Source of the DNA: Rhodothermales bacterium | GTDB taxonomy: Bacteria; Bacteroidota; Rhodothermia; Rhodothermales; VXPQ01 | Assembly: GCA_022821845.1 (NCBI GenBank) | Contig: JAJECT010000024.1 | Location: forward strand, 2,393 to 66,392 | DNA length: 64,000 nucleotides | Direction of reading: 5' to 3' | Shown here: piece after piece, positions 1 through 64,000 of the stretch | How positions within the stretch are numbered: the first letter of the stretch is position 1 | How the letters are laid out: every line of letters begins with the position of its first letter | Made by a program: the position numbers and the translations under genes | The notes under the pieces: model-generated | Told to the model about the DNA's origin: nothing | The model's database searches: none | Seen by the model: only the letters and a program-made list of their open reading frames with translations

Positions 1-1
1 C

Positions 2-136
2 CAGGAAGAAATCGCCGCGCAATGGCAGGCAGATCAGCGATTCGAACCCGCCATGGACCGAAATATCGCCGAAAACATGCTCCGGCAATGGCGCCGCGCG
101 CTCGAACGCGCCAAAGACTGGGAAACCCCCTCCTGA
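2..136 (+). CDS. glpK: glycerol kinase, C-terminal fragment (gene starts upstream of the window)
   Basis: Open frame from the window edge translates to QEEIAAQWQADQRFEPAMDRNIAENMLRQWRRALERAKDWETPS*. This is the typical GlpK C-terminal pattern, and it lies directly upstream of glpF. Confidence 0.6.
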   Translation, partial: QEEIAAQWQADQRFEPAMDRNIAENMLRQWRRALERAKDWETPS

Positions 137-194
137 GCAACGTACGACCCGCACTCCTTCCACACACTGTCCTCCCACTCCTCCTCCCTGCGCC

Positions 195-917
195 ATGACC
201 CCCTTTTTGGCTGAATTCATCGGAACCGCCCTGCTCATTTTGCTGGGCGACGGCGTCGTAGCAAATGTCTTGCTCAAAGGCACCAAAGGCGAGAACGCCG
301 GCTGGATCGTCGTCACGTTCGGGTGGGGCATGGCCGTGTTCGCGGCCGTATTCTGCGTCGCCTCCTTTTCGGGCGCGCATATCAATCCGGCCGTAACCCT
401 TGGACTGGCCGTCGCAGGCAAATTCGCCTGGGCGCAGGTCCCCGCCTATCTGATCGCGCAATTTCTCGGCGCCGCGCTGGGCGCTTTCCTGACCTATGTG
501 CACTATCGCCCGCATTTCCTCCATACCGAGGACGGAGATCGCAAACTGGGCGTTTTTTGCACCGCCCCGGAGATCCGAAGCGGGGGAGCGAATTTTCTTT
601 CAGAGGTCATCGGCACATTCGTGCTCGTCTTCGGCGTGCTGTACATGGCGACCCCCGACACCGGTCTGGGCGCCCTGGACGCCTTGCCGGTGGGGCTACT
701 GGTGCTGGCCATCGGCCTGTGCCTTGGCGGCACGACGGGATACGCCATCAATCCGGCCCGCGACCTGAGTCCGCGCATCATGCACGCCCTCCTTCCCCTC
801 GGAAAAGGGAAGCGAGACAGCGACTGGGAATACGCATGGGTTCCCGTCGTCGGTCCGTTCGCCGGGGGCGCGCTCGCCGGGCTGGCTTATAGTATATTGG
901 GCGCGGCGGGCGCGTAA
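195..917 (+). CDS. glpF: aquaglyceroporin / glycerol uptake facilitator (MIP family)
   Basis: 240 aa with multiple TM segments and two NPA boxes (HINPAVT, AINPARD). ATG start. Follows glpK. Confidence 0.9.
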   Translation: MTPFLAEFIGTALLILLGDGVVANVLLKGTKGENAGWIVVTFGWGMAVFAAVFCVASFSGAHINPAVTLGLAVAGKFAWAQVPAYLIAQFLGAALGAFLTYVHYRPHFLHTEDGDRKLGVFCTAPEIRSGGANFLSEVIGTFVLVFGVLYMATPDTGLGALDALPVGLLVLAIGLCLGGTTGYAINPARDLSPRIMHALLPLGKGKRDSDWEYAWVPVVGPFAGGALAGLAYSILGAAGA

Positions 918-1015
918 AACCCTTCGCCGTCACAGGCATGCCCGTTGCCCTTGAGGAACCAGAGGGAACGGCAACTTGTACAGTGCCTGCGCCAAACAAT
1001 GATCGAACGGCTCCC

Positions 1016-1102
1016 GGAGGGGTGGCAGAGCGGACGAATGCACCGGTCTTGAAAACCGGCGTACCCTCGCGGGTACCGGGGGTTCGAATCCCTCCCCCTC
1101 CG
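1016..1102 (+). tRNA. tRNA-Ser (anticodon UGA)
   Basis: Hand-folded cloverleaf. Acceptor stem GGAGGGG/CCCCTCC; anticodon stem CCGGT/ACCGG with loop CTTGAAA (anticodon TGA). Long variable arm GTACCCTCGCGGGTAC. T-arm GGGGG-TTCGAAT-CCCTC. Discriminator G; CCA is not encoded. Confidence 0.9.
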
Positions 1103-1278
1103 CGCTCCCTCCCCCGCCGATTTTCGGGAATGCAAATTTTTCTGCGGCGGAAAGCGCAACACCGGGGCTTTATTTTCGTAACGGCACGTTAGGCCCGACA
1201 TTTTGCCTTGCGCTTCCGCCCCGGAGCACAGAGACATTCCTGTACGGAACACCCCGAAATTCAGTCCAGACCGAAATC

Positions 1279-2670
1279 ATGTATATGGCGAACCATGCCG
1301 GTCGTTTCCGCCGGACGCCGCTTTTTGCGCTTCTTCTTGCGGCAGGTATGTTTCTGTTTGCAGCAGGCGGAGCGCCTGTCGCGCAGGCGCAAGAGTCCCG
1401 CGTCATCACCTTCGACGAAGCCCTCAGGATTGCGCTCGACCGGAACATCCAGGTTAAGCAGTCCGGAAACAACATCGAACTGAACGCGCGGGATGTGTTT
1501 CAGCGGCGGATGGATTTTCTGCCCTCTTTCTCGATGTCCACCAGCGGATCGCGGGGATCGGGTTTCGCGCAGGACCAGGCGGGGCGCAATATCCAGTTCA
1601 CGAACCAGAATCTGAGCGGATCGCTTTCGGGGCAAATCAACCTGTTCGACGGATTTGCGAATATAGCGTCGCTCCGGCAATCGCAACACGTCCTGCAAGC
1701 CAGCGAACTCGAGTACGATCAAACCCGGCAAACCGTGGCGTTCGACGTGGCGAACAATTTTCTCCTGTACGTAAATGGGGAGCAACTGGTGGTCATCCAG
1801 CAGGAGAATCTGGAATCCCAGCGTCAACTCCTGGCGCAGATCGAGGAATTCGTCAACGTCGGATCGCGGCCCATCTCGGATCTGTACCAGCAACAGGCGG
1901 AAACGGCGCAAGCCGAATTGAACGTACTTACCTCCGAGCGGGATGCGGAACTCAGCAAGGCCCGGCTTATTCAGGTCCTGCAACTGGACCCGAGGGACGA
2001 GTACGAATTCGTTGCCCCGCGGTACGAAGACATACCTGTCGTTCCGCAGGATTACGACCTGCAGGAACTCTTCGATATCGCGTTCGCATCGCGCGACGAC
2101 CTCGCGGCGCAGGAAGCGCGCATCCGCGCCGCGCAGCAGGGCATACGCATGGCAAAGTCGGCGTACTGGCCGAGCGTGGGCCTTGGCGGCAGTTTCCGTT
2201 CAAATTACACGCCGAACGACCCCATGAACAGGTCTTTCGCAGATCAGCTCGAAGGCAACCGGGGCAACTCGCTCGGTTTCACCATCAGCTACCCCATTTT
2301 CAACAATTTTTCCCGGAGAACACAGGTTCAGCAAGCCGAAGTGCAATACCGGAACGCCATGCTGGAAATGGAAAGCCTGAGGCAAAACGCAGCCTTGCAG
2401 GTGCGGCAGGGGTACCTCGAGTACGAAGCGGCGCGGAAGAGCCTCGAAGTATCCGAAACGCAGGTGCTTGCCGCCGAACGCGCGCTTGAAGCCTCGCAGA
2501 ACCGGTACAACGTAGGAGCCAGTACGCTTGTAGAACTCTCGCAGGCGCAAGCCCAGTATGTCGCCGCCGTAAGCAACCGGGTGCAAGCCCAGTACAATTT
2601 CCTGTTCCAGAGCAAACTGGTCGACTTTTTTGTGGGCCGTCTGGACCTTTCGACGCCGCTGTTCGACTGA
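1279..2670 (+). CDS. TolC-family outer membrane efflux protein
   Basis: 463 aa with a signal peptide ending AQAQE. Two-repeat coiled-coil/beta-barrel pattern typical of OEP/TolC proteins. First gene of the efflux set. Confidence 0.85.
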   Translation: MYMANHAGRFRRTPLFALLLAAGMFLFAAGGAPVAQAQESRVITFDEALRIALDRNIQVKQSGNNIELNARDVFQRRMDFLPSFSMSTSGSRGSGFAQDQAGRNIQFTNQNLSGSLSGQINLFDGFANIASLRQSQHVLQASELEYDQTRQTVAFDVANNFLLYVNGEQLVVIQQENLESQRQLLAQIEEFVNVGSRPISDLYQQQAETAQAELNVLTSERDAELSKARLIQVLQLDPRDEYEFVAPRYEDIPVVPQDYDLQELFDIAFASRDDLAAQEARIRAAQQGIRMAKSAYWPSVGLGGSFRSNYTPNDPMNRSFADQLEGNRGNSLGFTISYPIFNNFSRRTQVQQAEVQYRNAMLEMESLRQNAALQVRQGYLEYEAARKSLEVSETQVLAAERALEASQNRYNVGASTLVELSQAQAQYVAAVSNRVQAQYNFLFQSKLVDFFVGRLDLSTPLFD

Positions 2671-2728
2671 CTTCGCAACAAGGCGACGGGAACAAGAACT
2701 TTTTCAAAACCTTCCGCTATTCAGGAAC

Positions 2729-4138
2729 ATGTCGAAAAAATCCAGCGCTACGAAACGCCTGCTGTGGATATTGGGCGGATTGATCCTCTTTCTTGCGGCC
2801 GTCGCTGTCACAGGGCGCGTCACGGGAATATTCGGGGACGGAAATAACGCCACGCAGGTGGAAACGGCCCAAGCCGAAGCCCGCAACATTACGCAGATCG
2901 TGACGGCTTCGGGGAGAGTGCAGCCCGAAACAGAAGTCGCGATCAGCCCGGACGTGTCCGGCGAGATCATCCAGCTGCCCATCAAGGAAGGCGACACTGT
3001 GCAACGCGGCATGCTCCTGGCCCGGATCAAGCCCGACTTCTACGCTACGCAGGTAGAACAGGCGCGCGCAGGCGTGTTGCAAGCGAAGGCCTCCATGGCG
3101 CAACGCGAAGCCGATTTGCTGGAAGCCGAATCGGAACGTACGCGCCAGCGGGATTTGTTCGAACGCGAGGCCATTGCGCGAAGCGTGCTGGAACAGGCGG
3201 AAACGCGCTACGAAGTAGCGAGGGCCGGCCTGGAGGGCGCGGAATATGCGGTGGAAAGCGCCGAGGCGCGCCTGCGCGAAGCCGAAGAGCAGGTGCGTAA
3301 GACTGCCATCTACAGTCCCATGTCGGGCACCATCAGCGTACTGCACGTGGAACTGGGCGAACGCGTGGTTGGAACCAGCCAGATGGCCGGCACGGAAATG
3401 ATGCGCGTGGCCCGCCTCGACCATATGGAGGTGGAAATCGAGGTGAACGAGAACGAGATCGTCAATGTGGCGCTGGGCGACACCGCGTCCATCGAAGTCG
3501 ATGCGTATCCCGAACGCAATTTCCGGGGCGTGGTGACCGAGATCGCCAACTCCGCCCGCACGACCGCCGCCGGAACGCAGGAGCAGGTCACCGAATTCCC
3601 CGTCAAGGTGCGCATTCTGGACGCCCACAACATCCAGGAAGGCTATTCGGAGCAGCGGGGCACGATCACCCAGGCCGAAGTGTCCGCCCCCCTTGACGAC
3701 GCGCCGCTTTTCCGGCCCGGCATGAGCGCAACCGTGGACGTCTATACGGAAACCGTCACGGATGCGGTAGCCATTCCGATTCAGGCCGTTACGGTGCGCG
3801 ACGTATCCCGCATGCGCGACGAGGACGAAAAGGATGCAGCCCCTGCGGAAACGGAGGAGAACGCCGCGGACGCAATGGCTTCGGATTCGTCCGGGGCCGC
3901 CCCGGCGCAGGAGGCGCTAAGCAAGGTGGTGTTCCTCGCGGCGGACGGCAAGGTCCGCGTCGTTAAGGTGGAAACGGGGATATCCGACGACACGCACATC
4001 GAGGTCAAGGCGGGGCTTGCCGTCGGCGATCAGGTTGTTACAGGACCGTACAGCGCCGTCAGCCGCTCGCTGAACCACAACGCCTCGATACGCGTCGAGG
4101 AAAACAATGCGCCCGACGTATCCCAGGCCGGTTCGTAA
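2729..4138 (+). CDS. efflux RND-type periplasmic adaptor (HlyD/MacA family)
   Basis: Start refined to the internal ATG (MSKKSSATKRLLWILGG, TM anchor). The track ORF 2630.. overlaps the tolC end. Lipoyl/barrel-sandwich motifs are present (VSGEIIQLPIKEGDTVQRGMLLARI) with a long coiled-coil insert. Confidence 0.85.
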   Translation: MSKKSSATKRLLWILGGLILFLAAVAVTGRVTGIFGDGNNATQVETAQAEARNITQIVTASGRVQPETEVAISPDVSGEIIQLPIKEGDTVQRGMLLARIKPDFYATQVEQARAGVLQAKASMAQREADLLEAESERTRQRDLFEREAIARSVLEQAETRYEVARAGLEGAEYAVESAEARLREAEEQVRKTAIYSPMSGTISVLHVELGERVVGTSQMAGTEMMRVARLDHMEVEIEVNENEIVNVALGDTASIEVDAYPERNFRGVVTEIANSARTTAAGTQEQVTEFPVKVRILDAHNIQEGYSEQRGTITQAEVSAPLDDAPLFRPGMSATVDVYTETVTDAVAIPIQAVTVRDVSRMRDEDEKDAAPAETEENAADAMASDSSGAAPAQEALSKVVFLAADGKVRVVKVETGISDDTHIEVKAGLAVGDQVVTGPYSAVSRSLNHNASIRVEENNAPDVSQAGS

Positions 4139-4192
4139 CCCCGCCCGCTCGGCCCTCCGCAGGTCCTATCACGCACAGCGACAATCCCTCCC

Positions 4193-4915
4193 ATGGAAGA
4201 ACGACAAGCGCTTATAGCATTGCGCGACATCGCCCGGGTTTATTACATGGGCGAACATGAAGTGCATGCCCTCGCCGGGGTATCGGTGGACGTATTCGAG
4301 AACGAATACGTAGCGATTATGGGGGCTTCCGGTTCCGGAAAATCCACGTTGATGAATATCGTGGGCTGCCTGGATTCGCCGACAGGAGGCGCCTACTACC
4401 TCAATGGACAGCGCGTCAGCGAAATGACCGACAACGAACTGGCCAACGTACGCAATCGCGAAATAGGGTTCGTCTTCCAGACATTCAACCTCCTGGCCCG
4501 GGCCGATTGCCTGCACAACGTGGAATTGCCGCTGGTGTACAGCGGAATCCGGCGGAGAGAACGCCGCGAGATGGCGGAAGACGCCCTGGAGCGCGTAGGC
4601 CTGGCCGACAGGATATCGCACAAACCAAACGAATTGTCCGGGGGGCAGCGGCAGCGCGTCGCCGTGGCCCGGGCGCTGGTCAACAAGCCCTCGATTATTC
4701 TGGCCGACGAGCCCACGGGCAACCTGGACACGAAAACAGGCAAGGAAATCATGCACCTGTTCGAACAACTCTATCGACAGGGGAACACCTTGCTAGTCGT
4801 TACGCACGAAAACGAGGTGGCGCAACATGCGCGCCGGATCATTCGCCTGGTAGACGGCAACATAGACAGCGACGTGTCTGTGGAAAATCCCGTGCTGGCT
4901 TCCGTCGCCGCCTGA
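4193..4915 (+). CDS. ABC transporter ATP-binding protein (MacB/LolD type)
   Basis: Walker [10 protein letters not shown], signature [15 protein letters not shown], Walker [13 protein letters not shown]-loop VVTHE. Confidence 0.9.
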
Positions 4916-4949
4916 CGTTCGGGTCGGAAACTGCCTCGGTGGGAATACG

Positions 4950-5477
4950 CTACGAACTGCCGCGGCGGCGAGGTCCGAACGTACAGCGATATTCTTCTTC
5001 CAGCCGCTTGAAGCGGATCGGCAAATCCGTCGCAGGGGTAAGCACGGCCTGAAACGGCACGGTCTCGGCAGCCGCCGTCAGGCAATCGTCCGAAGGAATT
5101 TCCACAAGGTATTCGGCGACAAGGACCGTATCCATCCGGTCAAGGGACAGAAACGAGACGGCGTAGCCGCTGGTGGTTTGCGGCAGCGCGGCAAGCAGGA
5201 CAACAGCCTGGGAAAAATCCACAGGCAGGAAAGGCGCCACCGGACGCAGCGAATCTTGCCAGGCCGCCCAGGTTTCGGGGTCCCGAATAACGATTTCCAG
5301 CGTGTCCCTCAGCGTACCGTACTGCCCGTACCCGATGGCCGAAAAAAGGACGGGCTCCGGGAGCGGCTCTTCGACCGCCTCCGGCGCGGCGTTGCAGCCG
5401 CCGAACAAAAGACTCGCCGTCAGCAACAACGGAATGGCAGCGATACGGGCGCGGCGCGCGGCGCAGGACAGCGTCAT
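4950..5477 (-). CDS. lipoprotein, possibly PrcB-C-domain-like
   Basis: Lipobox LLFGGC. Start overlaps the stop of the upstream permease by 1 nt (TAATG). Pattern VDFSQAVVLLAALPQTTSGYAVSF resembles the PrcB C-terminal domain, but this is recognised from memory only. Confidence 0.5.
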   Translation of the reverse strand: MTLSCAARRARIAAIPLLLTASLLFGGCNAAPEAVEEPLPEPVLFSAIGYGQYGTLRDTLEIVIRDPETWAAWQDSLRPVAPFLPVDFSQAVVLLAALPQTTSGYAVSFLSLDRMDTVLVAEYLVEIPSDDCLTAAAETVPFQAVLTPATDLPIRFKRLEEEYRCTFGPRRRGSS

Positions 5478-6700
5478 TATTCGTAGCGAAGGGAGTCGAT
5501 GGGATTCAGGCGGGCCGCCTTGAGCGCCGGATAGCCGCCGAAAACCAGCGCCACCGTCGTCACAATGACTATGGTGACGCCCGCCCAGACCCAGGGGATG
5601 GTGCCGGAGATGTTAAAATACAGCGCCGTGCCGTTCCCGGCCAGCGCGCCCAAAAGAAAGCCTGCGCCGCCCCCGATCTGGCACAGAAAGATGGCTTCCA
5701 GAATGAATTGCCGCATAATATCCCGGCGGCGGGCGCCCAGCGCCTTGCGAATGCCGATCTCGCGGGTGCGTTCCGTAACCGAAACAAGCATAATGTTCAT
5801 GATCCCGATGCCCGCCGCAAGAAGAGAAATAAACCCGATGGCGGCGCCGGCCTGGGTAAGCACGGCGGTAAACTGATCGAAAATGGCGCGCATGGAATCA
5901 TTCGTTTCCACGACGAAATCGTTCTCCTCGCCAGGAGGAACCTTGCGAATGGCCCGCAACCGCCCGATCACCTCTTCCATCCCGGCGGCGACGAACTGCG
6001 GGCCCGGCGTACGTACGCTGGTCGAAGCAATGTTTCGCCGGGCGCCGCCATACCGGAGAAAAAGCGTACCCATGGGGACAAACACCCGGTTGTCCATATT
6101 GAAACCCAGGAAATTCCCCTTGGCCTCCAGTACGCCGATCACCTGATAGCGCGCGCCGCCGAACTCCGCCACCTTGCCAATGGGGTTTTCGGTGGCGAAC
6201 AATTCTTCGGACACCGCCGAGCCCAGAATCACCACCTTTCTTGCGTACTGTATGTCTTCGGGCGTAAAGGAGCGTCCGAATTCGATCTCGTAGCTGAAAT
6301 TACCCGTAAAATTCTCGTCGGTGCCCAGAATCGCTACGTTGGGATCTGTTTCCCGGGCGGCGTACCGAATGGAGGTCACGTCGAAATCCTCTATGGCGCT
6401 GACCTGGTACCGATCATCCAGCACCCGCTTCAGGCGATCAACCTGATCCATCGTAATACGCTGGCGATACTTGAACTCGCGCTCCCCGACCTGAAAATTT
6501 TCGTAGCGGGAAATGGTGAAGGTGGAGGTGCCAAGGAAAGACATCTTTTCCTCGAAATACACGTCGATCACCTTCACGGCCGTAATCGACACGATAATGG
6601 CGAATACGCCGATGACCATGCCGAGCAAGGTCAGCATGGTGCGCATCTTGTTGGCGCGCAATGAATTCCAGGCAGAGGCTATAATGTCCCGCAGTTCCAT
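5477..6700 (-). CDS. ABC transporter permease (MacB_PCD + FtsX domains)
   Basis: 407 aa. N-terminal TM helix, large periplasmic domain and a C-terminal FtsX 3-TM bundle (TERTREIGIRKALGARRRDI). Confidence 0.85.
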   Translation of the reverse strand: MELRDIIASAWNSLRANKMRTMLTLLGMVIGVFAIIVSITAVKVIDVYFEEKMSFLGTSTFTISRYENFQVGEREFKYRQRITMDQVDRLKRVLDDRYQVSAIEDFDVTSIRYAARETDPNVAILGTDENFTGNFSYEIEFGRSFTPEDIQYARKVVILGSAVSEELFATENPIGKVAEFGGARYQVIGVLEAKGNFLGFNMDNRVFVPMGTLFLRYGGARRNIASTSVRTPGPQFVAAGMEEVIGRLRAIRKVPPGEENDFVVETNDSMRAIFDQFTAVLTQAGAAIGFISLLAAGIGIMNIMLVSVTERTREIGIRKALGARRRDIMRQFILEAIFLCQIGGGAGFLLGALAGNGTALYFNISGTIPWVWAGVTIVIVTTVALVFGGYPALKAARLNPIDSLRYE

Positions 6701-6721
6701 GAACGGACGTACAGCGTTGGG

Positions 6722-7978
6722 TTATTCGTAGCGAAGCGATTCGATGGGGTCCGATTTGGCGCCTGCCCAGGCCGGCGCCAGGCCGAAAACGAGCCCTACG
6801 AAGGTGCAGATTGCAAAAGCAAGGAAAATCGTTCCGATGGGCAGCAAGGTCGGCAGCGACAACGCCATACTGAGCAGCTGGGCGCAAATGGTGGCGAATC
6901 CGACGCCGATCAGGCCGCCTGCAAGGCATATCGCCACGGCCTCGATCAGAAACTGGATGAGAATCGTACGCTGCTTCGCGCCGACGGCCTTGCGGATTCC
7001 GATTTCCCGCGTACGCTCCTTCACCGAAACGAACATGATGTTCATCACGCCGATGCCGCCCACCAGAAGCGCCAGCGCCGTCAGGAAGATGCCGACGCCG
7101 TAGATCATACGTTTGACCGGCGCCAACTCGGCGCGCAGTTCTTCCAGGTCGTTGATCTCGAAATTGTCGTCCTCGCCGGCGGGGACCGCGCGCGCGACGC
7201 GCACGATGCCCGTCAATTCATCCTTGGCCGCATCCGGATCGACGCCCGGCGCAATCCTGGCCTGCACGGAAACGCCCCGGTAGCGCAAGCCGAAAATATT
7301 GGCGAACGTTTCCAGCGGAATGCGCGCGCGCTGATCTATGGAACCCGGCCCCTCGGCGCCCTGCCCCTTTTTCTCCATCACGCCAATCACCTGAAACCGG
7401 TGTCCGGCGATGCGAACGGATTTGCCGAGCGGATTTTCGGCGGGAAACAGGGTCTCCGCCACATTGGCGCCAATGACGGCGACGCGGCGGGCCGTCCGGT
7501 TATCCAGTTCCGAATAGAACCGGCCCGAGGCCAGTTCCACCACATGCACGCGTTCGTATGCGCTGGTGGACGCTTCGATCATGACCGGGGCTATGGAATA
7601 CGACCCGTGCGTGACCGGCCTGGACGTGGAGACAACCGGCGCGGCGGCCGCCACGAGCCGGGCGCGATCCGAAATGGTTTCCGCAAGCTCCGGCTTGATC
7701 TCCGGACGGTTGATGTATTCCCACCATTTGGTGTTGGGACCGCCGGTCCAGGGCCATTTTTCGACGTACGCGACGTCCGTGCCCAGCTCGGAAAGCGTAT
7801 TCTCGAAAAATTGCTCGATGCCGTTGATCACAGTGACCATGGCGGTAACCGAAGTAATGCCGATCACGATGCCGACCATCGTCAGGGCGGACCGCATTTT
7901 ATGCGCAGCGATCGCGCGCAACCCGGTCCGGATTGCCTCAAGCAATTCGTACAGTAGAAAATTCAGTTTCTTGACCAC
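6722..7978 (-). CDS. ABC transporter permease (MacB_PCD + FtsX domains), paralog of 5477..6700
   Basis: The track ORF (574 aa, TTG start at 8446) has an implausible low-complexity N-terminus. The homologous region starts near VVKKLNFLLYELLEAIRTGLRAIAAHKMRS, so I call the GTG at 7978. FtsX motif KERTREIGIRKAVGAKQRTI. Confidence 0.8.
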   Translation of the reverse strand: MVKKLNFLLYELLEAIRTGLRAIAAHKMRSALTMVGIVIGITSVTAMVTVINGIEQFFENTLSELGTDVAYVEKWPWTGGPNTKWWEYINRPEIKPELAETISDRARLVAAAAPVVSTSRPVTHGSYSIAPVMIEASTSAYERVHVVELASGRFYSELDNRTARRVAVIGANVAETLFPAENPLGKSVRIAGHRFQVIGVMEKKGQGAEGPGSIDQRARIPLETFANIFGLRYRGVSVQARIAPGVDPDAAKDELTGIVRVARAVPAGEDDNFEINDLEELRAELAPVKRMIYGVGIFLTALALLVGGIGVMNIMFVSVKERTREIGIRKAVGAKQRTILIQFLIEAVAICLAGGLIGVGFATICAQLLSMALSLPTLLPIGTIFLAFAICTFVGLVFGLAPAWAGAKSDPIESLRYE

Positions 7979-8201
7979 GGGGACGGCGCAGGAGCAAGCA
8001 TGGAAAGACGACGAACGAAAAATGCGCGAAAAGCGCCCACATCGTATACGTACGAGGGGGCGAAAAGATACGTTGCCCGCCTTGTTGCGCATCCGGGCGA
8101 AAAAATCCTTTACGGCGGGAACGGTTGTACTGTTTTGCCTTATATAATTCTGGCTCTCCCATTTCTGTAAAATATCATCGGCGCCGCGCAGGCATAATGC
8201 A

Positions 8202-9518
8202 ATGAACCGACGGAAATTCCTCAAAGCGACCGCGCTGGGAAGCGCAAGCCTTGGCTTCGCCCCGGCGACGATACGCGCATTCGCGTCCAGCCCGCCCAGC
8301 GATACGATCCGGGCCGCCGTAATGGGCGTAAACAGCCGGGGCGGCGGTTTGGCCGAGTCGTTTCTCAAGCAACATAACGTAAGCGTACGATACATTTGCG
8401 ACGTCGATTCCCGGGCAGTCCGGCAAGTGTCGCGGAACGTAGGCAAAATGCAGGACGAAAAGGTAGAGGGCCTGGTCGATTTCCGCCGCGCCCTGGAAGA
8501 CCCGGACGTCGATGCGCTCGTCGTCGCCGCCCCGGATCACTGGCATGCGCCCGCCACGATCCTTGCTCTGGAGGCAGGCAAACATGTATATGTCGAAAAA
8601 CCCTGCGGGCACAATCCGCGCGAAGGAGAATTGCTTGTGGCCGCGCAAGCGCGGTACGGCGGCGTCGTGCAGATGGGTACGCAGCAACGCTCCGGCCCCG
8701 CAACCATCGAAGCGATCCAACGCATCCACGAGGGCGCGATAGGGCGGGCGTACTTTGCGCGCACCTGGTACGCCAATACGCGGAAGTCCATCGGGCGGGG
8801 CAAGACAGCGGATATTCCCCGGTGGCTGGATTACGAATTATGGCAAGGCCCGGCGCCGCGGACGCCGTACCGCAACAATGTGGTGCATTATAACTGGCAC
8901 TGGTTCTGGCGATGGGGCACTGGCGAGGTGTGCAACAACGGTACGCACGAAATCGATGTGGCCCGGTGGGCGCTGGGCGTGGATTTTCCCACCCGCGTCA
9001 ATTCGAGCGGCGGACGGTATCACTACGACGACGACTGGGAGTTTTACGATACGCAGGACGTGTCCTACGATTTCGAGGAGGGCAAAACGATCACCTGGGA
9101 AGGCAGAAGTTGCAACGGCTTTCCTGTGCACGACCGGGGACGCGGCGCGCTGGTGCACGGCACCGACGGAACGATATTGATTGACAGGAACGGGTACGTA
9201 ATGTACGACCAGGAAAACGCCGTCGTGAAGGAGGTGAAGGAAAAGAATCTGGAGGCCACCATGGACACGACCGGCGGCGGAGGCCAGACAGACCGCCACA
9301 TGGCCAATTTCCTCGATGCGATTCGGGACGGACGTCCGCTGCATTCCCCCATTGACGAGGGGCACAAAAGCGTACTCTTGTGCCACCTTGCGAACATCGC
9401 GCAGGACATCGGGCAAGCGCTGCATTGCAATCCGGAAAACGGACGCATCGACGGCAATCCCGAAGCCATGCAACGCTGGTCGCGGGAATACGAACCCGGC
9501 TGGGAACCCTCGGTTTAA
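8202..9518 (+). CDS. Gfo/Idh/MocA family oxidoreductase with TAT signal
   Basis: N-terminal twin-arginine signal MNRRKFLKATALG. Rossmann N-domain (IRAAVMGVNSRG) and the typical C-terminal dimerisation domain. Confidence 0.85.
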   Translation: MNRRKFLKATALGSASLGFAPATIRAFASSPPSDTIRAAVMGVNSRGGGLAESFLKQHNVSVRYICDVDSRAVRQVSRNVGKMQDEKVEGLVDFRRALEDPDVDALVVAAPDHWHAPATILALEAGKHVYVEKPCGHNPREGELLVAAQARYGGVVQMGTQQRSGPATIEAIQRIHEGAIGRAYFARTWYANTRKSIGRGKTADIPRWLDYELWQGPAPRTPYRNNVVHYNWHWFWRWGTGEVCNNGTHEIDVARWALGVDFPTRVNSSGGRYHYDDDWEFYDTQDVSYDFEEGKTITWEGRSCNGFPVHDRGRGALVHGTDGTILIDRNGYVMYDQENAVVKEVKEKNLEATMDTTGGGGQTDRHMANFLDAIRDGRPLHSPIDEGHKSVLLCHLANIAQDIGQALHCNPENGRIDGNPEAMQRWSREYEPGWEPSV

Positions 9519-9588
9519 GCGCGGCGGGAACCCTTTGTTTGAGCGCGGAACGCGGAAAAGCGCAGCGGCTTCTGGCCCGGAACGCGCC

Positions 9589-11253
9589 CTATGGCCGCGC
9601 CGTAACGGTGGCGGTGGCTTCGGGGCTTTCGGCGTATCCGTAGCGAATGGCCTTGGCCCGGATGGTGGCGGTCGTTCCCGGTTCGAGGCGAATCGGACGG
9701 GCATAGAGTTTCCAGTGCGGCTCCTCGCCCTCGTCGGTAGTCCAGGCAATGGAGGCGCCGTCCGTACCAGCCTCCATAATGATCTCGACCGGACCGTCCT
9801 GCTCCGCTTCCAGTTCCCTGTCCGTATCGTTGCGCCTCAGGATGAGCGGCGTGGCCGTAACAGGCTGCTTTTCGCCCATCCACATCTCGCGGACCATCTG
9901 ATCTTCGGACATGTGCCCCTTCTCGTCGATGTCGCGCATCCAGGCGTCCAGTTCGGCGCGCATCCGGCTGAGCGCATCGCCAAACGCGGGATCGTCCGCC
10001 AGATTGCGAACCTCATGCGGATCGGCCTCGACATCGTACAGTTCTTCCGGAGGGCGGCTGTCGCGTAGCCACAATTGCTGGACGTCGTCAAGTTCGCCGT
10101 CGATATGCAGGCGGAATATCTCCTGAATGATGGACGAGCGGTTGCGGTACGGAACGAACTGTACGTACGGCTTTTCCGGGTGAAAATTGCGAATGTACTT
10201 GTACCGTTTGTCGCGGGCGGCGCGGACCATGTCGTACGCCATGTCGATGCGGTCCCGGGCGGCGTAGATATATTCGCGCGGCGGGGCCTCCGCATCTCCG
10301 AGAAAAGCCATGCCGTCCATGTGCGCGGGAACGGGTACGCCGGCAAGGGACAAGACGGTGGGCCCCAGATCGACCAGGCTGACAAGCCGCTCGCTGGCCG
10401 AACCGGCCCCTTGCTGTCCGGGCGTCCGCACGATGAGCGGGACATGGATGCCGGAATCGTAGAGCCAGCGTTTGGCGCGGGGCAAGCCGTCGCCGTGATC
10501 GCCCCAGAAAAAGACGACGGTGTTGTCGGCCAGGCCGTCCTCTTCCAGCTGGCGCAGAATTTCTCCGGCCTGCGCGTCGAGGCGGGCAATGTTGTCGTAG
10601 TGTTTGGCCAGTTGGCGGCGTACGTCCGGCGTATCCGGGTAGTAGGGGGGCAATGCGAGCGTAGCGGGGTCTGTCGTCGTCTCCTCGCCCGGCTCGACCC
10701 AGCTTTGACTCTCATGGGTGACCCCGAAGTTGAATACGGAAAAGAACGGCTGGCCCTCCTTCCGAAGCGGGCTGCGCCAGTGCGCTCCGCGCTTGTGCTC
10801 GTCCCAGATGGTGACGGGGTTGCCGATCTGGTAGTCGGTCTTGACGTCGTTCGTCGCGAAATACCCGGCGGCCCGGAGATATTCCGTGAAGGCCTTTACG
10901 TAGGGAGGCGGCGTGGCATGGTATGGCGTGGGAATGCCGGGCGCATCGTGCGTGGTGCGCATATGATGCCCTCCCCAACCGTTCTGGTGCATGCCTGTGA
11001 TGATGGCCGCCCGGCTCGGCGCGCACACGCCGGCGGTCGTAAACGCTTGCAGGTAGCGGGTCCCCTCGGCGGCGAGGCGGTCCAGGTTCGGCGTGTTCGC
11101 CGCGGCGTCGCCGTAGGCGCCGAACCGCAGGCTGACGTCTTCGGCGGAAATCCAGACGATATTGGGCCGCTCCTGCGCAAGGGCGGGCGCGGCGGCGAAC
11201 GCAACCAGCAAAGACCAGAAGCAAAAGCGCAGGACGGAAAGCGATATTTTCAT
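9589..11253 (-). CDS. sulfatase (formylglycine-dependent arylsulfatase family)
   Basis: Signal peptide. CxPxR motif CAPSRAAIITG with GMHQ downstream. Typical sulfatase N-domain (PNIVWISAED). Confidence 0.9.
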   Translation of the reverse strand: MKISLSVLRFCFWSLLVAFAAAPALAQERPNIVWISAEDVSLRFGAYGDAAANTPNLDRLAAEGTRYLQAFTTAGVCAPSRAAIITGMHQNGWGGHHMRTTHDAPGIPTPYHATPPPYVKAFTEYLRAAGYFATNDVKTDYQIGNPVTIWDEHKRGAHWRSPLRKEGQPFFSVFNFGVTHESQSWVEPGEETTTDPATLALPPYYPDTPDVRRQLAKHYDNIARLDAQAGEILRQLEEDGLADNTVVFFWGDHGDGLPRAKRWLYDSGIHVPLIVRTPGQQGAGSASERLVSLVDLGPTVLSLAGVPVPAHMDGMAFLGDAEAPPREYIYAARDRIDMAYDMVRAARDKRYKYIRNFHPEKPYVQFVPYRNRSSIIQEIFRLHIDGELDDVQQLWLRDSRPPEELYDVEADPHEVRNLADDPAFGDALSRMRAELDAWMRDIDEKGHMSEDQMVREMWMGEKQPVTATPLILRRNDTDRELEAEQDGPVEIIMEAGTDGASIAWTTDEGEEPHWKLYARPIRLEPGTTATIRAKAIRYGYAESPEATATVTARP

Positions 11254-11404
11254 GAAAACGTTCGGGTTGCGGAAACGAGGGCGATCACGACGGAATAAGC
11301 AATATAGGCAAAGATACCCGTTCGCGCCGGGCTGCCGCTCTGGTTCGCCGCGGATATTTGCATGCGTTTTTTACGGCAGAGGTCTTCAGGATTCGTTTTA
11401 TTTT

Positions 11405-11666
11405 AAGGATACTCTGATCAAAGCCACTTCGCTCAGCGCGTCACTATTGCCCGCAAAGACCGTCATGCCCGGATCATTGAAATCAGCAGAAAACACCGTA
11501 GGTTTGGTACGTTGCGGACGTGACGCGCCCTTCGGGAGACTGCGAGGAGCACGCTGGCTGTGTCATTCCTCATTATGCGGGGCCGCCACACTACTCGCTT
11601 CGTCATTCCTTGCCAGCGCACCCCTCGCATGCCTCTGAGCTTCGCGGATTTAATCAGAGTATCCTT
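11405..11666 (+). mobile_element. MITE-like non-autonomous element, full copy 1
   Basis: Terminal inverted repeats AAGGATACTCTGATCAAAG ... TTAATCAGAGTATCCTT. About 80-85% identical (by eye) to the reverse complement of 40385..40643. No credible ORF. Lies about 80 bp upstream of uvrA. Confidence 0.6.
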
Positions 11667-11745
11667 CCTGCTGCGGACGTTGCGGTTTGCAGCGTTCAGA
11701 TAACGCAACGCAGCGCAGGGACGACCTGTCGATTTTGTCACTTCC

Positions 11746-14685
11746 ATGGATGATCGGATCACGATTCGGGGGGCGCGCGCCCACAACCTCCGGAATATCG
11801 ACATAGATATTCCGAGAGAGCAGCTGGTGGTCATCACGGGACTGTCCGGTTCGGGCAAATCGAGCCTGGCCTTCGACACGATTTACGCCGAAGGCCGCCG
11901 ACGCTACATGGAAAGCTTGAGCGCCTACGCCCGGCAATTCCTGGGCATGATGGAACGGCCCGACGTGGATTTCATCGACGGGCTCTCCCCCGTGATCGCT
12001 ATCGATCAGAAAACGGTTAGCCGCAATCCCCGCTCTACGGTAGGCACGGTCACGGAAATCTACGACTTCATCCGACTGCTTTTTGCGCGGGCGGGAACGC
12101 CCTACTCGTATATCTCCGGCGCCCCCATGCGAAAGCAGTCCGACGACGAAATTATCGACGAGATTGCGGCCTTTCCCGAAGGCGCTCGGCTGATGCTGCT
12201 TGCCCCCGTCGTGCGCGCCCGCAAGGGACACTACCGGGAATTGTTCGAACAGATGCGCAAACAGGGCTTTCAGCGGGTACGAATCGACGGGGAAACGCAG
12301 GAAATCGAGCCGGGCATGCGCGTGGATCGGTACAAGACGCACGACATCGAGGTCGTGGTGGACCGGATCGTGATCAAGGAGGGCATTCGCTCTCGCATCG
12401 CCCGGTCGGCGGAAAGCGCGCTCGGCCTGGGCGGCGGCACGCTGATCGCGCATGCGACGAACGGCCCGAAGCAAGGCGACCACCTGATGAGCCGACATCT
12501 GTTCAGCCCGGAAGACGGCCTGTACTACGAGGACCCCTCGCCCAGCATGTTCTCCTTCAATACGCCCTATGGCGCCTGCCCCGAATGCAACGGCCTTGGC
12601 TATCGGCGGGAAATCGATCCGGCGCTGATCATTCCGGACCCGTCCCTGACCATTGCCGAAGGCGGACTGGCGCCGCTGGGCAAGCCGCGCGATATCTGGA
12701 TATTCAATCAGGTGCGGGCCGTAGCCGCCGCGCGCGGGTTCGGGTTCGATACCCCGCTGGGCGCTCTGACGGAAGCGCAGCGGGAAACCCTGCTCTTCGG
12801 CGCCGACGAAGAAAAGTTCAACATCGTGTATACCTGGAAAGAGCGAGAGGTATGCTATGAGCACCGTTTCAACGGCGTCTACGGATACATCCGGCACACG
12901 TACGACACCACGTCCTCGAACGGGCAACGCCAATGGGCCGAATCGTTCATGCGGCAAATGTCGTGCCCGGAATGCAAGGGCGGGCGACTGAAGAAGGAGA
13001 GCCTGGCGTACAAGATCGGTCCCTGCACCATTGCCGACCTGGTGAACATGGACCTGATCGGGCTTCGCGCATTTTTCGACGAGGCGTCGTTTTCAGAAAG
13101 GCAGCGAATCATTGCGCGCCCCATCGTCAAGGAAATCGGGGAACGGCTGGACTTTCTGATCGATGTGGGGGTCGGCTATCTGAACCTGAATCGCACCGCG
13201 CGTACGCTGTCCGGCGGAGAAAGCCAGCGTATTCGCCTGGCCACCCAGATCGGTACGCGGCTGACGGGGGTATTGTACGTGCTGGACGAGCCTTCCATTG
13301 GCCTGCACCCCAGCGACCATTCCCGGCTGATCGATTCCTTGCAGCAGCTGCGCGACCTCGGCAATTCGGTGCTGGTCGTCGAACACGACCGGGAGATGAT
13401 CGAGGCGGCCGATTTCGTGGTAGACCTTGGGCCGGGGGCGGGGGAGCGCGGCGGGCGCGTATTGGGCGCCACCGCCCCCGACGCGCTGCCGGTCGCCACG
13501 AATGGCCACGTCAGCCTTACGGCAGCCTATCTCCAGGGCAAACGACGCATCCAGATACCGAAACGCCGTCGGGACAACACAGAAAAGCGCATTGTGCTCC
13601 ACGGCGCTACGGGCCACAACCTGAAAGGCGACGCCTTTGCCCTTCCGCTGGGGGCCCTTGTATGCGTTACGGGCGTCTCGGGGTCCGGGAAATCCACCCT
13701 GGTCAACCAGACGCTGTTTCCGATCCTGTCGAAACGGTTGCACGGCGTCCGGGCGTTGCCGTTGCCGTACGCATCGATAGAAGGCGTAGAACACATAGAC
13801 AAGATCATCGACATAGACCAGAGCCCGATCGGCAGAACGCCCCGCTCGAACCCCGCGACGTACACCAATCTGTTTACCTTGATCCGGGATTTGTACGCCC
13901 AACTCCCCGAAGCGAAAATCCGGGGATACAAAAAGGGGAGATTTTCCTTCAATACGAAGGGCGGGCGATGCGAAACGTGCAAAGGAGCGGGCATCGTCAA
14001 GCTGGAGATGAATTTCCTGCCGGACGTATATGTGGTATGCGACACCTGCAAGGGCCGTCGCTACAATACGGAAACGCTGGAAGTGCGCTACAAGGGAAAA
14101 AATATCGCGGACGCGCTGGACCTGACGGTATCCGAGGCGCTGGCGTTCTTCGAGCATGTTCCGCGCATCGAACGGAAACTGCGCACGCTGGATTCGGTGG
14201 GACTGGGCTATATCCGGCTGGGACAACCCTCCACCACCTTGTCCGGCGGCGAAGCGCAACGCGTCAAACTGGCGCGGGAGCTTTCGAGGCCGGGAACCGG
14301 GCGTACCCTGTACATTCTCGACGAGCCTACTACGGGGCTTCATTTCGAGGATATTCGGCACTTGCTGGCGGTGCTTGAGGCGCTGGTGCAAAAGGGCAAC
14401 ACCGTGCTGGTGATCGAGCACAATATGGATGTGGTGAAGGTGGCGGACTGGATCGTGGACATGGGGCCCGGCGGCGGCGCGGAAGGCGGGCGCATTCTGT
14501 TTTCGGGCGCGCCGGAAGACCTTGTCCGCACGGACACCCGCACCGCCGCCTTTTTGCGGAAAGAACTGGAACGCTTCAACGGAGCCGCCGACGAAGAAGA
14601 AAGCCAGGTCCTGGACCTGGACGCCCTTGTCTCCGAATCGGAGTACGAGAAAGGCGCAACGGTCTCCGCTGCTTCGCCTGCCTGA
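11746..14685 (+). CDS. uvrA: excinuclease ABC subunit A
   Basis: 979 aa. N-terminus [44 protein letters not shown]. Two ABC modules and zinc-finger Cys clusters. Confidence 0.97.
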
Positions 14686-14709
14686 GCGCCATACCCGTTT
14701 TTCGCGGCC

Positions 14710-15102
14710 ATGTCGGAACCTCCTTTTATCCCCGCCTACAGCAAGCCGGACGACGACGGCGTCTGGATGCAGTTCGACAATACGGTCGCCATCCGCCATA
14801 CGGTGCGCGCGGAGGACGCATTCGAGCAGGCGGCCGCCACCGTTTTCCAGTACCTGAAAAAAGCGCAGGAAGATTTTCCCGATTGGCCGCGCGTACTTTA
14901 CCTGGACGTAGAAGGGCACACGGGAGAATACGCCGGATTCGACGCAGATTTTTACGAGTTCCAGCAGGAATTCTTCTTTTCGACGATGGCGCCCTTCCTC
15001 GCAGGGTTCCATATGCCGCTGACCGGCCCGCTCGTCAACCCGGAAGCGCAACGCAACGATTTGCCGGACGAACTCGTCGTGAGGATGCCGGACGCCTCCT
15101 GA
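14710..15102 (+). CDS. hypothetical protein
   Basis: 130-aa ORF with an ATG start, 24 nt after uvrA. Codon usage looks host-like. No recognisable motif. Confidence 0.5.
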   Translation: MSEPPFIPAYSKPDDDGVWMQFDNTVAIRHTVRAEDAFEQAAATVFQYLKKAQEDFPDWPRVLYLDVEGHTGEYAGFDADFYEFQQEFFFSTMAPFLAGFHMPLTGPLVNPEAQRNDLPDELVVRMPDAS

Positions 15103-15165
15103 TTCGCGTAGCGCTCAGGGGCGAAAGCAACGCGCCGGACGCAGTGGTTTCGCCCAGCGTACCCC

Positions 15166-16200
15166 TCAAGCGTCGCCGGACCGCATCGCCACGCTGTTGA
15201 GGAAATTAGCGGTCCGCCCCCCGCCTGTTTTGTCATTCCCGTTCCGGGAACGCATATCCAGCGCCTGAATACAGATGGCGCCCAGGACGATAAACAACCC
15301 GGACAGAATTTCCAGCGGGGACGGTTGCGTTCGGATGGTTGCCCAGGCAAGCGCCAGGGCGGCAAGCGGAACCAGGTTGCCGTAGAGCACCACGCGGGTC
15401 GGTCCCAACTTTCTCAGGGCGCGCACCTTGGCCCACTGGCCGATGCCCACGCCTACCGCTCCCCCGAAAACAATGGCTATCCAGGTCCAGGCGCCCAAAT
15501 CCAGCCAGGATTCGCGCACAAGCGCAGGCAAGGCGATAAGCAGATAGAACATGCCCCCGATAGCAGTGCGGGCCGTCACCATGGCCGTGGCTCCGTATCG
15601 GGCCGCAAGGGGTTTGATGAAATGCAACTCGGCGACCGCCATAAGCAACGCCAGCGCCAGCAGCAGGTCGCCAAGCCAATAGCCCGTGCCGGGCCGGAAA
15701 CCGTCGAAAGCAAGGATAAATGTGCCCAGCGCCGCCAATACGACGCCAACGTATCCAAAACGACCGATGCGTTCCGTGCCCAGCATATACCCCAGCGCCC
15801 AGCTGAGCACCGGCCCCAGCGCCAGCCACAAGGAAGCCCGGGCCCCATGGGTAAGCCCCAGCCCCTCGATACCCAGCCAGGGAGCAAGCGTGGCGCCCAG
15901 CACGGCCACGAGAAGCAAGCGCGGCCAGTCTTTTTTATCGACCCGGGGAAAGAGGCGGGCGCCCGCCGCCCTGCCGCTCCCGAAAAAGAGCTGGCAATAC
16001 AACATGGCGATCATGGCCATGCCCCCAAGCAGAAATCGGGAAACCGAAAATCCGATGGGGGACATTTCGCGCAAGGCTACCTCGGCAAGCACGAAATTCC
16101 CGCCCCACAGCGCAACGAAAATCAGCAACAGGACATGATGCGGCCATGCGGCCTCCTCGCTTCCGTCGAGGTCAGGTTGCCTGTGTGCGTCCGGATTCAT
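15166..16200 (-). CDS. EamA/DMT-family transporter
   Basis: Ten predicted TM helices in two EamA-like halves. Start moved from the TTG at 16218 to the ATG at 16200. Confidence 0.8.
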   Translation of the reverse strand: MNPDAHRQPDLDGSEEAAWPHHVLLLIFVALWGGNFVLAEVALREMSPIGFSVSRFLLGGMAMIAMLYCQLFFGSGRAAGARLFPRVDKKDWPRLLLVAVLGATLAPWLGIEGLGLTHGARASLWLALGPVLSWALGYMLGTERIGRFGYVGVVLAALGTFILAFDGFRPGTGYWLGDLLLALALLMAVAELHFIKPLAARYGATAMVTARTAIGGMFYLLIALPALVRESWLDLGAWTWIAIVFGGAVGVGIGQWAKVRALRKLGPTRVVLYGNLVPLAALALAWATIRTQPSPLEILSGLFIVLGAICIQALDMRSRNGNDKTGGGRTANFLNSVAMRSGDA

Positions 16201-16290
16201 GGGAAATGCCGCTTGCAAATCGCTCCGCCAAATGAAACAGCGGCCCGAATGGCGAAAGCGGCCCGCCGGCGCACCGCGTCGTCGGAATCG

Positions 16291-19200
16291 CTACGCCGCC
16301 CGGGACGCGCGTTCGACGATCTGAACCGCTTCGTCGAATTGTACGCCTACGATACGGGAAACGCCGGGTTCTTGCATGGTGACGCCATACAACCGGTCCG
16401 CCGCTTCCATCGTCAACTTGTTGTGTGTAACGAGAAGGAATTGCGTGTGTTCTGCAAATCGGCGGATCATGCGCATGAAGCGGCGCACGTTCTTGTCGTC
16501 AAGCGGAGCGTCTACCTCGTCGAGAATACAGAAGGGGCTCGGCTTCACCAGATAGATGCCAAACAATAGCGCAATGGCCGTAAGCGCTTTCTCGCCTCCG
16601 GAAAGCAGCGACGTGTTCGACGAGGTCTTGCCGCCAGGGCGGGCTTTGATGCGGATGGCCGTTTCGAGCGGCTGCGACGGGTCTTCCAGCGCCAGATCGG
16701 CCACCGATTCTTCTCCGAACAAATCCTGGAACGTTTCCCGGAAATGCCGCCGAATCTCCTCGAACGTTTCCATGAACCGGGCCGAAGCCGTCGCATTGAT
16801 TTCGTTGATCGTTTCGAGCAGCGTTTTTTCGGCGGTTTCGAGGTCTTGCTGTTGCTGCATCAGGAATTCGAGCCGCTTCGTTTCTTCCTCCCAGTGCTCC
16901 AACGCCAACTCGTTGACGCTCCCCATGGCGCGCAAACGCTGACGCAGCGCGCCTGCTTCCTCGCGGGCCGCAGCCTCCTCAAAGTCTTCCGGCGACGGAA
17001 TGGACGCTTCCGCCACGGCTTCGGGAAGCGAAACGGAAAAATCTTCGGCGACCTGCTCGACCAGCGCCTCCATACGGGTTCGGATTTCGGTGAGCCGCAG
17101 CGCGCGCGTATGCTCCTGTTGCACCAGTTGCTCGCGGCGATCCCGCAGTCCACGCAAGGCGTTTTCAAGGACCGATGCCTCCTTCCGGAAAGACTGCAAC
17201 GCCTCTTCCAGGCGGTTCGCCGCTTCTTGCAGGTCCGCCTGCCTTGCTTGCAGGGCGGGCCAATCGGCAGCCAGGTTGTCCAACCGATCCCGGGCTTGCT
17301 GTATCTTCCGGTCGAGTTCGGCGATGCGGCGTTCGCACGCTTCCGCGCGGGCGTCCAGATCCTGCAGCCGCCCGCGCGCGCGATCCAGGTCCCGCTGCAA
17401 ATTCTCGCAGCGGTTGCGCGCCTTGAGCGCCTCAAGCCCGGCCTCGCTGCATACCCCCGCCGCCACGCGGCTTTCGGCTTCGGCGGCCTGAAAGGCTGTT
17501 TCTGCTTCGGCGAGGCGGATCCGTACGCCCTCCAAAGCCTCGGCGGACCCGGAAATCTCCTGGTTCAGGCGCTGGCGCTCGGAATCGGTCCTTTCGAGGA
17601 AAACCTGCGCCTCTTCGCGTTTTTTCGAAAGCGCTTCCAGGCGGCGTTCGGCTGCTTCCAGATTGAACGCAACCTGAGCGGCTTCCTGCGCTACGTTGGC
17701 AAGGTTTCGTTCGGCTTCGCCAAACCGTTCGCGCAAGGATTCGGCGCGGGCAGCAGCCATTTCGGCGCGGTGCGCGGCGACGGTCGCTTCCGCGGCGTCG
17801 ATATCGCTTTCGATAGCCTCCAAGCGGCGATGCGCGGTTTCCAACTGGTTTCGTCGCTCAAGCCGTCCGAGCGCCGCCGTATCTCCTTCCTCTTCGCTGC
17901 CCGCATGCAAAACCCCTTGCGCATCGACCCATTCGCCGGTGCGCGCAAAAAATCGCGCGCCCGGGGCCGCTTGCGCTGCCTGTCGCTCCGCTTCGTCAAG
18001 CGTATCGACCACGTACGCATCGCGCAGCAGCAACCGGGCCAGGCGGGCGCATTGGTCCGCATCCATATTCTGGTCCGCAATGCGCACGACCGCCGCAAGC
18101 GACGAAGGCGCTTCGGAGCGGACGCTGCCAGGCGCTATCGTGTCCGGTATCCGATCCAGTACGACGAAAGTGGCTCGCCCCTGCCCGCTCTGGCGCAATT
18201 GTTCGATGGCCGCCCGGGCCTCGCGGTCGGAAGGAACCACAATGCAGTCCGCAAACGCCCCCAGCGCAGCAGCCAGCGCCACGCGATCTGCACCCTCGCA
18301 GGCAAAAAGATCGGCCACTGTGACCAGGCCCCCGCGAGACCATTCCGAGGCAGCCAGATACTGCACGGCCCCGGCGCAATCTTCGCAGGACGCAAGGAGG
18401 CTCTCCAGCAACCGGGCCGACGCGACCAGCGCTTCCTGCTCCCGTTCCAGTTGGTGCAATCGGTCAAGCGCCTCGTCAAGACGCGCCTGGATGCGGACCT
18501 CTTCCTGCGCGGCCTGTTCAAAAGCAAGGCGAGCCTCTTCGACAGCGGTCGCAGCGGCGGCCTTCAGGGTTTCTTTATCCGCCGCAAGCGTACGCAGGTC
18601 GGCAAGCAATGTCGCTACCTCGCGACGTTCCGTTTCCATATCCGCCGCGTTCTTCTGCACAAGGTCGCGCTGACCAACGATCTTGTCGAGTTGACGGCGT
18701 TGCACGGCATGTTTCTCTTCGCATGCGCGTTCCTCTTCCCGCAGATGCAGCGCAACCTGTTGCTTTTCCTCGCGGGCGGCGCGGCGGACATCCCGTTCGC
18801 GCTCCGCGACAGCCAGCCGCGTTTCCGCCTCGTACATAGCGGGTTCGGCTTCCTTCAAGGCCTTTTCCACCTCGGCGATTTCCTGCGTCATGTCGGTGCG
18901 GCGCAGCGCAGCGGTTTCCCGCTCTTCCTGCATGCGTCGCCGTTCGCCGCGGGCAGACTCCAGTTGTCCTTCCGAAAGCCGTTGCTGGGTTTCCAGTTCG
19001 CGCCGCTTGTCGATATGCGCGTACAGATCGGCGCGGGCGGCCTCCAGGCGCTTCTCGCAATCAAGCGCTTGCTCCCGAAGCGCAGTCAACGCCTCGGCTT
19101 GCTCGGTTTCCTGTTGCGTCGCCTGCGTCGTTTCCTCGCTCAGGCCGGACGTTTCATTGGCAAGCAGGTCCTGGTCTGCTGCCAGGCGAATATATTCGGC

Positions 19201-19893
19201 GGCGGCGATCGCCAGTTCAAGCGTACGCAGGCGACTCCGGGCCTGCTTGTAGCGTTCGGCTTGCCCGGCTTGCCGCTTCAGGCTGCGAACCTGTTTGGCG
19301 ATTTCGTCCGTAAGGTCCCGGATACGTTCCAGATCGACCCGGGTCGCCTTCAGTCTTCCAAGCGTTTGCCGCCGACGCACCTTGTATTTCGTAACGCCCG
19401 CCGCTTCCTCGAACAACCGTCGCCGGTCGTCGGTGTTTTCGGACAGAATCTCGTCGATCATCTTGAGCTCGATGACCGAATACGCCCCGGCGCCCATCCC
19501 GGTATCCATGAACAGGTCCATAATGTCGCGCAGGCGACACGTTACGCCATTCATGGCATACTCGGAATCGCCAGACCGGTAGAGGCGGCGCCCCAATTGC
19601 ACTTCGTCGTACCGGGAAGGAAGGATATTCCGGTTGTTCTCGATGGTCAGGAGCACTTCGGACATGCCCAGCGGCTTGCGCTTCGCTGCGCCGCTGAAAA
19701 TGACATTCTCCATCTTTTCGGAGCGGAGGACGCGGGTGCGTTGCTCGCCGATCGCCCAGCGCACGGCGTCCACAATATTCGACTTGCCGCATCCGTTAGG
19801 ACCTACGATAGCCGTAATGCCCGCATCGAATCGCAGCGTCGTGCGATCCGCAAAACTTTTGAAGCCATGCAATTCGAGTTTGCTCAGATACAT
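16291..19893 (-). CDS. smc: chromosome segregation protein SMC
   Basis: Start refined to MYLSKLELHGFKSFADRTTLRFDAGITAIVGPNGCGKSNIVDA. Long coiled coils and a hinge. C-terminal LSGGEKALTAIALLF and ILDEVDAPLD. Confidence 0.95.
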   Translation of the reverse strand: MYLSKLELHGFKSFADRTTLRFDAGITAIVGPNGCGKSNIVDAVRWAIGEQRTRVLRSEKMENVIFSGAAKRKPLGMSEVLLTIENNRNILPSRYDEVQLGRRLYRSGDSEYAMNGVTCRLRDIMDLFMDTGMGAGAYSVIELKMIDEILSENTDDRRRLFEEAAGVTKYKVRRRQTLGRLKATRVDLERIRDLTDEIAKQVRSLKRQAGQAERYKQARSRLRTLELAIAAAEYIRLAADQDLLANETSGLSEETTQATQQETEQAEALTALREQALDCEKRLEAARADLYAHIDKRRELETQQRLSEGQLESARGERRRMQEERETAALRRTDMTQEIAEVEKALKEAEPAMYEAETRLAVAERERDVRRAAREEKQQVALHLREEERACEEKHAVQRRQLDKIVGQRDLVQKNAADMETERREVATLLADLRTLAADKETLKAAAATAVEEARLAFEQAAQEEVRIQARLDEALDRLHQLEREQEALVASARLLESLLASCEDCAGAVQYLAASEWSRGGLVTVADLFACEGADRVALAAALGAFADCIVVPSDREARAAIEQLRQSGQGRATFVVLDRIPDTIAPGSVRSEAPSSLAAVVRIADQNMDADQCARLARLLLRDAYVVDTLDEAERQAAQAAPGARFFARTGEWVDAQGVLHAGSEEEGDTAALGRLERRNQLETAHRRLEAIESDIDAAEATVAAHRAEMAAARAESLRERFGEAERNLANVAQEAAQVAFNLEAAERRLEALSKKREEAQVFLERTDSERQRLNQEISGSAEALEGVRIRLAEAETAFQAAEAESRVAAGVCSEAGLEALKARNRCENLQRDLDRARGRLQDLDARAEACERRIAELDRKIQQARDRLDNLAADWPALQARQADLQEAANRLEEALQSFRKEASVLENALRGLRDRREQLVQQEHTRALRLTEIRTRMEALVEQVAEDFSVSLPEAVAEASIPSPEDFEEAAAREEAGALRQRLRAMGSVNELALEHWEEETKRLEFLMQQQQDLETAEKTLLETINEINATASARFMETFEEIRRHFRETFQDLFGEESVADLALEDPSQPLETAIRIKARPGGKTSSNTSLLSGGEKALTAIALLFGIYLVKPSPFCILDEVDAPLDDKNVRRFMRMIRRFAEHTQFLLVTHNKLTMEAADRLYGVTMQEPGVSRIVGVQFDEAVQIVERASRAA

Positions 19894-20505
19894 AGCGGCA
19901 ACGCCATCTGCAAGGACGAATCGGAAAAAGCGCGGACAAGAACGAGCGTACGCGGCGAGCGGCTGTCGGCGCAAGGCTGCGCCCGTCCGACGCCTGCGCA
20001 CGCCTGTGAAGGCAATAATATAATAAAAATCATATAAAGCCGTTATGCAAGCCCTATTTGCCCTTTCTGCCGAATTGTGGAAAAATATGTTGCGCTTCCC
20101 GGACAAGGAGGAAAAAATGTGCGGCGTACGCCCGCATAATCCGTTATTGCATATCGGGGCCAGCGCGCGCCGCGGAGCCGCTGCGCCTTGCGGACCGGAT
20201 CAGCGCATGCTTACTCAGCGAATCCTGTCGAATTTTTCTGCAACAGAATATGCGCCGCGCGTAACCTGCGCAATAAATTTCCGTAAACCACTGCGTAAGC
20301 GGCTCGCAGGCCCGTACGGAAACGGCAGGAAATTTGCTTGATGAAATGACGCGCGACCCGCCTGCGCAATGCAGCGGGAAGCGCAAAAACACGCCCTTCG
20401 GTTCTACCTCCGCCGACGGTGTGTGCCACAGAGGAGGGCCTTGCATACGGACTGGAGCCCCGACGTGCCTGGCCCTCCTCTATATTTATTGGCTACGTGG
20501 GCGCG

Positions 20506-21855
20506 TCAGAGCGACCAGGGCTCCCGCATGGGCCGCCCCAGCATCTCGTTGGCCGAAGCGTCGTCAAGGACCATTTCCCGATCCGGATCCCACCTCAGGT
20601 CGCGGCCCAACTGCATGGCGATGTTGCCAAGGTGCGCCACGGTGATAGAACGATGCGCTTCCTCGACCGGCGCAACCGGCTCCGTGCCGGCGACGACGCT
20701 ATCGAGAAAGTCCTGGCGATGATCGTCGCTGCGATACAGGCGGGTATCCTGATCGCTCAGGACGGTGCTCCAGATAGCGGGATCGGACGTCTCGTGACCG
20801 CCGCGAGAGACGAATATCCATCCGTCGTCGCCTTCGAAGCGGACGCCTCGCTGTTCGTCGCTGGTGACGACCATGGTCACGCCGTTGGCGTATTCCGCTT
20901 CGAAATAAAAATCCGTAGCCGCATTCCACAAATCGTTCTCCGGGAAGGTGCCCCGCGCGTTGCGAATGGCTATCGGGCCGGTCCGGGCCGTGCCCATGCC
21001 CCACTGCGCAATATCGGGATGGTGCCCACCCCAATCCGTCACCTGCCCGCCCGAGTAATCGAGAATCCAGCGGAAATTGACGTGACACCGGGCCGGGCTG
21101 TATTCCGCTTCGGGCGCGGGACCCAGCCAGAAATCGTAGTTGAAGCCTTCGGGCACGGGTTCGGGTTCTTTTCGGTCGGCGGTTTCGCCAAAATCCGGAT
21201 GGCCCGACGGAAGGCCGCATCGCACGGTGCGCAGCGTACCGATCCGCCCGTTCAAAACCAGTTCGCAGGCATGGCGAAACCCTTCGCCGGAGCGCTGCTG
21301 GCTCCCGGTCTGGAAAACCACGCCCGCCTCCTTGACCGCATCGCTCATGGCCCGTCCTTCCCGGACGGTAAGCGAAAGCGGTTTCTCGCAGTAAATATGT
21401 TTCCCGGCGTGCGCAGCGGCAATCACCGGAATGGCGTGCCAGTGATCCGGCGTCGAAATCACGACCGCATCGATATCGTCGCGGGCCAGCAACTCCCGAA
21501 AGTCTTCGTACCCCTCGCAGGGAGAAGCTTTCCCGGAGCGCATCTCCTTGCCGCGGCGGAAATTCACCAGGTGCCGGGCGGGCTCCCTGCCCGCGTAGGC
21601 GCCGTTCCAATAACCGTAACTCGCCCGGTTTACGTCGCAGACGCCTGCAATATGCACCTGCTCTTTCTCCAGAAATTGCCGCAGGTGGCCCGTCCCCATA
21701 TTGCCCGTGCCGATGAACCCAAGCGTAATGCGGTCGCTGGGCGCCGTGCGGCCGCCGCGCCCAAGCGCAGACGCCGGAACAATGGCTGGCAAGGCAAGCC
21801 CGCCGGCAAGGAGCGCGCTGGTTTTCAAAAAATCGCGTCTGTTTCTGGACGTCAT
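20506..21855 (-). CDS. Gfo/Idh/MocA family oxidoreductase with TAT signal
   Basis: Start refined to MTSRNRRDFLKTSALLAGG (twin-arginine signal). Rossmann domain ITLGFIGTGNMG. Paralog-like to 8202..9518. Confidence 0.85.
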   Translation of the reverse strand: MTSRNRRDFLKTSALLAGGLALPAIVPASALGRGGRTAPSDRITLGFIGTGNMGTGHLRQFLEKEQVHIAGVCDVNRASYGYWNGAYAGREPARHLVNFRRGKEMRSGKASPCEGYEDFRELLARDDIDAVVISTPDHWHAIPVIAAAHAGKHIYCEKPLSLTVREGRAMSDAVKEAGVVFQTGSQQRSGEGFRHACELVLNGRIGTLRTVRCGLPSGHPDFGETADRKEPEPVPEGFNYDFWLGPAPEAEYSPARCHVNFRWILDYSGGQVTDWGGHHPDIAQWGMGTARTGPIAIRNARGTFPENDLWNAATDFYFEAEYANGVTMVVTSDEQRGVRFEGDDGWIFVSRGGHETSDPAIWSTVLSDQDTRLYRSDDHRQDFLDSVVAGTEPVAPVEEAHRSITVAHLGNIAMQLGRDLRWDPDREMVLDDASANEMLGRPMREPWSL

Positions 21856-22002
21856 GGCTCTTTTGAGGTCTGTGGGCAGGACAAGGGCTACGCTACCCGG
21901 AAAGGTAACGCTTATGAATTTATTTTGCAGAAAAAGTACGGGCAAGAACGCGCAGGGAAACGCAGGCGGCGTACTCCCTTTGCAGAATTAATCAGCGTAG
22001 CC

Positions 22003-22521
22003 TCAAACGTCCGAACCGCTGGCCAGCGCGGCGAGCGCTTCTCCCGTCACGCGCATGGTCGTCCATTCGGCCATGGGCTTCGCGCCAAGCCGTTCGTAAA
22101 GCCGGATCGCGTTTTCGTTCCAGTCCAGTACGGACCACTCCAGGCGCCCGCACCCCCGCGCCGCCGCAAGTTCGGCCACCCGCGTCAGAAACGCCGTGCC
22201 AAAGCCCCGTCCGCGCCAGGCGGGTTCCACATAAATATCTTCGAGATACACGCCAGGCTGGGCCAGGAAGGTGGAATAGTTATGAAAGAAAAGCGCAAAC
22301 CCCACCGGAGCGCCCTCGAATTCCCCGATAAGCGCTTCCGCATAAGCGCGGGCGCCGAACAGGGTGTTCTCCAGCGCTTCTTCCGTCGCCACGCATTCGT
22401 GCTCAAGCCGTTCGAACCGGGCCAGGCCCCGAATGAAGGCGTGAAGGAGCGGAACATCGTCCCGGACGGCAAGCCGGATGGTAAAACCCGGCAACGAGGT
22501 CCGGGAAGCAGGCGCTTTCAT
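22003..22521 (-). CDS. GNAT family N-acetyltransferase (diamine acetyltransferase-like)
   Basis: 172 aa. Acetyl-CoA binding motif VEPAWRGRGFGTAFL. Starts 12 nt downstream of the clpB stop. Confidence 0.85.
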   Translation of the reverse strand: MKAPASRTSLPGFTIRLAVRDDVPLLHAFIRGLARFERLEHECVATEEALENTLFGARAYAEALIGEFEGAPVGFALFFHNYSTFLAQPGVYLEDIYVEPAWRGRGFGTAFLTRVAELAAARGCGRLEWSVLDWNENAIRLYERLGAKPMAEWTTMRVTGEALAALASGSDV

Positions 22522-22533
22522 AAGAATTATGTT

Positions 22534-24723
<2,190 letters not shown>

Positions 24724-24956
24724 GCGGATACCTTTTGCTGCTGCGTATTCCTGTCTCGATGCGCATTTCGCCCGGCAGCCCGATACTATATTGCGAATGA
24801 ACGGGCTGCCTTGCGCATCGTTGCAGGATCAGCCTCTGCGAAAAGCGTACCGGAAGCCGACTACTGACAGTCTGGCAGAACACGGACAGGAACGAGCGGG
24901 CGTTTCCCCTCGTTTGAACGGGCGGTACAACCTCAGGGATCGCTGGATATCGAACA

Positions 24957-25241
24957 ATGATGAAGAACGCGCCGTCGGAAAAAGACGCATGGTGGGAGGG
25001 TTTTCAGCGCCTCCTGGACGAACAGATTGATTTTCCCGACGAATATCTGTTCAAATTCATTGTGCCCGCCGACGGCTTGCCCGCGCTCAAAAAGATATTC
25101 GGACGCCACCCGGTTACGGTGCGGGCGTCGTCCAAAGGGCGGTATCTCAGCGTCACGGCGAAAATGCAAATGCATTCCAGCGACGAAATCATTGCCTTGT
25201 ACCAGGCGGCGGCGAAGGTGGACAAGGTCATGATGCTGTGA
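24957..25241 (+). CDS. small conserved protein, DUF493/YbeD-like (tentative)
   Basis: 94 aa. Pattern [11 protein letters not shown]...[18 protein letters not shown] resembles YbeD-family proteins. Recognised by pattern only. Confidence 0.5.
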
Positions 25242-25249
25242 CCCGACGG

Positions 25250-25310
25250 CCCCTCGCATGCCTCTGATCTTCGCAGCTTTGATCAGCGTATCCTTAATCA
25301 GCGTATTTCC
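25250..25310 (+). repeat. solo right-end fragment of the MITE-like element, abutting the uxuA start codon
   Basis: CCCCTCGCATGCCTCTGATCTTCGCAGCTTTGATCAGCGTATCCTT matches the right arm of 11405..11666. It is followed by a partial re-duplication, AATCAGCGTATTTCC, and then the ATG at 25311. Confidence 0.5.
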
Positions 25311-26351
25311 ATGCAACTCGCATTCAGGTGGTACGGCCCCGACGACCCGGTGTCGCTCGCGTACATCCGGCAAATTCCCCGGATGACGGGCGTCGTGAGC
25401 GCCTTGCAGGATTGTCAACCGGGCGCCGCGTGGCCAAGGGACAACGTGCGCGCGCTGCGGCAAACCATCGAAGCGGCGGGGTTGCGTTTTTCCGTGGTGG
25501 AATCCATTGCAGTGCACGAGCACATCAAACTGGGCCTGCCGGACCGGGACGCCCTGATTGCCCGATACGCGCAAAGCATGGAGGCCGTAGCGGCAGAAGG
25601 CGTACCGGTCGTCTGCTATAACTTTATGCCGGTTTTCGACTGGCTGCGCACCAACCTGGCCATGCCGCAACCGGATGGATCGACGGCGCTCCAATTCGAC
25701 CAGAAGGCAATGGAAAACATCGATTTTTCCGAAGGAACGCAGGATTTGCCGGGGTGGCATGCCGCCTACGCGGGAGAAGAAATAGCCGCCTTGCGGGCCG
25801 CCTACGCCGAACGCTCGGAAGAAGACTTATGGGAGAACCTGAAGTATTTTCTGGAGCGGATCGTGCCTGCGGCCGAGCGGACGGGCGTCCGCCTCGCCAT
25901 CCATCCCGACGACCCGCCCTGGTCCGTGGCGGGCTTTCCGCGCATTATCACAAGCGGGGCGGCGCTGAAACGGGTTACGCAACTGGTGGACAGCGAGGCG
26001 AACGGCGTGACCCTGTGCACCGGTTCCCTGGGCGCGAACCCCGCCGAAGCCGTGCGGCTGCCCGAGACGATTCGTTCGCTGGCGGGACGCATCCATTTTG
26101 CGCATATGCGCAACGTTCGGCGTCTCGGCGAGCGATCTTTTCAGGAGAGTACGCACCCCGACGGAGACGTGGATATGGCGGCGGTCATGGAGGCCCTGCT
26201 GGAAACCGGTTTCGACGGCCCGGCCCGGCCCGACCACGGACGCATGATCTGGGGAGAAGAAGGACTGGCGGGATACGGCCTGTATGACCGCGCGCTGGGG
26301 GCCGCCTACATGAATGGCCTCAGGGACGCCGCAATACGAAAAGCAACCTGA
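25311..26351 (+). CDS. uxuA: mannonate dehydratase
   Basis: N-terminus [23 protein letters not shown] matches the UxuA signature (WRWYGP.DPV.L..IRQ). TIM-barrel length is slightly short at 346 aa. Confidence 0.85.
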
Positions 26352-26424
26352 CGCAAGCGACGCTCCTTCCGGGAAGCGCATATCGCGTATCTTACTGGCG
26401 CGCAGGACTCGATTACGCAGGTCC

Positions 26425-28485
26425 ATGAAACGTCCCTTTCACTCGATTTATTCGCACGGCTTCGTCCGGACCGCTGTATGCGTGCCTCGCGTACGCATGG
26501 CGGACCCGGCGTATAACGCCGAACAAACGATTCGTCTTGCCGAGCAGGCTTCCGCCGCGTCGGCGGCGCTGGCTGTGTTCCCGGAACTGGGCCTGTCGGC
26601 GTATGCGAACGACGACCTGTTCCATCAGGATGCGTTGCTCGAAAGCGTGGCGGACGCCGTATCCCGCGTGGCGGACGCTTCGCAAGATTTGACGCCGGCG
26701 CTGGCGGTCGGCGCGCCCCTTCGCGTTGGCGCCGCGCTATTCAACTGCGCCGTGGTGATATACCGGGGCCGCATCCTGGGCATTGTCCCGAAAAGTTATC
26801 TGCCGAACTACGCCGAATTCTACGAAAAGCGGCAATTTACGCGGGCCGCCGCCGCGTTGCGCAAGGAGGCGCGCTTCCGAAACGCCACGGTCCCCTTCGG
26901 AAACGATCTCATCTTCGAGACGCCTTCCCTGAAGCATTTCGCGCTCCATGTGGAGTTGTGCGAAGACCTCTGGGTGCCTGTTCCTCCGAGTACGTACGCC
27001 GCGCTGGGCGGCGCGTACATACTGGCCAACTTGTCGGCCAGCAACAGCACGATCGGCAAGGCGGCGTACCGACGCGGGCTGTGCGCGATGCAATCGGGGA
27101 AATGCGTGGCGGCGTACCTCTATGCGGGCGCCGGCGCAGGCGAATCCACCACGGACCTGGCCTGGGACGGGCACGGCATGATCTGGGAAAACGGGCGGCT
27201 TCTCGGCGAAACAGAGCGGTTTTCGACGGAAGAACAGATGGCGCTCGCGGATGTGGACCTGGAATTGCTGGCGCAAAACCGGATGCGCCTGACCAGTTTT
27301 CACGATGCGGCAAGCGATCACGGGGACCGGGTGCGGGCGCTGCGGCGCATCCCCTTCGATTTCGATATTCCGAAGGGAAATATCCCGCTGCGGCGCGTGG
27401 TGGAGCGGTTTCCGTATGTGCCGAGCGATCCGGCCACGCTGGACGCGCGCTGCCGGGAAGCCTGCGACATTCAGGTGCATGGCCTGATGCAGCGACTGCG
27501 AAGCACGGGGATCGACCGCATTGTCATCGGCGTGTCGGGCGGGCTGGATTCGACGCAGGCGCTGCTCGTGGCGGCCCGGGCCATGGACAAACTGGGGCGC
27601 CCCAGAAAACACATTCTGGCCTGGACGATGCCCGGCTTCGCCACAAGCGACCGGACGCTGGAGAATGCGCGGACGCTCATGGACGCGCTGGGGGTTACCG
27701 CCGGGGAGATCGACATTCGGCCCGCCGCCATGCAAACCTTTCGGGACATCGGCCATCCGTTTGCAAACGACGAACCGACGTACGACGTATCATTCGAGAA
27801 CGTACAGGCGGGCGCGCGGACGTCCCATCTCTTCCGGCTGGCCAATCTGCACGGCGGGCTGGTCCTGGGCACCGGAGACCTGAGCGAACTGGCGCTGGGA
27901 TGGACCACGTACGGCGTCGGCGATCATATGTCGCACTATAACGTCAATGCGTCCGTCCCGAAAACCCTGATCCGGCATCTCATCCGGTGGGCCATGGCGT
28001 CCGGCGCATTCGACGAGCCGGTCGCCGGCGTGCTGCAATCCGTGCTGGAAACGGAAATTTCCCCGGAACTCGTTCCGCCGGCAAGCGGCGACGCCGACGA
28101 GCCGCATCAACGCACGGAAGAGGTCGTCGGACCGTTCGACTTGCAGGATTTTAATCTGTATTACGTTACGCGATACGGGTTTCGGCCTGCAAAGGTTGCG
28201 TTCCTGAGCCATCATGCCTGGGGCAGCGCGCCAGAACACCGGGAGGAAGCAGAGACCGACGGATTGTCGTCGCGTGCGTACGACCTGGCCGAAATCAAGC
28301 GCTGGCTGGGCGTATTCCTGTACCGGTTTTTCAAAATCAGCCAGTTCAAGCGTTCGGCCATGCCCAACGGCCCCAAGGTGGGGTCCGGCGGCTCGCTTTC
28401 GCCGCGCGGCGACTGGCGGGCCCCCAGCGACGCCGAAGCCGAAGCCTGGATGGAGGCGCTCCGGCGAGACGTGCCGGACGCGTAG
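26425..28485 (+). CDS. nadE: NAD+ synthase, glutamine-dependent (long form)
   Basis: Start refined to [22 protein letters not shown]-terminal CN-hydrolase domain. Synthetase P-loop [14 protein letters not shown]. Confidence 0.9.
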
Positions 28486-28497
28486 GCGCCCGCCGCG

Positions 28498-29916
28498 CTA
28501 TTGCGGCGCGGAATGCGGCCCCTGCGACCCGGGAGCGTACGGATGCACGGGCAGCCCGGCTTCCAGAATCGGCGTGTAGAGCCGCCACGAGTTGATCACT
28601 TCGTCGGCATGCACAAACAGGGTCTGGTCCCCCTGGATCACATCCCCAAGCAAGGTTTCGTAGGCTTGCGGGAGGTCGCCGAACACCTCGTCGTAGCGGA
28701 AACGGAGCCTTCGGGGCGTGAGCCTGAGCGGCATGCGCGGCTGCTTGACCTCAAAATGCAGGTTAAATCCTTCGTCCGGTTGCAATGTGATTTCGAGGAT
28801 GTTGGGGCGAACGTCGCAGGTATCCTCGTAAGGGCGGAAAAGCGAGACCGGCGCCGGCTGAAACCGGATCGCGATGCGGGTGCGCTTTTCGGGCATGCGC
28901 TTGCCGGTTTCGAGGAGGAACGGAACGCCTCGCCACCGCCAGTTGGCGATCTCCATGCGCAGGCGGACGAACGTTTCGGTGACGGATCCTTCCGAAACCC
29001 CTTTTTCTTCGCGATACGCCCTTGCGGGCCGGCCATCCACTTCGCCAGCGGCGTACTGGCCCAGCAGCACATCCTCGGGCCGGAGCGGCACAACCGATTC
29101 CAGGACCTTTATTTTTTCCTGTCGGATGGAGGCGGCGTCGAACCGGGCGGGGGCCTCCATGGCGACCAGCGAAAGCAACTGCGTAAGATGATTCTGCACC
29201 ATGTCCCGCAACGCCCCCGACTGGTCGTAATACCCTGCCCGCGTTTCCACGCCGAGGGCTTCGTGCACCTGAATATCGACCCGCTCTATTTGTCCCCGAT
29301 GCCATACGCTTTCGAAAAGCGCGTTGCCGAACCGAAAGACCAGCAGATTCTGGACGGTTTCTTTCCCGAGGTAATGATCGATGCGAAATATCCGGGACTC
29401 GTCGAAATAGCGGTGCACCAGGTCGTTCAGGGCCTGGGCAGACGCCAGATCGCGTCCGAACGGCTTTTCGACGACGAGCCGCGACCATCCCGCCGACTCG
29501 TGGAGATGGGCCTGGCCAAGGGCTTCGATGGTTCCGGGAAAGGTCTTTGGAGGCAAGGCAAGATAAAAAACCCGGTTGCCGGGCAGGCCGCAGGCCTTTT
29601 CGATGGCGGCAACCCGATGGGCAAGGCGTTCATAGCCATTGCTTCCCCCTCCCAGCGACTGATAGAACACATGCTCGTCGCACCAGGCGGAAAGATCGGC
29701 GTCCGCGGCATGCGGCTCGTCGCGCAGCGCTTCGCGGATACGGTCCCGGAACGCGGCGTCGGACAGGTCGGAGCGGGCCACGCCAAGAATATGGCAACAA
29801 CGCAGTTCGTCATGCCGCTCCATGAGACGAAACAGGGCGGGCGCCAGTTTGCGCGTCGTCAGGTCGCCGCTGGCGCCTAGGATAACGAAAAGATGAGGCT
29901 GGAAGGAGCGGGACAT
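28498..29916 (-). CDS. zwf: glucose-6-phosphate dehydrogenase
   Basis: Start refined to MSRSFQPHLFVILGASGDLTTRKLAPALF (NADP-binding GASGDL). Active-site motif RIDHYLGKE. Confidence 0.92.
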   Translation of the reverse strand: MSRSFQPHLFVILGASGDLTTRKLAPALFRLMERHDELRCCHILGVARSDLSDAAFRDRIREALRDEPHAADADLSAWCDEHVFYQSLGGGSNGYERLAHRVAAIEKACGLPGNRVFYLALPPKTFPGTIEALGQAHLHESAGWSRLVVEKPFGRDLASAQALNDLVHRYFDESRIFRIDHYLGKETVQNLLVFRFGNALFESVWHRGQIERVDIQVHEALGVETRAGYYDQSGALRDMVQNHLTQLLSLVAMEAPARFDAASIRQEKIKVLESVVPLRPEDVLLGQYAAGEVDGRPARAYREEKGVSEGSVTETFVRLRMEIANWRWRGVPFLLETGKRMPEKRTRIAIRFQPAPVSLFRPYEDTCDVRPNILEITLQPDEGFNLHFEVKQPRMPLRLTPRRLRFRYDEVFGDLPQAYETLLGDVIQGDQTLFVHADEVINSWRLYTPILEAGLPVHPYAPGSQGPHSAPQ

Positions 29917-30065
29917 GGGAGCAACCTGTTGCGCCGCGACAGGCGATTCTCCATGGTAAGGAATTTCGGGGTCAACGTTCCTGGGTTGCAGATTCGGTCG
30001 CGCATCCGTTCGGAAACGAGGCAAGCAGGCGCTCCGCATCGTCCGATTGTACAGTCCGACGCGAA

Positions 30066-30112
30066 CGAGGGGGCGCGCATCCTCGTTGATTTTGCGCCCC
30101 CTCGAATTTTTT
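30066..30112 (+). terminator. intrinsic-terminator-like hairpin with a competing upstream helix
   Basis: CGAGGGGGCGC (30066-30076) pairs with GCGCCCCCTCG (30094-30104) and is followed by AATTTTTT. The alternative helix AACGAGG (30064-30070) / CCTCGTT (30081-30087) uses the same 5' strand. Lies about 100 nt upstream of the 30216 ATG. Confidence 0.45.
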
Positions 30113-30215
30113 CGCAACATTTACCTTCTTATTCAATTTATTAATGTATCGGGTCGGGCAAAAGTACCCAAGCCGATGCGTCTCCAAGCCAATTTGTCTA
30201 ACCGGAGAGAACCTC

Positions 30216-31022
30216 ATGAAGCCCCGACCCGTCATCGCCTCCGCCATCGCAATCATCGTCCTGGGTTTCGGCGCATCCGCGAGCCAGGCCCAGACCGCCT
30301 CCGTTCCGGATCCGGTTCCGCCGAGGATGTTTTCCACGACTGGTTTCACAGGTTCTAACGCATACACGCTCCCGACCGGGAGGGGCTTCCTGGCCGCGGG
30401 ATACGCCGGCGCCGACTGGTGGGCGCAATTCTCCGACGACGAATTAACGTCCCTGACGTTTATCGTGCACGCCGCCTACGGCATTCAGGATTATTTGACC
30501 GTGGAGCTTGGTTCTGGCCACTGGAGATACGAGTATGAGTGGTATGATGACACTATCATATCGGAAGCCGAATCTTATCCGTACCTGGCGCCCAAGTTGC
30601 GCATATACAACAGGGGGCAATTGACCACCAGCATAAGAGGCATTATAATTCTTCCGACAGACGCCGCGGGTTTTTTGTACGGGGCTTCTTTGGGGCTCTC
30701 TTCGAAAATAAGGGAAGGGGTCAGTGGACACCTTTCTGTCGGATTCGCCGGGTATTCCGTAGACAGGTTCGATGAAGACAAGTATGAAACGGAACCAGTA
30801 CTGGCTTTTGGCGGGGATGTCCTGGCGTTCACGCCCGGCCAGGGCCAAATCAAGATATTCGGTGAATTTCGACGAGTCGTTTGGGTGAATGAAAGTTTTG
30901 CGATTCTCACTGCGGGCGCACGATTCCTGACCAACTCATTAGGAGCCGAGCTGGGATTTTCCAGGTGGCTTGAGGAGGACTTTGACGTCCGGCCTATTCT
31001 GAGCGTCTCATACCGGTTCTGA
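30216..31022 (+). CDS. putative outer-membrane beta-barrel protein
   Basis: Start refined to MKPRPVIASAIAIIVLGFGASASQAQ (signal peptide, GGAGAG upstream). Alternating beta-strand pattern. C-terminal ...SYRF aromatic terminus. Confidence 0.55.
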   Translation: MKPRPVIASAIAIIVLGFGASASQAQTASVPDPVPPRMFSTTGFTGSNAYTLPTGRGFLAAGYAGADWWAQFSDDELTSLTFIVHAAYGIQDYLTVELGSGHWRYEYEWYDDTIISEAESYPYLAPKLRIYNRGQLTTSIRGIIILPTDAAGFLYGASLGLSSKIREGVSGHLSVGFAGYSVDRFDEDKYETEPVLAFGGDVLAFTPGQGQIKIFGEFRRVVWVNESFAILTAGARFLTNSLGAELGFSRWLEEDFDVRPILSVSYRF

Positions 31023-31069
31023 ACCAGCGGGCCAAGGGGGTCGCCGAGAACAAACGTGCGAGCGGCCCG

Positions 31070-31720
31070 TCACCCCATGTACCGAACCACGGTATCGAAG
31101 GGCAGTTTTTCGATGTCGGGGGCTTCGGCGTCCTGGCGGGGATAGCCCGCGACGAGCAGCAGAAACGGGGTTTCGTTGCGGGGCCTTTCCAGGATTTCGT
31201 TCAGGAAGCGCATTGGGCTGGGCGTGTGCGTAAGGGTGGCGACGCCGGCGTGATGCAGCGCCGCGATCAGAAAGCCTGCGGCAATGCCCACCGATTCCGA
31301 CGCGTAGTAGTTCTTGATGCGCTTGCCGTCCGGGTCCAGCCCATAGCGTTCGAGAAAAATGGCGATAAGCGCCGGGGCTTCTTCAAGGAACGGTTTGTTT
31401 TCGTCCGTACCTAATGGGGCCAATGCGTCCAGCCATTCGCGGGTAGCCCGGCGGCGGTAGAATGCGCGCTCCTCGGCCTCCGCCGCTATGCGGATGCGGG
31501 CCTTGATCTCCGGGTCGCGCACCACCACGAAACGCCACGGCTGCCGGTTCGCCCCACTCGGCGCCGACGCAGCAACCCGCAACGCAGCGGCAATCACTTC
31601 GTCCGGGATGGGCCGGGAATCGAAATCCCGCACGGTGCGGCGGCGCGCCATGTCGTCCGCAAAGCGCTGCGCGCGCCGAACCGCTTCCTCTGGGGAATAG
31701 ACAACGGGCTGGAGTTTCAT
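31070..31720 (-). CDS. nitroreductase-family flavoprotein, iodotyrosine-deiodinase-like
   Basis: RRTVRDF...APSGANRQPWRFVVV...YYASESVGIAAGFLIAALHHAGVATLTHTP follows the IYD/BluB-subgroup pattern of the nitroreductase fold. Confidence 0.8.
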   Translation of the reverse strand: MKLQPVVYSPEEAVRRAQRFADDMARRRTVRDFDSRPIPDEVIAAALRVAASAPSGANRQPWRFVVVRDPEIKARIRIAAEAEERAFYRRRATREWLDALAPLGTDENKPFLEEAPALIAIFLERYGLDPDGKRIKNYYASESVGIAAGFLIAALHHAGVATLTHTPSPMRFLNEILERPRNETPFLLLVAGYPRQDAEAPDIEKLPFDTVVRYMG

Positions 31721-31729
31721 GCAGACTTA

Positions 31730-31765
31730 GTGGTCATATATTTATTAACGTGGCCAGAAAAATCT
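31730..31765 (+). repeat. phased GGTCA/GGCCA motif block R0
   Basis: GGTCA at 31732 and GGCCAGAAAAA at 31752, exactly 20 bp apart, between the nitroreductase start and the esterase stop. Confidence 0.4.
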
Positions 31766-31784
31766 GCCCATGAGGCCCATTGCC

Positions 31785-32699
31785 TTACGAGGCCTCTGTC
31801 CGGGATTCGTTCAGCAACCAGTCGATGAGACGCTCCGCATAGTTCGATTTGAGCCAGGGGCTGTGCGAACCCTCGTTGATCTTCCAGAGTTCGACCGTAA
31901 TGCCATCCCGGCAACCCTTGCGATAGCGAATGCGGTCGGTTTCCGCGCCCTCGTTGGCATGGTCGATATCGATGGGAGACAGTTCTTCGGCCATGGAAAG
32001 ATCGCATTCCGCGCGTTCGGCCCAGCGCGCTACCACATCCTCGGCGCCAGCGTACCCGACGCCGACGGGAATTCCTGCATAGCGAATGATGGCGTCTTCC
32101 GTGCCATGAACCTGCAATACGGCGACCGGCGGCGCGGACGCGCAACGGGTTGAATCCAGAAAGGAGGTCCCTGCAAGCGACGCGATCGCGCTCAAACCCG
32201 GAAGACCTTCGCAGGCAAGGCGATAGGACATGAAACCGCCGTTGGAATGTCCGACCGAAAATACGCGGCCCACCGAAATATACTTGCCCGCCTCGTCGAT
32301 CAGGCTGGAAAGATACGCAACGTCGTCCACCTCGAACTTGAAGAAGTCGCAACAGAAATCCGTGGCGTTCCAGAAGCGATTGTCGACGGAATCGCGGGTG
32401 CCGCCAGGCAGAATCAGCGCGAAATTATCGGAGTCCACCCGCCCGGAAAGATCCCAGTACGCATCATGACCCGCAGGATTGCCCGAATAGCCATGCAAAC
32501 TGATTACAACGGGAAGGGGACCCATGGCGTCGTATCCCATAGGAAGTTGCAGGCTGGCGGGACGGTCGCCGCCTATGATATACGCCGTTTGCCGCATGTC
32601 CGGCTCGGTCGGAAGTTCCTCCTGCATCGTCTCGCCGCAAGCAGTCAGCAGAAAAACCAGAAGAATACAGGCTAAAAGCGAACGGAGCATAGAGGGCAT
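31785..32699 (-). CDS. secreted alpha/beta-hydrolase esterase (PHB-depolymerase/LpqC-like lipoprotein)
   Basis: Lipobox LLTACGE. HG oxyanion motif VVISLHGYSG. Nucleophile elbow GHSNGG. Start moved from the TTG at 32714 to the ATG at 32699 (the ATG at 32690 is also possible). Confidence 0.75.
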   Translation of the reverse strand: MPSMLRSLLACILLVFLLTACGETMQEELPTEPDMRQTAYIIGGDRPASLQLPMGYDAMGPLPVVISLHGYSGNPAGHDAYWDLSGRVDSDNFALILPGGTRDSVDNRFWNATDFCCDFFKFEVDDVAYLSSLIDEAGKYISVGRVFSVGHSNGGFMSYRLACEGLPGLSAIASLAGTSFLDSTRCASAPPVAVLQVHGTEDAIIRYAGIPVGVGYAGAEDVVARWAERAECDLSMAEELSPIDIDHANEGAETDRIRYRKGCRDGITVELWKINEGSHSPWLKSNYAERLIDWLLNESRTEAS

Positions 32700-32909
32700 C
32701 GTGGCAAAAGACAAATTCGGCGGGGTCCGGGGCGCGTTTTCAGCAGAAGCAATCCGGTTGCGGGCGTTTGGGCCTTATAATACGGATAAGGGGTTTGCGC
32801 GCTGGAATTTTTTGGGGGACGTCAGGGTTTTGGGGCAAATAATCGGCCCCCCCATGACGGGGACGAGATTTTGTGGACAGATATGGGTTAAAATGACCGG
32901 GAACGTCGT

Positions 32910-32958
32910 TTGGCGGTCATCTGTGGCCAGCAAATCGACTTGACAGTCAAAAATGACG
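32910..32958 (+). repeat. phased GGCCA-type motif block R1
   Basis: TTGGCGGTCATCTGTGGCCAGCAAA (32910-32934) is 23/25 identical to 35473-35497. Cores sit at 32915, 32925 and 32945, spaced 10 and 20 bp. Confidence 0.55.
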
Positions 32959-32987
32959 TGTTGCACAGATAGCACTGAGGGTACTCA

Positions 32988-34103
32988 TCAGAAGGAGTCA
33001 ACGCCTTCAATGAGATGCAGCAGAGGACGAAACAGGAAAAAACGTTGCCGCCGCCCGCCACCCGCATCAAGCAACTCCAGCACCTCGCCTTCATGCAGTA
33101 CATCCAGAATACGTCTTGCCGTCCGCCCCGGAATCCCGGCGGTTTTGGCGAAACCCGTACTGCCGAAAACGGGCTGCCGGAAAATTGCATCGAGGGCGTG
33201 GGCGACATGAGGGGATCGGGTCATCGCTGCTACCCGACGCTTCATGTCCTCGTAGAGATCAAGCATCTCCCGCACTTTGCGGGCGTTTTCTTCGGCCTGC
33301 GCCTGCACCGCCTCCAGAAAAAACCGACACCAGCCGGTCCAGTCATCGTCGCGGGAAACCGAGAGCAGCCCGGCGAAATAGCATTCCCGTCGCGCCTCCA
33401 GATAAGCGCTGATACAAAACACAGGCTGCCTGATAAAACCGCGTTTCCATAAAAACAGGGGAATCAACATACGCCCTATGCGCCCGTTGCCGTCCAGAAA
33501 GGGGTGCAACGCCTCAAACTCGGCATGGAGAATGGCGAGTTGAACGAGGCGGTCAGGCGCATCTTCGCGCATGTAGCGTTCCCATTTGGACATGCCCCTG
33601 GAGAGTCTGTCGGCGCCAACAGGAACATAGGTGGCATTCTCTATCGTGGACCCGGGCCGACCGATCCAGTTAGGAATGCGCCGCAGTTCGCCGGGCATTT
33701 TGTTGCGACCGCGAACCCCGTCCAGCAACGCCCGATGTGCTTCGAACACAACCCGCATCGAGAGCGGCGCATCCTGCAACAGCGTTACGGCGTCGCGCAT
33801 AGCCATACGACAGTTAAGAATCTCTTCGATGTCGTTGCGGAATTCCGGCGAACCAACCTTCTGCCCCGCCTCGAACCCCAGGATTTCGCCAAGAGTAGCC
33901 CGTATCCCTTCGATTTTCGACGAGAGCACGGCCTCTTGCACGGTCAGCGGCGACAGTAACACATCGGGGTTCGGGATCGCCGCAAGCGTCTCGTCATAGC
34001 GCGCGACGGCAGCGGCAGCCGGCCCAAGCAATGGGATCAGTTGCGACCATTCCAGCCGGTCTTCCGGCGGAAACCGACCTGTACAATAATGCACTGGGGC
34101 CAT
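32988..34103 (-). CDS. Fic family protein (AMPylase-type Fido domain with intramolecular inhibitory helix and C-terminal wHTH)
   Basis: Fic motif HPFLDGNGRIGRML. N-terminal inhibitory motif SSKIEG (S/TxxxEG/N). Start refined to MAPVHYCTGRF at 34103. Confidence 0.9.
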   Translation of the reverse strand: MAPVHYCTGRFPPEDRLEWSQLIPLLGPAAAAVARYDETLAAIPNPDVLLSPLTVQEAVLSSKIEGIRATLGEILGFEAGQKVGSPEFRNDIEEILNCRMAMRDAVTLLQDAPLSMRVVFEAHRALLDGVRGRNKMPGELRRIPNWIGRPGSTIENATYVPVGADRLSRGMSKWERYMREDAPDRLVQLAILHAEFEALHPFLDGNGRIGRMLIPLFLWKRGFIRQPVFCISAYLEARRECYFAGLLSVSRDDDWTGWCRFFLEAVQAQAEENARKVREMLDLYEDMKRRVAAMTRSPHVAHALDAIFRQPVFGSTGFAKTAGIPGRTARRILDVLHEGEVLELLDAGGGRRQRFFLFRPLLHLIEGVDSF

Positions 34104-34200
34104 TGGTCTTTCTCCATGTTGGATAATGCCTGTTCCGTCCCGGTAAACAATGCGACAGAAGGGTTGCGAAACAGATTCGATACTTGACCGCAAACACACT

Positions 34201-34318
34201 TTCCGGCCAAATGTTTCCTAAAGTGGCCAAATAAATCATTTGATGATCATTTGTGGCCATCAAAAGCAGGTTGTCAGTCAAAAACAGGAGAAATCAGCCA
34301 TCTAATGGAGCGTTGGGC
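34201..34318 (+). repeat. phased GGCCA-type motif block R2
   Basis: GGCCA at 34205, 34225 and 34255; AGTCA at 34276; AGCCA at 34296 (spacings 20/30/21/20). Shares AAGTGGCCAAATAAAT and ATGGAGCGTTGGG with R3. Confidence 0.55.
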
Positions 34319-34470
34319 TTACTGTGGCGCACAGAGGCCGCCAGAAACAGAACGACAAAAGCAGGGCCCCGAACGAATCGCAGAAAGATTTTGGGATTGC
34401 ACGGGAACCGGACATCGACCGAAGGCATTCCTCTAACAAGGAAAGCACCAACGAACCCGGGAAAGAAGCC

Positions 34471-34605
34471 ATGTCGAAAAAAATCAATGCAACTGCGAGG
34501 CAGCAGCGTACGCTATCCTACAAAGGTCGAAACGGGCCGCCGCCACGATCCTCTGGGGCTACCAAGCCGCCGCCGCCACCACCGCCGCCGCCAAAAAAGA
34601 AATAA
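34471..34605 (+). CDS. candidate leader mini-ORF with a 9-proline run (MSKKINATARQQRTLSYKGRNGPPPRSSGATKPPPPPPPPPKKK*)
   Basis: ATG at 34471 preceded by GGGAAAGAAG. Ends 33 nt before the ATG of the AT-rich gene. (CCG)3(CCA)2(CCG)3CCA followed by AAAAAGAAATAA. No support beyond ORF and context. Confidence 0.3.
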   Translation: MSKKINATARQQRTLSYKGRNGPPPRSSGATKPPPPPPPPPKKK

Positions 34606-34638
34606 TGTCATTTCACCTTTTAAACCTAATCAAGAAAC

Positions 34639-35259
34639 ATGCCAAACATATCTGTTGAAATAATAGAAGTGCTCAAATTTTTATTACCAGGGTTTATAAC
34701 AACTACCGTTTTTTATTCATTTACTTCATTTCCAAAACCCAACACATTTGAGCAAATTGTATATGCCTTGATTTCGACTACTATCATTCAATCTATTATA
34801 TCATTAATATATTTAATAGAAATTGATCTTTTAAATGACGACAATTTAGAATTATTATTCTCAACCATTATCGCTATTTTATTAGGAATAATATCTTCGT
34901 ATTTGATGAATAATGATATTATACATCAAATTTTTCGTTCATCCAAATTAAAAATCACGAGAGAAAGCTCATATCCATCAGAATGGTATTTCGCTTTTGC
35001 GCGATATTCAAAATGTTATATCGTATTACATATGCATGGAGAAAGACGTCTCTATGGATGGGCTACAGAATGGCCAAGCAGGCCGGATAAAGGACATTTT
35101 CTCATTGAAGAGGGCGAATGGTTATCCTTACCAAAGGAAGCAAACGATAGTGCGAAAAACGATACAATCGAAAAAAATGCTATTCTCGTCCCCGTTGTGG
35201 AGGTCGAAATGGTAGAATTTCTTCCTCAAATTCCAGCAAAAGGTCAGCGGAACGATTGA
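34639..35259 (+). CDS. hypothetical membrane protein (3 N-terminal TM helices + about 100-aa soluble C-domain; DUF6338-like by memory)
   Basis: 206 aa. Very AT-rich coding sequence with AT-biased codons, unlike the host genes. TM segments FLLPGFITTTVFYSF, IVYALISTTIIQSIISLIYLI and LLFSTIIAILLGIISSYL. Confidence 0.65.
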   Translation: MPNISVEIIEVLKFLLPGFITTTVFYSFTSFPKPNTFEQIVYALISTTIIQSIISLIYLIEIDLLNDDNLELLFSTIIAILLGIISSYLMNNDIIHQIFRSSKLKITRESSYPSEWYFAFARYSKCYIVLHMHGERRLYGWATEWPSRPDKGHFLIEEGEWLSLPKEANDSAKNDTIEKNAILVPVVEVEMVEFLPQIPAKGQRND

Positions 35260-35472
35260 AGATGCCCCGTCTGTTATACATAAGGGCAAATACCGGATGG
35301 CGGGCGATATTGGCGATTTGCCCAGCGAGAGGAATTGACCGAATGCGAATCCCAAAAAACTGGAAACAGCCCTTGGCCGAAGGACGCTTGCTGATTTTGT
35401 CCTTTTTCGACGACGGCATCCATCGCCCTGCAGCGGCCATTGCGGCAGAGGGAAAGTAGCCAGAAAACGATC

Positions 35473-35550
35473 TTGGCGGTCACTTGTGGCCAGCAAACAG
35501 GCTTTACGGCCAAAAGCGGATCAAAGTGGCCAATAAATGGAGCGTTGGGG
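35473..35550 (+). repeat. phased GGCCA-type motif block R3
   Basis: GGCCA at 35488, 35508 and 35528, exactly 20 bp apart. The 5' 25 nt nearly match R1 and the 3' part matches R2. Confidence 0.55.
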
Positions 35551-35738
35551 TCACGAGCCATAGCCTTCAGGGCACGGCTTGCCGCCGAATTGACTTTATC
35601 GTCACAAAACCGTAATATTTCCCGTGATTTTCGCCAGAATCTTGCCATACGCATCGACCCGCCTCGCTGAATTAGCGCCAGAATCACGACATACGAATCC
35701 CTGAATCAGGCCCTGTCACCAGCAATTAAGCATAGCCC

Positions 35739-36875
35739 ATGTCCGAAAAACTCGCTTCAACGATCCAAGATATTGCCAAAGGCATCGCCGCCGGAAGATT
35801 CCAAAGCGAGGCGGCAATCAGCCAAGGCGTCGTGACGCGCATTCTGGCTACGCTGGGCTGGGATGTATACGACACGCAGGTCGTTACCCCGCAATTCCCC
35901 ATTCGTAATAGCGCAAGAAAAGTAGACTACGCACTCTGCCACCCACCAAGAGAAGCAGCTATTCTCATAGAAGTCAAGGATATAGGTAAAGCGGATGGGA
36001 AAGGCGAGACACAACTTTTCGAATACTGCTTTCACGAGGGCGTAAACATTGCAATTCTAACCGATGGGCGCCTTTGGAGCTTCTTTTATCCGGCGGGAGG
36101 GGGAAGCAATTACAAAGACAGGCTATTTGCCCAAATCGACCTGCTTATCCACGACCATCGTGCTGTTGCCAATACACTCACCCGATATCTGAATATGGAG
36201 GACATCAGGTCGCGTGCGACATGGGACCGGGCAAGACAGGACCACAAGCAAGCACAACTTGAGAGAAAGGCGGCTTCTCAATTTGTACCCGTTTGGAATA
36301 AACTCCTTTCGGAACCAGCTAAATCATCGCTATTGACCTTATTCCTGAAAGAAGTCGAAAAAGAAGCCCAAGTCAAACCAAATTCGGACCAAGCGGTGGA
36401 ATTTATCCGCAGCCAAGCCAAGGACGAGAGTGCAAGGCCGACAAGGCCACCGGGAAAATCAGGAGAAACCGGAAAACGGCGGCGAACACAACCCGTGACC
36501 CACTATTCGCCGCCGCCAACCGTTAGGAATACCTCAAGACAGGGATCATTCACATTCAGGGGACAGACGCAGGAGTTCCGCTCTGGCAACGAATTACTCG
36601 GCGCGCTATTCACTATGTTTGCCAAAATGGATTCTTATTTCTGTAGAACGTACTCAGAAACATACCTGGGCCGCTCGAAAAAGTACGTGGCCCAAACCCG
36701 GGAAGAGCTTCACCCGACAAATCCAAATCTGAGACAGGCGCTTCCTCTGCCTGGTGGGTGGTGGATATCCACTCATTGCAGCAATGCGCAGAAAATGCAA
36801 CGGATCCGGGAAGCCTGTGTTCTGCTTAACCTGGAATTTGGGCGGGATCTGGTGGTTAACCTTCCGAACGCGTAA
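35739..36875 (+). CDS. HsdR_N-like PD-(D/E)xK nuclease-fold protein with an uncharacterised C-terminal region
   Basis: The N-terminal 130 aa follow the type I restriction R-subunit N-terminal pattern (SEAAISQGVVTRILATLGWDV...RKVDYAL...AILIEVKD...ILTDGRLWSFF). The remaining about 250 aa are not recognised. Confidence 0.7.
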   Translation: MSEKLASTIQDIAKGIAAGRFQSEAAISQGVVTRILATLGWDVYDTQVVTPQFPIRNSARKVDYALCHPPREAAILIEVKDIGKADGKGETQLFEYCFHEGVNIAILTDGRLWSFFYPAGGGSNYKDRLFAQIDLLIHDHRAVANTLTRYLNMEDIRSRATWDRARQDHKQAQLERKAASQFVPVWNKLLSEPAKSSLLTLFLKEVEKEAQVKPNSDQAVEFIRSQAKDESARPTRPPGKSGETGKRRRTQPVTHYSPPPTVRNTSRQGSFTFRGQTQEFRSGNELLGALFTMFAKMDSYFCRTYSETYLGRSKKYVAQTREELHPTNPNLRQALPLPGGWWISTHCSNAQKMQRIREACVLLNLEFGRDLVVNLPNA

Positions 36876-36959
36876 AAGGGAATATAGTCGGAATTGCAGT
36901 AGCCACACCCTCGCGGCCCCCTCCCTTCCCCCAGCAAACCCGCAAGTACCCCTTGCAGG

Positions 36960-37562
36960 TTAATACTCCGCCGCCCCACCCGCCTCCGGGTAACGAAAGA
37001 CAGCATGATTCGCCGACGGTTCCCGACTGGCCCTTTCGCGTTCCGGCTGTCCCAGGTAGCGAGTCCGCAGCATCCGCATATGATGCTGCATGTGGCCGGC
37101 GGTGATCCAGGCCATGCTTCGGACGGTAAACTCGAAGCCGCTGGCGCGACCGCGGCGATTCCAGGCGGCGTCCGGCAAGCCCTTGAATAACAACAGCGTG
37201 GCATAGCGCGCCGCGTCCCACTCTTCGACCAGCGCGGCAAGGGTTCTGTCGTCCGCCCCCGACGCAGCAACATACTCGTTCTCGTCGAATCCCGGGTAAT
37301 GGGCGCGGTCGCCGCGGGCAAAAGCCATTGCCCGCATCGCAAACATCCGCTCGCTGTCCGTCAGGTGCCCGACGAGTTCGCGCACGGACCACTTGCCCGG
37401 CGCGTACCGATACTGCTCCATATCGGCGGGGACATCCGCCGCCAGACGGAGAAAATCATACCGCTGCTCCCGGAGCGTATCCAGTATGGAGCCATCCGGG
37501 GCGGCGGCTACGTACGGCCGATAGAATTCGCCGTATTCGTTGGGTTCAGGTCTGCGTTCCAT
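36960..37562 (-). CDS. DinB family protein (DinB_2-type four-helix bundle)
   Basis: Start refined to MERRPEPNEY. Metal-ligand His pattern: ELVGHLTDSERMF early and TAGHMQHHMRML late. Host-like GC. Starts 26 nt after the stop of the Toprim-like gene. Confidence 0.85.
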   Translation of the reverse strand: MERRPEPNEYGEFYRPYVAAAPDGSILDTLREQRYDFLRLAADVPADMEQYRYAPGKWSVRELVGHLTDSERMFAMRAMAFARGDRAHYPGFDENEYVAASGADDRTLAALVEEWDAARYATLLLFKGLPDAAWNRRGRASGFEFTVRSMAWITAGHMQHHMRMLRTRYLGQPERERASREPSANHAVFRYPEAGGAAEY

Positions 37563-37588
37563 GGGACTGGCTGATGTTGAACAAGGAA

Positions 37589-38206
37589 TTACGCCGCGCA
37601 AAGGGCCTGCAGGAAATCCCGGATCGGGCGAAAGGCCTCGTGATCCAGATTCCAATACTTTTTCTTTGCTGCGACACCAACGGAAACATGGGGTTCCGGC
37701 ATCGTCGCAAGATACGCATGGGCGCGCGCCTTCTCTGGATGACGAGTCTCAACGCCAACCTCGGATTTGACGCACCGGAAAAATTCGTCGATGCACGAAT
37801 CGACGGGCGTACCCGCAAAAGATTGCGACAACACGGTTTCCAGCATACCGGGACCGTCCTGGGGCAATATCAATACGCCCGTTTGGGGATTTCCTTCCGT
37901 AAAAAGACTGCTTTTCGACGGCGCCGGAAGATGGGCTTTACGCAATGCGGACTGGACGCTTTGGAATGCGCTGTCGGCAGATTTTTCGGCGTCCCGGACA
38001 ATTCCGATACGTCGAACCTGGCTAAAATTGGATGTCCCCGGAAAACCACGCAGGAATTTCGGCAAATCATGGACGCCTTCGTAGTTATGAATCTGCACCC
38101 CCGAAAGATCAAGGTGCTTCCGGAATGCTTCAAAAAAATTTCGCCCATCGTTGCCTTCGACAAGAAGCTGGATGGGATCGCGTATTTTTACAGACTTCCC
38201 CTCCAC
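37589..38206 (-). CDS. Toprim-like small protein (DUF3226/DUF4276/DUF4435-type), partner of the upstream ATPase
   Basis: 205 aa. GTG start 3 nt after the ATPase stop (TGAGCCGTG). Acidic motifs LLVEGNDGRNFF and IGIVRDAEKS match the Toprim E...DxD/E layout. Family assignment is by pattern memory only. Confidence 0.7.
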   Translation of the reverse strand: MEGKSVKIRDPIQLLVEGNDGRNFFEAFRKHLDLSGVQIHNYEGVHDLPKFLRGFPGTSNFSQVRRIGIVRDAEKSADSAFQSVQSALRKAHLPAPSKSSLFTEGNPQTGVLILPQDGPGMLETVLSQSFAGTPVDSCIDEFFRCVKSEVGVETRHPEKARAHAYLATMPEPHVSVGVAAKKKYWNLDHEAFRPIRDFLQALCAA

Positions 38207-38209
38207 GGC

Positions 38210-39256
38210 TCAGCGCACCTCCATACGATATTCTACGACACTGTCGATTTGGGAGCGGTCAAGGGTCACGCATCGGCTCGCGTCCTCGTCTATCTCCAGC
38301 CGATGGATTGAAAGATCGTCTCCTTCAATAGCGGAAGCCGCCGCTTGCAGGCATTCGTAGCTATGCGTGGTGGCGAACACCTGCGTACCCAGTTTTCTGG
38401 AGGTATCGTCAATCACGCGCCAAACATCCGCGAGCGCGGAATGGTGTATGCCGTTTTCGATTTCATCCACAAGCAAGACGCCGCCTTCGACCGCAGCCAT
38501 AGCCAACGCAAGCCTTACTATGCGCACCATGCCCCCTCCCATAACCGACAAAGGCACAAGTTCAGGAAGGCCAAGGTCTCCCCATATCATCGGGGAACCA
38601 CTTGACGAATTCTCTTCGATACTCTGGAGTCGGGGCTCGATCGCTTGCAATGCCCCGAGCACCAGATCGCCTTGCTTGCGTTGTCGCAAAACACCGAGGA
38701 GTCTGGCTGGTTCGCTGCTGGTGGTATCCATATCCAGATAGGGCGGCAGAATCTTCGCGCTGAACGGAATTTCTGTGTCCCTTGCCATACTTCCCGGTGT
38801 AAACCGGACATCCGTACCGTCTGGGAGGTGGAAACTCTTTCCAACTTCCTCGTTACCTCGCCAAAAAGTGCAGACCAGACACTGTTTTCCAGGAGTGCCT
38901 TCCTTGCGCTGTCCCTCGTCAGGATCCCCAAAATATATCTTCACCGATATCGCGCCAATTGCGGCATGATCGGCGGCGATTTCAATGGAAGCGCCGGTAT
39001 CCAATGCCGAAAACATCGGCTTCCACAGAATTCTCTGAACCGCTGCGGGCGACCGTGTATCTTCAGTAAGCCCCTGTAAATACCGCCCTATATTCACACC
39101 CGATAGATTCCCCCCGCTGGACAAGAGAAAAATGGCTTCCAGCAAACTGGTTTTGCCCGCATTGTTGCTGCCCGTAATCACATTGATACGGGTCGCAGGC
39201 GAGACTTCCAGTTCGCGAAACCGGCGGAAATTTGTGATTTTAACCCATTCCAGCAT
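38210..39256 (-). CDS. ABC-type AAA ATPase (AAA_15/AAA_21-like)
   Basis: Walker A ITGSNNAGKTSLLEAI, signature-like MGGGMVRIVRLALAMA, Walker B GVLLVDEIENGIHHSAL, H-loop VFATTHS. GC is lower than the flanks. Confidence 0.85.
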   Translation of the reverse strand: MLEWVKITNFRRFRELEVSPATRINVITGSNNAGKTSLLEAIFLLSSGGNLSGVNIGRYLQGLTEDTRSPAAVQRILWKPMFSALDTGASIEIAADHAAIGAISVKIYFGDPDEGQRKEGTPGKQCLVCTFWRGNEEVGKSFHLPDGTDVRFTPGSMARDTEIPFSAKILPPYLDMDTTSSEPARLLGVLRQRKQGDLVLGALQAIEPRLQSIEENSSSGSPMIWGDLGLPELVPLSVMGGGMVRIVRLALAMAAVEGGVLLVDEIENGIHHSALADVWRVIDDTSRKLGTQVFATTHSYECLQAAASAIEGDDLSIHRLEIDEDASRCVTLDRSQIDSVVEYRMEVR

Positions 39257-39332
39257 GGCTTTTTCGGATTTCCGTTGCTACGGCGGCAAGGGCGATAAAA
39301 AGGAAATTTGATACAGGAATACCCCCGCAACC

Positions 39333-39361
39333 AGAATACGCCCCCGCGCCACCCCTGTCAA
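39333..39361 (-). promoter_or_regulatory. sigma70-like promoter candidate for the ATPase/Toprim operon
   Basis: On the minus strand: TTGACA (39361-39356), a 17-nt spacer, then TATTCT (39338-39333), about 75 nt upstream of the ATG at 39256. Confidence 0.35.
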
Positions 39362-39385
39362 GCCCGCAAACGCCCTGCGGGTTCC

Positions 39386-40279
39386 CTACCACACTTCTCC
39401 CGGCGCGTACAAATCCTGCGCCCGCCCGATCAATTTTCCGTCCGGCTTCGTCACCCGCTTCTGAGCGCTTTCCTGATAGGGCAGGTGCTTCAGCACGTAG
39501 CGCATGCAGTTCAGGCGCGCCCGCTTCTTGTCGTCCGACTTGATCACCACCCAGGGAGCCGTTTTGGTGTCGGTGGCGGCGAACATCGTTTTCTTCGCCT
39601 CGGTGTACGCATCCCAAAGCGCAAGCGACTGAACGTCCACATCGCTGATTTTCCACTGCTTGAGCGGATTCCGGGCGCGCGACAGGAACCGCCGCAACTG
39701 TTCCTCGCGGCTCACCGAAAACCAGAACTTGAACAAGTGGAATCCGTCGTTGACCAGCATCTCTTCGAACGTCGCCGCATCCCGCAAAAAACGGAGCCGT
39801 TCGGCAGGCGTGCAGAACCCCATGACCGGCTCGACCACGGCCCGATTGTACCAGGAGCGATCAAAGAACACCACCTCTCCCCTCGACGGCAAACACCGTA
39901 CGTAGCGTTGAAAATACCATTGTCCGCGCTCCCGCTCGGACGGCGCAGGCAGCGCCACCACCAGTGCGCTACGCGGGTTCAGGTGCTCCATGAAGCGCTT
40001 GATCGTTCCGCCCTTGCCCGCAGCGTCCCGCCCTTCGAAAAGCAGAACCACCCGCTGCCCCGTCTCGTGCACCCATCGCTGCATCCGCAACAATTCGACC
40101 TGCAAATTCGCCTTCTGGCGCTCGTATTCGGCGCGTCCAAGTTTGGTCTTGTAGGGATACGAAGCGCTGATAATCTCTCGCTTGCCCGCCTCTTCGACCT
40201 TCCTGAGGAGCCCGGACGGCACCTTGGTGGTTGGCAAAAGAACCTCCAGGCCATCGCGTTCCATCGTGGCGACAGTCAT
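39386..40279 (-). CDS. ppk2: polyphosphate kinase 2 (single-domain)
   Basis: Start refined to MTVATMERDG. The track ORF continues upstream into the MITE copy. Walker A FEGRDAAGKGGTIK and the PPK2 lid motifs are present. Confidence 0.9.
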   Translation of the reverse strand: MTVATMERDGLEVLLPTTKVPSGLLRKVEEAGKREIISASYPYKTKLGRAEYERQKANLQVELLRMQRWVHETGQRVVLLFEGRDAAGKGGTIKRFMEHLNPRSALVVALPAPSERERGQWYFQRYVRCLPSRGEVVFFDRSWYNRAVVEPVMGFCTPAERLRFLRDAATFEEMLVNDGFHLFKFWFSVSREEQLRRFLSRARNPLKQWKISDVDVQSLALWDAYTEAKKTMFAATDTKTAPWVVIKSDDKKRARLNCMRYVLKHLPYQESAQKRVTKPDGKLIGRAQDLYAPGEVW

Positions 40280-40384
40280 GAGAAAACCCTTCCTTGTATC
40301 AGATTCGTCGAAATAGCGATCAATTGCTCCTCTCGCGATACGCTGAATATACGCGAAAAGCACGGCAATGCCATACGGCGCTGA

Positions 40385-40643
40385 AAGGATACTCTGATTA
40401 AGTCCACGAAGCTCAGAGGCTTGCGAGGGGTGCGCTGGCAAGGAATGACGAAGCAGCGTGGCAGGCCCCACGTAATGAGGAATGACGCAGCCAGCGTGCC
40501 CCTCGCAACCTCCCGAAGGGCGCGGCACGTCCCTGATGACAGGAATCCACAGCAATTTCTGCTAATTTCAAAGATACAAGCATGACGGCTTTTATGGGCA
40601 ATAGTGACGCGCTGAGCGAAGTGGTTTTAATCAGAGTATCCTT
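40385..40643 (-). mobile_element. MITE-like non-autonomous element, full copy 2 (inverted relative to copy 1)
   Basis: Same TIRs (AAGGATACTCTGATTAAG ... TTAATCAGAGTATCCTT). Collinear with the reverse complement of 11405..11666. Sits between the divergent ppk2 and xylanase starts. Confidence 0.6.
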
Positions 40644-40687
40644 AAGTCCGGCGGAACGAAAACGACGCGCAGGCAATAGGATAAACC

Positions 40688-41809
40688 ATGCCCCGCCCTG
40701 TCCCCGCATCCCCGCCCGACCCCATGCGCCCCGCACTCTCCCCCTCCGCCACGCTCCTGTGCCTCCTTGCACTCTGGATGTACGGATGCAGCGCCGATTC
40801 CGGCATGGACGAAACCGAACCAGACACGAACCGCGATTACCCGGCGCTCAAAACCCTCGCCGTACACCCGGTCGGCGTAGCCATTCAGGCAAGGCATTTG
40901 TCCGAAACGGAACGCACCGCCGTAATCAAAAAGGTCTTCAACAGCATCACGGCGGAGTGGGAAATGAAAATGAACCCCATATCCACCGGGCCGGGCGCGT
41001 ACAACTGGACCGGCGCCGATGCGCTGGTGGATTTCGCCGAGGAAAACGGCATGCAGGTGCACGGGCATACGCTCGTGTGGCATCAAACGGCGCCCTCCTG
41101 GCTGGAAAACTTCAGCGGAGACGACGAAGCCTTCGAGCAGGCCGTCAAGGAATACATTACGACCGTCATACAGCGCTACAAGGGACGCATCGTAAGCTGG
41201 GACGTGATCAACGAAGCATTCGACGATGCGGAGGGCGTCTTGCGCAACAGCGTGTTTCGACAGCGAATGGGCGACGATTACATTGCCCGACTGTTCCAGT
41301 ACGCCCGGGAAGCCGATCCGGACCTGCTGCTTTTCTACAACGATTACGGACTCACCTGGAGCCTGCCCAAGCGGAACGCCGTGATGCGCATGCTTGACGA
41401 TTTTCAGGAACGCGGCATTCCCATAGACGGCGTGGGCTTGCAAATGCACATGGCCTGGGACGGCCCGCCGCTCGAAGAAATTACGGCCACCATAAACGAA
41501 GTAAGGAAGCGCGGCCTCAAACTGCACCTTTCCGAACTGGACGTGCGCATCAACACGGACGGCAGCCTGCGATCCTGGAGCCAAGAGCGAGGCGCCATTC
41601 AGAAACAGCGCGTCAAGGAGGTGGTAGCCGCCTTCAACCGGATTCCCGAAGAACAGCGCTTCGCCATCACCCTGTGGGGACTGCGCGACCCGGACACCTG
41701 GCTCATCGATTTTTACGACCGCCCGGAATGGCCGCTCCTGTTCGATGCGCGACTGCTTCCCAAACCCGCCTACTACGGATTCGCGGAAGCGTTGCAGGAG
41801 GCGCAGTAA
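40688..41809 (+). CDS. endo-1,4-beta-xylanase, glycoside hydrolase family 10 (lipoprotein)
   Basis: Lipobox LWMYGCS. GH10 motifs GHTLVWH, WDVINEA (acid/base Glu) and LHLSELDV (nucleophile Glu). The alternative ATG at 40724 is possible. Confidence 0.9.
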   Translation: MPRPVPASPPDPMRPALSPSATLLCLLALWMYGCSADSGMDETEPDTNRDYPALKTLAVHPVGVAIQARHLSETERTAVIKKVFNSITAEWEMKMNPISTGPGAYNWTGADALVDFAEENGMQVHGHTLVWHQTAPSWLENFSGDDEAFEQAVKEYITTVIQRYKGRIVSWDVINEAFDDAEGVLRNSVFRQRMGDDYIARLFQYAREADPDLLLFYNDYGLTWSLPKRNAVMRMLDDFQERGIPIDGVGLQMHMAWDGPPLEEITATINEVRKRGLKLHLSELDVRINTDGSLRSWSQERGAIQKQRVKEVVAAFNRIPEEQRFAITLWGLRDPDTWLIDFYDRPEWPLLFDARLLPKPAYYGFAEALQEAQ

Positions 41810-41842
41810 AGCCTGCGCCCCCTGCTTTTCAACGCTTTTCGG

Positions 41843-44131
41843 CTATTTCACCAGCAACATGCGGCGGGTCTGCACGAAGGAGGCCCCCGCTTCGATACGG
41901 TACAAGTACACCCCGGACGTAAGCCCGGAAGCGTCGAACCGGACGGTATGCTCGCCCGCCGTCATCGACGCATCGTCCAGCAGCGCAGCCACTTCGCGGC
42001 CCAGCACATCGAATACGCGCAGCGTCACCTGCTCGGCCTGCGGCAACTGAAAACGAATGGTCGTAGCCGGATTGAACGGATTCGGGTAGTTCTGTTCGAG
42101 GGCATGCGTCGTCGGCAGTTCCGAATCCCCTTCCGACGAAGTGACGCCCCCGGGACCGACCATCCCCACGACTTGCCACTGGCTCGGCGTATTCCACCAA
42201 GTATTGTCCACCGTGGGATTGTTGCTCCAGGTGATCTGGTGTACGCGCGGCGGATCGTTCCCCTCCCCGTCTGCGTCGTTCAAGGTGATCGTAAACGGCA
42301 TGAAACGGACTTCGCCCTCGCCCGGGAACGGTTTGGGCGAATCCTCGGGTTTCTGCATAATGGTCGTATCGAAGAAACCCAGGATATTGTACCCTGTCGC
42401 CGTAGAGGCGTACGCCGCGCCGCCGGCCTTCGGCGTGTCGACATCGCTGAACGCGAATGTCCTTGCTTCCGCGTTGGCCTTGGCTCCGTGCGGAGACAGG
42501 CGGAGCTGGTAATCGGGGAAGTTTCCGCGCATAAAGTCTTCGTGCGGAGAGCCGCTCAGAATCGATCCGCCGGCGTCGCGCACATCGTAGCTGCCCCAGC
42601 CGATTTCAATGGAATCGTATTTCCAGGCTTCGTTCTCTCCAATGTTGTCTGGAGCGTAATCCGCCACGTCGTCGATGACCTCCGCGTACACCCATATGTT
42701 TGGAGACAGACCCAGATCGTCGTCCCCTGCGAAATACGCTACCCATACGGAGGCGGAAAGGTCGTCGTTGCTTGCAGGCAAGGTGACGCCGTTCTCGGAA
42801 AGCTGCGAATGCATGTCGTCAACCACGAACGGCATGGACTCCTCGGGAAAACCTTCCTTCGACACCATCCCCGCATTGACCGCATCGAACAACATTTCGT
42901 CCTGGGCAGACGTCAACGACAGGATCGCGGGCGAAACGGCAAGGTTCTGGTTGTCTACCGCCACCGCGCTGCCCGACACGTCCCGATTCTCCACGCCAAA
43001 CTGGCTCAGACTGGTTACCGCATAGTAAAGCGTCGAGCCTTCCACAGAAAACGAATGAGGAATCTCAATTTCGTGCCGCGCCTCGTAAGGAGCCTCGGAC
43101 ACCTTCGCGAGAAAATATACCTCGTCAGCAGTCACATCCGTGATCGGGGCTGCGCTCCAATACACATTGTACCCCCCGAAATCGGGATTGTGGGTCCAGG
43201 AAACCACATTGACGGGGCCGTCGCCGTCGCCCATTATATTGGACATGGCCGCAGGCTCTCCTTTCGCGTCAGAAAGATCCAAGCCCGCCGGGCCGATATA
43301 CACATCGTCCAGATAAATCGGGGCGCCCTCGTCACCAGCCCCTTGCCAGTCCCACTGAATGCCCAGGGCCCGGACGCTGTTCCATTCGAATTCGGTCCAC
43401 AGATCGGGCCGTTGCGCGGTATCCGGCCCCAACAGATCGAGCCCGATCGGGAATCCTCCATTGTTTACCCAGGAACCGGCGTATAGCCACTGGGATTCAT
43501 GTCCCGACAGGGAGCCGTCCTTCTTGCCGGCCTCGAGGTCCGCCCATGTGGCGGGCGGCAGTTGCACCGACACCTTGTGCCATTCCCCGTCGCGCAGGCT
43601 GTCCGCTATGGCCCAGCGCAGGCGGAACTGGTTATTTCCGCCGTCGCCGATATTCTCCCCGTAATCCTCGAGCTGGATCGCAAGGCGGTACTGCTGCACG
43701 ATGTTGCCGCTTGCGTCTGCCTGCGGATTGGCCGGGTCCACCATAATGCGAAAATGGAGGACGTTTCCGGCGTCCCGGTTGGCCGTCAGGTCGTGCGGGC
43801 TGCCTGTGCCTGTGGTGGTGGTATCGTCCGTGACAAAATAAAACCCGTGATACGAGTATTCTCCATGGTTGAGCTTCATCACCTTGGTGCCGCCGCCTTT
43901 CGGATCGTCGACGACCTCGCCGCCAAAGACCGCTTCAATATCGACATTCACCCCATCCACGAAAAAGATGAAGTGATCGTCATCTCTATCGCCCCGCGCC
44001 TGGGCCTGCACCTCGGCGGTATGCGCGACGATGCCCGCGCAAAGCAGAAGCGCGAAAGCGCCTCCGGCATAGCGGGTTAGGGCGTGGCGAAAGGAATGCG
44101 TAGCGCGGCTGATACGGTAACGCAAAGTCAT
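41843..44131 (-). CDS. secreted carbohydrate-binding-type protein with a T9SS C-terminal sorting domain
   Basis: Start refined to MTLRYRISRAT... with a signal peptide ending VQAQA. C-terminus EQNYPNPFNPATTIRFQLP...GVYLYRIEAG...MLLVK is a type-A T9SS CTD. Confidence 0.75.
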   Translation of the reverse strand: MTLRYRISRATHSFRHALTRYAGGAFALLLCAGIVAHTAEVQAQARGDRDDDHFIFFVDGVNVDIEAVFGGEVVDDPKGGGTKVMKLNHGEYSYHGFYFVTDDTTTTGTGSPHDLTANRDAGNVLHFRIMVDPANPQADASGNIVQQYRLAIQLEDYGENIGDGGNNQFRLRWAIADSLRDGEWHKVSVQLPPATWADLEAGKKDGSLSGHESQWLYAGSWVNNGGFPIGLDLLGPDTAQRPDLWTEFEWNSVRALGIQWDWQGAGDEGAPIYLDDVYIGPAGLDLSDAKGEPAAMSNIMGDGDGPVNVVSWTHNPDFGGYNVYWSAAPITDVTADEVYFLAKVSEAPYEARHEIEIPHSFSVEGSTLYYAVTSLSQFGVENRDVSGSAVAVDNQNLAVSPAILSLTSAQDEMLFDAVNAGMVSKEGFPEESMPFVVDDMHSQLSENGVTLPASNDDLSASVWVAYFAGDDDLGLSPNIWVYAEVIDDVADYAPDNIGENEAWKYDSIEIGWGSYDVRDAGGSILSGSPHEDFMRGNFPDYQLRLSPHGAKANAEARTFAFSDVDTPKAGGAAYASTATGYNILGFFDTTIMQKPEDSPKPFPGEGEVRFMPFTITLNDADGEGNDPPRVHQITWSNNPTVDNTWWNTPSQWQVVGMVGPGGVTSSEGDSELPTTHALEQNYPNPFNPATTIRFQLPQAEQVTLRVFDVLGREVAALLDDASMTAGEHTVRFDASGLTSGVYLYRIEAGASFVQTRRMLLVK

Positions 44132-44269
44132 AAGGTCCTCTTGAGGATTATTGTGGAAGGAAAATGCGTAGTGCATGGCTATTTACAATAAATTTACATA
44201 ACATGCAAGATAAATTCATTAAACAGGATTTTTTTTGCGCCCTCCCCCTCGCCACGCCTGGACGAAACC

Positions 44270-46330
44270 ATGAAAAGCCGCCGCGAACGCACACACATCC
44301 AACTGAACCTCCTCCGAATTGCAGGCGCCTTGGCGGCGCTCCTCCTGATCCTTCCGGCGCAGGCGCAAACGCAAGGTTTCTTCCGGGCCGAAGGCACGCA
44401 GATCCTCAACAGGGAGGGCGATCCGGTGGTCATACGCGGCCTCGGACTGGGCGGCTGGCTCGTGCCGGAGGGCTACATGGTGCATATGACCGCCATCGAC
44501 GGCGGCTCTCCCCGTACCATCCGGGCGCAAATCGAAGACCTGATCGGAAAGGCGGGTGCAGACCGTTTCTTCGAGCTATACCGGGCCAACTACGTCGACG
44601 AAAAGGATATTGCGGCCATCGCCGACTGGGGATTCGACCATCTCCGCCTCCCCATGCATTACAATCTGCTCTTCGACCCCGATACGGAAGCGTTCGTCGA
44701 AAGCGGGTTCGAACTCATCGACACGTTCATCGAGTGGTGCCGAAAATACGAAATCGACGTCATTCTGGACATGCACGCCGCGCCTGGCGGACAGAACGAC
44801 GGCCCCATCAGCGACAGCGACGGCACGGCCCGCCTGTGGACGGAACCCGACCCCTACCAGGACCAGCTGGTTACTATATGGACCGAAATCGCCCGGCGCT
44901 ACGCAGACGAGCCGCTCATCATCGGGTACGACCTGATCAACGAACCCGTAACGCCCGACGCCATCGGCGACGGCGTGGCGCAATCGGAAGCCCTGCGCGC
45001 CTTGTACGTGCGCCTCATCGAAGCCATCCGCCAGATCGACAAGAACCATATCCTCTTCATAGAAGGGAATTACTACGCCACCACGTTCCCCCCGCAACTG
45101 GAAAATTTCGCGGACGACAATATCGTCTACGCCTTCCACAAGTACTGGAACGCGACGGACGTGGGCACCATCAACTATCTTCTGGATTTTAGCAAAAAAA
45201 CCGATGTGCCGCTGTGGCTGGGCGAGTCGGGGGAGAACTCCAATCCGTGGTTCTTCGAAGTGACCCGGCTTGCGGAAACGCACGGCATCGGGTGGAACTG
45301 GTGGACGCACAAGAAAATAGCCACGATCACGAGTCCGCTTTCCGCGCCGTTTACGCCGGGATACGTAAACGTGATCAATTACCTGAACAATCCCGAGAAC
45401 AACCCCCGACCGAACAGTCGGGCGGCTGCCGAGGGACTCTTTTCCATGGCCATGGGGCTGGACCTTGATTCCTGCGACGTGCGGCCGGGCGTTCTGGCGT
45501 CGCTGCTGGACCCGAATTACGCCAGGCTCCGCAAACCCTTCAAGGAACATCGCATTCCGGGCGTTATCAATGCCGCGGATTACGACGTCGGACATGCGGG
45601 GACCACCTACCAGGACCGCGATCTCATGCGCGTGGACGGACGAGACGGCGTTGGCAATCAGGGGTACGAATACCGCAACGACGGCGTAGACATCCAGAAA
45701 TCGGAGGACCCGGAAGGATTCGAATATAACGTGGGGTGGATCGAAACGGCCGAATGGCTAACCTGGACGGTGCACGTCGATACGGAAGGAATCTATGACG
45801 TGGAGATTCGCGTGGCTTCGGGAGGCAGCGGCGGCCTTCTGAGCCTGGCGATGGACGGCGAGCGCATCGGCCCGTTTGTCCGGGCGCCCGGCACCGGCGG
45901 ATGGCAAAAATGGACCTCGATATGGCTGCGCGACGTGACGCTGACCGCCGGGGAGCATATCCTGAGGATGAATGTGCGCACCGGGGGCTTCAACGTAAAC
46001 CGGATGCGCTTTACGCTCAAGCAGGCCACTTCCGCCGAGCAAGCCGAGGAAATACCGGAGGGGATGCATCTGGAAGGCGCCTGGCCCAATCCGTTTTCCG
46101 GAGAAGTCCAGCTGGCGTTCCAAACCGACCGGCCCGTACGCGCCCGCCTCGAAATCGTGGACGTACTGGGCCGCACCGTATATGCCCGGGCCCCGGAAGC
46201 GTTCGCAACGGGAACGCACGCCATGGCCCTACGCCCGACGCTGCCCCCCGGCATGTATTTCTCGCGCCTCTTCCTCGATGACGGCAAGCGAACCCACCTC
46301 CTGACGACGCCCCTGACAGCGATTCGGTAA
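44270..46330 (+). CDS. glycoside hydrolase family 5 enzyme with CBM6-like module and T9SS C-terminal sorting domain
   Basis: Signal peptide. GH5 motifs IIGYDLINEP (acid/base) and WLGESGEN (nucleophile). CBM-like segment INAADYDVGHAGTTYQD. CTD WPNPFSGEVQLAF...GMYFSRL. Confidence 0.85.
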   Translation: MKSRRERTHIQLNLLRIAGALAALLLILPAQAQTQGFFRAEGTQILNREGDPVVIRGLGLGGWLVPEGYMVHMTAIDGGSPRTIRAQIEDLIGKAGADRFFELYRANYVDEKDIAAIADWGFDHLRLPMHYNLLFDPDTEAFVESGFELIDTFIEWCRKYEIDVILDMHAAPGGQNDGPISDSDGTARLWTEPDPYQDQLVTIWTEIARRYADEPLIIGYDLINEPVTPDAIGDGVAQSEALRALYVRLIEAIRQIDKNHILFIEGNYYATTFPPQLENFADDNIVYAFHKYWNATDVGTINYLLDFSKKTDVPLWLGESGENSNPWFFEVTRLAETHGIGWNWWTHKKIATITSPLSAPFTPGYVNVINYLNNPENNPRPNSRAAAEGLFSMAMGLDLDSCDVRPGVLASLLDPNYARLRKPFKEHRIPGVINAADYDVGHAGTTYQDRDLMRVDGRDGVGNQGYEYRNDGVDIQKSEDPEGFEYNVGWIETAEWLTWTVHVDTEGIYDVEIRVASGGSGGLLSLAMDGERIGPFVRAPGTGGWQKWTSIWLRDVTLTAGEHILRMNVRTGGFNVNRMRFTLKQATSAEQAEEIPEGMHLEGAWPNPFSGEVQLAFQTDRPVRARLEIVDVLGRTVYARAPEAFATGTHAMALRPTLPPGMYFSRLFLDDGKRTHLLTTPLTAIR

Positions 46331-46374
46331 AGTCTGAGCCGGATCCAATTTGTGACCGCGAATGGTCCAATGGG

Positions 46375-46403
46375 CTTGACAATGTTCGGGAGCAGGTTTA
46401 TAT
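46375..46403 (+). promoter_or_regulatory. sigma70-like promoter candidate for the low-GC two-gene insert
   Basis: TTGACA (46375-46380), a 17-nt spacer, then TATATT (46398-46403), about 50 nt upstream of the ATG at 46452. Confidence 0.35.
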
Positions 46404-46451
46404 TATAAACTCGTTTGAAGGATTTGGGCGGCTTTTCGGATCGTATCTGCT

Positions 46452-48152
46452 ATGAAAAATCTGTTTTTCTTGCTGTCTTCGCTGTTTCTTGTGCTATCCG
46501 TTTCGGACGCCGAAGCTCTGGCCCAAGGCGACGTTACGTTCAAAGGCTCTTTTAATGGCGGTTATTTTCTCCTTGAAATAGCGGGGGGCAAAGCAAAGAT
46601 TAGCAAGTATCCAGGCGTTTATCATAATAATTGCGAAATATGCAATCCCAATGTGTATCCGTGTTCGACTGGCTACGATGGAAAGCGTCGATTAGGCATC
46701 GCAGGCAGCCAATGCAGCCCCTTAACACGCCCTGCATTGTCTGCCGTACAGAAATATTGCACCCAATCCTGCTCTGTTAATTTGGGCGATCCTGCGCCGC
46801 CACTCCCTCCGCCTCCTGCGCCACCCGCTCCACCTGCTCCACCCGCGCCCACTTCTACGCCTAAGCCTACTCCCAAAACGCCCTCCAATGCTTATGTCAC
46901 CTTCTCAGGTTCTTTCGGCGGCGGTTACATTAAAATAAAAATAGCCGCCGGAAAGGCTAATGTCGTTATGTATCCCGGTCGTACGTACACCGATTGCAAA
47001 ATCTGCGAACCGAGCATCTGGGGCTGTTCGGCTGGCACAGACGGCAAGAAAAGATTGGGCACCGGAGGAAGCAAGTGCACCAGTGTCCCGTCTTCCGCAA
47101 TGAATTCTATACGAGCCTACTGCGCTCAATCCTGTTCCATTAGTTCGCAACCACCTATGCCTCCGGAAGAAGTAGTAATTGTTAATAACAATCCTGAAAA
47201 CACATGTGGGGCAACACAAATACCAAATGATTCTGCATCTTCGGGAACAGATTCTGCATCTTCAGGAACGTGTTCTTTTTGTCACGAATGTAGTAAATTT
47301 CGTCAATGCCGAAGGAGAGGCGACGGACCGTTTTACGGCTGTACACATATTGATGCAGCTAAATTGAGAGCTTTAGGCTATGTTTGTTCGGATTTCTGTC
47401 CTTCCGATGATTCTGGCGGAAGTAAACCTGTAGGACATCCCGGAACTGACCCTCTGCCTACCAATCCTCCTTCCCCGCCTGATTCTATTCCTAATTCTGG
47501 TGGTTCCGGTACTCCTTCGGATAGTACTGGCACAGATACTTCAGAAAATAAACCTTGCATGTGCAATGGCCAGGAAGTTGATGAGGCTATTTGCGATCTT
47601 GTCGATGAGCATAAGGAACATACATTTCCTTTCAAGTGCGATCAATTCAGAAATGATCATGGGATGTTCGTACCAAGTGGACCAAAGATTAAAGGTACTG
47701 AGAAAGGAAAACATAAAGGATATGGGCATATTAATTCATCTCTTAAAGTATTATTTGCTAATGTTCAGAATTATTTGGTTAAAAATCATGGTAACATTCC
47801 GCTCAGGGTAACCTCTGGATATCGATGCCCTAAAGGTAATCATGACGTGTACATTAGTCTTAATAATGGTAAAGGAACTGATAAGTATCCTGCCGATACT
47901 CCGTATGATGTCAAGAACCAAGTAAGCCGTCATGTTATTGGTAAGGCTGCAGATATTAGTTCTGCCACTGTCAACGATTCCCGTTGGACTTCCGAAGTAA
48001 AAAATGATATTGTAAAGTATAATCTTCAATTATTTCTTGATCCCAATGATTCTACGGGACAACGAAGCCTTTCTCAATCTCAAATATATTCTAGTACCTC
48101 GCACGTGCATATTGACCTTCCTCGCGGTTCGTACGACCGCACCGCTCGTTAA
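46452..48152 (+). CDS. secreted multidomain protein: two Cys-rich 82-aa repeats + Pro-rich linkers + Cys-rich middle + C-terminal Peptidase_M15A-like (LAS-fold) domain
   Basis: Signal peptide MKNLFFLLSSLFLVLSVSDAEALAQ. C-terminal motifs LRVTSGYRCPKGNHDV, SRHVIGKAADIS and SHVHIDL (H-x6-D ... H-x-H zinc ligands of M15A/VanY-like peptidases). Low-GC codon usage. Confidence 0.8.
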   Translation: MKNLFFLLSSLFLVLSVSDAEALAQGDVTFKGSFNGGYFLLEIAGGKAKISKYPGVYHNNCEICNPNVYPCSTGYDGKRRLGIAGSQCSPLTRPALSAVQKYCTQSCSVNLGDPAPPLPPPPAPPAPPAPPAPTSTPKPTPKTPSNAYVTFSGSFGGGYIKIKIAAGKANVVMYPGRTYTDCKICEPSIWGCSAGTDGKKRLGTGGSKCTSVPSSAMNSIRAYCAQSCSISSQPPMPPEEVVIVNNNPENTCGATQIPNDSASSGTDSASSGTCSFCHECSKFRQCRRRGDGPFYGCTHIDAAKLRALGYVCSDFCPSDDSGGSKPVGHPGTDPLPTNPPSPPDSIPNSGGSGTPSDSTGTDTSENKPCMCNGQEVDEAICDLVDEHKEHTFPFKCDQFRNDHGMFVPSGPKIKGTEKGKHKGYGHINSSLKVLFANVQNYLVKNHGNIPLRVTSGYRCPKGNHDVYISLNNGKGTDKYPADTPYDVKNQVSRHVIGKAADISSATVNDSRWTSEVKNDIVKYNLQLFLDPNDSTGQRSLSQSQIYSSTSHVHIDLPRGSYDRTAR

Positions 48153-48173
48153 CCTCTAACCTTGCTTTGCGCT

Positions 48174-48995
48174 ATGACGACTTTCCTTCGCCTTTTTCGC
48201 TCAGTGATTTTACTGGCTCCGTTACTTCTTTTTGCATCTTCTGCCTTGGCCCAAGAATACAAAATCGGCTCTCCCGACGCTGAAGCGCTCGCGGCAGAAC
48301 TTCATAGCGGCGATACGTATCGTATCGGACAAGCGCTTGATCGTTTTCCGTATTATGAGGATGTTTATGAGAACAATTCAGTGCTTGTCGACATACATCC
48401 TTCCGTTGCAAAAGGTCTTATTTCCGCACTTGATACGCAATTGGATTATCTTTTTTCCGAAGACATAGGCGAAGGAGGTGAAGTTCTCTTTGAATACGTA
48501 ATTACGCCTCTTACTGTGTTTCTTACGCGAGTAGACGACCACGAGGCCATGCCCGTGCTTCTTCGCGCTTCGCAATTTGGCGGCGCCGCTCCACTTGCCC
48601 TTGCAGAATTTGGACCTGATATTGTGCCTATCGTTATTGATTATATCAATTCTCCTGAACGTAATATACCGGAAATTGGAGGTGGTTTTCTTGTTTGCGT
48701 GTCTATTGTTCGTTTCTGGCGCCCTCTGGACGTCAGGACGCACGATACGCTTAAGCAACTTGCGATTAATTATATGCAAGGATACGTTCCAGAACATCTT
48801 GTCGATGATCCTCTGTATTCTTCATTGAAAAGGGACGGCGCTTATCTTGCTTCGGCCCTTGGAGACGCTGATCTTAAAGAGATGGTTATCGGCATGATGG
48901 ACGATCTTAAGGGGTTTGGCGAACTTTATCTCGAACAATGGTACGAAGAGGAAATCGATGCGATCGACAGCGATCGTCTGGAGCAAAACGACTGA
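48174..48995 (+). CDS. secreted helical-repeat (HEAT/ARM-like) protein, candidate cognate partner of the M15A protein
   Basis: ATG at 48174 gives MTTFLRLFRSVILLAPLLLFASSALAQ (signal peptide); the track starts at the TTG at 48162. Alpha-helical repeat-like composition. Same low GC. Starts 22 nt after the upstream stop. Confidence 0.65.
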   Translation: MTTFLRLFRSVILLAPLLLFASSALAQEYKIGSPDAEALAAELHSGDTYRIGQALDRFPYYEDVYENNSVLVDIHPSVAKGLISALDTQLDYLFSEDIGEGGEVLFEYVITPLTVFLTRVDDHEAMPVLLRASQFGGAAPLALAEFGPDIVPIVIDYINSPERNIPEIGGGFLVCVSIVRFWRPLDVRTHDTLKQLAINYMQGYVPEHLVDDPLYSSLKRDGAYLASALGDADLKEMVIGMMDDLKGFGELYLEQWYEEEIDAIDSDRLEQND

Positions 48996-49145
48996 TTTGC
49001 GCCCCCCGGCGTAACCATCTCCCTTTTCTTGCGTATCGCGCAAGAAGGGTCGTGGGCCGGATGGGCTTGCCGTCGAGGAGGCGGCGCCCGTCTCGCCCTT
49101 TTTGGCCCTTCCCAAGGCTTCGAGTAACCCATCTGAACCCCCTTC

Positions 49146-51851
49146 ATGCTTGCGACCGCGCGTATTCTGCTTTTTTCCATACTGATCTTTTCGGCTCCCG
49201 CAAGCCGGGGTCAGACATACGCCCAGCCAGATCGTTCAGAGGACGCCTCCTCGGAAGATGCGGAGGCCCCGCGCAACCTTCTGCAAACCGTCACCGCCTC
49301 GGCGGCGACGGAGACCATACGGATCGACGGGCGGCTGGACGAGCCTGCATGGGAACGGGGCGCGCCCGCCGACCGGTTTTTCCAATCGGACCCCGACGAG
49401 GGAGCGCCCGCGACCGAACGCACCGAAGCCATCGTCCTGTACGATAGCGAAGCAATCTATGTCGGGGCCCGCCTCTTCGATAGCGCGCCGGACTCCATCG
49501 TCGCCCGCCTGGGCCGCCGCGACGCGGACCTGGAATCCGACTTTTTCGCGGTCGCCCTGGACCCGTACCGGGACCGCCGAAGCGGGTACTACTTTGGCCT
49601 GAACGCCGCCGGTACGCTGCACGACGGCGTATTCATGAACGACAACCACGACGATTCCGACTGGGATGGCGTATGGCAGGGGCGCGTACAGCGCACGTCG
49701 TACGGATGGACGGCCGAAATGCGCATCCCGTATTCGCAGCTGCGGTTCTACCAGCAGGACCAGTATGTATGGGGGATCAACTTCATGCGCGGCATTTCCC
49801 GTAAACAGGAACGCGCCTACCTCGCGTACACCCCCAGCGACGAAAGCGGGTTCGTAAGCCGGTTCCCGGAACTGGAAGGCATTCGGGATATTCGCCCGCG
49901 CCGCCAGTTGGAACTGATCCCGTACGTTACGTCCCGAGGCGACTACGATCAGGCGGTCGGCGAGGACGACCCGTTCAACGACGGCTCCGCGTACGCTCTG
50001 GACGGAGGCCTGGACATACGATACGCCCTGAACTCCAACCTGACGATGAACGCCACGGTAAATCCTGATTTCGGGCAGGTGGAAGTAGACCCCGCCGTTG
50101 TCAACCTGGGGGATTACGAAACGTACTTCTCGGAAAAACGTCCGTTCTTCGTGGAAGGCGCGTCCGTATTCGGCGATTTCGGACGGGGCGGCCCCAGTTT
50201 CAATGTGAATTTCCACAACGGCCCCTCCTTTTTCTACAGCCGCCGCATCGGGCGAGCGCCCACAGGCAGTTTGCCCGGCCATGCGTTTGCAGACGTCCCG
50301 GACGGTACGCGCATACTTGGCGCCGCCAAAATCGTGGGCAAACTGGCGGGCGACTGGAACGTAGGCGCCATGCAAGCGCTGACGGCTCGGGAACATGCCC
50401 GACTGCAAAGCGAATCCGGCGCGCAATCCGAAGCAGAAATAGAGCCGACCGCCTGGTACGGCGCATACCGCGCCCAGAAAGAATTCGCGGAGGGGCGCCA
50501 TGGCCTGGGCTTTTTGTCCACCGTCAACCAGCGGTTCTTTTCGGACGAGCGCCTCATGGACCAGATGAACAAACAGTCGCTGGTCTTCGGCATGGACGGG
50601 TGGACCTTCCTCGACGAGGAAAAAACCTGGGTGCTGAACGGTTCTGCGGGATGGTCCCGCGTGACAGGAACCGAAGCGCGGCTCCTGGACATTCAGCGAA
50701 GTTCGGTGCATTACTTCCAGCGCCCGGACAGAAAACATGTCCGCATCGACAGCGCGGCCACCTCCCTGAGCGGATGGACCGGGCGCATGGGCCTGACCAG
50801 GGAGCGCGGACGGTTGAGCGTCAATACGGCGGTCGAAGCCGTATCCCCTTCCTTTGACGTAAACGACGCGGGGTTCCAGTACAGTTCGGGGAACGTGAAT
50901 GGGCATGTCGCTACGGGATACAGCTGGAACGATCCCACCCGATTTACGCGAGACGCCTTTGTAATGGCTGCCCTCTTTCGCGGCGTCGACTACGACGGCA
51001 ACGTGTTCTCGTCGGGCGCGTTCTTTTTCGGCCGCGCGCTGTTTCCGAATTACTATTCGATGTTCGGACGCTTCTTCGCAAACCCGGAAACCGTAAATAC
51101 GCGGCGGACGCGGGGCGGCCCGCTGACGCTGCAACCAGGGGGATGGGGCATGGGCCTGAACGCGTACTCCGACCGGCGCAAGGCGTTCGTGTTCGGGCTT
51201 GAGGCAGACCTGGAGCGCAGGGGGTCCGGAAAGGAAACGGAACTGGGCGTAGACATCGAGTGGCAAGCCGCCTCGAACGTGGCCCTGTCCCTGAACCCGT
51301 CCGTCGAATGGACAACCAGCAAATCCCAATGGGTCGACGCGTTCGACGATCCGCTGGCCGACCGAACCTTCGGAAAACGCTACGTATTCGCCAATCTCGA
51401 CCAGATCACGCTGTCGTCCGCCGTACGGCTCAACTGGACATTCACCCCGGAACTGAGTTTCCAGCTGTACGCGCAGCCGCTCGTTTCCGTGGGCGACTAT
51501 TCAGAATACAAGGAACTGGCGCGCGCCCGGTCCTACGATTTCATACGCTACGGCGAAGAAGGCTCGACGTTCGACGAGGAAACGCGAACGGCAGACCCGG
51601 ACGGGCCCGGCGGACCCGCCCAAGCGTTCGAACTCCCCAATCGGGATTTCAACTTCGCCTCGCTCCGGGGAACGGCGGTGGCGCGCTGGGAATACCGGCC
51701 CGGCTCCACGCTGTATCTGGTCTGGACGCAGCAACGGTCCGACGCTACGGACGACCCGTACTTCGCATTCGGCTCGTCCTTCGACCAGTTGGCCGACGCG
51801 CCCACGAGAAACGTATTCGTGCTGAAAATGAACTGGTGGTTCAGTTCGTAA
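49146..51851 (+). CDS. CBM9-like/DUF5916-type outer-membrane protein
   Basis: Signal peptide. N-terminal IRIDGRLDEPAWERGAPADRFFQSDPDEGAPATERTEAIVLYDSEAIYVGARL is the pattern of the CBM9/DOMON-like domain fused to a large beta-barrel region (DUF5916 by memory). Confidence 0.8.
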   Translation: MLATARILLFSILIFSAPASRGQTYAQPDRSEDASSEDAEAPRNLLQTVTASAATETIRIDGRLDEPAWERGAPADRFFQSDPDEGAPATERTEAIVLYDSEAIYVGARLFDSAPDSIVARLGRRDADLESDFFAVALDPYRDRRSGYYFGLNAAGTLHDGVFMNDNHDDSDWDGVWQGRVQRTSYGWTAEMRIPYSQLRFYQQDQYVWGINFMRGISRKQERAYLAYTPSDESGFVSRFPELEGIRDIRPRRQLELIPYVTSRGDYDQAVGEDDPFNDGSAYALDGGLDIRYALNSNLTMNATVNPDFGQVEVDPAVVNLGDYETYFSEKRPFFVEGASVFGDFGRGGPSFNVNFHNGPSFFYSRRIGRAPTGSLPGHAFADVPDGTRILGAAKIVGKLAGDWNVGAMQALTAREHARLQSESGAQSEAEIEPTAWYGAYRAQKEFAEGRHGLGFLSTVNQRFFSDERLMDQMNKQSLVFGMDGWTFLDEEKTWVLNGSAGWSRVTGTEARLLDIQRSSVHYFQRPDRKHVRIDSAATSLSGWTGRMGLTRERGRLSVNTAVEAVSPSFDVNDAGFQYSSGNVNGHVATGYSWNDPTRFTRDAFVMAALFRGVDYDGNVFSSGAFFFGRALFPNYYSMFGRFFANPETVNTRRTRGGPLTLQPGGWGMGLNAYSDRRKAFVFGLEADLERRGSGKETELGVDIEWQAASNVALSLNPSVEWTTSKSQWVDAFDDPLADRTFGKRYVFANLDQITLSSAVRLNWTFTPELSFQLYAQPLVSVGDYSEYKELARARSYDFIRYGEEGSTFDEETRTADPDGPGGPAQAFELPNRDFNFASLRGTAVARWEYRPGSTLYLVWTQQRSDATDDPYFAFGSSFDQLADAPTRNVFVLKMNWWFSS

Positions 51852-51860
51852 GTATCTATC

Positions 51861-51908
51861 TATACATTTTTTGCATAATAAAGGGGTATTTTATGCAATT
51901 ACTGCATA
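51861..51908 (+). promoter_or_regulatory. two copies of the TATRC-N7-GCATA palindrome, 31 bp apart, upstream of the TPR gene
   Basis: TATACATTTTTTGCATA at 51861-51877 and TATGCAATTACTGCATA at 51892-51908. Same motif and same 31-bp period as the array at 62641..62790. Confidence 0.4.
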
Positions 51909-51936
51909 GATCCATCGTTTCCTCTGGAAATTCGGC

Positions 51937-53208
51937 ATGCGCCCGGCCCGGTTTCTTCGCCATATCTCCTGTTTTGCGCTCCTCGTCGCCACGGCGTGCA
52001 TCATTGCGGGCGGGTGCCGCTCTGGCGCAAACGAGGGCGACAAGCGAGCCGAGGCGCCCGCATCGGTCCCGGCGGTCATTCCCTTGTCCCCCGACGCAGA
52101 ACGCTTCGTGCGGGAGGCGCGGCGGGCGCTGGGCCGGCGGAATTACGCGCAGGGGCTTGCGTGGGCCGACAGCGCGATAACCCATGCGCCCTTTGCCCCC
52201 GACGGGCACTTCGTGCAGGGCCTGATCCGGTTCGAATTGGGACGCATGGACGAAGCCGAGGCATCGTATCGCGAGGCCCAGCGCATACAGGCCGATTACC
52301 CCGGCCTGGCCCACAACCTCGGCAATGTGGCGTTCGAACAGAAGCGGTACCGCGATGCCTTGGCTTACTACGTACGCGAAACAGAACGCAACCGCGACCC
52401 CAATCCATGGCACGGACTGGGCGCTACGTACGAAACGCTGGGCGACCCCGCCGAAGCGCGGGAAGCCTACGAACAGGCCCTTGTCGTCGATCCGAACTAC
52501 GCGCCCGCCCATGCCGCGCTGGCCGACTGGCACGAACGCGAGGGCGATTTCCCGACCGCGCTGGCCCACGCCGAAGCGGCGCTGGCGCTCGACAACAACC
52601 ACCTCGACTGGCGCTACAAGACAGGCGCCCTGCTGCGACGAACCGGACAACCCGCGGCGGCCCTGCCGCACTTGCGCGCCGTGCTGGACGCGCAGCCCTG
52701 GAATTACCAGGCCGCCTTCTCCCTGGGGCAGTCTCTGCGGGATCTGGGGCGCCTGGGCGAAGCAACCCGCGTGCTGGACCAGGGCAACCGGTTGCGCGCC
52801 GAGCAGCAGGACGTAGAACGCTACGGTCGCGAGGCCCGCCTTGCGCCGGAAAGTTTTCAGGGGTGGTTGACGTACGCCGACGCCCTGCGGCGTTCGGGGC
52901 GGCTTGCGGAAGCGCTGAACGCCTATCATGTCGCCCTCAGCCTGCGACCGAATAACCTGGCGCTGCAAGCCAACATCGCCACGCTCTATGCGCAAACAAA
53001 CCGGCCGGGCGAAGCCGAAGCGTTGTTTCGTCAGGTCCTGCGCGCGGATTCGACCCATGCCGAGGCGTGGGTAAACCTTGGCTTGCTGTATCTGCGGGCG
53101 GGAGACAGGGCCCAGGCGGACGCTGCGCTGCATCGCGCCTTTCGGTACGGCGAAGGGAATCCGGCGGTAGAGGGGGTTCGGGAGCGGCTCCAGCGGCCGC
53201 CGCAATAA
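51937..53208 (+). CDS. tetratricopeptide-repeat lipoprotein
   Basis: Lipobox IIAGGC. About ten TPR units (repeated A..Y..AL..DP....A pattern). Confidence 0.85.
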   Translation: MRPARFLRHISCFALLVATACIIAGGCRSGANEGDKRAEAPASVPAVIPLSPDAERFVREARRALGRRNYAQGLAWADSAITHAPFAPDGHFVQGLIRFELGRMDEAEASYREAQRIQADYPGLAHNLGNVAFEQKRYRDALAYYVRETERNRDPNPWHGLGATYETLGDPAEAREAYEQALVVDPNYAPAHAALADWHEREGDFPTALAHAEAALALDNNHLDWRYKTGALLRRTGQPAAALPHLRAVLDAQPWNYQAAFSLGQSLRDLGRLGEATRVLDQGNRLRAEQQDVERYGREARLAPESFQGWLTYADALRRSGRLAEALNAYHVALSLRPNNLALQANIATLYAQTNRPGEAEALFRQVLRADSTHAEAWVNLGLLYLRAGDRAQADAALHRAFRYGEGNPAVEGVRERLQRPPQ

Positions 53209-53220
53209 GGCCTCGGGACA

Positions 53221-53263
53221 ACAGGATACTCTGATCAAAGCCGCTTCGCTCAGCGTATCCTGT
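53221..53263. repeat. mini-derivative of the MITE (two termini only) forming a 13/14-bp hairpin between convergent genes
   Basis: ACAGGATACTCTGA...TCAGCGTATCCTGT. The sequence AGGATACTCTGATCAAAGCCGCTTCGCTCAGCG matches the left end of 11405..11666. Located between the stops at 53208 (+) and 53345 (-). Confidence 0.5.
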
Positions 53264-53344
53264 TGTATATAACCCCCATGCGGAAATCCGATCCGGCGCA
53301 GAGCGGTCGCAAGCCGGCGCGTCGTTTGCGGAAAGCCCGCCGCG

Positions 53345-55045
53345 TCATTCCCGGCCCAGCTGCATCATCTGCCGGAACAGCGTGCTGTCCGTGCGCACCG
53401 TAGCCCGCTCGTGCAAACGCTGAAGGAGGCGATATTCGTTGTAGCGCGGCGCCACGGCCCGCAGGAGCGAATCCCGTACGGCGTCGTCGTACACAGCGGC
53501 CGGCTCCGAGCGGCGGCGCTCCACGCGAACCAGCGCCCAGGCGCCGGAAGCCTGGCGGGCAAGCAGCGTCTGCGCAAGGGGCGCCTGCCGCACGGTCGCG
53601 GCCCATGCCGGCAAGTCGTCCAGGTTCGCTTCCGTATGCCGGACGTACCCTGCGTAGCGCGCCGCCCCGGACGGATCGGACGCGAGCAGGGCCTGCGCCG
53701 CTTCCGCCTCGGCCTGCGAGGCGAAGGGAACGATCCAGAAATCGGCGATCCAGCGGCGGCGGCGGGCGGCGGGGCTGCGATCGAAGGCAGCGCGGAGCTC
53801 CGTTTCGGGGAGGGCGACAGGCGGGTTGGCGCGCAGCGTATCGCGGATACGGCGCGTACGTTCGCGGCGGCCTTCGCGCGCCATTTCGTCGGCCACGGCG
53901 GGGTCGTTATCCAGCCCCCGCTCCAGACCCGCGCGAAAAAGCGCGTCGTTGCGCAAGGCGCGTCCCACAGAGGCGGCCGTCCGGGCGCTCGCTTCGGAAA
54001 ACGGCAGTTCGGGCAGCCAGAAATAATAATCGCCCGCCGTAAAAACCACGGTTTCGCCTTCGAAAAGGTAGGTGGCCAACGGCGTGTCCGGCGTAAGTTC
54101 GCTGCGTAGCGCCCGCAGGTCGGGGCGAGCCGTCTCCGGTTCGACGTCCAGCGCCACGGGGGCCGAGGCGGCGCGGTTTTCGAGGCGGCGCACGGCCTGC
54201 GCAAGGCTGCGGACGGCGGGCGCGTCCACCTGTACGTCCAGCCCCTCCATAAACGAGCGGACGAAGCGATCCCCTTCCAGCCGCCGCGTCCGAAGCGCCA
54301 CCTGCGACGCGAGGCCCTCCTTGCGATACTGGTATTCGGATTCCGTAACGATGGGCGTACTGGTCTTTTCTTCCGCCCGGACGATATGGTAGCCGTAGCG
54401 CGACCGAACCGGCGGCGATATTTCGCCGACGTCCAGCGCGAAGGCCGCTTCGGCAAAGGCGTCGTCCACCTGAAAATACCGGATGGGGCCCAGCATGCCC
54501 GCCGACGAATCGACGGCGGGGAGGTCGTAGCACCGGACGGCTTCTTCCAGAAAATCGCTGCCGACCAACAGGCGCGCATGGGCGGCTTCCGCCTCGGCCT
54601 GGTCGCGGTAAAAAAGATGCCGCGCCACCACATGCTGCTTCGACCGGACGAACGCCCGCCGCACCTCGGCGTCGTCCAGGGGGGGCAGGGTTTCGAGGAA
54701 GGCGGTTTCGAAGAAGCGCCCGCCGATGGCTTGCCGCCGCGTCCGCTCCATCAGGACTTGAAATGCGCTGTCGGCTCCGTAGTCGCGGCGGGCCGCTTCG
54801 TCCGCAAGGAGCGATGCGTCTACCCGCTGCGCAAGATGCAGGTAGCGGTTCTCGGGGGTGTCGTTTTGCCCCGTGGCCATGAGAAAAGCCACATAGGACG
54901 TCTCGAAATCCGCTACGGTAATCGGCGTTCCGTCCGCATTCGTCACCACGCGGTCGCGCTCGTCCGGCGGGACGTCGCCCCCGCAGGCCGCCAGACCCAA
55001 CGCGAGCAACGTCAAAAACGCCCGGCAAAACCCCCTGCACCGCAT
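53345..55045 (-). CDS. peptidyl-prolyl isomerase, SurA/PpiD-like lipoprotein (parvulin domain)
   Basis: Lipobox LGLAACGG. PPIC-type rotamase motif GEISPPVRSRYGYHIVRAEE. Flanking SurA_N-like helical regions. Confidence 0.8.
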   Translation of the reverse strand: MRCRGFCRAFLTLLALGLAACGGDVPPDERDRVVTNADGTPITVADFETSYVAFLMATGQNDTPENRYLHLAQRVDASLLADEAARRDYGADSAFQVLMERTRRQAIGGRFFETAFLETLPPLDDAEVRRAFVRSKQHVVARHLFYRDQAEAEAAHARLLVGSDFLEEAVRCYDLPAVDSSAGMLGPIRYFQVDDAFAEAAFALDVGEISPPVRSRYGYHIVRAEEKTSTPIVTESEYQYRKEGLASQVALRTRRLEGDRFVRSFMEGLDVQVDAPAVRSLAQAVRRLENRAASAPVALDVEPETARPDLRALRSELTPDTPLATYLFEGETVVFTAGDYYFWLPELPFSEASARTAASVGRALRNDALFRAGLERGLDNDPAVADEMAREGRRERTRRIRDTLRANPPVALPETELRAAFDRSPAARRRRWIADFWIVPFASQAEAEAAQALLASDPSGAARYAGYVRHTEANLDDLPAWAATVRQAPLAQTLLARQASGAWALVRVERRRSEPAAVYDDAVRDSLLRAVAPRYNEYRLLQRLHERATVRTDSTLFRQMMQLGRE

Positions 55046-55051
55046 GCGGCC

Positions 55052-56089
55052 CTAATAATAGATGCGCAGGTCGACCATCTGCGTGTCGCCCAGCATATCG
55101 AACGGAATATAGGCGAAATCGAACCCGAGCCGCACCGCGCTCACGCGCACGTCCAGCCCCAGGCCAAAGGTCAAGTGGCTGTCCACATTGTCGATGAACG
55201 CATCCTTGTATCCTGCGCGCAGGTCCAGATTGAACGTATTGGAGCCGTAATGAAGTTGCGCCCCCAGGTCGCCGTTGAGGCTGTTGTCGTTCCCCTGATT
55301 CGCGTCGGCGAGCAGTTGAAGTTCCGTATTGAACGCAAGGGGGATGGGCACCATGACGCCAAACTTGAACGCCAGCGGCAAGTCCCATCGGTCCATGTCG
55401 ATGCGCGCCGGAATATCGGGATTGTTGCCCGCCGTCGTCTCATCGATATCCACGAACACCTGCCCGTTGATCCCCTGCATCTGCATCTTGCTCCCGAAAT
55501 TCCGAATCGACGCGGCGATGTTCATGCCGTTCAGGTAGCGCGTTTCCAGAATGAAGCCGAAATCGAACGCCACGGCACTCGCGTCCATGTCGCGTATCTG
55601 CTGCCGGACGTACTTGACCGTGCCCCCGAAATAAAACGCCTGCGTAAGCGGCTGGGCATACGTCAGGCCCATGCTCATGTCGTTCGACGAAAACGTTTCG
55701 CCGGTCCCCTCCGGGAAAGCAACGGTGCGCACCTCCATGTCTCCGTAGTTGACCATGGCCATGCTGAGCCCGATGGCGCCGGTCCCAAGCACGGGGACGA
55801 CGACGCCCGCCGCGTTGTAGCGGATGTCGGCGAACCATTCGTAGTGCGTCAGAAACACGTTGCCCCGGTGGCTGCCCGCGTACGGACGCGCCGCGCCCGC
55901 CGGATTCCAGAATAGCGCGTCGCCGCCCGTGGCCATTGTGGTGTAGGCGTGGCCCAGCGCCTGGCCCCGCGCGCCCGCGCCCAGCGTCAAAAAGGGCGCC
56001 GCGGTGGTGCCGGACCGGCTTTGCGCAACAACGCTCGGCGCCGTGAGCAACAGCGCCAGCATGAGAGGCAAGATTCGTCGCATAAGCAT
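55052..56089 (-). CDS. PorV/PorQ-family outer-membrane beta-barrel (T9SS-associated)
   Basis: Start refined to MLMRRILPLMLALLLTAPSVVAQ (56089, or 56083). Signature TTAAPFLTLGAGARGQALGHAYTTMATGGDALFWNPAG. C-terminal ...DLRIYY. Confidence 0.8.
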   Translation of the reverse strand: MLMRRILPLMLALLLTAPSVVAQSRSGTTAAPFLTLGAGARGQALGHAYTTMATGGDALFWNPAGAARPYAGSHRGNVFLTHYEWFADIRYNAAGVVVPVLGTGAIGLSMAMVNYGDMEVRTVAFPEGTGETFSSNDMSMGLTYAQPLTQAFYFGGTVKYVRQQIRDMDASAVAFDFGFILETRYLNGMNIAASIRNFGSKMQMQGINGQVFVDIDETTAGNNPDIPARIDMDRWDLPLAFKFGVMVPIPLAFNTELQLLADANQGNDNSLNGDLGAQLHYGSNTFNLDLRAGYKDAFIDNVDSHLTFGLGLDVRVSAVRLGFDFAYIPFDMLGDTQMVDLRIYY

Positions 56090-56108
56090 TGGCGGGGCGC
56101 AAGGTCCC

Positions 56109-59100
56109 CTATTTAATGAGCGCAAACTTGCCCACGTGTTCCCCGATGCCGGGAGCCTCCACGTGAAATACGTACACGCCAAAGGCTACGTCCTGCTGGT
56201 CTTCCGTACGGAGGTCCCAGAACATGGCTCCGTCCGCAAGGAATCCGTCGTGCTCCAGCGTTTTTATGAGCTCGCCCCGGATGTTGAATATCCTGATGGT
56301 GCATTGCTGGGGCAGGTTGATGAACTGCACCCGGCGCTCGCCGCGGCCTTCGATCTGGGAGCGCGGCTCGTAGGCCGAGGCGCCCACGTACGGATTCGGG
56401 ACCACGGCGATATCCTCCAGTTCGTTCCGCGCCGCGTCGGCGTCGATGACGGACGGCTTGAGCGAGAACTGGAAAAAGTCGCCCGTGGCGAAGGGTCGGG
56501 TGACAGAGATGCGGAGCACGTCGCCCGGGCTGGGCGGCGTGGCGTTGGCCCCTGCGGAAAAGGAGACCCGGTAGCGGTAAAGCCGCGGACTTCTGCTATC
56601 CACGCGCTCGAATATGATCAGATCGTCCCCGGGATCGAACATCCTGTTTTCGTTCCGGTCCTCGATCAGCATGTCTGCAAGCCGCTTTTTGGTTGCATTG
56701 ACGGGAAAGATCGGGACCTCCTCGCGGAGGAAGCCGAACGCCCGCGGCGGACGATACAGCGAATCCGCGGGGTCTACCCAATGCAGTTCGTAGGTCCATG
56801 CCGAGGGCCTGTACGCCGCCGTGGTGTCTTCGCGGATATGGGCCACCCAGTCGGTCGAGAAACCGTCCAGCGTAGTGGGGTCCGGGTCAAGCAATTCGTT
56901 TGGCGATCCGGGGTTGGACACGTACCCCGTGCGTTCTTCGTCCAGCACCACGAGCGTGTCGTTGGCGAACGACACCGTGAATCCTTCGATGGGCGGCGAT
57001 ACGTCGCTAAATCGGGCCGGGCCGAAAACGACCTTCCCGTCCGAAAGACGCATAACCTGGTATCCCGTCGTATTGTACAGGTCCGGATTGTCCGGATCGG
57101 GGGAGTCGAAGAATTCAAGACGGTAGAAGGTGTCGAAATCGACCACTTCTTCCTGAAAAAGGCTGACCGAAATAGCGCCGGTGCCAATGCCGCCGTTCAC
57201 TTGCTCCAGCGTTTCGTTGGCTCCGCCGCCGACGTAGCCCGCCGGCAGGCTGCGCGGGATCACCACGGCGGCGTTTTTCGTGACGCCCGTAATGTTTCCG
57301 GCCTGCGTCGCGCTGATCCGGAACGTGTTTTCCTGCGGATCGATGCTGCCCACCCCCCGGTCGTACGCCACCAGCGCATAATAATACGTAAGTCCGTTCG
57401 TCACCTCTTCGTCCACATAGAAGAATTGCAAGCCGGTGTCGTCGCCCATGTAGTACACCGCATCGCCTTCCAGCACGGTCCTGGAGCCGGTGATGCCGTT
57501 TTTCAGGTCGAACTGGGCGATGGGTTCGAAGAAGGTGCCCTCGCCCGTAACGTCGGTGATGTTCCGGGCGTCGCTAAGCAACAGGTCCGTTCCCTTGTAG
57601 AGTTTGAAGCCCTCGAAGTCGAACTCCTGGGAAAACCGGTCGAAACTGGCTATGGCGAGCGTATCCCAGCTAAGCACCACGCGCCCGTCGCCCGGAACCG
57701 CCGTGAGCGTCGGGGTAAACGGCGGCTGCGCGAACGTGTAGTCGGCGTTGAAAATACTCTGCACCGTGCGGCGGTTCTTGAAAAAGTCGCGCTCGTCGGA
57801 GCCGAATATCCAGGCGGTGGAGAAAAAATCGGTGCGCTTCGGCGGAAGGTTGACCGGACCGGAGGAAAACATGAGAAACGGCTCGATATCCGCTTCGATC
57901 ACGTCCGGCGTGGTCCCGAGGGGGAACTGCGCCACGTTGAAGAGCCGATCCCACATCCATTCGTCGTCGCGCAGGTTGTCGCCGGATTCGTAGAAGGGGC
58001 GCGTTTGCAAGTCGAAGCCGGTGAGGCCCACCTGATCGGATTCGTCCACGTCCAGCTCGTCGAAATTGGGTTCCCCAAGGTTCGGGACGCCGTCCGCTTC
58101 GCCGGTGTCGGGGCCGGGATAGCCCAGATCGAACGGCCCCAGACCGTCGCGGCCTACGTCGTTGTTTATCTGTTCGCCCGTGTCCCACTGCCCGTTTTCG
58201 TTCGTATCCGAATAGCCCACCCAGTCCATGTTTTCGTCGCCCGTCCACCAGCGGCCCGCCCGGTACGCCGGGCGCATTTCGATAGGGCCGTTGGCGCGCA
58301 CGAAGTTGGCCACGTCCAGCGTCGCCGTGGCCGCGGCCAGGATTTCAGCCGATCCTTCGATAAGCATGCCCGCGCCGCCGAAACGCGACTCGTCGGTCAT
58401 GCCGTCCTCGTCGTTGTCCATGCCGTCGAAGGCGCGCGCCGGACTTTCCAGAAAGGCGAACCCCGTGTAGCCCAGGTCGTACGTCCCGCCCGACGCCCGC
58501 GTCCCGATGCCGTCCTGATCCCAACCGTACGCCACGTCCTGAATCGGATCGTACGCGCCGACTTCGTCCCCTTCCTCGTTGCCAAGGCCAAAGTCCATGA
58601 TCTGGGCGAAATACAGGCGGTCGTGCTCCGTCTCTCCCCGGTTGAAGAAACGGTACAGGATGAACATGATGTCTTCCGCAAGGATGTTCGCCCACTGGAA
58701 AATGCGCACCTGATTCAGCATGCCAAGGCCGCCTATCGTAGAATCGGACGGGCTTGGGTAATACACGCCGAACTCGCTGTTGGGATTTTTCGTGACGGGA
58801 TCGATGGCGTACTCCATGTCGGAGTGGTCGTCCATCACGTAATAACTTTCCAGGTCGGCGTTGAACACGCCCTTCCCGAAAAAGCCGTTCCACGCCGCCA
58901 CAGAGGGATCCTGGTCGATCTCGTCGTTGCGCCAGCCGGAATCGTCGGGACTATCGAGGCGGTCGGGCCAGAATACAGGCCACGACCCGGGATCGGAGCT
59001 GATGGCCGGCGTCGGGGTCCGGTTCATCGTAATGGGATCGAGGCGGTTGGGGTTGTTGAAACCCTCCAGCGGGAGCCAGCCCCAGAGTTCGCCCGTAGGC

Positions 59101-59522
59101 CCGGTCCGTTTGCCAAAGTCCCGGTAGGTGAGAATAAACGGATTCAGCGTGGTGTCGCCCCGCGCGCCCGCATAGAAGCCGCGGCTTTGCCATTTGAGCC
59201 GTTCGCCGGGCACCTGTCCAGCCACAATGGCGCCGATGCCGTCGATGTGCCGCCCCCCGATGCCCCTTGGCCAGACCCCCCACGGCAGGTCGTTCCATCG
59301 GGAAAGTTCGCCGTGGTTGCGAAAATTGGTTTCGATCAGGTTTCCGTCCAGGATGCCGCGCGCGATAAAGGTTTCGTTGCCGCGCAAATCGGCGGGGATG
59401 GCCTCGGCGTTCTGCGCCCGCGCCGCGTCCGCGCCAGCGAACCCGACCGCAACGAACGCCGCGGCGGCCAGGGCAAGCAGCCGCACAGGAGGCGTCGGAA
59501 ACAGGAAACGGAAAGCGTGCAT
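56109..59522 (-). CDS. very large secreted protein with Asp-rich Ca-binding (TSP3-like) repeats and a T9SS/FlgD-Ig-like C-terminal domain
   Basis: 1137 aa with a signal peptide ending ARAQN. DNDEDGMTDE and DTNENGQWDTGEQINNDVGRDG stretches. C-terminus IRIFNIRGELIKTLE...GVYVFHVEAPGIGEHVGKFALIK. Confidence 0.8.
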   Translation of the reverse strand: MHAFRFLFPTPPVRLLALAAAAFVAVGFAGADAARAQNAEAIPADLRGNETFIARGILDGNLIETNFRNHGELSRWNDLPWGVWPRGIGGRHIDGIGAIVAGQVPGERLKWQSRGFYAGARGDTTLNPFILTYRDFGKRTGPTGELWGWLPLEGFNNPNRLDPITMNRTPTPAISSDPGSWPVFWPDRLDSPDDSGWRNDEIDQDPSVAAWNGFFGKGVFNADLESYYVMDDHSDMEYAIDPVTKNPNSEFGVYYPSPSDSTIGGLGMLNQVRIFQWANILAEDIMFILYRFFNRGETEHDRLYFAQIMDFGLGNEEGDEVGAYDPIQDVAYGWDQDGIGTRASGGTYDLGYTGFAFLESPARAFDGMDNDEDGMTDESRFGGAGMLIEGSAEILAAATATLDVANFVRANGPIEMRPAYRAGRWWTGDENMDWVGYSDTNENGQWDTGEQINNDVGRDGLGPFDLGYPGPDTGEADGVPNLGEPNFDELDVDESDQVGLTGFDLQTRPFYESGDNLRDDEWMWDRLFNVAQFPLGTTPDVIEADIEPFLMFSSGPVNLPPKRTDFFSTAWIFGSDERDFFKNRRTVQSIFNADYTFAQPPFTPTLTAVPGDGRVVLSWDTLAIASFDRFSQEFDFEGFKLYKGTDLLLSDARNITDVTGEGTFFEPIAQFDLKNGITGSRTVLEGDAVYYMGDDTGLQFFYVDEEVTNGLTYYYALVAYDRGVGSIDPQENTFRISATQAGNITGVTKNAAVVIPRSLPAGYVGGGANETLEQVNGGIGTGAISVSLFQEEVVDFDTFYRLEFFDSPDPDNPDLYNTTGYQVMRLSDGKVVFGPARFSDVSPPIEGFTVSFANDTLVVLDEERTGYVSNPGSPNELLDPDPTTLDGFSTDWVAHIREDTTAAYRPSAWTYELHWVDPADSLYRPPRAFGFLREEVPIFPVNATKKRLADMLIEDRNENRMFDPGDDLIIFERVDSRSPRLYRYRVSFSAGANATPPSPGDVLRISVTRPFATGDFFQFSLKPSVIDADAARNELEDIAVVPNPYVGASAYEPRSQIEGRGERRVQFINLPQQCTIRIFNIRGELIKTLEHDGFLADGAMFWDLRTEDQQDVAFGVYVFHVEAPGIGEHVGKFALIK

Positions 59523-59558
59523 GATGGCGCAGGGCTCCGGCAGGCGTAGCGATTAGGC

Positions 59559-62333
59559 TTAAAAGCGGTAGTTGAGTCCCAGGCTGATTCTTCGCGGGGC
59601 GCCGAAAAATTCCTGTCGGTAGAACCACTCGTCGATGGTGTTCAGGCCGCCCACTTCGCCGCCCGTGCGGCGCAGCCGCTCCAGTTCCACGGACTCGTCG
59701 GCGCGGCCCGTGTCGGAATACACGTTGACTTCCTGCTCGATGTCGAACAGATTCTGCACTTGCAAGAAGAGCTGGACGTTCGGGCCAAGGAACGGCGGCT
59801 TGTAGTACGCGCGCACGTCCGTGCCGTACGTAATCGGCCGCGCAGCGTTGTTTTTAAGGGTGGACACGACGTTGTCGCGAATCGTGGTGTACGGGGTGCC
59901 GCTCTGGAAACGGTTGATGAGCGTGAGGTTCAGCCCGCTGACCGGATTGATTGTGACCGTGTTGTTGAGCACGTGGCGGCGATCCCAATCGAGCCGAACG
60001 AGGGAAAGAATGGCCTCCAGACCCGATTGCTGCCGCCCGAACGCCTCCCCGGGACTCGACGAGGTGCCCTCGGCGAATTGCAACGTGTAGTCCAGGGTCC
60101 AGCTCAGCCGGCCGCCGGGACGCTGAAAAAGCGAGAAGGTCATGCCGCGAATGGTGCCGAAGTCCCGATTGATCCAGCGAATGGCGAAGTCGCCGTTGGG
60201 ATTGCGCAAAATGTCCTGTCCGGTGAGGTTGCGCACGTCTTTCGAAAAGATCGTCAGTTCCAGTCCGACATCGTCCGTCAACCCCTGTTGCAGCCCCACT
60301 TCGAAGGAAAGCGTGCGTTCCGGTTTGAGATTCGGGTTGCCGAAACTGTTCACGCTGGACGTCGGGTTGATTTCGTATTCGGGATTGGAATACAAAATGC
60401 TGAACGCCGGCACCTGAAAGAACAGCCCCGCCGAGAACCGCATCACGCCCGTCGCCGAAATGGGAAAGGCGATGCCTACGCGGGGGCTGAACTGGTATTG
60501 CACAGGCGCCTTTTCCCGATTCGAAATCGAGGCGGACGGATTGGACGGATCGGGAATATCCGTCAGGTTCGCCTGCTGCCAATCCAGGGGAATCAGGTAG
60601 TCCGGGTCGAAATAATCGAAGCGCAGGCCCACATTCGCAATCAGGCCCGTGAATTCCATTTTGTCCTGGACGTAGGCCGAAAATTCCTTCGGAGACGTAT
60701 TGAGGCTGTTGTCGCCCCACATGTCCGGCGAAGGCTGGGGAAGATTGCCGGTCCGGAAGGACTTTTCAATGCCGAAATCCCGATTGTCGAGGTTGTGCAG
60801 CCGGAGCAGAAAACCCGTTTTCACCAGGTGCACCCGCGTCGCCTGGCGGGTGTAGTCGCCGACGATGCTATGGGTGGCGGTAAGCTGGTCGCTGGTGTTC
60901 AAATCGTTGCCGCCCACCGCAAAGGCGAACTGGCCTTGCAGGGAACCCAGCTGGCTCGACTGGTAGCGCGAATCGGTAGGATCCTCGTAGAGGCGCACGT
61001 CGGTTTTGTCGTGCAGGTAGCTATAGGACAGGTTGGCGAAAGACCGGTTGTCTACGGTCCAGCGCAGCCCGGCGATGTGCGTCTGGTTCAGAAATTCGAC
61101 CTGGTTGATGCCGTCCGGAACGTATTTGCGGAAATGACTGAACGGATCGAAGGTGCCGCCCTGGAAAAAGAAGTTGTAATCGACCTTGAATTTCGGGGTA
61201 ATCCGAAACCCGACCGTGCCGTTCACCGACAGGCGTTCCGTACGGTTGCGGGAGGTGAAATCGCCGTCGCCCGTGGATTCCACAAGCCATGCTTCGGGCG
61301 GCAGCCCGGTATTCAGGTTGGCCGACGAGTCGGAGGGCGAAAAAAGGTCGCGCCCGATGAAATGGGAATGATCCCGCAGATACCGCACCGAAGCTTGCAG
61401 CCCAAGCCGGTCCCGAAGCAACGGGCCGCCCAGCGACGCCTGCGCGTCGACGATGTTGGGGAATGCGGCGGCCTCGGTGTAGCTATAGCGCTCGGACACG
61501 AAATCGGAGGGCGCGAGAAAAGTCCCCGGCTCCACGGTGCGGTTCAGAAACTCCAACTCGCGGTTGCTCACGATAGCCCCCGCGTAACTCAGGAACGAGC
61601 CGGACCAGCGGTCGGGCAAGTCTTTCGTTACAATATTCACCACGCCCGACAGCGCCTGCCCGTACTCTGCGTTGAACACGCCGCTAATGACCTCCAGGCT
61701 CGACACCATGTTTTGTTCTACGTCGAACGAGGCCGTCTGGCTGAAGGCGTTGTTGATGGGCACCCCGTTCACGAGATACGCCACTTCGCCGATGCGCCCG
61801 CCCCGGAAATGGCCGTCCACCACCCCGGCTTGCAAGTTGATGACGTCCCCGATGTTCGTGATGGGCAAGGCTTCGAGCTGCTCGCTATCGACCACCGCCT
61901 TGGTGGTCGTGCGGTCCATCTCGACGATGGGGCGCTCTGCGATCACGACCACTTCCTCGCCCTCGATAATTTCCTCGCGCAGCGCAAAGTCCACGGTGGT
62001 GGTATTGTCCTGCACGACCTTGACGTTCTCCACCGTAACCGTCGCGAATCCGATGAACGAGGCCTGCACGGCGTACGCGCCGGGCGGCACGTTCAGGATA
62101 AAGTAATAGCCGTCCGCATCCGTAGTCCCGCCTTGCACGGTGCCCGCGATCACCACATTCACGCCCGGAAGCGGGTCTCCCGTGGCGGCCTCCGTGACGC
62201 GGCCCGATATTTTTCCGGTGGGCCCGGACGGCGCCGCGAACGCCGCTGCGGACAGCGAAGCCATCGCGCAAACAACCAGCGGCAGAACGGCCAGCCACAG
62301 ACGATTATATGTAAATCGCGCGCAAGGGATCAT
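59559..62333 (-). CDS. TonB-dependent receptor with N-terminal CarboxypepD_reg domain
   Basis: Start refined to MIPCARFTYNRLWLAVLPLVV. GKISGRVTEAATGDPLPGVNVVIAGT...DADGYYFILNVPPGAY (CarboxypepD_reg), then plug and 22-strand barrel. C-terminal ...LGLNYRF. Confidence 0.9.
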   Translation of the reverse strand: MIPCARFTYNRLWLAVLPLVVCAMASLSAAAFAAPSGPTGKISGRVTEAATGDPLPGVNVVIAGTVQGGTTDADGYYFILNVPPGAYAVQASFIGFATVTVENVKVVQDNTTTVDFALREEIIEGEEVVVIAERPIVEMDRTTTKAVVDSEQLEALPITNIGDVINLQAGVVDGHFRGGRIGEVAYLVNGVPINNAFSQTASFDVEQNMVSSLEVISGVFNAEYGQALSGVVNIVTKDLPDRWSGSFLSYAGAIVSNRELEFLNRTVEPGTFLAPSDFVSERYSYTEAAAFPNIVDAQASLGGPLLRDRLGLQASVRYLRDHSHFIGRDLFSPSDSSANLNTGLPPEAWLVESTGDGDFTSRNRTERLSVNGTVGFRITPKFKVDYNFFFQGGTFDPFSHFRKYVPDGINQVEFLNQTHIAGLRWTVDNRSFANLSYSYLHDKTDVRLYEDPTDSRYQSSQLGSLQGQFAFAVGGNDLNTSDQLTATHSIVGDYTRQATRVHLVKTGFLLRLHNLDNRDFGIEKSFRTGNLPQPSPDMWGDNSLNTSPKEFSAYVQDKMEFTGLIANVGLRFDYFDPDYLIPLDWQQANLTDIPDPSNPSASISNREKAPVQYQFSPRVGIAFPISATGVMRFSAGLFFQVPAFSILYSNPEYEINPTSSVNSFGNPNLKPERTLSFEVGLQQGLTDDVGLELTIFSKDVRNLTGQDILRNPNGDFAIRWINRDFGTIRGMTFSLFQRPGGRLSWTLDYTLQFAEGTSSSPGEAFGRQQSGLEAILSLVRLDWDRRHVLNNTVTINPVSGLNLTLINRFQSGTPYTTIRDNVVSTLKNNAARPITYGTDVRAYYKPPFLGPNVQLFLQVQNLFDIEQEVNVYSDTGRADESVELERLRRTGGEVGGLNTIDEWFYRQEFFGAPRRISLGLNYRF

Positions 62334-62640
62334 GGCGACAGGATAGCGGCTACGCAATGGGCGGGCATGGGAATGCGAAGGATTGGGCGGCGCCTCGCGA
62401 TGCGCGCGGCGGGCGTTCCCGGCCTCAGGGCGTTGGGGGGCAGGGGATACGGTTGCTTGCATGGCGCCTGAATCCCGAACGGAATCTGATTCCAGAAGCA
62501 ACACAATAAGATAATTATGGATTACTTGCAAAAATAATATTTGAAATGGTTCGGATTTCCCGGATTAGCCAGGGAAGGGAGCGGGCGAATGTACGCAAAT
62601 CAGGGCGCGTTTGGGTATTTTCAGGGCGCTGCAAGGCAAC

Positions 62641-62790
62641 TATGCGTTTTTTGCATGAAAAGGCCCTTGTCTATGCGTTTTTTGCATAGAGAAGCGTTTG
62701 CCTATGTGCTTTTTGCATAGAAGACGTGTTTGTCTATGCGTTTTTTGCATAAAAATACTTGTGTCTATGCAATTTTTGCATAATAGAGCC
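62641..62790 (+). repeat. five tandem 31/32-bp units, each carrying a TATGC-N7-GCATA palindrome
   Basis: Units start at 62641, 62672, 62703, 62735 and 62766, for example TATGCGTTTTTTGCATAGAGAAGCGTTTGCC. Lies in the divergent intergenic region between the TonB receptor (start 62333) and the methyltransferase (start 62943). Confidence 0.7.
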
Positions 62791-62942
62791 TGGCCAAGTC
62801 CGCGTTGTATGCCGCAAGGCGCTGGCGCGCCGGACGAAAGGTTTTGATCGGCGCGGCCTTGACAATCTCGTGGCGGACGGCGTATACTACAGGCCGAAAA
62901 CGACGCGCCCGCCGCTATCCTGCATTTATGCCCGCTTGATTT

Positions 62943-63962
62943 ATGGCCCTTTCGTCCGCAAAACGATCCGCCGCTCGTTCTATCGCTGCGAACGGCGTAC
63001 AATCCGTTGTAAACGAGTACGACGAGATCTACGCCGAAGGATTGGAGACCAGGAAAAAACGTTATCAGTCCTTCGTCAACAACTACTACGACCTCGTAAC
63101 CGATTTTTACGAATTCGGCTGGGGGCAATCCTTTCACTTCGCCCCCCGGCGCCGGGGCGAACGGTTCAAGGCGTCGCTGCTCAGGCACCAGCGTTACCTT
63201 GCGGATACGCTGTCCCTGAAACCGGAGATGCAGGTGCTGGACGCAGGATGCGGCGTCGGAGGCCCCATGGGCAATATGGCTCGCTGGACCGGCGCCCGCT
63301 TCGTCGGCGTCAACAACAACGCGTATCAGATCGAGCGCGCCAGGAAGCATACCGGGGACGTCCGCTCGCTATGCCGATTCCTGCACGCCGACTACATGAA
63401 TATCCCCGAGGGCGACCATGCCTACGACGCGGCCTTCGCGATCGAATCCATGCCGCACGCGCCCGACAAAACAGCGGCGTTTCGGGAAATTTTTCGCGTA
63501 CTGCGGCCAGGAGCCCGGTTTGCGGGCTACGAGTGGTGTCTTACCGAGCGTTTCGACCCCGAGGACCCGGAGCATTTGCGCATCAAACACGATATCATGG
63601 TAGGAGACGCGCTCCCGGACATTTCCAGTCCGTCTGACATTTGCAGCGCGTTGCGCGACGCCGGTTTCGAACTGCTCGAAGCCCGCGACCTCGCCCCCGA
63701 ATCGGATCCGGAAACGCCGTGGTACCGCGCCCTGCAAGGCCGCGACTTCTCCCTTGCGAGCATTCCGCGTACGCCTGCCGGCCGCGCCCTGACGAATCTG
63801 ACCTTGCGGGTTGGCGAACGGCTGCGTCTGGTCCCGCAGGGATCGAGGGCTGTCAGCACATTGCTCAATGCAGCAGCCGACGCGCTGGTCAAAGGGGGCG
63901 AACACGGTGTTTTTACGCCCATGTTTCTGTTTGTGGCGCGTAAACCCGGAAAGGCGGAATGA
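62943..63962 (+). CDS. sterol 24-C-methyltransferase (Erg6/SMT) family SAM-dependent methyltransferase
   Basis: Collinear over its full length with eukaryotic SMT1/Erg6 as I recall them: YYDLVTDFYEFGWGQSFHF, VLDAGCGVGGP, NNNAYQIERA, YEWCLTERFDPEDPEH, and C-terminal FTPMFLFVARKP (Sterol_MT_C signature). Confidence 0.85.
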   Translation: MALSSAKRSAARSIAANGVQSVVNEYDEIYAEGLETRKKRYQSFVNNYYDLVTDFYEFGWGQSFHFAPRRRGERFKASLLRHQRYLADTLSLKPEMQVLDAGCGVGGPMGNMARWTGARFVGVNNNAYQIERARKHTGDVRSLCRFLHADYMNIPEGDHAYDAAFAIESMPHAPDKTAAFREIFRVLRPGARFAGYEWCLTERFDPEDPEHLRIKHDIMVGDALPDISSPSDICSALRDAGFELLEARDLAPESDPETPWYRALQGRDFSLASIPRTPAGRALTNLTLRVGERLRLVPQGSRAVSTLLNAAADALVKGGEHGVFTPMFLFVARKPGKAE

Positions 63963-64000
63963 AGTACGTTTTCGACCCGGAAATCCTCCACGAGGCGGCC
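63959..64000 (+). CDS. 5' end of an unidentified gene translationally coupled to the methyltransferase
   Basis: The ATG overlaps the upstream stop (GAATGA). It reads MKYVFDPEILHEAA... and then runs off the window. Confidence 0.3.
   Translation, partial: MKYVFDPEILHEAA

What the first reader, a model, noticed from the sequence alone, without database searches (positions are those of the whole stretch)
31730..35550. Helically phased GGCCA-type repeat blocks in four consecutive intergenic regions, bracketing single-gene modules
Seen in sequence: a short core (GGCCA, with variants GGTCA/AGTCA/AGCCA, usually followed by an A-rich tail such as GGCCAGCAAA, GGCCAATAAA or AGTCAAAAAT) recurs in four blocks. 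The cores lie at 31732/31752; 32915/32925/32945; 34205/34225/34255/34276/34296; and 35488/35508/35528. Spacing is almost always a multiple of 10 bp, and exactly 20 bp in R0 and R3. Segments 32910-32934 and 35473-35497 are 23/25 identical. R2 and R3 also share AAGTGGCCAA(A)TAAAT and ATGGAGCGTTGGG. The blocks separate nitroreductase | esterase | Fic | AT-rich membrane gene | nuclease-like gene, whose GC contents differ strongly from one another. No ORF explains them: each copy is interrupted by stops in every frame. Inference, option one: the blocks are a cooperative binding array for one DNA-binding protein (a shared regulator, or recombinase arm sites). Option two: they are scars of serial insertion at one attachment site, giving a cassette-array-like architecture. 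No integrase lies in the window.
Basis: partly seen in the sequence, partly recalled or inferred. Interest (0 to 1): 0.7.

Follow-up and report, generated by a model that had tools for sequence, protein, structure and literature searches.

The report
Dyad-site modules bracketing defence-gene cassettes
The repeated GGCCA blocks are copies of a roughly 120-base module made of 28-base two-fold-symmetric protein-binding sites; the module belongs upstream of a nitroreductase gene in a small group of uncultured bacteria and separates single anti-phage genes that differ between relatives, so the locus may be a gene-cassette array without a visible recombinase.

Summary
The blocks are real and non-random. 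The GGCCA/GGTCA 5-mers are the outer hexamers of 28-bp dyad sites (GTGNCCRGCAAA-N4-TTTRGCGGNCAC). These sites are arranged as a module: a right half-site, 12 bp, site a, 2 bp, site b, 12 bp, site c*.

A half-site matrix trained only on relatives gives 8 strong hits in the 64-kb window, and all 8 lie in the four blocks. The module is conserved next to the same nitroreductase gene in eight related metagenomic loci (Rhodothermales-like). It is absent from 79 more distant loci.

Gene content between modules differs among relatives:
- none, with "empty" arrays of 7 dyads
- SoFic
- SoFic plus DUF6338 plus an esterase, or a RES-Xre toxin-antitoxin pair
- four tandem type-IV-restriction-like paralogues

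Orthologous modules are only 62-73% identical, while flanking DNA is 88-98% identical, and variants are distributed against orthology. So the modules recombine.

They are not attC hairpins, not an RNA, not transposon ends and not genome-wide REPs. No recombinase lies within 10 kb in any locus.

Best reading (about 0.4): res/att-like recombination modules for a recombinase encoded elsewhere. Close rival (about 0.35): an operator array spread by unequal crossing-over.

The parts
31726..31761 (+). R0: truncated module. Right half-site (31726-31737, read on the - strand), 12-bp spacer, left half-site GTGGCCAGAAAA (31750-31761). It abuts the nitroreductase start codon on the left and the esterase 3' end on the right.
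   Evidence: Matrix hits of 10.4 and 14.7 bits. Same arrangement in L011 and L010.
32853..32990 (+). R1 module: L site 32853-32880 (right half TTTTGTGGACAG), spacer, site a 32893-32920, site b 32923-32950, decayed c* from 32951 onward.
   Evidence: The orthologue in L011 keeps a full c*.
34183..34322 (+). R2 module: L site 34183-34210, site a 34223-34250, site b 34253-34281, c* 34295-34322 (contains ATGGAGCGTTGGG).
35456..35554 (+). R3 module: site a 35456-35483, site b 35486-35513, c* 35526-35554. Its L site and leader have been replaced (35311-35452 is not homologous to L011).
31070..31720 (-). Nitroreductase gene, the constant left anchor of the array in all eight array-bearing loci.
   Evidence: Pfam PF00881, 1.5e-23. 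Loci.
31785..32714 (-). Module 1: esterase / PHA-depolymerase-like gene. Its coding sequence is deleted in sister locus L011.
32988..34103 (-). Module 2: Fic-domain gene matching the SoFic anti-phage model.
   Evidence: PADLOC SoFic 2.3e-101. Pfam Fic_N and Fic. Also present in L011 and L018.
34472..35259 (+). Module 3: small proline-rich ORF (34472-34605) plus the AT-rich DUF6338 membrane gene (34639-35259, GC 0.33).
   Evidence: Shared only with L011.
35739..36875 (+). Module 4: HSDR_N-like gene. It has a PD-(D/E)XK nuclease domain and a SeqA-like C-terminal DNA-binding domain, so it resembles a type IV restriction enzyme. A sigma-70-like promoter lies at 35590-35618.
32846..32864 (-). Terminator-like hairpin just left of R1, inside a leader of about 70 bp that is also found left of L011-R1 and L011-R3.

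Best explanation
Each block is a copy of a composite double-stranded protein-binding module. The module holds three or four 28-bp dyad sites. Each site can hold a dimer that reads an outer TGNCC hexamer and an inner A-tract. The sites are laid out as L-12-a-2-b-12-c*. The module belongs in front of the nitroreductase gene of this clade. I propose that it works like a res or att site. A site-specific recombinase encoded elsewhere in the genome assembles on a and b as accessory sites and exchanges strands at the terminal site c*. A circle carrying one gene and one module could then be inserted next to a resident module, or deleted between two directly repeated modules. That would give the observed series module-gene-module-gene of mostly anti-phage genes. 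Shown: the anatomy, the conservation, the variable gene content, the empty arrays, and exchange between modules. Inferred: protein binding. Speculative: the recombinase and the crossover point.
For: 1. Dyad anatomy. In 34 sites, 72% of mirrored positions are complementary, against 21-50% in shifted registers. Outer and A-tract positions are nearly invariant, and the centre is free. 2. One whole module, including its terminal elements L and c*, stands beside each of four unrelated genes. All modules are in direct orientation whatever the gene's strand. 3. Relatives have different content between the same anchors. L007 and L013 have 7 dyads and no gene. L017 has 4 dyads. L022 has an array but no HSDR_N gene. 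L010 has only L-12-c*. L018 has SoFic plus four paralogues. L011 has a toxin-antitoxin pair in place of the esterase. 4. Inter-module segments are bounded on the left by a consensus left half-site and on the right by a consensus right half-site. Joining these would rebuild the regular dyad seen at that position in empty arrays. 5. Orthologous modules of the window and L011 are 62-73% identical, while flanking coding and non-coding DNA is 88-98% identical. The GGTCAT-CT and GGTCAC-TT variants are distributed against orthology, so modules have exchanged sequence recently. 6. The architecture recalls Tn3 res, which is 114 bp with three dimer sites, DNA-binding-domain motifs at the site ends and minor-groove contacts inside (PMC9943657). 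The half-site TGTCCGGCA of L008 and L017 resembles TGTCTGATA of Tn3 site III. 7. Small serine recombinases are statistically linked to defence genes (PMC13552941).
Against: No recombinase gene lies within about 10 kb of the array in any of eight loci, or among the window ORFs scanned. All dyads are 28-29 bp, whereas the three Tn3 res sites differ in length. The two datable recent events are not at a dyad: the esterase was lost through a CCAGAA microhomology, and the toxin-antitoxin pair was inserted at TTGGGG about 70 bp left of R1. The four paralogue modules of L018 are explained by tandem duplication and gene conversion. The L sites do not share the centre of c*. Sites in the window are partly decayed. 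The boundary reading rests on about four independent events and was made by eye. No copy was found outside this locus, but genome-wide searches of the relevant genomes were not possible.
Confidence: 0.4

Rival explanations
1. Operator array. The dyads are binding sites for a dimeric or tetrameric transcription factor encoded elsewhere. This factor controls the nitroreductase promoter and neighbouring genes. Copies arose by unequal crossing-over and tandem duplication within a repetitive intergenic region. That region also happens to tolerate insertion of foreign defence genes.
For: The array always begins 6-17 bp from the nitroreductase start codon, so that gene's promoter must lie in or beyond the array. 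The array persists where no cassette is present (L007, L013, L017, L022). Array length changes in 30/40-bp steps between near-identical genomes, which is typical of slippage. The L018 paralogue modules are tandem duplicates. The recent esterase loss and toxin-antitoxin gain were not site-specific. No recombinase is nearby.
Against: Four to seven 28-bp dyads is lavish for one small gene. Whole modules, including the terminal L and c* elements, flank unrelated genes in both orientations, even at the 3' end of Fic. The distance from c* to the HSDR_N promoter ranges from about 35 to about 200 bp. Operators under selection should not be 62-73% identical when flanks are 88-98%. No regulator gene co-occurs with the array: the XRE-M78 gene is present in only L022, L010 and L017, with a fragment in L018.
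Confidence: 0.35
2. Self-propagating quasi-palindromic minisatellite with no dedicated binding protein. Slippage and template switching between similar inverted repeats keep the array in flux, and the gene insertions are incidental.
For: Copy number and order vary between L007 and L013, which are otherwise 98-100% identical. Sequence turnover is high.
Against: The same 12-4-12 geometry and the same invariant positions are kept from L017 and L022 to the window, while other positions drift. The array is confined to one locus. Positions 7-9 and 20-22 are conserved but not symmetric, which template switching would erase.
Confidence: 0.1
3. The dyads are binding sites of the adjacent HSDR_N-like protein itself, through its SeqA-like domain, for autoregulation or self-targeting control.
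For: The gene flanks the array in six loci. Its C-terminal domain resembles the DNA-binding domain of SeqA. Every paralogue in L018 has its own module.
Against: L022 has a full array and no HSDR_N gene. Homologues at 53-56% identity in other islands (L014, L015, L019-L021) have no array. The sites contain no GATC.
Confidence: 0.05
4. Integron-type attC sites (a cluster of attC sites lacking an integrase), or ends of Tn7-, Mu- or IS21-like transposons stacked at one attachment site.
For: Single-gene modules are separated by repeats of about 100 bp. GTTGGGC in R2 fits GTTRRRY. TGT precedes several sites.
Against: Neither strand folds better than shuffled sequence (z -0.2 to -1.5). Cassettes lie in both orientations and have their own promoters. 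No inverted partner ends exist in 64 kb. There is no IntI, Tns or DDE gene apart from an unrelated IS481 in L010.
Confidence: 0.03

Closest known systems
res sites of small serine recombinases (Tn3/gamma-delta resolvase; PMC9943657)
   Same: A module of about 100-140 bp holding several dimer-binding inverted-repeat sites. The specific motif is at the outer ends of each site, with an A/T tract inside it. The candidate crossover site is at one end of the module. The module lies in an intergenic region next to a gene start. Direct repeats would allow deletion of the DNA in between.
   Different: All sites here are 28-29 bp, not 28, 34 and 25 bp. Arrays can hold up to 7 sites. No resolvase gene is adjacent. 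Many modules lie in series on a chromosome, separated by single genes. Integration, which resolvases disfavour, would be needed.
Integron cassette arrays, including sedentary chromosomal integrons that store defence genes (bioRxiv 10.1101/2024.07.02.601686, listed)
   Same: A series of short single-gene modules, many of them anti-phage, each accompanied by one repeat of about 100 bp. Content differs between relatives.
   Different: The repeats do not fold as single-stranded hairpins. Genes lie in both orientations with their own promoters. There is no IntI. The repeats are double-stranded multi-dyad modules.
pdif (Xer) modules of Acinetobacter plasmids (from my own knowledge, not checked here)
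   Same: 28-bp sites that can be read as 11-6-11. They bound small gene modules, and the recombinase is supplied in trans by the chromosome.
   Different: Here each boundary has 3-4 sites, all in direct orientation rather than alternating. There is no resemblance to XerC/XerD arm consensus. The locus is chromosomal.
Defence islands and integration hotspots between core genes
   Same: A variable set of SoFic, AbiL-like, RES-Xre and type-IV-restriction-like genes lies between conserved G6PD and PPK2 genes. The whole island is absent in a relative whose G6PD is 78% identical (L016).
   Different: Ordinary hotspots have no conserved multi-dyad module repeated at each gene boundary.

Membership tests
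Integron attC / CALIN | Imperfect palindrome that folds as a single-stranded hairpin | tested here: not met
   DNA folding of R1-R3 on both strands gave z-scores of -0.23 to -1.48. Between 20 and 81 of 200 shuffles folded as well.
Integron attC / CALIN | IntI tyrosine recombinase and attI at the head of the array | tested here: not met
   No recombinase domain in the window ORFs scanned or in the gene tables of the related loci.
Integron attC / CALIN | Cassettes mostly co-oriented and promoterless | tested here: not met
   Esterase and Fic are on the - strand; DUF6338 and HSDR_N are on the + strand. HSDR_N has its own TTGACT-17-TAATAT promoter.
res site of a small serine recombinase | Module of about 100-130 bp with several dimer-binding inverted-repeat sites | tested here: met
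   L-12-a-2-b-12-c* spans 100-140 bp, and dyad symmetry is 72% against 21-50% in shifted registers. Compared with Tn3 res as described in PMC9943657.
res site of a small serine recombinase | Sub-sites of different lengths that fix the synapse geometry | tested here: not met
   All sites are 28-29 bp.
res site of a small serine recombinase | Cognate resolvase gene next to res | tested here: not met
   None within about 10 kb in eight loci.
res site of a small serine recombinase | Strand exchange at the central dinucleotide of one site | not testable with these tools
   There are only indirect hints: half-site boundaries of inter-module segments. Recombination junctions from reads or an assay are needed.
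Xer / pdif modules | Single 28-bp XerC-spacer-XerD sites in alternating orientation around each module | tested here: not met
   Each boundary has three to four sites, all in direct orientation. Similarity to dif arms was judged from memory only.
Tn7-, Mu- or IS21-type transposon ends | Arrays of transposase-binding sites at two inverted ends, plus transposition genes | tested here: not met
   The nhmmer profile and the matrix find no inverted partner arrays in 64 kb. There are no Tns or DDE genes.
REP / BIME extragenic palindromes | Many copies dispersed across intergenic regions of the genome | tested here: not met
   Strong half-sites occur only in this locus, both in the 64-kb window and in the roughly 20-kb flanks of the relatives. 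Among 538 kb of nitroreductase-anchored loci only L022 has clustered hits. Whole genomes could not be scanned.
Transcription-factor operator array | Dyad sites at fixed positions relative to a promoter, with a co-occurring regulator | tested here: inconclusive
   Position relative to the nitroreductase start is fixed (6-17 bp). Distance to the HSDR_N promoter varies from about 35 to 200 bp. No regulator gene co-occurs with the array.

The most novel reading that the evidence does not exclude
A chromosomal gene-capture platform that is functionally like an integron but mechanistically different. Double-stranded, res-like multi-dyad modules accompany single defence genes. These genes are inserted and excised at the terminal dyad by a recombinase encoded elsewhere in the genome, probably a small serine recombinase. 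The result is a shufflable store of anti-phage cassettes in Rhodothermales-like bacteria.
Probability: 0.3. Interest if true: 0.85.

Novelty: new variant of a known kind. Interest (0 to 1): 0.6.

Why it matters
How defence genes move in and out of islands that carry no recombinase is an open question. Here a conserved module with defined architecture sits at each gene boundary, and natural empty, partly filled and amplified states are available. That makes the question testable: find the protein that binds the 28-bp dyad and ask whether it recombines two modules. If it does, this is a second, integron-independent way of building cassette arrays. It could also supply new recombination sites for genome engineering. 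If the binder is a regulator instead, the locus shows how a repetitive operator region becomes a landing pad for defence genes.

Tried and rejected
1. attC or single-strand hairpin: folding was not better than shuffles.
2. RNA element: Rfam gave nothing at gathering threshold or at E up to 1. The dyad alignment shows symmetry from the consensus, not compensatory change, and 9 of 13 L008 sites have a T/T clash in the putative stem.
3. Transposon ends: no inverted partners were found.
4. Exact-pattern scan of GTDB genomes for the window's b-site gave 3 chance-level hits, L004-L006.
5. A two-site pattern gave nothing in JGI metagenomes or viral contigs.
6. BLAST of a pristine array against plasmids and phages gave no match.
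7. The conserved neighbour at 30144-31022 as a DNA-binding candidate: it has a signal peptide and a beta-barrel-like C-terminus, so it looks like an outer-membrane protein.
8. The HSDR_N-like protein as the binder: L022 has the array without the gene.
9. The XRE-M78 gene as the binder: it is absent from the window, L011, L007 and L013.
10. Promoter search inside the array: no convincing sigma-70 match. Only a leftward TTGACG-17-TACGAT lies beyond the array in L013, and it is not conserved in the window.
11. Half-site covariation between clades (GTGTCC/GGACAG against GTGGCC/GGTCAC): it proved imperfect, because L008 mixes GTGTCC with GGTCAG.
12. Literature search for the resolvase 9-mer consensus that I remembered found nothing. 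I therefore cite only the Tn3 site III oligonucleotide.

Full report
**Observation**

The region was read directly. R1 (32880-32990), R2 (34210-34330) and R3 (35443-35560) are homologous: a profile built from them recovers each with E of 6e-26 to 1e-29 and finds nothing comparable on either strand elsewhere in the window. GGCCANNAAA occurs five times in 64 kb, always on the + strand and always inside the blocks.

One sub-claim is wrong. Only R2 has stops in all six frames. Coding is still excluded, because copies differ by indels and by 30/40-bp modules and share no frame.

**Anatomy**

Related loci revealed what the cores are. In L007 and L013 the same place holds seven nearly perfect 28-bp sites, for example GTGACCGGCAAGCCCATTTAGCGGTCAC.

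- Each site is two 12-bp half-sites in inverted orientation around a free 4-bp centre.
- In 34 sites from six loci, 72% of mirrored positions are complementary, against 21-50% in shifted registers.
- T2, G3, C5, C6, A10 and A11, together with their mirror positions, are invariant or nearly so.
- Positions 7-9 and 20-22 are conserved but not symmetric.

That is why the cores appeared as direct repeats 20 bp apart. The sites are arranged as a right half-site L, 12 bp, site a, 2 bp, site b, 12 bp, site c*. Site c* has a consensus left half followed by TGGAGCGTTG. Dyad starts are therefore 30 or 40 bp apart, which explains the multiples of 10.

A half-site matrix trained only on relatives gives eight hits of at least 12.5 bits in the window, all in the four blocks.

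**What it is not**

- Neither strand folds better than shuffled sequence.
- Rfam finds nothing.
- There are no inverted partner arrays.
- The array has no BLAST match in plasmid or phage collections.
- Hairpin-type covariation is absent: L008 mostly pairs GTGTCC with GGTCAG.

**Setting**

The window comes from an uncultured bacterium. The nearest named homologues of its G6PD are from Rhodothermales MAGs, and it encodes type IX secretion sorting domains. The blocks lie in a variable island between the G6PD gene (28498-30120) and the PPK2 gene (39386-40555). The genes in the island are:

- an outer-membrane-like protein
- a nitroreductase
- an esterase
- a Fic protein that matches the SoFic defence model at 2e-101
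- DUF6338
- an HSDR_N-like protein
- DinB
- an AbiL-like pair, DUF3226 plus AAA_21

The HSDR_N-like protein has a confident model (pLDDT 88). Its N-terminal nuclease domain resembles those of DrdV, BpuSI and HsdR. Its C-terminal domain resembles the DNA-binding domain of SeqA. It therefore looks like a modification-dependent restriction enzyme, and its homologues sit in other defence islands. No recombinase or transposase domain was found in the window ORFs scanned.

**Relatives**

Eight loci carry the array, always starting 6-17 bp from the nitroreductase start codon:

| Locus | Content next to the array |
|---|---|
| Window | esterase, SoFic, DUF6338, HSDR_N |
| L011 (97-98% identical housekeeping proteins) | esterase coding sequence deleted, RES-Xre toxin-antitoxin pair added, then SoFic, DUF6338, HSDR_N |
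| L007 and L013 | seven dyads and no gene before HSDR_N |
| L017 | four dyads, then HSDR_N |
| L018 (same contig as L008) | SoFic, then four tandem HSDR_N paralogues, each with its own module |
| L022 | an array directly between nitroreductase and DinB, with no HSDR_N gene |
| L010 | only L-12-c* |

Of 80 loci anchored on nitroreductase homologues, only L022 (82% identity) has the array; the 79 others, at 70% identity or less, lack it. In L016 the whole island is missing.

**Evidence for recombination at the modules**

1. Whole modules, including the terminal elements L and c*, stand beside four unrelated genes. They are always in direct orientation whatever the gene's strand, and one lies at the 3' end of Fic. 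Splitting a tandem a-b array by random insertions would not copy L and c*.
2. Each inter-module segment is bounded by a consensus left half-site on its left and a consensus right half-site on its right. Joining them would recreate the regular dyad seen at that position in the empty arrays.
3. Orthologous modules of the window and L011 are only 62-73% identical. The adjacent promoter region is 98% identical, the intergenic DNA after R2 is 88%, and the flanking genes are 93-94%.
4. Orthologous modules are no more alike than paralogous ones. The GGTCAT-CT and GGTCAC-TT variants are distributed against orthology. So modules have exchanged sequence since these two genomes split.
5. L007 and L013, which are otherwise 98-100% identical, order their 30- and 40-bp steps differently.

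**Evidence against a dedicated site-specific system**

- No recombinase lies within about 10 kb in any locus.
- The esterase loss in L011 used a CCAGAA microhomology.
- The toxin-antitoxin pair entered at TTGGGG, about 70 bp left of R1, not at a dyad.
- The L018 paralogue modules are 70-95% identical along their length, as expected from tandem duplication with gene conversion.
- The sites in the window are partly decayed.

**Mechanism**

The module resembles Tn3 res in size, in having several dimer sites, and in placing the specific motif at the outer ends of each site with an A/T tract inside (PMC9943657). The L008/L017 half-site TGTCCGGCA resembles TGTCTGATA of Tn3 site III. It differs in that all sites have the same length and no resolvase gene is adjacent.

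I therefore favour, at about 0.4, a res- or att-like module used by a recombinase encoded elsewhere, with c* as the exchange site and a and b as accessory sites. The close rival, at about 0.35, is an operator array for an unidentified regulator of the nitroreductase promoter, copied by unequal crossing-over in a region that tolerates insertions. Binding by the HSDR_N-like protein is unlikely because L022 has the array without that gene.

**Novelty**

I found no description of such modules. Small serine recombinases are reported as markers of defence genes (PMC13552941), which makes the favoured reading plausible but does not test it. I rate the finding as a new variant of a known kind, namely multi-site recombination or regulatory modules in a defence island. 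There is a 0.3 chance that it is an integron-like capture platform working on double-stranded sites.

Noticed in passing
window 46452-48995: An AT-rich stretch (GC 0.44-0.46, against about 0.60 around it) with two ORFs of 566 and 277 aa and no confident Pfam match (weak Peptidase_M15_3 only). It lies between a GH5/CBM6 gene and a DUF5916 gene and is probably another foreign insertion. No dyad sites flank it.
   Followed up: partly
window 35256-35459 (35311-35452 has no counterpart in L011): A 67-aa ORF fragment (…NWKQPLAEGRLLILSFFDDGIHRP…) occupies the place where L011 has the R3 leader and L site. It has no Pfam match. It may be the remnant of a lost cassette gene.
   Followed up: partly
window 34472-34605: A small ORF ending in a run of prolines and lysines (…PPPPPPPPPKKK) lies directly upstream of the DUF6338 gene. 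It is conserved in L011 despite the low-complexity tail.
   Followed up: no
window 35739-36875; L018 7054-12704: The HSDR_N-like gene (PD-(D/E)XK nuclease domain plus SeqA-like domain) evolves much faster than its neighbours: 81% identity between the window and L011, where G6PD is 97% and nitroreductase 98%. It is amplified to four mosaic paralogues in L018.
   Followed up: yes
window 37742-38167: The DUF3226 partner of the AbiL-like AAA_21 gene is present in the window but deleted in the sister locus L011, and truncated to 85 aa in L013.
   Followed up: partly
L022 5720-5840 (- strand, window orientation): Next to the regular array there are dyads of a second kind with a different core (GTGTCGCATAAATTCATTTATGCGTCAT, GTGTCGTACAAACGATCTTGTGCGCCAC, TGCGCCA-N14-TGGCGCA), again separated by a 12-bp spacer.
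   Followed up: no
L022 6671-7777, L010 4695-5837, L017 1067-2125, L018 4354-4560: An XRE-type HTH gene fused to a Peptidase_M78 domain lies next to the nitroreductase in some array-bearing loci (only a fragment in L018). It is absent from the window, L011, L007 and L013. A homologous pair also neighbours the distant HSDR_N homologues in L014 and L015.
   Followed up: partly
L016 551-3299: In a relative whose G6PD is 78% identical, the G6PD gene lies directly beside the GH10 gene. The whole island of about 9 kb, including PPK2 and the nitroreductase, is therefore an insertion or deletion between genera.
   Followed up: no
window 32800-32868; L011 6985-7040 and 9640-9700: A leader of about 70 bp (TTTTTGGGG…GGGTTTTGGGG-AATAATCGG…CCCCAT…) containing a terminator-like hairpin on the - strand precedes three different modules. 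The toxin-antitoxin pair of L011 was inserted inside it.
   Followed up: partly
window 1016-1103: A tRNA-Ser(TGA) gene, the only RNA gene detected in the window. It is far from the island and has no repeat of its 3' end near the blocks.
   Followed up: no

Follow-up and report, generated by a model that had tools for sequence, protein, structure and literature searches.

What function should be assigned to two short adjoining genes, flanked by a PPK2 and a DinB gene, in the genome of a Rhodothermales bacterium? A preliminary description of this DNA (64,000 nucleotides of contig JAJECT010000024.1, hereafter the window), made from the letters alone, took them for an ABC-ATPase plus Toprim-like candidate defence pair, possibly with a DUF3226-type partner. 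Our analysis supports this proposal: the first gene product (A) belongs with the Pfam families AAA_15 and AAA_21, and the second (B) with DUF3226. [quoted passage not shown] To our knowledge, the recognition of the trigger by the ATPase is known in detail for PARIS only. The family described here is large (about 4,400 metagenomic clusters at 50% identity, most of them of uncultured bacterial origin), very compact (348 + 205 aa) and of candidate status.

Organization and composition of the locus

The two genes form an operon on the minus strand, gene A preceding gene B with 3 nt between them; sizes and spacing are as previously described. Gene A (38210..39256, minus strand) starts with ATG and encodes an ABC ATPase of 348 aa, and gene B (37589..38206, minus strand) starts with GTG and encodes a DUF3226 protein of 205 aa, both ORFs being identified by profile matches. 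Their junction reads TGA-gcc-GTG; in related loci the two genes overlap by up to 14 nt or are separated by up to 3 nt. A Shine-Dalgarno-like GGAGG (38218..38222, minus strand) is located within the 3' end of A, 11 nt before the GTG of B, which suggests that the translation of the two genes may be coupled.

The promoter-like element TTGACA-N17-TATTCT that had been attributed to the pair is present at 39333..39361 on the minus strand (TTGACA at 39361-39356, 17-nt spacer, TATTCT at 39338-39333) and matches 10 of 12 consensus positions in a consensus scan. It is conserved in three Rhodothermales relatives: both hexamers and their spacing are kept in loci L001 and L002, and L003 exhibits a single substitution (TATCCT). 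The intergenic DNA around the element is divergent, with a mean column identity of 47% in the L001-L003 comparison.

Pfam confirms the identity of the flanking genes as PPK2 (E = 8.7e-100) and DinB_2 (E = 2e-20). The pair is also lower in GC than its flanks, as had been noticed by eye. Its GC is 0.54, at the 7.5th percentile among windows of the same size, and its GC3 is 0.56-0.57, against 0.73-0.77 for PPK2, DinB and GH10. This GC3 value below that of the flanking genes points to a foreign origin of the pair. No RNA family was detected at 30000-42000 by an Rfam scan, and a tRNA scan revealed no tRNA close to A-B that would hint at an integration site.

The ATPase and its Toprim-type partner

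The A protein exhibits significant similarity to Pfam AAA_21 (E = 2.8e-21) and AAA_15 (E = 3.5e-18). Its best PADLOC match is AbiLi (PDLC02336, E = 4.6e-48), with an alignment covering residues 1-348 of A and positions 1-340 of the 340 in the profile. The next match is PDC-M38A (PDLC04611, E = 4.6e-46), and four more PDC-M38A profiles follow (E = 5.8e-38 to 2.5e-23). The same AbiLi and PDC-M38A assignments are obtained for 40/40 relatives of A. Matches to AriA profiles (E = 3e-25) extend over part of A only, and PADLOC profiles of GajA, HEC-01A and mad3 are matched as well. NCBIfam holds no specific family for A or for B, and B has no match there.

The motifs read earlier in both proteins were all found at the sequences given for them, on invariant columns of both families. 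The Walker A motif of A, GSNNAGKTS (residues 29-37; 39146..39172, minus strand), contains G29, N31, G34 and K35, all invariant in 40 homologues; its catalytic lysine is K35, the number K36 in the preliminary description being in error. The signature-like motif, Walker B, D-loop and H-loop were placed at 38360..38542 (minus strand) by motif position and the alignment of the 40 homologues. The signature-like MGGGMVRIVRLA corresponds to residues 239-250 (MGGGM, 239-243), the Walker B LLVDEIENGIH to 261-271 (LLVDE, 261-265) and the H-loop ATTHS to 295-299; G240, D264, E265, T297, H298 and S299 are invariant among the same homologues. An AF2 model of A (pLDDT 79.6) exhibits its top Foldseek matches with Rad50, GajA, the Thermus OLD 6P74, PtuA and SMC heads (E = 3e-13 to 1e-10, TM 0.44-0.57). 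As judged from these motifs and the model, A is a complete ABC ATPase, predicted to have no coiled coil.

For B, the suspected DUF3226 identity is borne out by Pfam (E = 2.3e-29, residues 13-203). PADLOC returns PDC-M38B (PDLC04624, E = 1.6e-12, residues 7-200 against positions 9-215 of 220; PDLC04623, E = 1.1e-6), and the DUF3226 and PDC-M38B assignments are shared by 123/123 relatives of B. No curated Toprim profile of Pfam matches the window protein at E <= 1. A Toprim- or DUF4435-like profile match, expected if the early reading was right, is obtained not directly for this protein but for its relatives. These match the Pfam families OLD-like_TOPRIM (58/123, best E = 2.1e-6), OLD-like_TOPRIM_1 (11/123) and DUF4435 (10/123), and the PADLOC profiles mad4 (18/123), AriB (12/123) and AbiLii (11/123), the matches to DUF4435, AriB and AbiLii being weak. 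Some relatives also match GajA and HEC-01B profiles.

The AF2 model of B (pLDDT 92.9) consists of a b-a-b-a-b-a-b core with a helical domain besides. Its top five Foldseek matches in the PDB are all C-terminal (Toprim) regions of class 2 OLD proteins (E = 1.8e-4 to 1.8e-3), in agreement with the structural kinship that the preliminary description had proposed to look for; the match probability is about 1.0, but the TM scores are modest (0.36-0.43) and the sequence identity is 11-14%. A Foldseek search against viral structures (BFVD) gave no match at E <= 0.001. Searches of PDB sequences with B and with a 38-sequence family profile returned nothing meaningful. A 123-sequence family profile marginally reaches PDB entry 2P62 (E = 0.0015), the 'hypothetical protein' PH0156 of Pyrococcus horikoshii. 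This is the sole solved structure reached by sequence, and the family motifs VEGxxD and VRDxDE are present in it; 2P62 is not among the top 50 Foldseek matches of B.

Acidic residues are conserved at the positions expected for a Toprim domain. Motif 1, LLVEGNDGRNFF (residues 14-25; 38132..38167, minus strand), places E17 right after strand b1 (12-16); among 123 diverse members E17 is found in 122, G18 in all 123 and D20 in 92. Motif 2, D72-A73-E74 (D-x-[D/E]; 37985..37993, minus strand), is located at the end of strand b3 (66-73), within IGIVRDAEKS (residues 67-76). D72 is present in 123/123 members, and position 74 is occupied by E (61), D (54) or N (7), the window sequence being a D-x-E variant. 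The 123-member alignment reveals further invariant or nearly invariant residues (37730..37840, minus strand): E123 after strand b4 (122/123), C138 and C145 in one helix, and K159 (123/123 each). B is thus predicted to be a Toprim-fold protein with an intact putative acidic metal site (E17, D72, E74, E123) and the invariant K159. We place it among the OLD-type Toprim nucleases because of the matches of its model, the OLD-like_TOPRIM matches of its relatives and the near-invariance of E17, D72, E or D at position 74, E123 and K159. One relative, P0241, is a natural tandem B-B fusion, which suggests that B may work as a dimer.

Distribution and a hypervariable insert

Gene A is located immediately upstream of gene B in 16/16 related loci examined, which belong to at least four phyla and include Rhodothermales, Gammaproteobacteria, Vicinamibacterales and Dehalococcoidia. 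The idea that homologous pairs lie near defence genes holds for part of them: defence or mobile genes adjoin about half of the sampled loci, and six contexts (L001, L004, L005, L006, L008, L013) exhibit no known defence gene nearby. In the window, a SoFic gene lies 3.4 kb from the pair. L012 adjoins a methylase, TIR, MNT/HepT and ResIII, and L009 lies within conjugative DNA. L007, L010 and L011 adjoin a type I RM system with Fic, HicAB, SLFN, an AAA_21-DUF4435 fusion and NYN; these three loci represent one related hotspot, not three independent cases. By tblastn, homologues of B were found in 0 of 72,556 plasmids (PLSDB) and 0 of 50,697 phage records (INPHARED).

Rhodothermales inherit the pair at one fixed position in the chromosome, where it lies in tandem and co-stranded with PPK2 and DinB. 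The order PPK2-A-B-DinB is kept in L001, L002 and L003, and A-B-DinB in L016. The identity of A and B to their counterparts in L001-L003 is 66-76%, and that of PPK2, GH10, G6PD and nitroreductase is 82-91%. DinB and PPK2 were considered as functional partners and rejected, because they lie beside A-B in Rhodothermales only and are not its neighbours in other phyla.

The comparison of alleles, together with the AF2 model, delimits a hypervariable central insert in A, at about residues 91-180 (38717..38986, minus strand). The model contains strands at residues 91-170, with low pLDDT, and no long helices in the insert. Between the window and L016, the insert exhibits 38% amino acid and 57% nucleotide identity with a dS of 0.97, against 89-93% amino acid identity and a dS of 0.03-0.32 for the remainder of A; the two B proteins are 92% identical. 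Across the family, residues 106-180 of A exhibit a pairwise identity of 21-25%, with indels, against 60-91% for the core. Among 7,140 pairs compared, 54 combine a core identity of at least 85% with an insert identity below 45%. The converse pattern, an insert far more alike than the core as left by a cassette moved into a divergent backbone, was found in 0/7,140 pairs, so that exchange of the insert is deduced solely from the mosaicism at nucleotide level and the local increase in dS.

This hypervariable insert is a new observation of the present analysis. Gene A is mosaic between close relatives, as would be expected of a sensor module, and we propose that the insert may serve as its trigger-recognition module. 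We suggest only tentatively, and with more doubt than conviction, that it could be an exchangeable specificity cassette, swapped by recombination between alleles, each variant answering to a different phage trigger and unleashing the same DUF3226 Toprim nuclease. Such an arrangement would resemble the target-recognition domain swaps of the HsdS subunits in type I restriction. If true, PDC-M38 would be the smallest sensor-effector pair of the OLD-like class to be modular and re-targetable, and would offer a direct way of testing how the ABC ATPases that act as immune sensors select their triggers. A sharply bounded insert within a conserved ATPase points to a possible seat of specificity, and with the region so delimited, domain-swap experiments would be straightforward.

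Proposed function and comparison with known systems

We consider it probable, though far from secure, that the two genes A-B make up a self-contained immunity module, acquired by horizontal transfer and belonging to the OLD-like class of 'ABC ATPase + Toprim nuclease' systems; the defence role we infer from sequence. In such a module, A would act as a sensor that holds B in check. Its variable insert would recognise a phage- or plasmid-derived trigger, upon which the binding or hydrolysis of ATP by A would release or activate B. The latter, probably dimeric, would then cut nucleic acid, which would be tRNA or another RNA if B resembles the PARIS effector, or DNA if it resembles OLD and Gabija, and this cleavage would halt the infection or the infected cell.

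Several observations were counted against a defence role: the contexts devoid of defence genes, the lack of plasmid and phage homologues of B, the fixed site in Rhodothermales, the lack of a direct Toprim profile match for the window B, the modest TM scores, and literature searches on PDC-M38 and DUF3226 that yielded no experiment. A tested two-gene ABC ATPase + Toprim system, HEC-01, also weighs against it: HEC-01 failed to protect in Payne et al. 2024 (10.1101/2024.01.29.577857), although a HEC-01 representative was protective in another study. Confirmation of a defence role would give DUF3226 a function and turn the candidate PDC-M38 into a validated system; failing that, two formerly 'hypothetical' genes would still have obtained a clean annotation.

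The pair might be defensive and yet operate in the manner of OLD or Gabija, a stable A-B complex nicking or cleaving invading DNA under the control of ATP, without a free toxic effector or abortive infection. The best structural matches of B, which are DNA-nuclease regions of class 2 OLD proteins, would fit this mode of action, as would the number of relatives matching OLD-like_TOPRIM (58/123, versus 10-12/123 for DUF4435 and AriB) and the model of A, which fits GajA and the Thermus OLD as well as any other. However, OLD and GajA are fused proteins and the present family is split, with no A-B fusion and just one B-B tandem among the best 150 cluster representatives. Furthermore, no GajB-like helicase adjoins the pair, its neighbours being PPK2 and DinB; A resembles AbiLi and AriA more closely in sequence than it does GajA; and a hypervariable insert is better suited to recognising a trigger than to sensing DNA in general. 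We regard this mode of action as rather unlikely, while granting it a real chance.

We give much less credit to a toxin-antitoxin-like addiction module in which B would be the toxin and A the antitoxin, stabilising the carrier DNA with no anti-phage role. In favour of such a module, the pair is a tight two-gene operon of foreign composition, some relatives reside in conjugative or transposase-bearing DNA or beside HicAB, MazE or PhdYeFM, and PARIS itself formally behaves as a type II TA system. This proposal is at odds with the lack of any match of B in the plasmid collection, with the recurrent embedding of the cassette in RM, BREX or DISARM loci, and with the recombining insert, which implies an external, changing ligand. 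Finally, RecF is an ABC ATPase of about 350 aa devoid of coiled coil, and RecR is a Toprim protein of about 200 aa. A DNA-repair pair with a housekeeping role like that of RecF-RecR, kept together with PPK2 and DinB in Rhodothermales, would thus be similar in size and domain content, and the maintained gene order in L001-L003 and L016, as well as a match of the N-terminus of A to a recF model (E = 2.9e-13), speak in its favour. That match, however, covers residues 5-49 only and scores 49.7 bits where the curated cut-off is 172, and B matches neither RecR nor Toprim_4 profiles. A RecF/RecR identity was rejected on this recF score and the missing RecR match. A looser analogy is highly improbable as well: PPK2 and DinB do not accompany the pair in other phyla, its GC3 is foreign, A and B have diverged more than their neighbours with respect to L001-L003, and a hypervariable insert would be unexpected in a repair ATPase.

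Returning to the immunity module that we favour, the pair does not lie outside known catalogues. It is the PADLOC candidate system PDC-M38, an assignment that here consists of PADLOC profile matches and co-stranded adjacency at 3 nt. The suggestion that it was an uncharacterised minimal variant rather than a known family holds for its compactness and its DUF3226 partner, and fails in that it is already catalogued and its ATPase is AbiLi-like. PDC-M38 is one of 145 'guilt-by-embedding' candidates of Payne et al. 2024 (bioRxiv 10.1101/2024.01.29.577857), where the cassette is embedded in RM, BREX or DISARM loci and RefSeq instances are few (84 + 66 + 57). Gene order, strand and adjacency are identical in the window pair; in contrast, no RM, BREX or DISARM locus surrounds the window copy, and its PDC-M38B match is distant. 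Literature searches for 'PDC-M38' and 'DUF3226' retrieved no paper, and DUF3226 is absent from published lists of Toprim partners.

Several other systems combine the same two activities in different arrangements. Gabija also comprises an AAA_15/21 ATPase and a Toprim domain, but these are fused in GajA, which requires the GajB helicase, unlike A-B. Mad3 and Mad4 of MADS are likewise an ATPase and a Toprim protein, but are parts of a methylation-associated system of several genes, in which the partner is a DUF4276 protein. In HEC-01, the Toprim protein HEC-01B is from a different Toprim family. The lactococcal AbiL exhibits an AbiLi-type ATPase gene followed by a Toprim/OLD-type gene, and A matches AbiLi from end to end. 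The partners differ: that of AbiL is AbiLii (RloB), for which the window B exhibits no match at E <= 1, and that of A is a DUF3226 protein.

In PARIS, which is likewise split into an ABC ATPase sensor and a Toprim effector, the ATPase AriA senses a phage protein and then releases the dimerising Toprim nuclease AriB. AriA is a protein of about 55 kDa that assembles into a hexamer through its coiled-coil inserts, and the DUF4435 protein AriB has a mass of 35 kDa. A is smaller (348 aa), with a beta-rich insert and no coiled coil in its model, and the window B exhibits no DUF4435 or AriB match in Pfam or PADLOC. The class 1 and class 2 OLD proteins (P2 Old; Burkholderia and Xanthomonas, PDB 6NK8 and 6NJV) have in common with A-B the Glu / D-x-D-type site and the ABC head, and their C-terminal regions, Toprim with helical part, are the best structural matches of B; ATPase and Toprim parts are combined in OLD within one polypeptide and distributed here over two genes.

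A two-gene operon for an ABC ATPase and a DUF3226 protein

The two ORFs of the preliminary description are both located on the minus strand: gene A (38210-39256, ATG start) encodes a 348-aa protein and gene B (37589-38206, GTG start) a 205-aa protein. Their junction, TGA-gcc-GTG, leaves 3 nt between the A stop and the B start. A GGAGG lies within the 3' end of A, 11 nt upstream of the B GTG, making translational coupling plausible. As described, the pair is flanked by a PPK2 gene on one side and a DinB_2 protein gene on the other; translation of DinB most likely begins with the ATG at 37562, 26 nt past the B stop. The lower GC content claimed for the pair is confirmed, most clearly at the third codon position (GC3: A 0.57 and B 0.56; PPK2 0.73, DinB 0.74 and GH10 0.77), and the pair is of foreign composition. 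The promoter-like element TTGACA-N17-TATTCT, also reported earlier, is a consensus match at 39361-39333 (minus strand). Both hexamers and the 17-nt spacing are kept in three Rhodothermales relatives (L001-L003), with one substitution in L003 (TATCCT). Since the remaining PPK2-A spacer has diverged among them, the element exceeds a chance consensus match. The L001 spacer also holds a 42-nt unit in 3.5 tandem copies (8681-8826 of that locus), on the PPK2 side of the conserved gene A promoter; this repeat is absent from the corresponding spacers of the window, L002 and L003.

Gene A encodes an intact ABC ATPase. All of the motifs listed for it were found: Walker A GSNNAGKTS (residues 29-37), signature-like MGGGMVRIVRLA (239-250), Walker B LLVDEIENGIH (261-271) and H-loop ATTHS (295-299); the only slip was the Walker A lysine, which is K35 and not K36. 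The protein belongs to the Pfam families AAA_21 and AAA_15. Its best PADLOC match is AbiLi, over the entire length (PDLC02336, E-value = 4.6e-48); next come PDC-M38A (E-value = 4.6e-46), AriA (E-value = 3e-25) and GajA (E-value = 5e-18). An AlphaFold model based on 40 homologues (pLDDT 79.6) is about equally similar to the Rad50, GajA, Thermus OLD, PtuA and SMC heads (E-value of about 1e-13), and contains no coiled coil. The family is uniformly about 345-355 aa long; the small size of A is therefore the norm and not a truncation.

The B protein matches Pfam DUF3226 over its full length (E-value = 2.3e-29), and its only PADLOC matches are to PDC-M38B (E-value = 1.6e-12 and 1.1e-6). In its confident model (pLDDT 92.9, pTM 0.88) a helical domain comes after a b-a-b-a-b-a-b core. 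Toprim-containing C-terminal regions of class 2 OLD nucleases from Xanthomonas and Burkholderia take the first five places among its PDB matches (E-value = 1.8e-4 to 1.8e-3, probability about 1.0), with modest TM scores of 0.36-0.43; the matches that follow are unrelated folds (E-value > 0.01). As this structural evidence is only moderate, independent sequence evidence was sought. A search of 1.84 billion cluster representatives with a B family profile found 4,407 relatives, 916 of them with E-value < 1e-30 and nearly all about 200 aa long. Among 123 diverse representatives, all match DUF3226 and PDC-M38B, 58 match OLD-like_TOPRIM (best E-value = 2.1e-6), 11 OLD-like_TOPRIM_1 and 10 DUF4435; minority PADLOC matches are to mad4 (18), AriB (12), AbiLii (11), HEC-01B (7) and the GajA Toprim (6). 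PDB 2P62 (Pyrococcus PH0156, a "hypothetical protein") is a further match of the broad profile, through both acidic motifs (E-value = 0.0015).

The acidic motifs that had led to a Toprim-like assignment, LLVEGNDGRNFF (residues 14-25) and IGIVRDAEKS (67-76), are both present in B. Residues G18, D72, G120, C138, C145 and K159 are invariant in the 123-member alignment, E17 and E123 are each conserved in 122 members, and 115 have E or D at position 74. In the model, E17 and D72-x-E74, at the ends of b1 and b3 respectively, occupy the Toprim Glu and D-x-D positions described for OLD, RNase M5, DUF4276 and RloB. B thus has an intact Toprim-type acidic site and an invariant lysine. Together with the OLD structural matches and the OLD-like_TOPRIM relatives, these positions place B, as judged from sequence and model, in a distinct branch of OLD-type Toprim predicted nucleases. 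In one 443-aa cluster representative (P0241), two complete copies of DUF3226, both with VEGxD and RDA, are naturally fused head to tail, which suggests that B acts as a dimer. The invariant C138 and C145 (37772-37795, minus strand) lie seven residues apart in one predicted helix. We found no explanation for them in the Toprim literature; they may have a role in metal binding or redox chemistry.

A sharply bounded variable insert in the ATPase

Comparison with L016, a close relative of the window, reveals a mosaic gene A. B is 92-93% and DinB 96.5% identical between the two, against just 74% for A overall, and A diverges only in its central part. At the nucleotide level, residues 1-45 and about 256-348 are 96-100% identical, and residues of about 100-195 are 38-60% identical. 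The central insert (residues 91-180) shows 38% amino acid identity and a dS of 0.97, compared with 0.03 for residues 2-45, 0.32 for residues 181-348, 0.09 for B and 0.10 for DinB. Since synonymous and non-synonymous divergence rise together, the simplest reading is that recombination replaced the central segment with a divergent allele; positive selection in situ, by itself, fits this pattern less well. Family-wide, residues 106-180 contain indels and have a mean pairwise identity of 21-25%, compared with 60-91% for the ATPase core, and 54 homologue pairs combine a core identity of at least 85% with an insert identity of 21-45%. The insert is beta-rich and of low confidence in the model. A thus carries a sensor-like hypervariable insert. 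A conserved effector and a conserved ATPase engine with a fast-changing insert are hard to reconcile with a housekeeping role, and agree with the proposal of Payne et al. and Burman et al. that such inserts serve trigger recognition in ABC-ATPase immune sensors. Despite its better conservation across phyla (about 55% identity, against about 40% for A), B has a fairly high close-range dN/dS (0.53-0.63 against L014 and L016; 0.21 for A overall against L014, and 0.18 for DinB against L016), which may be noise from small counts.

Linkage of the pair and its genomic neighbourhoods

A homologue of A lies directly upstream of a homologue of B in all 16 related loci inspected, with junctions that overlap by up to 14 nt or leave a gap of up to 3 nt; the two genes are obligatorily linked and tightly coupled. 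Among the hosts of these loci are Rhodothermales, a gammaproteobacterium, a Vicinamibacterales acidobacterium and a Dehalococcoidia bacterium. No third gene consistently accompanies it in the 16 loci, no A-B fusion was found among the best 150 of the 4,407 B representatives, and the plasmid and phage collections searched contain no B homologue.

Native-looking PPK2 and DinB genes flank the pair in the window, and a compositionally odd segment lies beyond DinB. The PPK2-A-B-DinB order is found at the same site in related Rhodothermales, and the segment beyond DinB differs. A constant site beside a varying segment indicates that this lineage acquired the pair long ago and has kept it by vertical descent, next to a variable hotspot. 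A and B are 66-76% identical to their L001-L003 counterparts; PPK2, GH10, G6PD and nitroreductase are 82-91% identical. The segment contains a 378-aa protein gene (35739-36875, plus strand, GC3 0.53) with a weak, sub-threshold match to HSDR_N, a restriction-enzyme N-terminal nuclease-like domain. Kept beside DinB in L001 and L003 and missing in L002, it may be a further accessory or defence gene of the hotspot. A DUF6338 gene (34639-35259, plus strand), absent from L001-L003, gives the strongest foreign-composition signal of the region (GC 0.33, GC3 0.27 in a 0.60-GC genome). A full-length SoFic gene (32988-34199, minus strand; PADLOC E-value = 2.3e-101; Pfam Fic_N and Fic) lies 3.4 kb from gene B, with an 85% identical counterpart in L002 and none in L001. 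The spacer preceding the DUF6338 gene is AT-rich except for a simple run rich in CCG/GCC, ccgccgccgccaccaccgccgccgcc followed by aaaaaagaaa (34530-34600, plus strand); one frame of the run would encode poly-proline.

SoFic and DUF6338 are bracketed by three copies (32890-32953, 34190-34322 and 35453-35554) of a 65-130-nt repeat with the core AAAGTGGCCA...TTGTGGCCAKCAAA...TTGACAGTCAAAAA and palindromic TGGCCA sites. It is confined to the variable segment of the window (3 matches to a 14-mer, 0.71 expected). L001 has two copies 110 nt apart (12924-13046) at the matching "empty" site, and L016 one (6403-6415). The segment looks like a repeat-bounded cassette hotspot, in which the repeat may serve for recombination or as an operator.

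The expectation that homologous pairs lie near defence genes holds for part of the loci. L007, L010 and L011 represent one related hotspot, in which A-B comes after a type I RM locus containing a Fic gene and is surrounded by HicAB, SLFN/AlbA_2, an AAA_21-DUF4435 fusion, HIRAN, AAA_16/TPR and NYN genes. In L012 the pair adjoins a large methylase, a TIR protein, MNT/HepT and a ResIII helicase, and the L009 copy is part of conjugative DNA, together with MazE. L004, L005, L006, L008 and L013 have only metabolic or unknown neighbours. Given these mixed contexts, the association with defence islands is real but partial. In L011 the fusion gene (547 aa, 7027-8670, plus strand), a merged PARIS-like gene, is directly upstream of A-B, placing two OLD-like ATPase/Toprim systems in tandem within the type I RM/Fic locus. 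L012 encodes, 6 kb from A-B, another AAA_15/AAA_21 ATPase of 469 aa and its 192-aa partner, which has no Pfam match (850-2837, minus strand); the two may be a further split ATPase-effector system.

Proposed function and relation to known systems

We consider it fairly probable that A-B is a defence module in which the ATPase controls a Toprim nuclease effector. A would bind B and hold it in check until a phage- or plasmid-derived ligand, recognised via the insert, alters the ATPase cycle; B, probably dimeric, would then be released or activated and cut nucleic acid, aborting the infection. Its candidate substrates are tRNA or other RNA, as for PARIS, or DNA, as for OLD/Gabija: B is nearer the OLD Toprim by structure and profile, but A is nearer AbiLi and AriA. 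Within the defence reading, a stable complex of the OLD/Gabija kind is a possibility to which we give distinctly less weight. That the pair serves purely as an addiction module seems improbable to us. A RecF/RecR-like repair pair is very improbable, as A scores 49.7 bits against a recF cut-off of 172 and a RecR signal is absent.

The pair is a member of the PADLOC candidate system PDC-M38, one of 145 "guilt-by-embedding" candidates drawn from BREX, DISARM and type I RM loci by Payne et al. (2024, bioRxiv 10.1101/2024.01.29.577857), who state that these went untested. Three cassettes are assigned to it, with 84, 66 and 57 RefSeq instances. The earlier suggestion of an uncharacterised minimal DUF3226-type variant stands as to the family, and our literature searches found no paper mentioning PDC-M38 or DUF3226; the system had, however, already been catalogued. 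The published Toprim partners of AAA_15/21 ATPases are TOPRIM_Old, DUF4435, RloB and DUF4276, and do not include DUF3226. The architecture will not surprise a specialist. Nevertheless, this untested family is both large and compact, and trigger specificity can be tested directly through the sharply bounded insert of A. The SoFic/DUF6338 hotspot is possibly worth a separate study.

Four known systems were considered and rejected as identities for the pair. PARIS combines a DUF4435 effector with a coiled-coil AriA, neither of which is present here. AbiL in the strict sense shares the AbiLi-type ATPase, whereas the AbiLii partner does not fit B. Gabija consists of a fused GajA and GajB; here A and B are unfused and GajB is missing. 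Classical OLD is a single protein, whereas the ATPase and Toprim are here on separate genes. The candidate pair belongs to the OLD-like superfamily and would probably work like that class.

Follow-up and report, generated by a model that had tools for sequence, protein, structure and literature searches.

A low-GC cassette of Rhodothermales encodes a predicted secreted M15-type peptidase and a candidate periplasmic immunity protein

Known toxin-immunity systems and the cassette

In the class III bacteriocins or bacteriolysins zoocin A (with Zif) and lysostaphin (with Lif), peptidoglycan peptides are cleaved by a LAS-group zinc metallopeptidase that is secreted through Sec; targeting is the task of a distinct domain, and the immunity gene lies beside the toxin gene. 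The same four traits (Sec secretion, LAS peptidase, separate targeting domain, adjacent immunity gene) are predicted for a two-gene cassette that we analyzed in a stretch of 64,000 nucleotides from a Rhodothermales bacterium, hereafter the window. However, zoocin A and lysostaphin are M23-family enzymes in which the catalytic domain precedes the targeting domain. Immunity to them comes from cytoplasmic FemABX-type enzymes that alter the cross-bridge, whereas the candidate in the cassette would be a periplasmic binding protein, and, as systems of Gram-positives, they have no outer membrane to cross. Colicins and pesticin lack a Sec signal peptide and depend on lysis proteins for their release. 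In their layout, the pesticin/Pim and colicin M/Cmi pairs are nevertheless like the cassette: one or more N-terminal modules precede a C-terminal domain that kills by acting on peptidoglycan or on its precursors, and the gene directly downstream encodes a periplasmic immunity protein. Immunity genes also exist as orphans, and recombination exchanges modules between systems. Their catalytic folds (phosphatase and muramidase) differ from the predicted M15/LAS peptidase of the cassette, which also stands apart from them by its Cys-rich repeats and by an ARM/HEAT-like gene 2 product without detectable relatives. Unlike the plasmid-borne colicin-type systems, it is chromosomal, and its host belongs to the phylum Rhodothermota. 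A description of how modular bacteriocins are built, with their immunity gene linked, is available (PMC5358913).

Type VI secretion (T6SS) pairs such as Tae/Tai and Tse1/Tsi1 also place a peptidoglycan peptidase toxin beside a signal-peptide immunity gene, with frequent orphan immunity genes, and M15-like domains occur among predicted T6SS peptidoglycan effectors of the WHIX type (PMC12135965). T6SS effectors, however, have no Sec signal peptide and carry, or are encoded with, markers such as PAAR, VgrG, MIX or WHIX, none of which was found in gene 1 or around the copies of the cassette. The known M15 enzymes (zinc DD-carboxypeptidase of Streptomyces albus G, 1LBU; the MepK type; the phage L-Ala-D-Glu endopeptidase 8Q2G; ChiX, 5OPZ) have the motifs SGYRxxxxN, SxHxxGxAxD and HxH in common with gene 1. 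Compared with these enzymes, the gene 1 domain has diverged strongly and lies at the margin of the Pfam threshold, has an insertion of 20-30 aa and a conserved four-Cys cap, and stands at the end of a novel secreted region of 370 aa. Bacteroidales reportedly have acquired interbacterial defence genes in the form of orphan immunity arrays. Toxin-less immunity genes, tandem duplication and mobile DNA are likenesses to the cassette, but the arrays of the latter are tiny (one or two genes), recombinase-less and made of a single immunity family. Interbacterial weapons are almost unstudied in Rhodothermota, and a full-text literature search combining "Rhodothermales" and "immunity protein" returned no paper.

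The insert and its boundaries

The sequence-only reading of the window had proposed that a sharp drop in GC between a GH5 and a DUF5916 gene marks a horizontally acquired insertion that splits a gene cluster (Table 1). The drop was confirmed. The insert has a GC content of 0.46 against 0.60-0.64 in its flanks and 0.60-0.62 in its neighbors; in 400-nt windows, GC is 0.38-0.53 across 46.2-49.0 kb and about 0.60-0.65 on both sides; and the insert is the lowest-GC 2.5-kb stretch of the whole 64 kb (0.458; mean 0.598, sd 0.040). Codon usage agreed, with GC3 values of 0.36 in gene 1 and 0.40 in gene 2 versus 0.73-0.78 in four neighboring genes. Two relatives (L014 and L015) offered empty sites. Their gene order is T9SS-tail protein, GH5, DUF5916 and TPR, with GH5 directly beside DUF5916, neither gene 1 nor gene 2 present, and a gap of only about 210 nt (L014) or 380 nt (L015). 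Positions 49013-49140 could be aligned to the intergenic DNA of these empty sites with a score reached by 0 of 200 shuffles; 46331-46451 gave no alignment to it. The cassette has taken the place of the native GH5-DUF5916 intergenic DNA upstream of 49013. Both the insertion itself and horizontal acquisition are supported by these sister lineages with empty sites, the latter also by the finding that every homologue lies inside a low-GC islet. Between strains that are about 95-96% identical, the insert has diverged at the same pace as its flanks, so that it must have been inherited vertically in this lineage for some time. It is less recent than its composition suggests.

Table 1. Features of the cassette and its surroundings (positions in the window)
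Feature	Position	Strand	Basis or remark
GH5+CBM6 gene	end 46330		left neighbor of insert
Low-GC cassette (promoter, gene 1, gene 2)	46331..49012 (right edge approximate)	+	GC, empty-site comparison
Cassette promoter region: block GGATCCAATTTG...ATGGGC, then TTGACA-N17-TATATT	46342..46404	+	consensus match and conservation
Gene 1, secreted modular protein, candidate toxin, 566 aa	46452..48152	+	ORF call
Gene 1 Sec-type signal peptide, MKNLFFLLSSLFLVLSVSDAEALA, cut before QG	46452..46526	+	read from sequence
Cys-rich repeat 1, aa 26-110, 6 Cys	46527..46781	+	alignment to repeat 2
Pro-rich linker	46782..46886	+	18 Pro in aa 111-146; 9-nt tandem repeats
Cys-rich repeat 2, aa 146-232, 6 Cys	46887..47147	+	alignment to repeat 1
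Middle region: third Cys-rich block (aa 252-316), then Pro/Ser/Gly linker	47157..47555	+	
C-terminal candidate toxin module: CxC...C...C cap (aa 369-396) and M15/LAS zinc-peptidase domain	47556..48149	+	profiles, motifs
Motif SGYRCPKGN, aa 455-463	47814-47840	+	
Motif SRHVIGKAAD, aa 492-501	47925-47954	+	
Motif SHVHID, aa 550-555	48099-48116	+	
Gene 2, periplasmic all-alpha ARM/HEAT-like solenoid (predicted), candidate immunity protein, 273 aa	48174..48995	+	
Gene 2 signal peptide, MTTFLRLFRSVILLAPLLLFASSALA, cut before QE		+	conserved in homologues
Native upstream region of DUF5916 gene, outside insert	49013..49145	+	alignment to L014/L015 empty sites
DUF5916/CBM9 gene	start 49146		right neighbor of insert

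The TTGACA-N17-TATATT element noted earlier is indeed present (46376-46404), with 11 of its 12 positions agreeing with the sigma-70 consensus. Its -35 block and the block upstream of it are conserved ahead of gene 1 at unrelated sites (L003, L004, L006). An att-like duplication that had been suggested for the two edges of the insert had to be abandoned, as the match between left and right is a single 9-mer, a chance-level similarity reached by 13 of 200 shuffles. The right copy (49056-49069) lies about 45-55 nt beyond the insert boundary, in DNA that is native because 49013-49140 aligns to the empty sites, and the left half (GGATCC...AAGGGCTTGACA) is part of the cassette promoter region conserved before gene 1 in L003, L004 and L006. 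With the repeat at chance level, no direct or inverted repeats flanking the insert boundaries, no tRNA gene within 45 kb of the insert and no integrase or recombinase in it, an att-flanked site-specific integrative element is not supported.

Predicted products of the two genes

The ORF call and the profile matches agree with the earlier description of gene 1 as a Sec-signal protein with a C-terminal M15A-like domain. Its product contains 25 Cys and 54 Pro residues and has only six homologues among 5.8 billion proteins, which share its signal peptide (basic n-region, hydrophobic core, A-L-A cleavage motif). The two Cys-rich repeats are 48% identical, with six invariant Cys in the repeat alignment. 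A profile of the repeat, searched against 1.84 billion representative proteins, matched only the gene-1 family, and no relative was found in PDB or Pfam; the N-terminal region is, as anticipated, novel. Identity in the middle region is mosaic, at 67% to L005 and 25-34% to L003 and L006.

The only Pfam match on gene 1 is the M15 domain. PF08291 (Peptidase_M15_3) matched eight of eight family members (best E 1.2e-7) and PF05951 seven of eight. For PF08291, the window's C-terminal domain alone scored 23.4 bits (E 6.7e-5) against a cut-off of 23.2, the full-length protein fell under this cut-off (19.4 bits), and L010 reached 29.9 bits. By these scores the window protein is borderline for PF08291, and M15 membership of the family as a whole is clear. 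Profile matches in PDB (8q2g, 1lbu, 23ri and 5opz) point the same way, the alignment to 1lbu and 8q2g passing through the catalytic motifs, as does a match of aa 443-560 to the PHROG endolysin family phrog_894 (E 3e-6). The motifs SGYRCPxGN, SxHxxGxAxD and HxH are conserved in the family. Across eight sequences, S, G, Y, R, C, P, G, N, S, H, G, A and D are invariant, and HxH is found in all complete members except two L012 copies with YVH; the 20-30-aa insertion of the window subtype lies between the first two motifs. Since the AlphaFold2 (AF2) model of full-length gene 1 (pLDDT 43) was unusable, the fold assignment rests on sequence profiles; the order of secondary structure at aa 429-555 in this pLDDT 43 model is compatible with a Hedgehog/DD-peptidase fold. 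Taken together, the profiles and motifs argue for the M15A/LAS assignment made earlier, and the C-terminus of gene 1 is a divergent domain of this group, predicted to cleave peptidoglycan peptide bonds with the aid of zinc.

Gene 2 follows in the same direction after 21 nt, and its start codon is backed by an invariant M1 in the gene-2 alignment. The AF2 model of its product (pLDDT 82, pTM 0.78) consists of 14 helices, and its Foldseek matches were limited to generic armadillo/HEAT structures (E about 0.04, TM 0.3-0.4). The proposed signal-peptide helical-repeat protein is thus predicted, on the basis of this model, to be an ARM/HEAT-like solenoid. Only eight homologues were found among 5.8 billion proteins. 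Searches of Pfam, NCBIfam, PDB, PADLOC and PHROG gave no family match, nor did gene 2 match any known immunity family or have relatives in 2.9 million viral contigs. The signal peptides of both proteins are conserved, which places the gene 2 product where peptidoglycan is. No T9SS C-terminal domain was present on gene 1, and neither gene 1 nor the flanks of any copy had T6SS, PAAR, Rhs or CDI features or a lysis gene. The Sec signal peptides were the only export signals among the delivery determinants sought (T5, T6 and T7 markers, Rhs, lysis gene, T9SS C-terminal domain). In a diderm host, a Sec-exported gene 1 product could just remain periplasmic.

Related loci and the proposed role

About a dozen related loci were available, all from metagenome-assembled Rhodothermales genomes. 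Sharply bounded low-GC islets made up of the pair, or of what is left of it, were found at six or more unrelated loci. In the window and at L001, L002, L013, L003, L004, L005, L006, L010 and L012, gene 2 or a subtype of it lies 0-50 nt downstream of gene 1, so that the expected co-occurrence of the two genes was found in other genomes. The copies were always low in GC and at different loci. One pair lies near an IS3 element and a type I restriction-modification system (L003), another near a phage-type integrase (L004) and a third between dTDP-sugar genes and gltX (L006), while the pair at L005 is divergent and lies, inverted, at the site downstream of GH5 that the cassette of the window also occupies.

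The copies are mosaics. Between L003 and the window, the N-terminal repeats are 69-84% identical, whereas identity of the peptidase domains is 32% from end to end, rising to 42% in the best local segment, and that of the gene 2 products is 27-30%. The 82% nucleotide identity between L003 and L006 is confined to the promoter plus the 5' half of gene 1, with a recombination breakpoint inside gene 1. In L010, an unrelated lipoprotein-type N-terminus is fused to the same peptidase module. Three co-varying toxin/immunity subtypes were distinguished among the loci. Over seven pairs, peptidase-domain identity correlated with gene-2 identity (Mantel r 0.96, p 6e-4), a co-variation that linkage of adjacent DNA segments, rather than co-evolution, can partly explain; N-terminal identity did not (r -0.06).

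Several loci have kept gene 2 alone. L007 is the L006 site in a 98% identical strain, with gene 1 gone except for its last 31 nt and gene 2 intact. L008 has a gene-1 remnant and an intact gene 2, in L009 the cassette promoter is fused to two tandem gene-2 copies, and L011 carries a fragment. Across the two sites L007 and L009, the genome OZ220686.1 has three copies of gene 2; the search for homologues of gene 1 detected none in this genome. The orphan gene-2 ORFs are intact, with dN/dS values of 0.25-0.41, and persist under purifying selection after deletion of gene 1.

The cassette has no recombinase and comes from a low-GC accessory gene pool that circulates among Rhodothermales; we consider it probable that it is a bacteriocin-like polymorphic toxin-immunity module. 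The orphan gene-2 copies, the shuffling of modules and the co-variation of peptidase and gene 2 strengthen the effector-immunity reading without proving it. Gene 1 could instead be a cell-wall remodelling enzyme of the host, an LD-/DD-carboxy/endopeptidase of the MepK or Streptomyces DD-carboxypeptidase type, with gene 2 as its periplasmic regulator, scaffold or chaperone. PF08291 and PF05951 do include autolytic and remodelling enzymes, both proteins are Sec-exported with no export route past the periplasm visible, and both genes are under purifying selection and vertically inherited within the lineage. We nonetheless find this role improbable for a family that is very rare and patchy (6 and 8 homologues in 5.8 billion proteins), is absent from the sister-lineage sites, has its N- and C-terminal modules shuffled and always occurs in low-GC islets at differing loci. 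Furthermore, where gene 1 is deleted, gene 2 stays intact and under purifying selection and has been duplicated, and by outlasting gene 1 it is unlike a dedicated regulator or chaperone of it. It is very improbable that the cassette is a prophage or phage remnant in which gene 1 encodes a secreted lysin resembling endolysins and gene 2 is a phage accessory gene with no relation to it: despite the match of the peptidase domain to phrog_894 and to phage L-Ala-D-Glu endopeptidases in PDB and the phage-type integrase adjoining the L004 locus, neither the 2.7-kb insert nor the surroundings of any other copy contain phage genes for structural proteins, holins or replication, and gene 2 is absent from the viral contigs and from PHROG. 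Moreover, a 370-aa Cys-rich extension with a signal peptide ahead of the catalytic domain is no endolysin architecture, and the cassette has its own sigma-70-like promoter.

The small cassette, with its own promoter, was inserted between the GH5 and DUF5916 genes. Under the toxin-immunity reading, the gene 1 product would leave the cytoplasm by the Sec pathway, its disulfide-rich repeats and linkers may serve in release from the producer and/or in binding and entering the target cell, and its M15/LAS zinc peptidase would cut peptide stems or cross-links of peptidoglycan in the target periplasm. The gene 2 product, exported by Sec to the periplasm, would bind and block the cognate peptidase domain and thereby protect the producer; cells with gene 2 only would be shielded from the toxin of their neighbors. 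We infer toxicity, substrate, contact between the two products, exit from the producer and crossing of the target's outer membrane. A variant of this reading, in which an extracellular or vesicle-borne lytic enzyme serves predation or scavenging for food instead of competition with kin, and gene 2 is an inhibitor for self-protection, could draw on the polysaccharide-degradation neighborhood of secreted enzymes around the insert (GH5, GH10, T9SS-tail proteins) and on the lipoprotein-anchored L010 variant, which would suit outer-membrane vesicles. The glycan neighborhood is coincidental, however, because other copies lie in unrelated contexts, and both the diversification into cognate subtypes and the gene-2 orphans of related Rhodothermales speak for a conflict inside the clade and not for broad predation; we regard this variant as quite improbable.

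Most likely, the functional class of the cassette is already known and its parts, the Cys-rich repeat and the solenoid gene 2 product, are new; as the class is well known, the advance would be incremental and not conceptual. If the toxin-immunity reading is true, the cassette would represent a peptidoglycan-targeting toxin family delivered without any of the usual machines, a new family of solenoid-fold immunity proteins and a new Cys-rich extracellular domain, without relatives among the 1.84 billion representative proteins. Its subtypes, orphans, chimeras and matched strains that have or lack the toxin make a compact system for the diversification of toxin-immunity specificity, and the M15 domain could be mined as a lytic enzyme. 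A bolder proposal would make it the founder of a Sec-dependent class of Rhodothermota bacteriocins, independent of T6SS and T9SS, with a new disulfide-rich tandem domain for release and outer-membrane crossing, ARM/HEAT-like subtype-specific immunity and recombinase-less spread into a repeated hotspot at the GH5 3' end. The pair does sit at this end in two lineages, inverted in one relative to the other, but we view the proposal as a whole as rather unlikely.

Frameshifts or truncations affect some copies of gene 1 (L006, P0002, P0004) and may reflect decay or assembly error. In the window, the dN/dS of gene 1 relative to L001 is 0.18, indicating that the gene is functional. In the same comparison, and in favor of the toxin-immunity reading, the peptidase domain has the highest dN/dS (0.36) and gene 2 the highest dN (0.035), with values of dN/dS between 0.05 and 0.13 in the flanking genes.

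A low-GC insertion between the GH5 and DUF5916 genes

Between the GH5 stop codon and the DUF5916 start, GC content falls from approximately 0.60-0.65 outside to 0.38-0.53, and nowhere else in the 64-kb window is a 2.5-kb stretch so GC-poor (0.458 here, for a window mean of 0.598 and an sd of 0.040). GC3 values were 0.36 for gene 1 (candidate toxin) and 0.40 for gene 2 (candidate immunity protein), versus 0.73 to 0.78 in four neighboring genes. The sequence-only reading had described a low-GC segment with two ORFs and a promoter element inserted at this position, and all its descriptive claims were correct apart from an att-like repeat. Searches of the insert against NCBIfam, PADLOC, and Rfam returned nothing.

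Two empty sites (L014 and L015) were recovered by scanning metagenomes with the GH5 protein as query; their gene order is T9SS-tail protein/GH5/DUF5916/TPR, and their GH5 and DUF5916 are 77-78% and 74-78% identical to those of the window. Only ~210 nt (L014) and ~380 nt (L015) separate GH5 from DUF5916 in these relatives, without any remnant of either gene 1 or gene 2 between them. Because 49013-49140 aligns to the intergenic DNA of the empty sites (a score reached by 0 of 200 shuffles) and 46331-46451 does not, the insertion is placed at approximately 46331-49012, ending at most ~17 nt past the gene 2 stop codon. Two other loci (L001 and L002) share the arrangement of the window, with 95-96.6% nucleotide identity in the flanks, 95.8% in gene 1, and 93.2% in gene 2; by this comparison the insertion is not very recent. 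Contigs encoding an identical GH5 protein added only a further copy of this arrangement (L013, 100% identical). In L015, the empty site contains ~170 nt of extra, AT-richer DNA (10050-10230) that is absent from L014 and may be a scar left by another insertion at this position.

The att-like duplication proposed for the edges of the insert was rejected, as was a target-site duplication. Native DNA contains its right copy (49056-49069), whose counterparts are GGTTCAGATGGGGCGG in L014 and GGTTCAAATGGTCCTG in L015, and the match between the two copies is at chance level, a single 9-mer that was reached by 13 of 200 shuffles. The left half belongs to the cassette promoter, a block (GGxxCCGATTTG ... 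AAGGGCTTGACA) also conserved ahead of gene 1 in L003, L004, and L006, at sites unrelated to that of the window. No direct or boundary repeats were found at the insertion junctions and no recombinase in the insert. A tRNA-linked island was also dismissed, the sole tRNA gene of the window being at position 1016. A 17-nt imperfect inverted repeat (46273-46289 / 49065-49081, 82% complementary) has one arm in the 3' coding part of GH5 and the other in the native DNA upstream of DUF5916; it is probably a chance match since both arms are in native DNA. Elsewhere in the window, a second low-GC patch (32988-39256, GC 0.43-0.54) resembles a variable or defence island.

Coordinates of the main features (window positions unless a related locus is named)
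Feature	Coordinates	Strand or orientation	Remarks
Fic/Fic_N gene	32988-34199	-	second low-GC patch
DUF6338 membrane protein	34639-35259	+	second low-GC patch
HSDR_N-like protein	35739-36875	+	second low-GC patch
DUF3226 gene	37589-38206	-	second low-GC patch; adjoins AAA_15/AAA_21 ATPase gene
AAA_15/AAA_21 ATPase gene	38210-39256	-	second low-GC patch
GH5+CBM6 gene with T9SS tail	44270-46330		left neighbor; Pfam
Promoter TTGACA-N17-TATATT	46376-46404		sigma-70 consensus matched at 11/12 positions
Gene 1	46452-48152	co-directional with gene 2	566 aa
Gene 2	48174-48995	co-directional with gene 1	273 aa; 21-nt gap after gene 1
DUF5916/CBM9 gene	49146-51851		right neighbor; Pfam
Third small gene	L008 10948-11301	-	also L004 ~6258-6569, L006 ~12133-12378, L012 ~1981-2300
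GC-rich leader	L003 ~9900-10000; L004 ~3575-3664; L006 ~9270-9357

Architecture of the two proteins

The gene 1 protein, which has 25 Cys in total, carries an N-terminal Sec-type signal peptide (MKNLFFLLSSLFLVLSVSDAEALA/QG) and two 85-aa Cys-rich repeats (48% mutual identity, six invariant Cys each) with a Pro-rich linker between them. Downstream of the repeats are a third Cys-rich block and a Pro/Ser/Gly linker, and the C-terminal module opens with a conserved four-Cys cap (CMCNG...CDL...KCDQF). Among 1.84 billion representative proteins, the repeat profile found only the gene 1 family and four spurious proteins (P0015-P0018), discarded as relatives because they are long and repetitive and were matched over short stretches. 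The repeat had no relative in Pfam, nor in the PDB by profile search. It is a new domain, in agreement with the novel N-terminal region claimed earlier.

The C-terminus was accepted as a divergent M15A-like peptidase domain with predicted catalysis, the M15A/LAS-type assignment of the sequence-only reading being upheld. PF08291 scored 19.4 bits on full-length gene 1, below the Pfam threshold of 23.2, and 23.4 bits on the domain alone, just at this threshold; all eight family members examined matched PF08291 (best E 1.2e-7), and seven of these eight PF05951. Against the PDB, the domain profile aligned through the catalytic motifs with three LAS/M15 enzymes, 8q2g (phage L-Ala-D-Glu endopeptidase), 1lbu (Streptomyces albus G zinc DD-carboxypeptidase), and 23ri (M15C domain), and there was a weaker match to 5opz (ChiX). 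The motifs SGYRCPxGN, SxHxxGxAxD, and HxH are conserved in the domain, and residues 443-560 of gene 1 match the PHROG endolysin family phrog_894 (E 3e-6). The AF2 model of full-length gene 1 (pLDDT 43) was too poor to use.

Gene 2 is a signal-peptide helical-repeat protein, as first described: the signal peptide (...SSALA/QE) is conserved across all homologues, and the AF2 model (pLDDT 82, pTM 0.78) is an all-helical solenoid of 14 helices. Foldseek gave only generic armadillo/HEAT-type matches (E ~0.04-0.2, TM 0.3-0.4). No family match was obtained in Pfam, NCBIfam, PADLOC, PHROG, or PDB, a profile search of the latter included, and direct PDB sequence searches with either protein yielded low-complexity or chance matches only.

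Distribution of the cassette and evidence for pairing

Among 5.8 billion proteins, at least six homologues of gene 1 and eight of gene 2 were found; the gene 1 census may be incomplete, as scoring in its full-length search covered the 8000 candidates with the most shared words, a ranking that may largely reflect Pro-rich linkers. Overall, this is an extremely rare family. All located copies were in Rhodothermales metagenome-assembled genomes, and viral contigs searched with gene 2 held no relatives. Every copy forms a sharply bounded low-GC islet (0.41-0.52 GC within DNA of 0.58-0.62). The insertion sites of L003, L004, and L006 are unrelated: the first adjoins IS3 fragments and a type I restriction-modification system, the second a phage-type integrase, and the third lies between dTDP-sugar genes and gltX. 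L005 (1-2446) carries a divergent pair, inverted, at the same GH5-downstream site as in the window (GH5 77% identical, gene 1 ~40%, and gene 2 ~27%, a different subtype). Together with the empty sites, this locus indicates independent insertions into one hotspot and suggests that the GH5-downstream intergenic site is that hotspot.

Several cassettes have a third small gene (~115 aa, lipobox LTGC), convergent to gene 2 and just past a conserved terminator hairpin (CCCCGCG-N15-CGCGGGG); the gene matches nothing in Pfam and is absent from the window and L007. Three loci share a conserved GC-rich leader of ~90 nt (...GTGTCGCGCTCGGCTCCGGCCGGGGCGGCG...) that separates the cassette promoter from the gene 1 start codon; the leader is missing in the window and L001 and could be a regulatory 5' UTR; that of L006 had no match in Rfam.

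In every complete locus, gene 2 or a gene 2 subtype directly follows gene 1, and the pair does co-occur in other genomes. The three gene 2 subtypes, A (273 aa), B (L004, L012), and C (L003, L005), pair with three peptidase-domain subtypes. Across seven cognate pairs, peptidase-domain and gene 2 identities were strongly correlated (Spearman 0.93; Mantel r 0.96, p 6e-4), whereas the N-terminal part of gene 1 showed no correlation either with gene 2 (r -0.06) or with the C-terminus of the same protein. Linkage alone can yield part of the co-variation between the peptidase domain and gene 2. The sample is small and made up entirely of metagenome assemblies, in which some gene 1 copies are frameshifted or truncated.

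Modular exchange is apparent in several loci. Between L003 and the window, the N-terminal repeats are 69-84% identical, versus 32% for the peptidase domain compared full length, or 42% for its best local segment, and 27-30% for gene 2. L003 and L006 share 82% nucleotide identity in the promoter and in the 5' half of gene 1, but not beyond. A 466-aa variant (L010 8552-9952) joins an unrelated N-terminal region with a lipoprotein-type signal (...LPGCDSG) to a four-Cys cap and M15 module like those of gene 1, with a gene 2 homologue downstream. On a 3.6-kb contig (L012), gene 1, gene 2, and a chimeric ORF (2417-3520) are arranged in tandem; the chimera fuses the first ~100 aa of a gene 2-type protein, signal peptide included, to a gene 1-type C-terminal half.

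Gene 2 also persists alone. L007 is the L006 locus in a 98% identical strain, where gene 1 is lost save for its last 31 nt and gene 2 is intact; L008 has a gene 1 remnant (aa 493-566) with an intact gene 2; and L009 has two tandem gene 2 copies directly behind the cassette promoter. The genome OZ220686.1 has three gene 2 copies at two sites (L007, L009), and no gene 1 homologue was detected in it. The orphan copies have kept intact ORFs and evolve under purifying selection (dN/dS 0.25-0.41). Being kept and duplicated after the loss of gene 1 is the behavior of an immunity gene, unlike that of a chaperone or regulator dedicated to gene 1. In the comparison of the window with L001, gene 1 (0.18) and gene 2 (0.17) are also under purifying selection, but at higher rates than flanking genes (0.05-0.13); the peptidase domain had the highest dN/dS (0.36), and its replacements concentrate at aa 503-514 and 544-548, although counts are small. 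Adjacency, co-variation, module shuffling, and orphan gene 2 copies back the earlier effector-immunity claim; with this support from comparative genomics, the claim is probably largely right.

Proposed mechanism, alternatives, and known systems

The proposed mechanism builds on directly supported elements, namely the promoter-gene 1-gene 2 cassette, Sec signals on both products, the M15-type signature, modular recombination, and orphan gene 2. Gene 1 would be exported and then held inactive in the periplasm of the producer by gene 2. Vesicles, leakage, or lysis are candidate release routes, and a location in the outer membrane or in vesicles is hinted at by the L010 lipoprotein variant; we found no T9SS C-terminal domain, T6SS markers, or lysis gene as delivery determinant. 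The disulfide-rich repeats would bind related cells and help gene 1 to enter, after which the peptidase would cut peptidoglycan peptides. Taken as a whole, this toxin-immunity mechanism seems moderately probable to us.

As a variant of the toxin-immunity reading, gene 1 could be a predatory or scavenging lytic enzyme encoded with its self-inhibitor, which we regard as quite improbable. A housekeeping or remodelling peptidase with gene 2 as partner protein is unlikely, fitting poorly with the rarity and mobility of the pair and with orphan gene 2 copies. That gene 1 is a phage lysin remnant is very improbable given that no phage context was found. An anti-phage defence or toxin-antitoxin role was rejected on the basis of the signal peptides on both products and no PADLOC match for either.

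In function, the proposed toxin-immunity cassette is similar to modular bacteriocins that target the cell wall and have periplasmic immunity proteins (pesticin/Pim, colicin M/Cmi; PMC5358913 describes the general plan of modular bacteriocins), to T6SS peptidoglycan effector-immunity pairs, among whose effectors M15-like domains have been predicted (PMC12135965), and to the Gram-positive bacteriolysins zoocin A and lysostaphin. It belongs to none of these three groups: its Sec signal comes with an N-terminal domain and a candidate immunity family that are both new, and known delivery markers are absent. Only the catalytic domain can be classified, as a divergent member of M15/PF08291.

Follow-up and report, generated by a model that had tools for sequence, protein, structure and literature searches.

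The window analyzed here is a 64-kb stretch (C36:2393-66392) of a 2.8-Mb assembly with 61% GC, hereafter G000. Between a gene for a TonB-dependent receptor (59562-62333, minus strand; CarboxypepD_reg, Plug and barrel domains) and a divergently oriented sterol-methyltransferase-like gene (62943-63962, plus strand; Sterol_MT_C) lie five unstranded palindromic sites: TATGCGTTTTTTGCATG at 62641-62657, TATGCGTTTTTTGCATA at 62672-62688, TATGTGCTTTTTGCATA at 62703-62719, TATGCGTTTTTTGCATA again at 62735-62751, 32 bp after the third site, and TATGCAATTTTTGCATA at 62766-62782, which matches the genus consensus perfectly. The first-pass annotation had described five units arranged head to tail, with starts at 62641, 62672, 62703, 62735 and 62766 and a period of 31/31/32/31 bp, each ending in TTGYC, and had placed them between divergent genes that start at 62333 and 62943. 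This description holds: the linkers finish in TTGYC-like sequence, and Pfam confirms the identities of both flanking genes. Tandem Repeats Finder reports a 31-bp tandem period at 62640-62782 (4.6 copies, score 156). The array was also correctly set apart from CRISPRs, since its linkers are only 14 bp long and semi-conserved, whereas CRISPR spacers are unique and about 25-50 bp long.

Exact copies of TATGC-N7-GCATA occur four times in the window, where 0.01 are expected from shuffled sequence, and a search allowing up to one mismatch recovers all five units of the array plus a pair at 51861/51892. This second locus had been reported as the same palindrome occurring twice, exactly 31 bp apart, upstream of a TPR gene, and so it proves to be. 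Its unstranded distal site (TATACATTTTTTGCATA, 51861-51877) begins 10 bp past the stop codon of a DUF5916 gene, and its proximal site (TATGCAATTACTGCATA, 51892-51908, likewise unstranded) is found 29 bp upstream of the TPR-repeat gene's ATG (51937-53208, plus strand). The “looser relatives” that had been listed at about 11352 and about 1127 show mere half-site resemblance and are not sites. A weak unstranded site (TATGGATTACTTGCAAA, 62516-62532) does lie in phase with the five-site array on the TonB-receptor side, 125 bp or 12 turns from its first site; its conservation in the sister species is only partial, and spacings of 125 bp are seen elsewhere among the arrays too.

The methyltransferase gene has a sigma-70-like promoter (TTGACA-N18-TATACT; 62859-62888, plus strand), which starts 77 bp past the array and is identical in the sister species. 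It is the sole recognizable promoter in this intergenic region, and the array sites lie about 120-250 bp upstream of it. Upstream of genes, the sense strand is enriched in TTGAC-N16-19-TAnnnT (33 to 10), whereas Bacteroidetes-type TAnnTTTG promoters show no enrichment there. Promoter scans beside four other arrays found no consistent promoters. The sterol-methyltransferase-like gene itself is accessory, with orthologues only in its own species and the closest relative; a paralogue of 40-43% identity is present, without an array, in two further species.

Site anatomy and helical phasing

We compiled 214 sites in 68 arrays. The sites conform to Y-TATGC-R-W5-Y-GCATA-R. The TATGC and GCATA cores are near-invariant (95-100% per position), with T3 conserved in 100% and A15 in 99% of the 214 sites to give a T-N11-A pattern; these values overestimate core conservation, since exact cores served to find most of the loci, while flanks, centers and spacings are free of that bias. 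Arrays contain two (34 arrays), three (4), four (20), five (6) or six (4) sites, and the linkers between them run from A-rich through GC-rich to T-rich.

Of 146 spacings, 117 measure 31 bp, which gives a pair a length of 48 bp. The other spacings (41/42, 51-53, 62/63, 73, 115 and 125 bp) correspond to 31 bp plus whole helical turns, and the 29 spacings that differ from 31 bp yield a Rayleigh R of 0.87 at a period of 10.4 bp. Every site therefore falls on the same side of the DNA, and what had been proposed for the array in the window, that all sites share one face, is statistically strong over 68 arrays. Very probably, then, an array is a set of same-face sites for an oligomeric protein.

A-tract or T-tract centers recurring every three turns, together with linkers that alternate between AT and GC, predict coherent bending. 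The arrays could accordingly be read as intrinsically curved DNA made of phased A-tracts, with no dedicated sequence-specific protein. This is scarcely credible: near-invariant TATGC/GCATA cores are needless for curvature and point to base-specific readout.

The palindromic form of the units raises a different possibility, that they are selfish or structural repeats of the REP/BIME or MITE kind, or that they form hairpins, in RNA or in DNA, which terminate transcription or stabilize mRNA. Some arrays lie at gene 3' ends and some between convergent genes; arrays grow by tandem duplication; some are paralogous in an all-against-all BLAST comparison; and those on contigs C6, C21 and C40 are homologous over their full length. 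The sites themselves, however, do not behave as stems. Their centers are A- or T-tracts that are not complementary to one another, and self-complementarity is below chance both at positions 7/11 (72 vs 101 expected) and at positions 8/10 (62 vs 100). Mismatches of the type A6-C12 are common (38 sites), and the compensated G6-C12 combination is found in only 2 of the 214 sites. A- and T-tract centers combined with absent stem covariation indicate protein sites and not hairpins. Rfam covariance models match tRNAs only, with no family found at the sites, and on both counts we reject the RNA or hairpin reading. Strict helical phasing would, moreover, be meaningless for hairpins or for transposition. 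REP/BIME and MITE elements are not a fitting description of units whose stems lack covariation, which occupy only about 12 loci per genome, and which in adk and lptD were made in place by point substitution, free of insertion (see below). Although some arrays are paralogous, the origin in place of the coding-embedded pairs leads us to reject a mobile repeat as well. This family of explanations is thus largely refuted, and we hold it to be extremely improbable.

Paralogy among arrays is illustrated by two four-site arrays in G000, one at yceI (C6:62336-62645) and one at a GlmU-like nucleotidyl-transferase gene (C21:58494-58802). These share the array and a leader of about 170 nt (80% identity over 314 bp) and represent a duplicated control module. 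The genome also has a second repeat family, with units of about 110 bp that bear no relation to the palindromes, at C21:58941-59053 and in at least 15 other places, several of them at contig ends.

Distribution within the genome, the genus and beyond

Across G000 the consensus is TATGCAA-N3-TTGCATA, present at about 12 loci and nearly always as pairs exactly 31 bp apart. Sites with at most one mismatch number 31, and the reversed control motif has none. The genome scan called for by the first-pass annotation thus finds a rare and specific motif, and no generic promoter element.

Phased pairs are present in 12/12 genomes of one uncultured Rhodothermales genus, at 7-29 per genome. No phased pair was found in 29 further genera from the same family and order, and in seven sister genera of the same family single sites are absent too. 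We extended the search for exact pairs to 185,579 species, each represented by one genome, and found them almost confined to MAGs labelled Rhodothermales bacterium (e.g., OZ246975.1, OX638293.1, JAJDWX01, CAZSNF01). The dozen stray exact-pair matches outside this group, in other phyla, amount to isolated occurrences or to long hairpins of an unrelated kind, and no recognizable gene for a LysR-type regulator (LTTR) was found beside them. Among the matches, L027 and L060 come from a gammaproteobacterial MAG (OZ255703.1, 38% GC), in which convergent genes are separated by long perfect hairpins (TATGCTAATTTTGCATA ... TATGCAAAATTAGCATA); the hairpins belong to an unrelated REP-like family that matches the pattern by chance.

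On two complete chromosomes the sites are dispersed all around, and we reject a role as chromosome-organization sites near the origin or terminus. The genes that neighbor the arrays (envelope, repair, folate, transport, catabolic) show no obvious functional coherence, and a literature search on the motif found no paper on this system.

Conserved loci and site pairs inside adk and lptD

Arrays occupy orthologous loci across species, with a variable number of units. They are found after an EgtD-like gene (8 genomes), after oxoprolinase (6 genomes), before exonuclease I (6 genomes) and before yceI (5 genomes), and additionally between RuvA and an amidohydrolase, before FolB, and between the convergent genes for gyrA and an aminotransferase. 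Conservation of the arrays in related genomes, which had been suggested as a check, is therefore seen across all 12 species. That unit number might vary at random between strains, with no effect on expression, had been named as a possible objection. The number does differ among close relatives: the array that has five contiguous sites in the window has 2+2 sites in the sister species, by way of a 114-bp tandem duplication. Phase, on the other hand, is always kept, so that arrays change by duplication yet stay in register. One further four-site array in G000 lies 17 bp from the start of a gene for a 277-aa protein without a Pfam match (C36:124233-125066, minus strand), in a stretch of 55% GC; other species have different genes on that side of the array.

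Two pairs lie within the coding sequence of essential genes, each with its sites 31 bp apart: one in adk (C26:6155-6202) and one in lptD (C10:56511-56558), the latter 57 codons past the start codon. In outgroups the adk segment reads L-D-V-P-T-D-V-I-V-D-R-L-S-K-R-R-V-H-K and is encoded by GC-rich codons. In the genus it reads L-C-T/I-N-x-I-I-E-R-L-S-M-R-R-M-H-R, and its codons (CTA TGC ... ATA ATA ... ATG CGT AGA ATG CAT AGR) spell out two sites. The conserved Val-Pro of adenylate kinase has become Leu-Cys, with loss of a conserved proline, and the pair in lptD was made in the same way. Substitutions across the coding-embedded pairs include Pro to Cys, Lys to Met and Val to Met, and rare AT-ending codons are used. 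Both alignments are free of gaps, which shows that the sites arose by substitution, including non-synonymous substitution, and not by insertion; having arisen in place, the pairs are not mobile repeats. They are retained in 11/12 species and absent from all outgroups. These comparisons show that selection acts on the DNA itself. In the remaining species, G007, both have decayed, yet about 20 other pairs are kept.

Taken at the level of sequence, rarity, phasing, conservation and readout of the DNA support what had been predicted from the window, a multi-site operator for a dimeric regulator, or a nucleoprotein scaffold, that would serve a small regulon. The prediction can be sharpened: the half-sites form a LysR-type box, the likely binder is the single LTTR of the genus as a tetramer on each 31-bp pair, and the regulon would include sites between convergent genes and in coding sequence.

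A LysR-type regulator as the candidate binder

LTTR boxes are interrupted dyads with a T-N11-A pattern (PMC2724274). An LTTR tetramer contacts two sites, one for recognition near -65 and one for activation near -35 (PMC4730206), at a distance of about 30 bp from each other; the dyads are two or three turns apart and give a footprint of 50-60 bp (PMC4730206, PMC2724274). The motif described here shares the dyad and its spacing. It is an interrupted dyad, ATGC-N7-GCAT, with T3-N11-A15, and its spacing of 31 bp (117/146), with pairs of 48 bp, corresponds to two dyads per tetramer at two or three turns and a footprint of 50-60 bp. Known LTTR boxes include ATAC-N7-GTAT and ATAG-N7-CTAT, with which ATGC-N7-GCAT may be compared.

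The genome encodes exactly one HTH_1/LysR protein, from a gene at C29:11284-12186, outside the window, and a gene for an MFS sugar porter always follows it. Orthologues of this LTTR are present in 12/12 genomes of the genus (75-100% identity), with a nearly invariant wHTH. None was found in 29 neighboring genera sampled, seven of them of the same family, where the best match is 43% identical. The LTTR and the motif thus have the same phyletic distribution. Moreover, a pair of sites lies 22-30 bp before the start codon of the LTTR in 11/12 species, and in the twelfth, G007, an insertion of roughly 270 bp splits the proximal site. From this agreement of distribution, box type and position, we consider the genus's only LTTR the probable binder of the arrays, at a probability of roughly 0.7. 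Close to the intact gene, about 6 kb away, G000 also carries a 92-bp fragment copy of the LTTR gene (C29:5233-5323, 84% identity), near a low-GC island with a Dcm-like methyltransferase.

Several features of the arrays are at odds with an ordinary LTTR. Sites in the window lie about 120-250 bp upstream of the only recognizable promoter, which would put them off the classical -65/-35 positions. LTTRs usually combine one strong and one weak site, whereas here every site is a strong palindrome and an array may contain as many as six. Arrays between convergent genes, at 3' ends (the EgtD-like and oxoprolinase genes) or in coding sequence are beyond ordinary promoter control. Homologues of the LTTR outside the genus, finally, have their two boxes at a distance of 22 bp and not of 31 bp.

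Such convergent-intergenic and intragenic arrays would be easier to reconcile with an architectural protein than with a classical LTTR, and similar half-sites are known in unrelated families such as RsaL and AphA. The binder could accordingly be a different oligomeric DNA-binding protein restricted to the genus, for example an Xre/CI-like repressor or a nucleoid-associated protein, with the LTTR gene as one of its targets. Our survey of regulators covered HTH_1/LysR, Lrp/AsnC, PadR and Rrf2, so that another genus-specific protein, of the Xre type or of some other HTH family, could be the binder. Of the families surveyed, PadR (AphA-like) and Rrf2 (NsrR-like) genes are not encoded in the genome and are rejected as binders. 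Two further observations argue against a different protein, which we regard as rather improbable. Homologues of the LTTR in other Rhodothermales families, where arrays are lacking, still have ATGC-N7-GCAT before their own genes: P0008 (50% identity), G036 (41%) and G024 (37%) all carry exact boxes upstream, paired 22 bp apart, where a 200-bp region would contain an exact box by chance with a probability of about 0.003. The box type also changes along with the recognition helix of the LTTR. Among the homologues compared (L150-L165, L159, L161), ATGC-N7-GCAT boxes accompany a helix of the form ..LSR(H/Q)I.., and in more distant homologues ATAT-N7-ATAT boxes accompany ..PPLSQ.I.. instead. This covariation may represent one element of an LTTR recognition code.

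In anatomy the arrays also resemble Lrp operators very closely. In the Lrp paradigm, 15-bp palindromes with AT-rich centers form four to five regular sites separated by 15-17-bp spacers, and the DNA is wrapped around an octamer (PMC10201364, PMC2995911). The arrays of BarR, Ss-LrpB and FL11 resemble ours in their AT-centered palindromes, in their four to five same-face sites about 30-32 bp apart, and in the wrapping of DNA around an oligomer (PMC10201364, PMC2995911). An octamer of Lrp/AsnC type could wrap the DNA with one dimer on each AT-centered palindrome and about 31 bp between dimers; our sites are indeed regularly spaced AT-centered palindromes, and the genome has one Lrp/AsnC gene (C6:9551-10027). 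The distribution of that protein, however, does not match that of the motif. Lrp is found throughout the order with a virtually identical helix-turn-helix, whereas the motif, single sites included, is missing from all other genera sampled. Nor is there a site upstream of the lrp gene. We reject Lrp/AsnC as the binder on the grounds of distribution and rate it as very improbable.

Comparison with known operators

The genus-wide LTTR remains our preferred candidate, and the arrays share much with characterized LTTR operators. Like those of BenM, CbnR, OxyR and DntR, for which a sliding dimer model has been put forward (PMC4730206), they are built of a 15-bp T-N11-A dyad with a 4-7-4 layout, would offer each tetramer two dyads at a distance of about three turns, include a site before the regulator gene, and would involve bent DNA. 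They differ in that both dyads are strong, in that phased arrays reach six sites, and in that 7-29 pairs per genome would serve a single LTTR; some, furthermore, are far from promoters, between convergent genes or in coding sequence. A parallel for the higher-order arrangement is CrgA of Neisseria meningitidis, an octameric LTTR that binds two adjacent 30-bp T-N11-A sites with a period of about 33 bp, and on whose sites higher-order LTTR assemblies form (PMC2724274). Unlike the arrays described here, CrgA has one local target region, and genome-wide arrays or coding-embedded sites are not described for it.

Outside both the LTTR and the Lrp/AsnC families, the NrdR boxes, reportedly described by Rodionov and Gelfand in 2005, are palindrome pairs 31-32 bp apart and so have a similar spacing. 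Their consensus is different, and they are restricted to genes for ribonucleotide reductase, which none of the flanking genes here encodes. The element is thus of a known kind, the LTTR-type operator, in an unusual form: multiplied, strictly phased, spread genome-wide for one regulator, and set within essential coding sequence.

Proposed mechanism and significance

The analysis establishes the sites, their phasing, their conservation throughout the genus, selection on the DNA, and their co-occurrence with the LTTR and the operator before its gene; that the LTTR binds them we infer, as we do the stoichiometry of binding, the regulatory sign and the effector. One tetramer would occupy each 31-bp, three-turn pair. 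Arrays of four to six sites could accommodate two or three neighboring tetramers, all on one DNA face, and odd-numbered arrays, such as the one with five sites, would allow alternative registers. The A-tract centers and the linkers alternating between AT and GC would help the DNA to curve around the protein. Located midway between the promoters of the divergent TonB-receptor and sterol-methyltransferase genes, the array in the window may control one or both of them, possibly through a DNA loop that reaches the weak site in phase with it on the receptor side (62516-62532).

A bolder reading, possible if unlikely, is that the LTTR has turned architectural and chromatin-like. Chains of tetramers, assembled on the phased arrays, would then serve beyond promoters: where genes end or converge, as roadblocks or insulators, and within the essential genes adk and lptD, whose proteins would have been altered to host the sites, as elongation brakes.

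Whichever role it plays, the one LTTR of a small genome appears to have perfectly phased multi-operator arrays throughout its genus. With two to six sites per array, spaced at 31 bp or at 31 bp plus whole turns, these arrays offer a ready and testable system for studying how LTTR tetramers cooperate, and the correspondence of LSR and LSQ helices with ATGC and ATAT boxes would contribute a small piece of the LTTR recognition code. The pairs in adk and lptD, finally, appear to be a clear natural case of regulatory DNA overriding protein-coding constraint.
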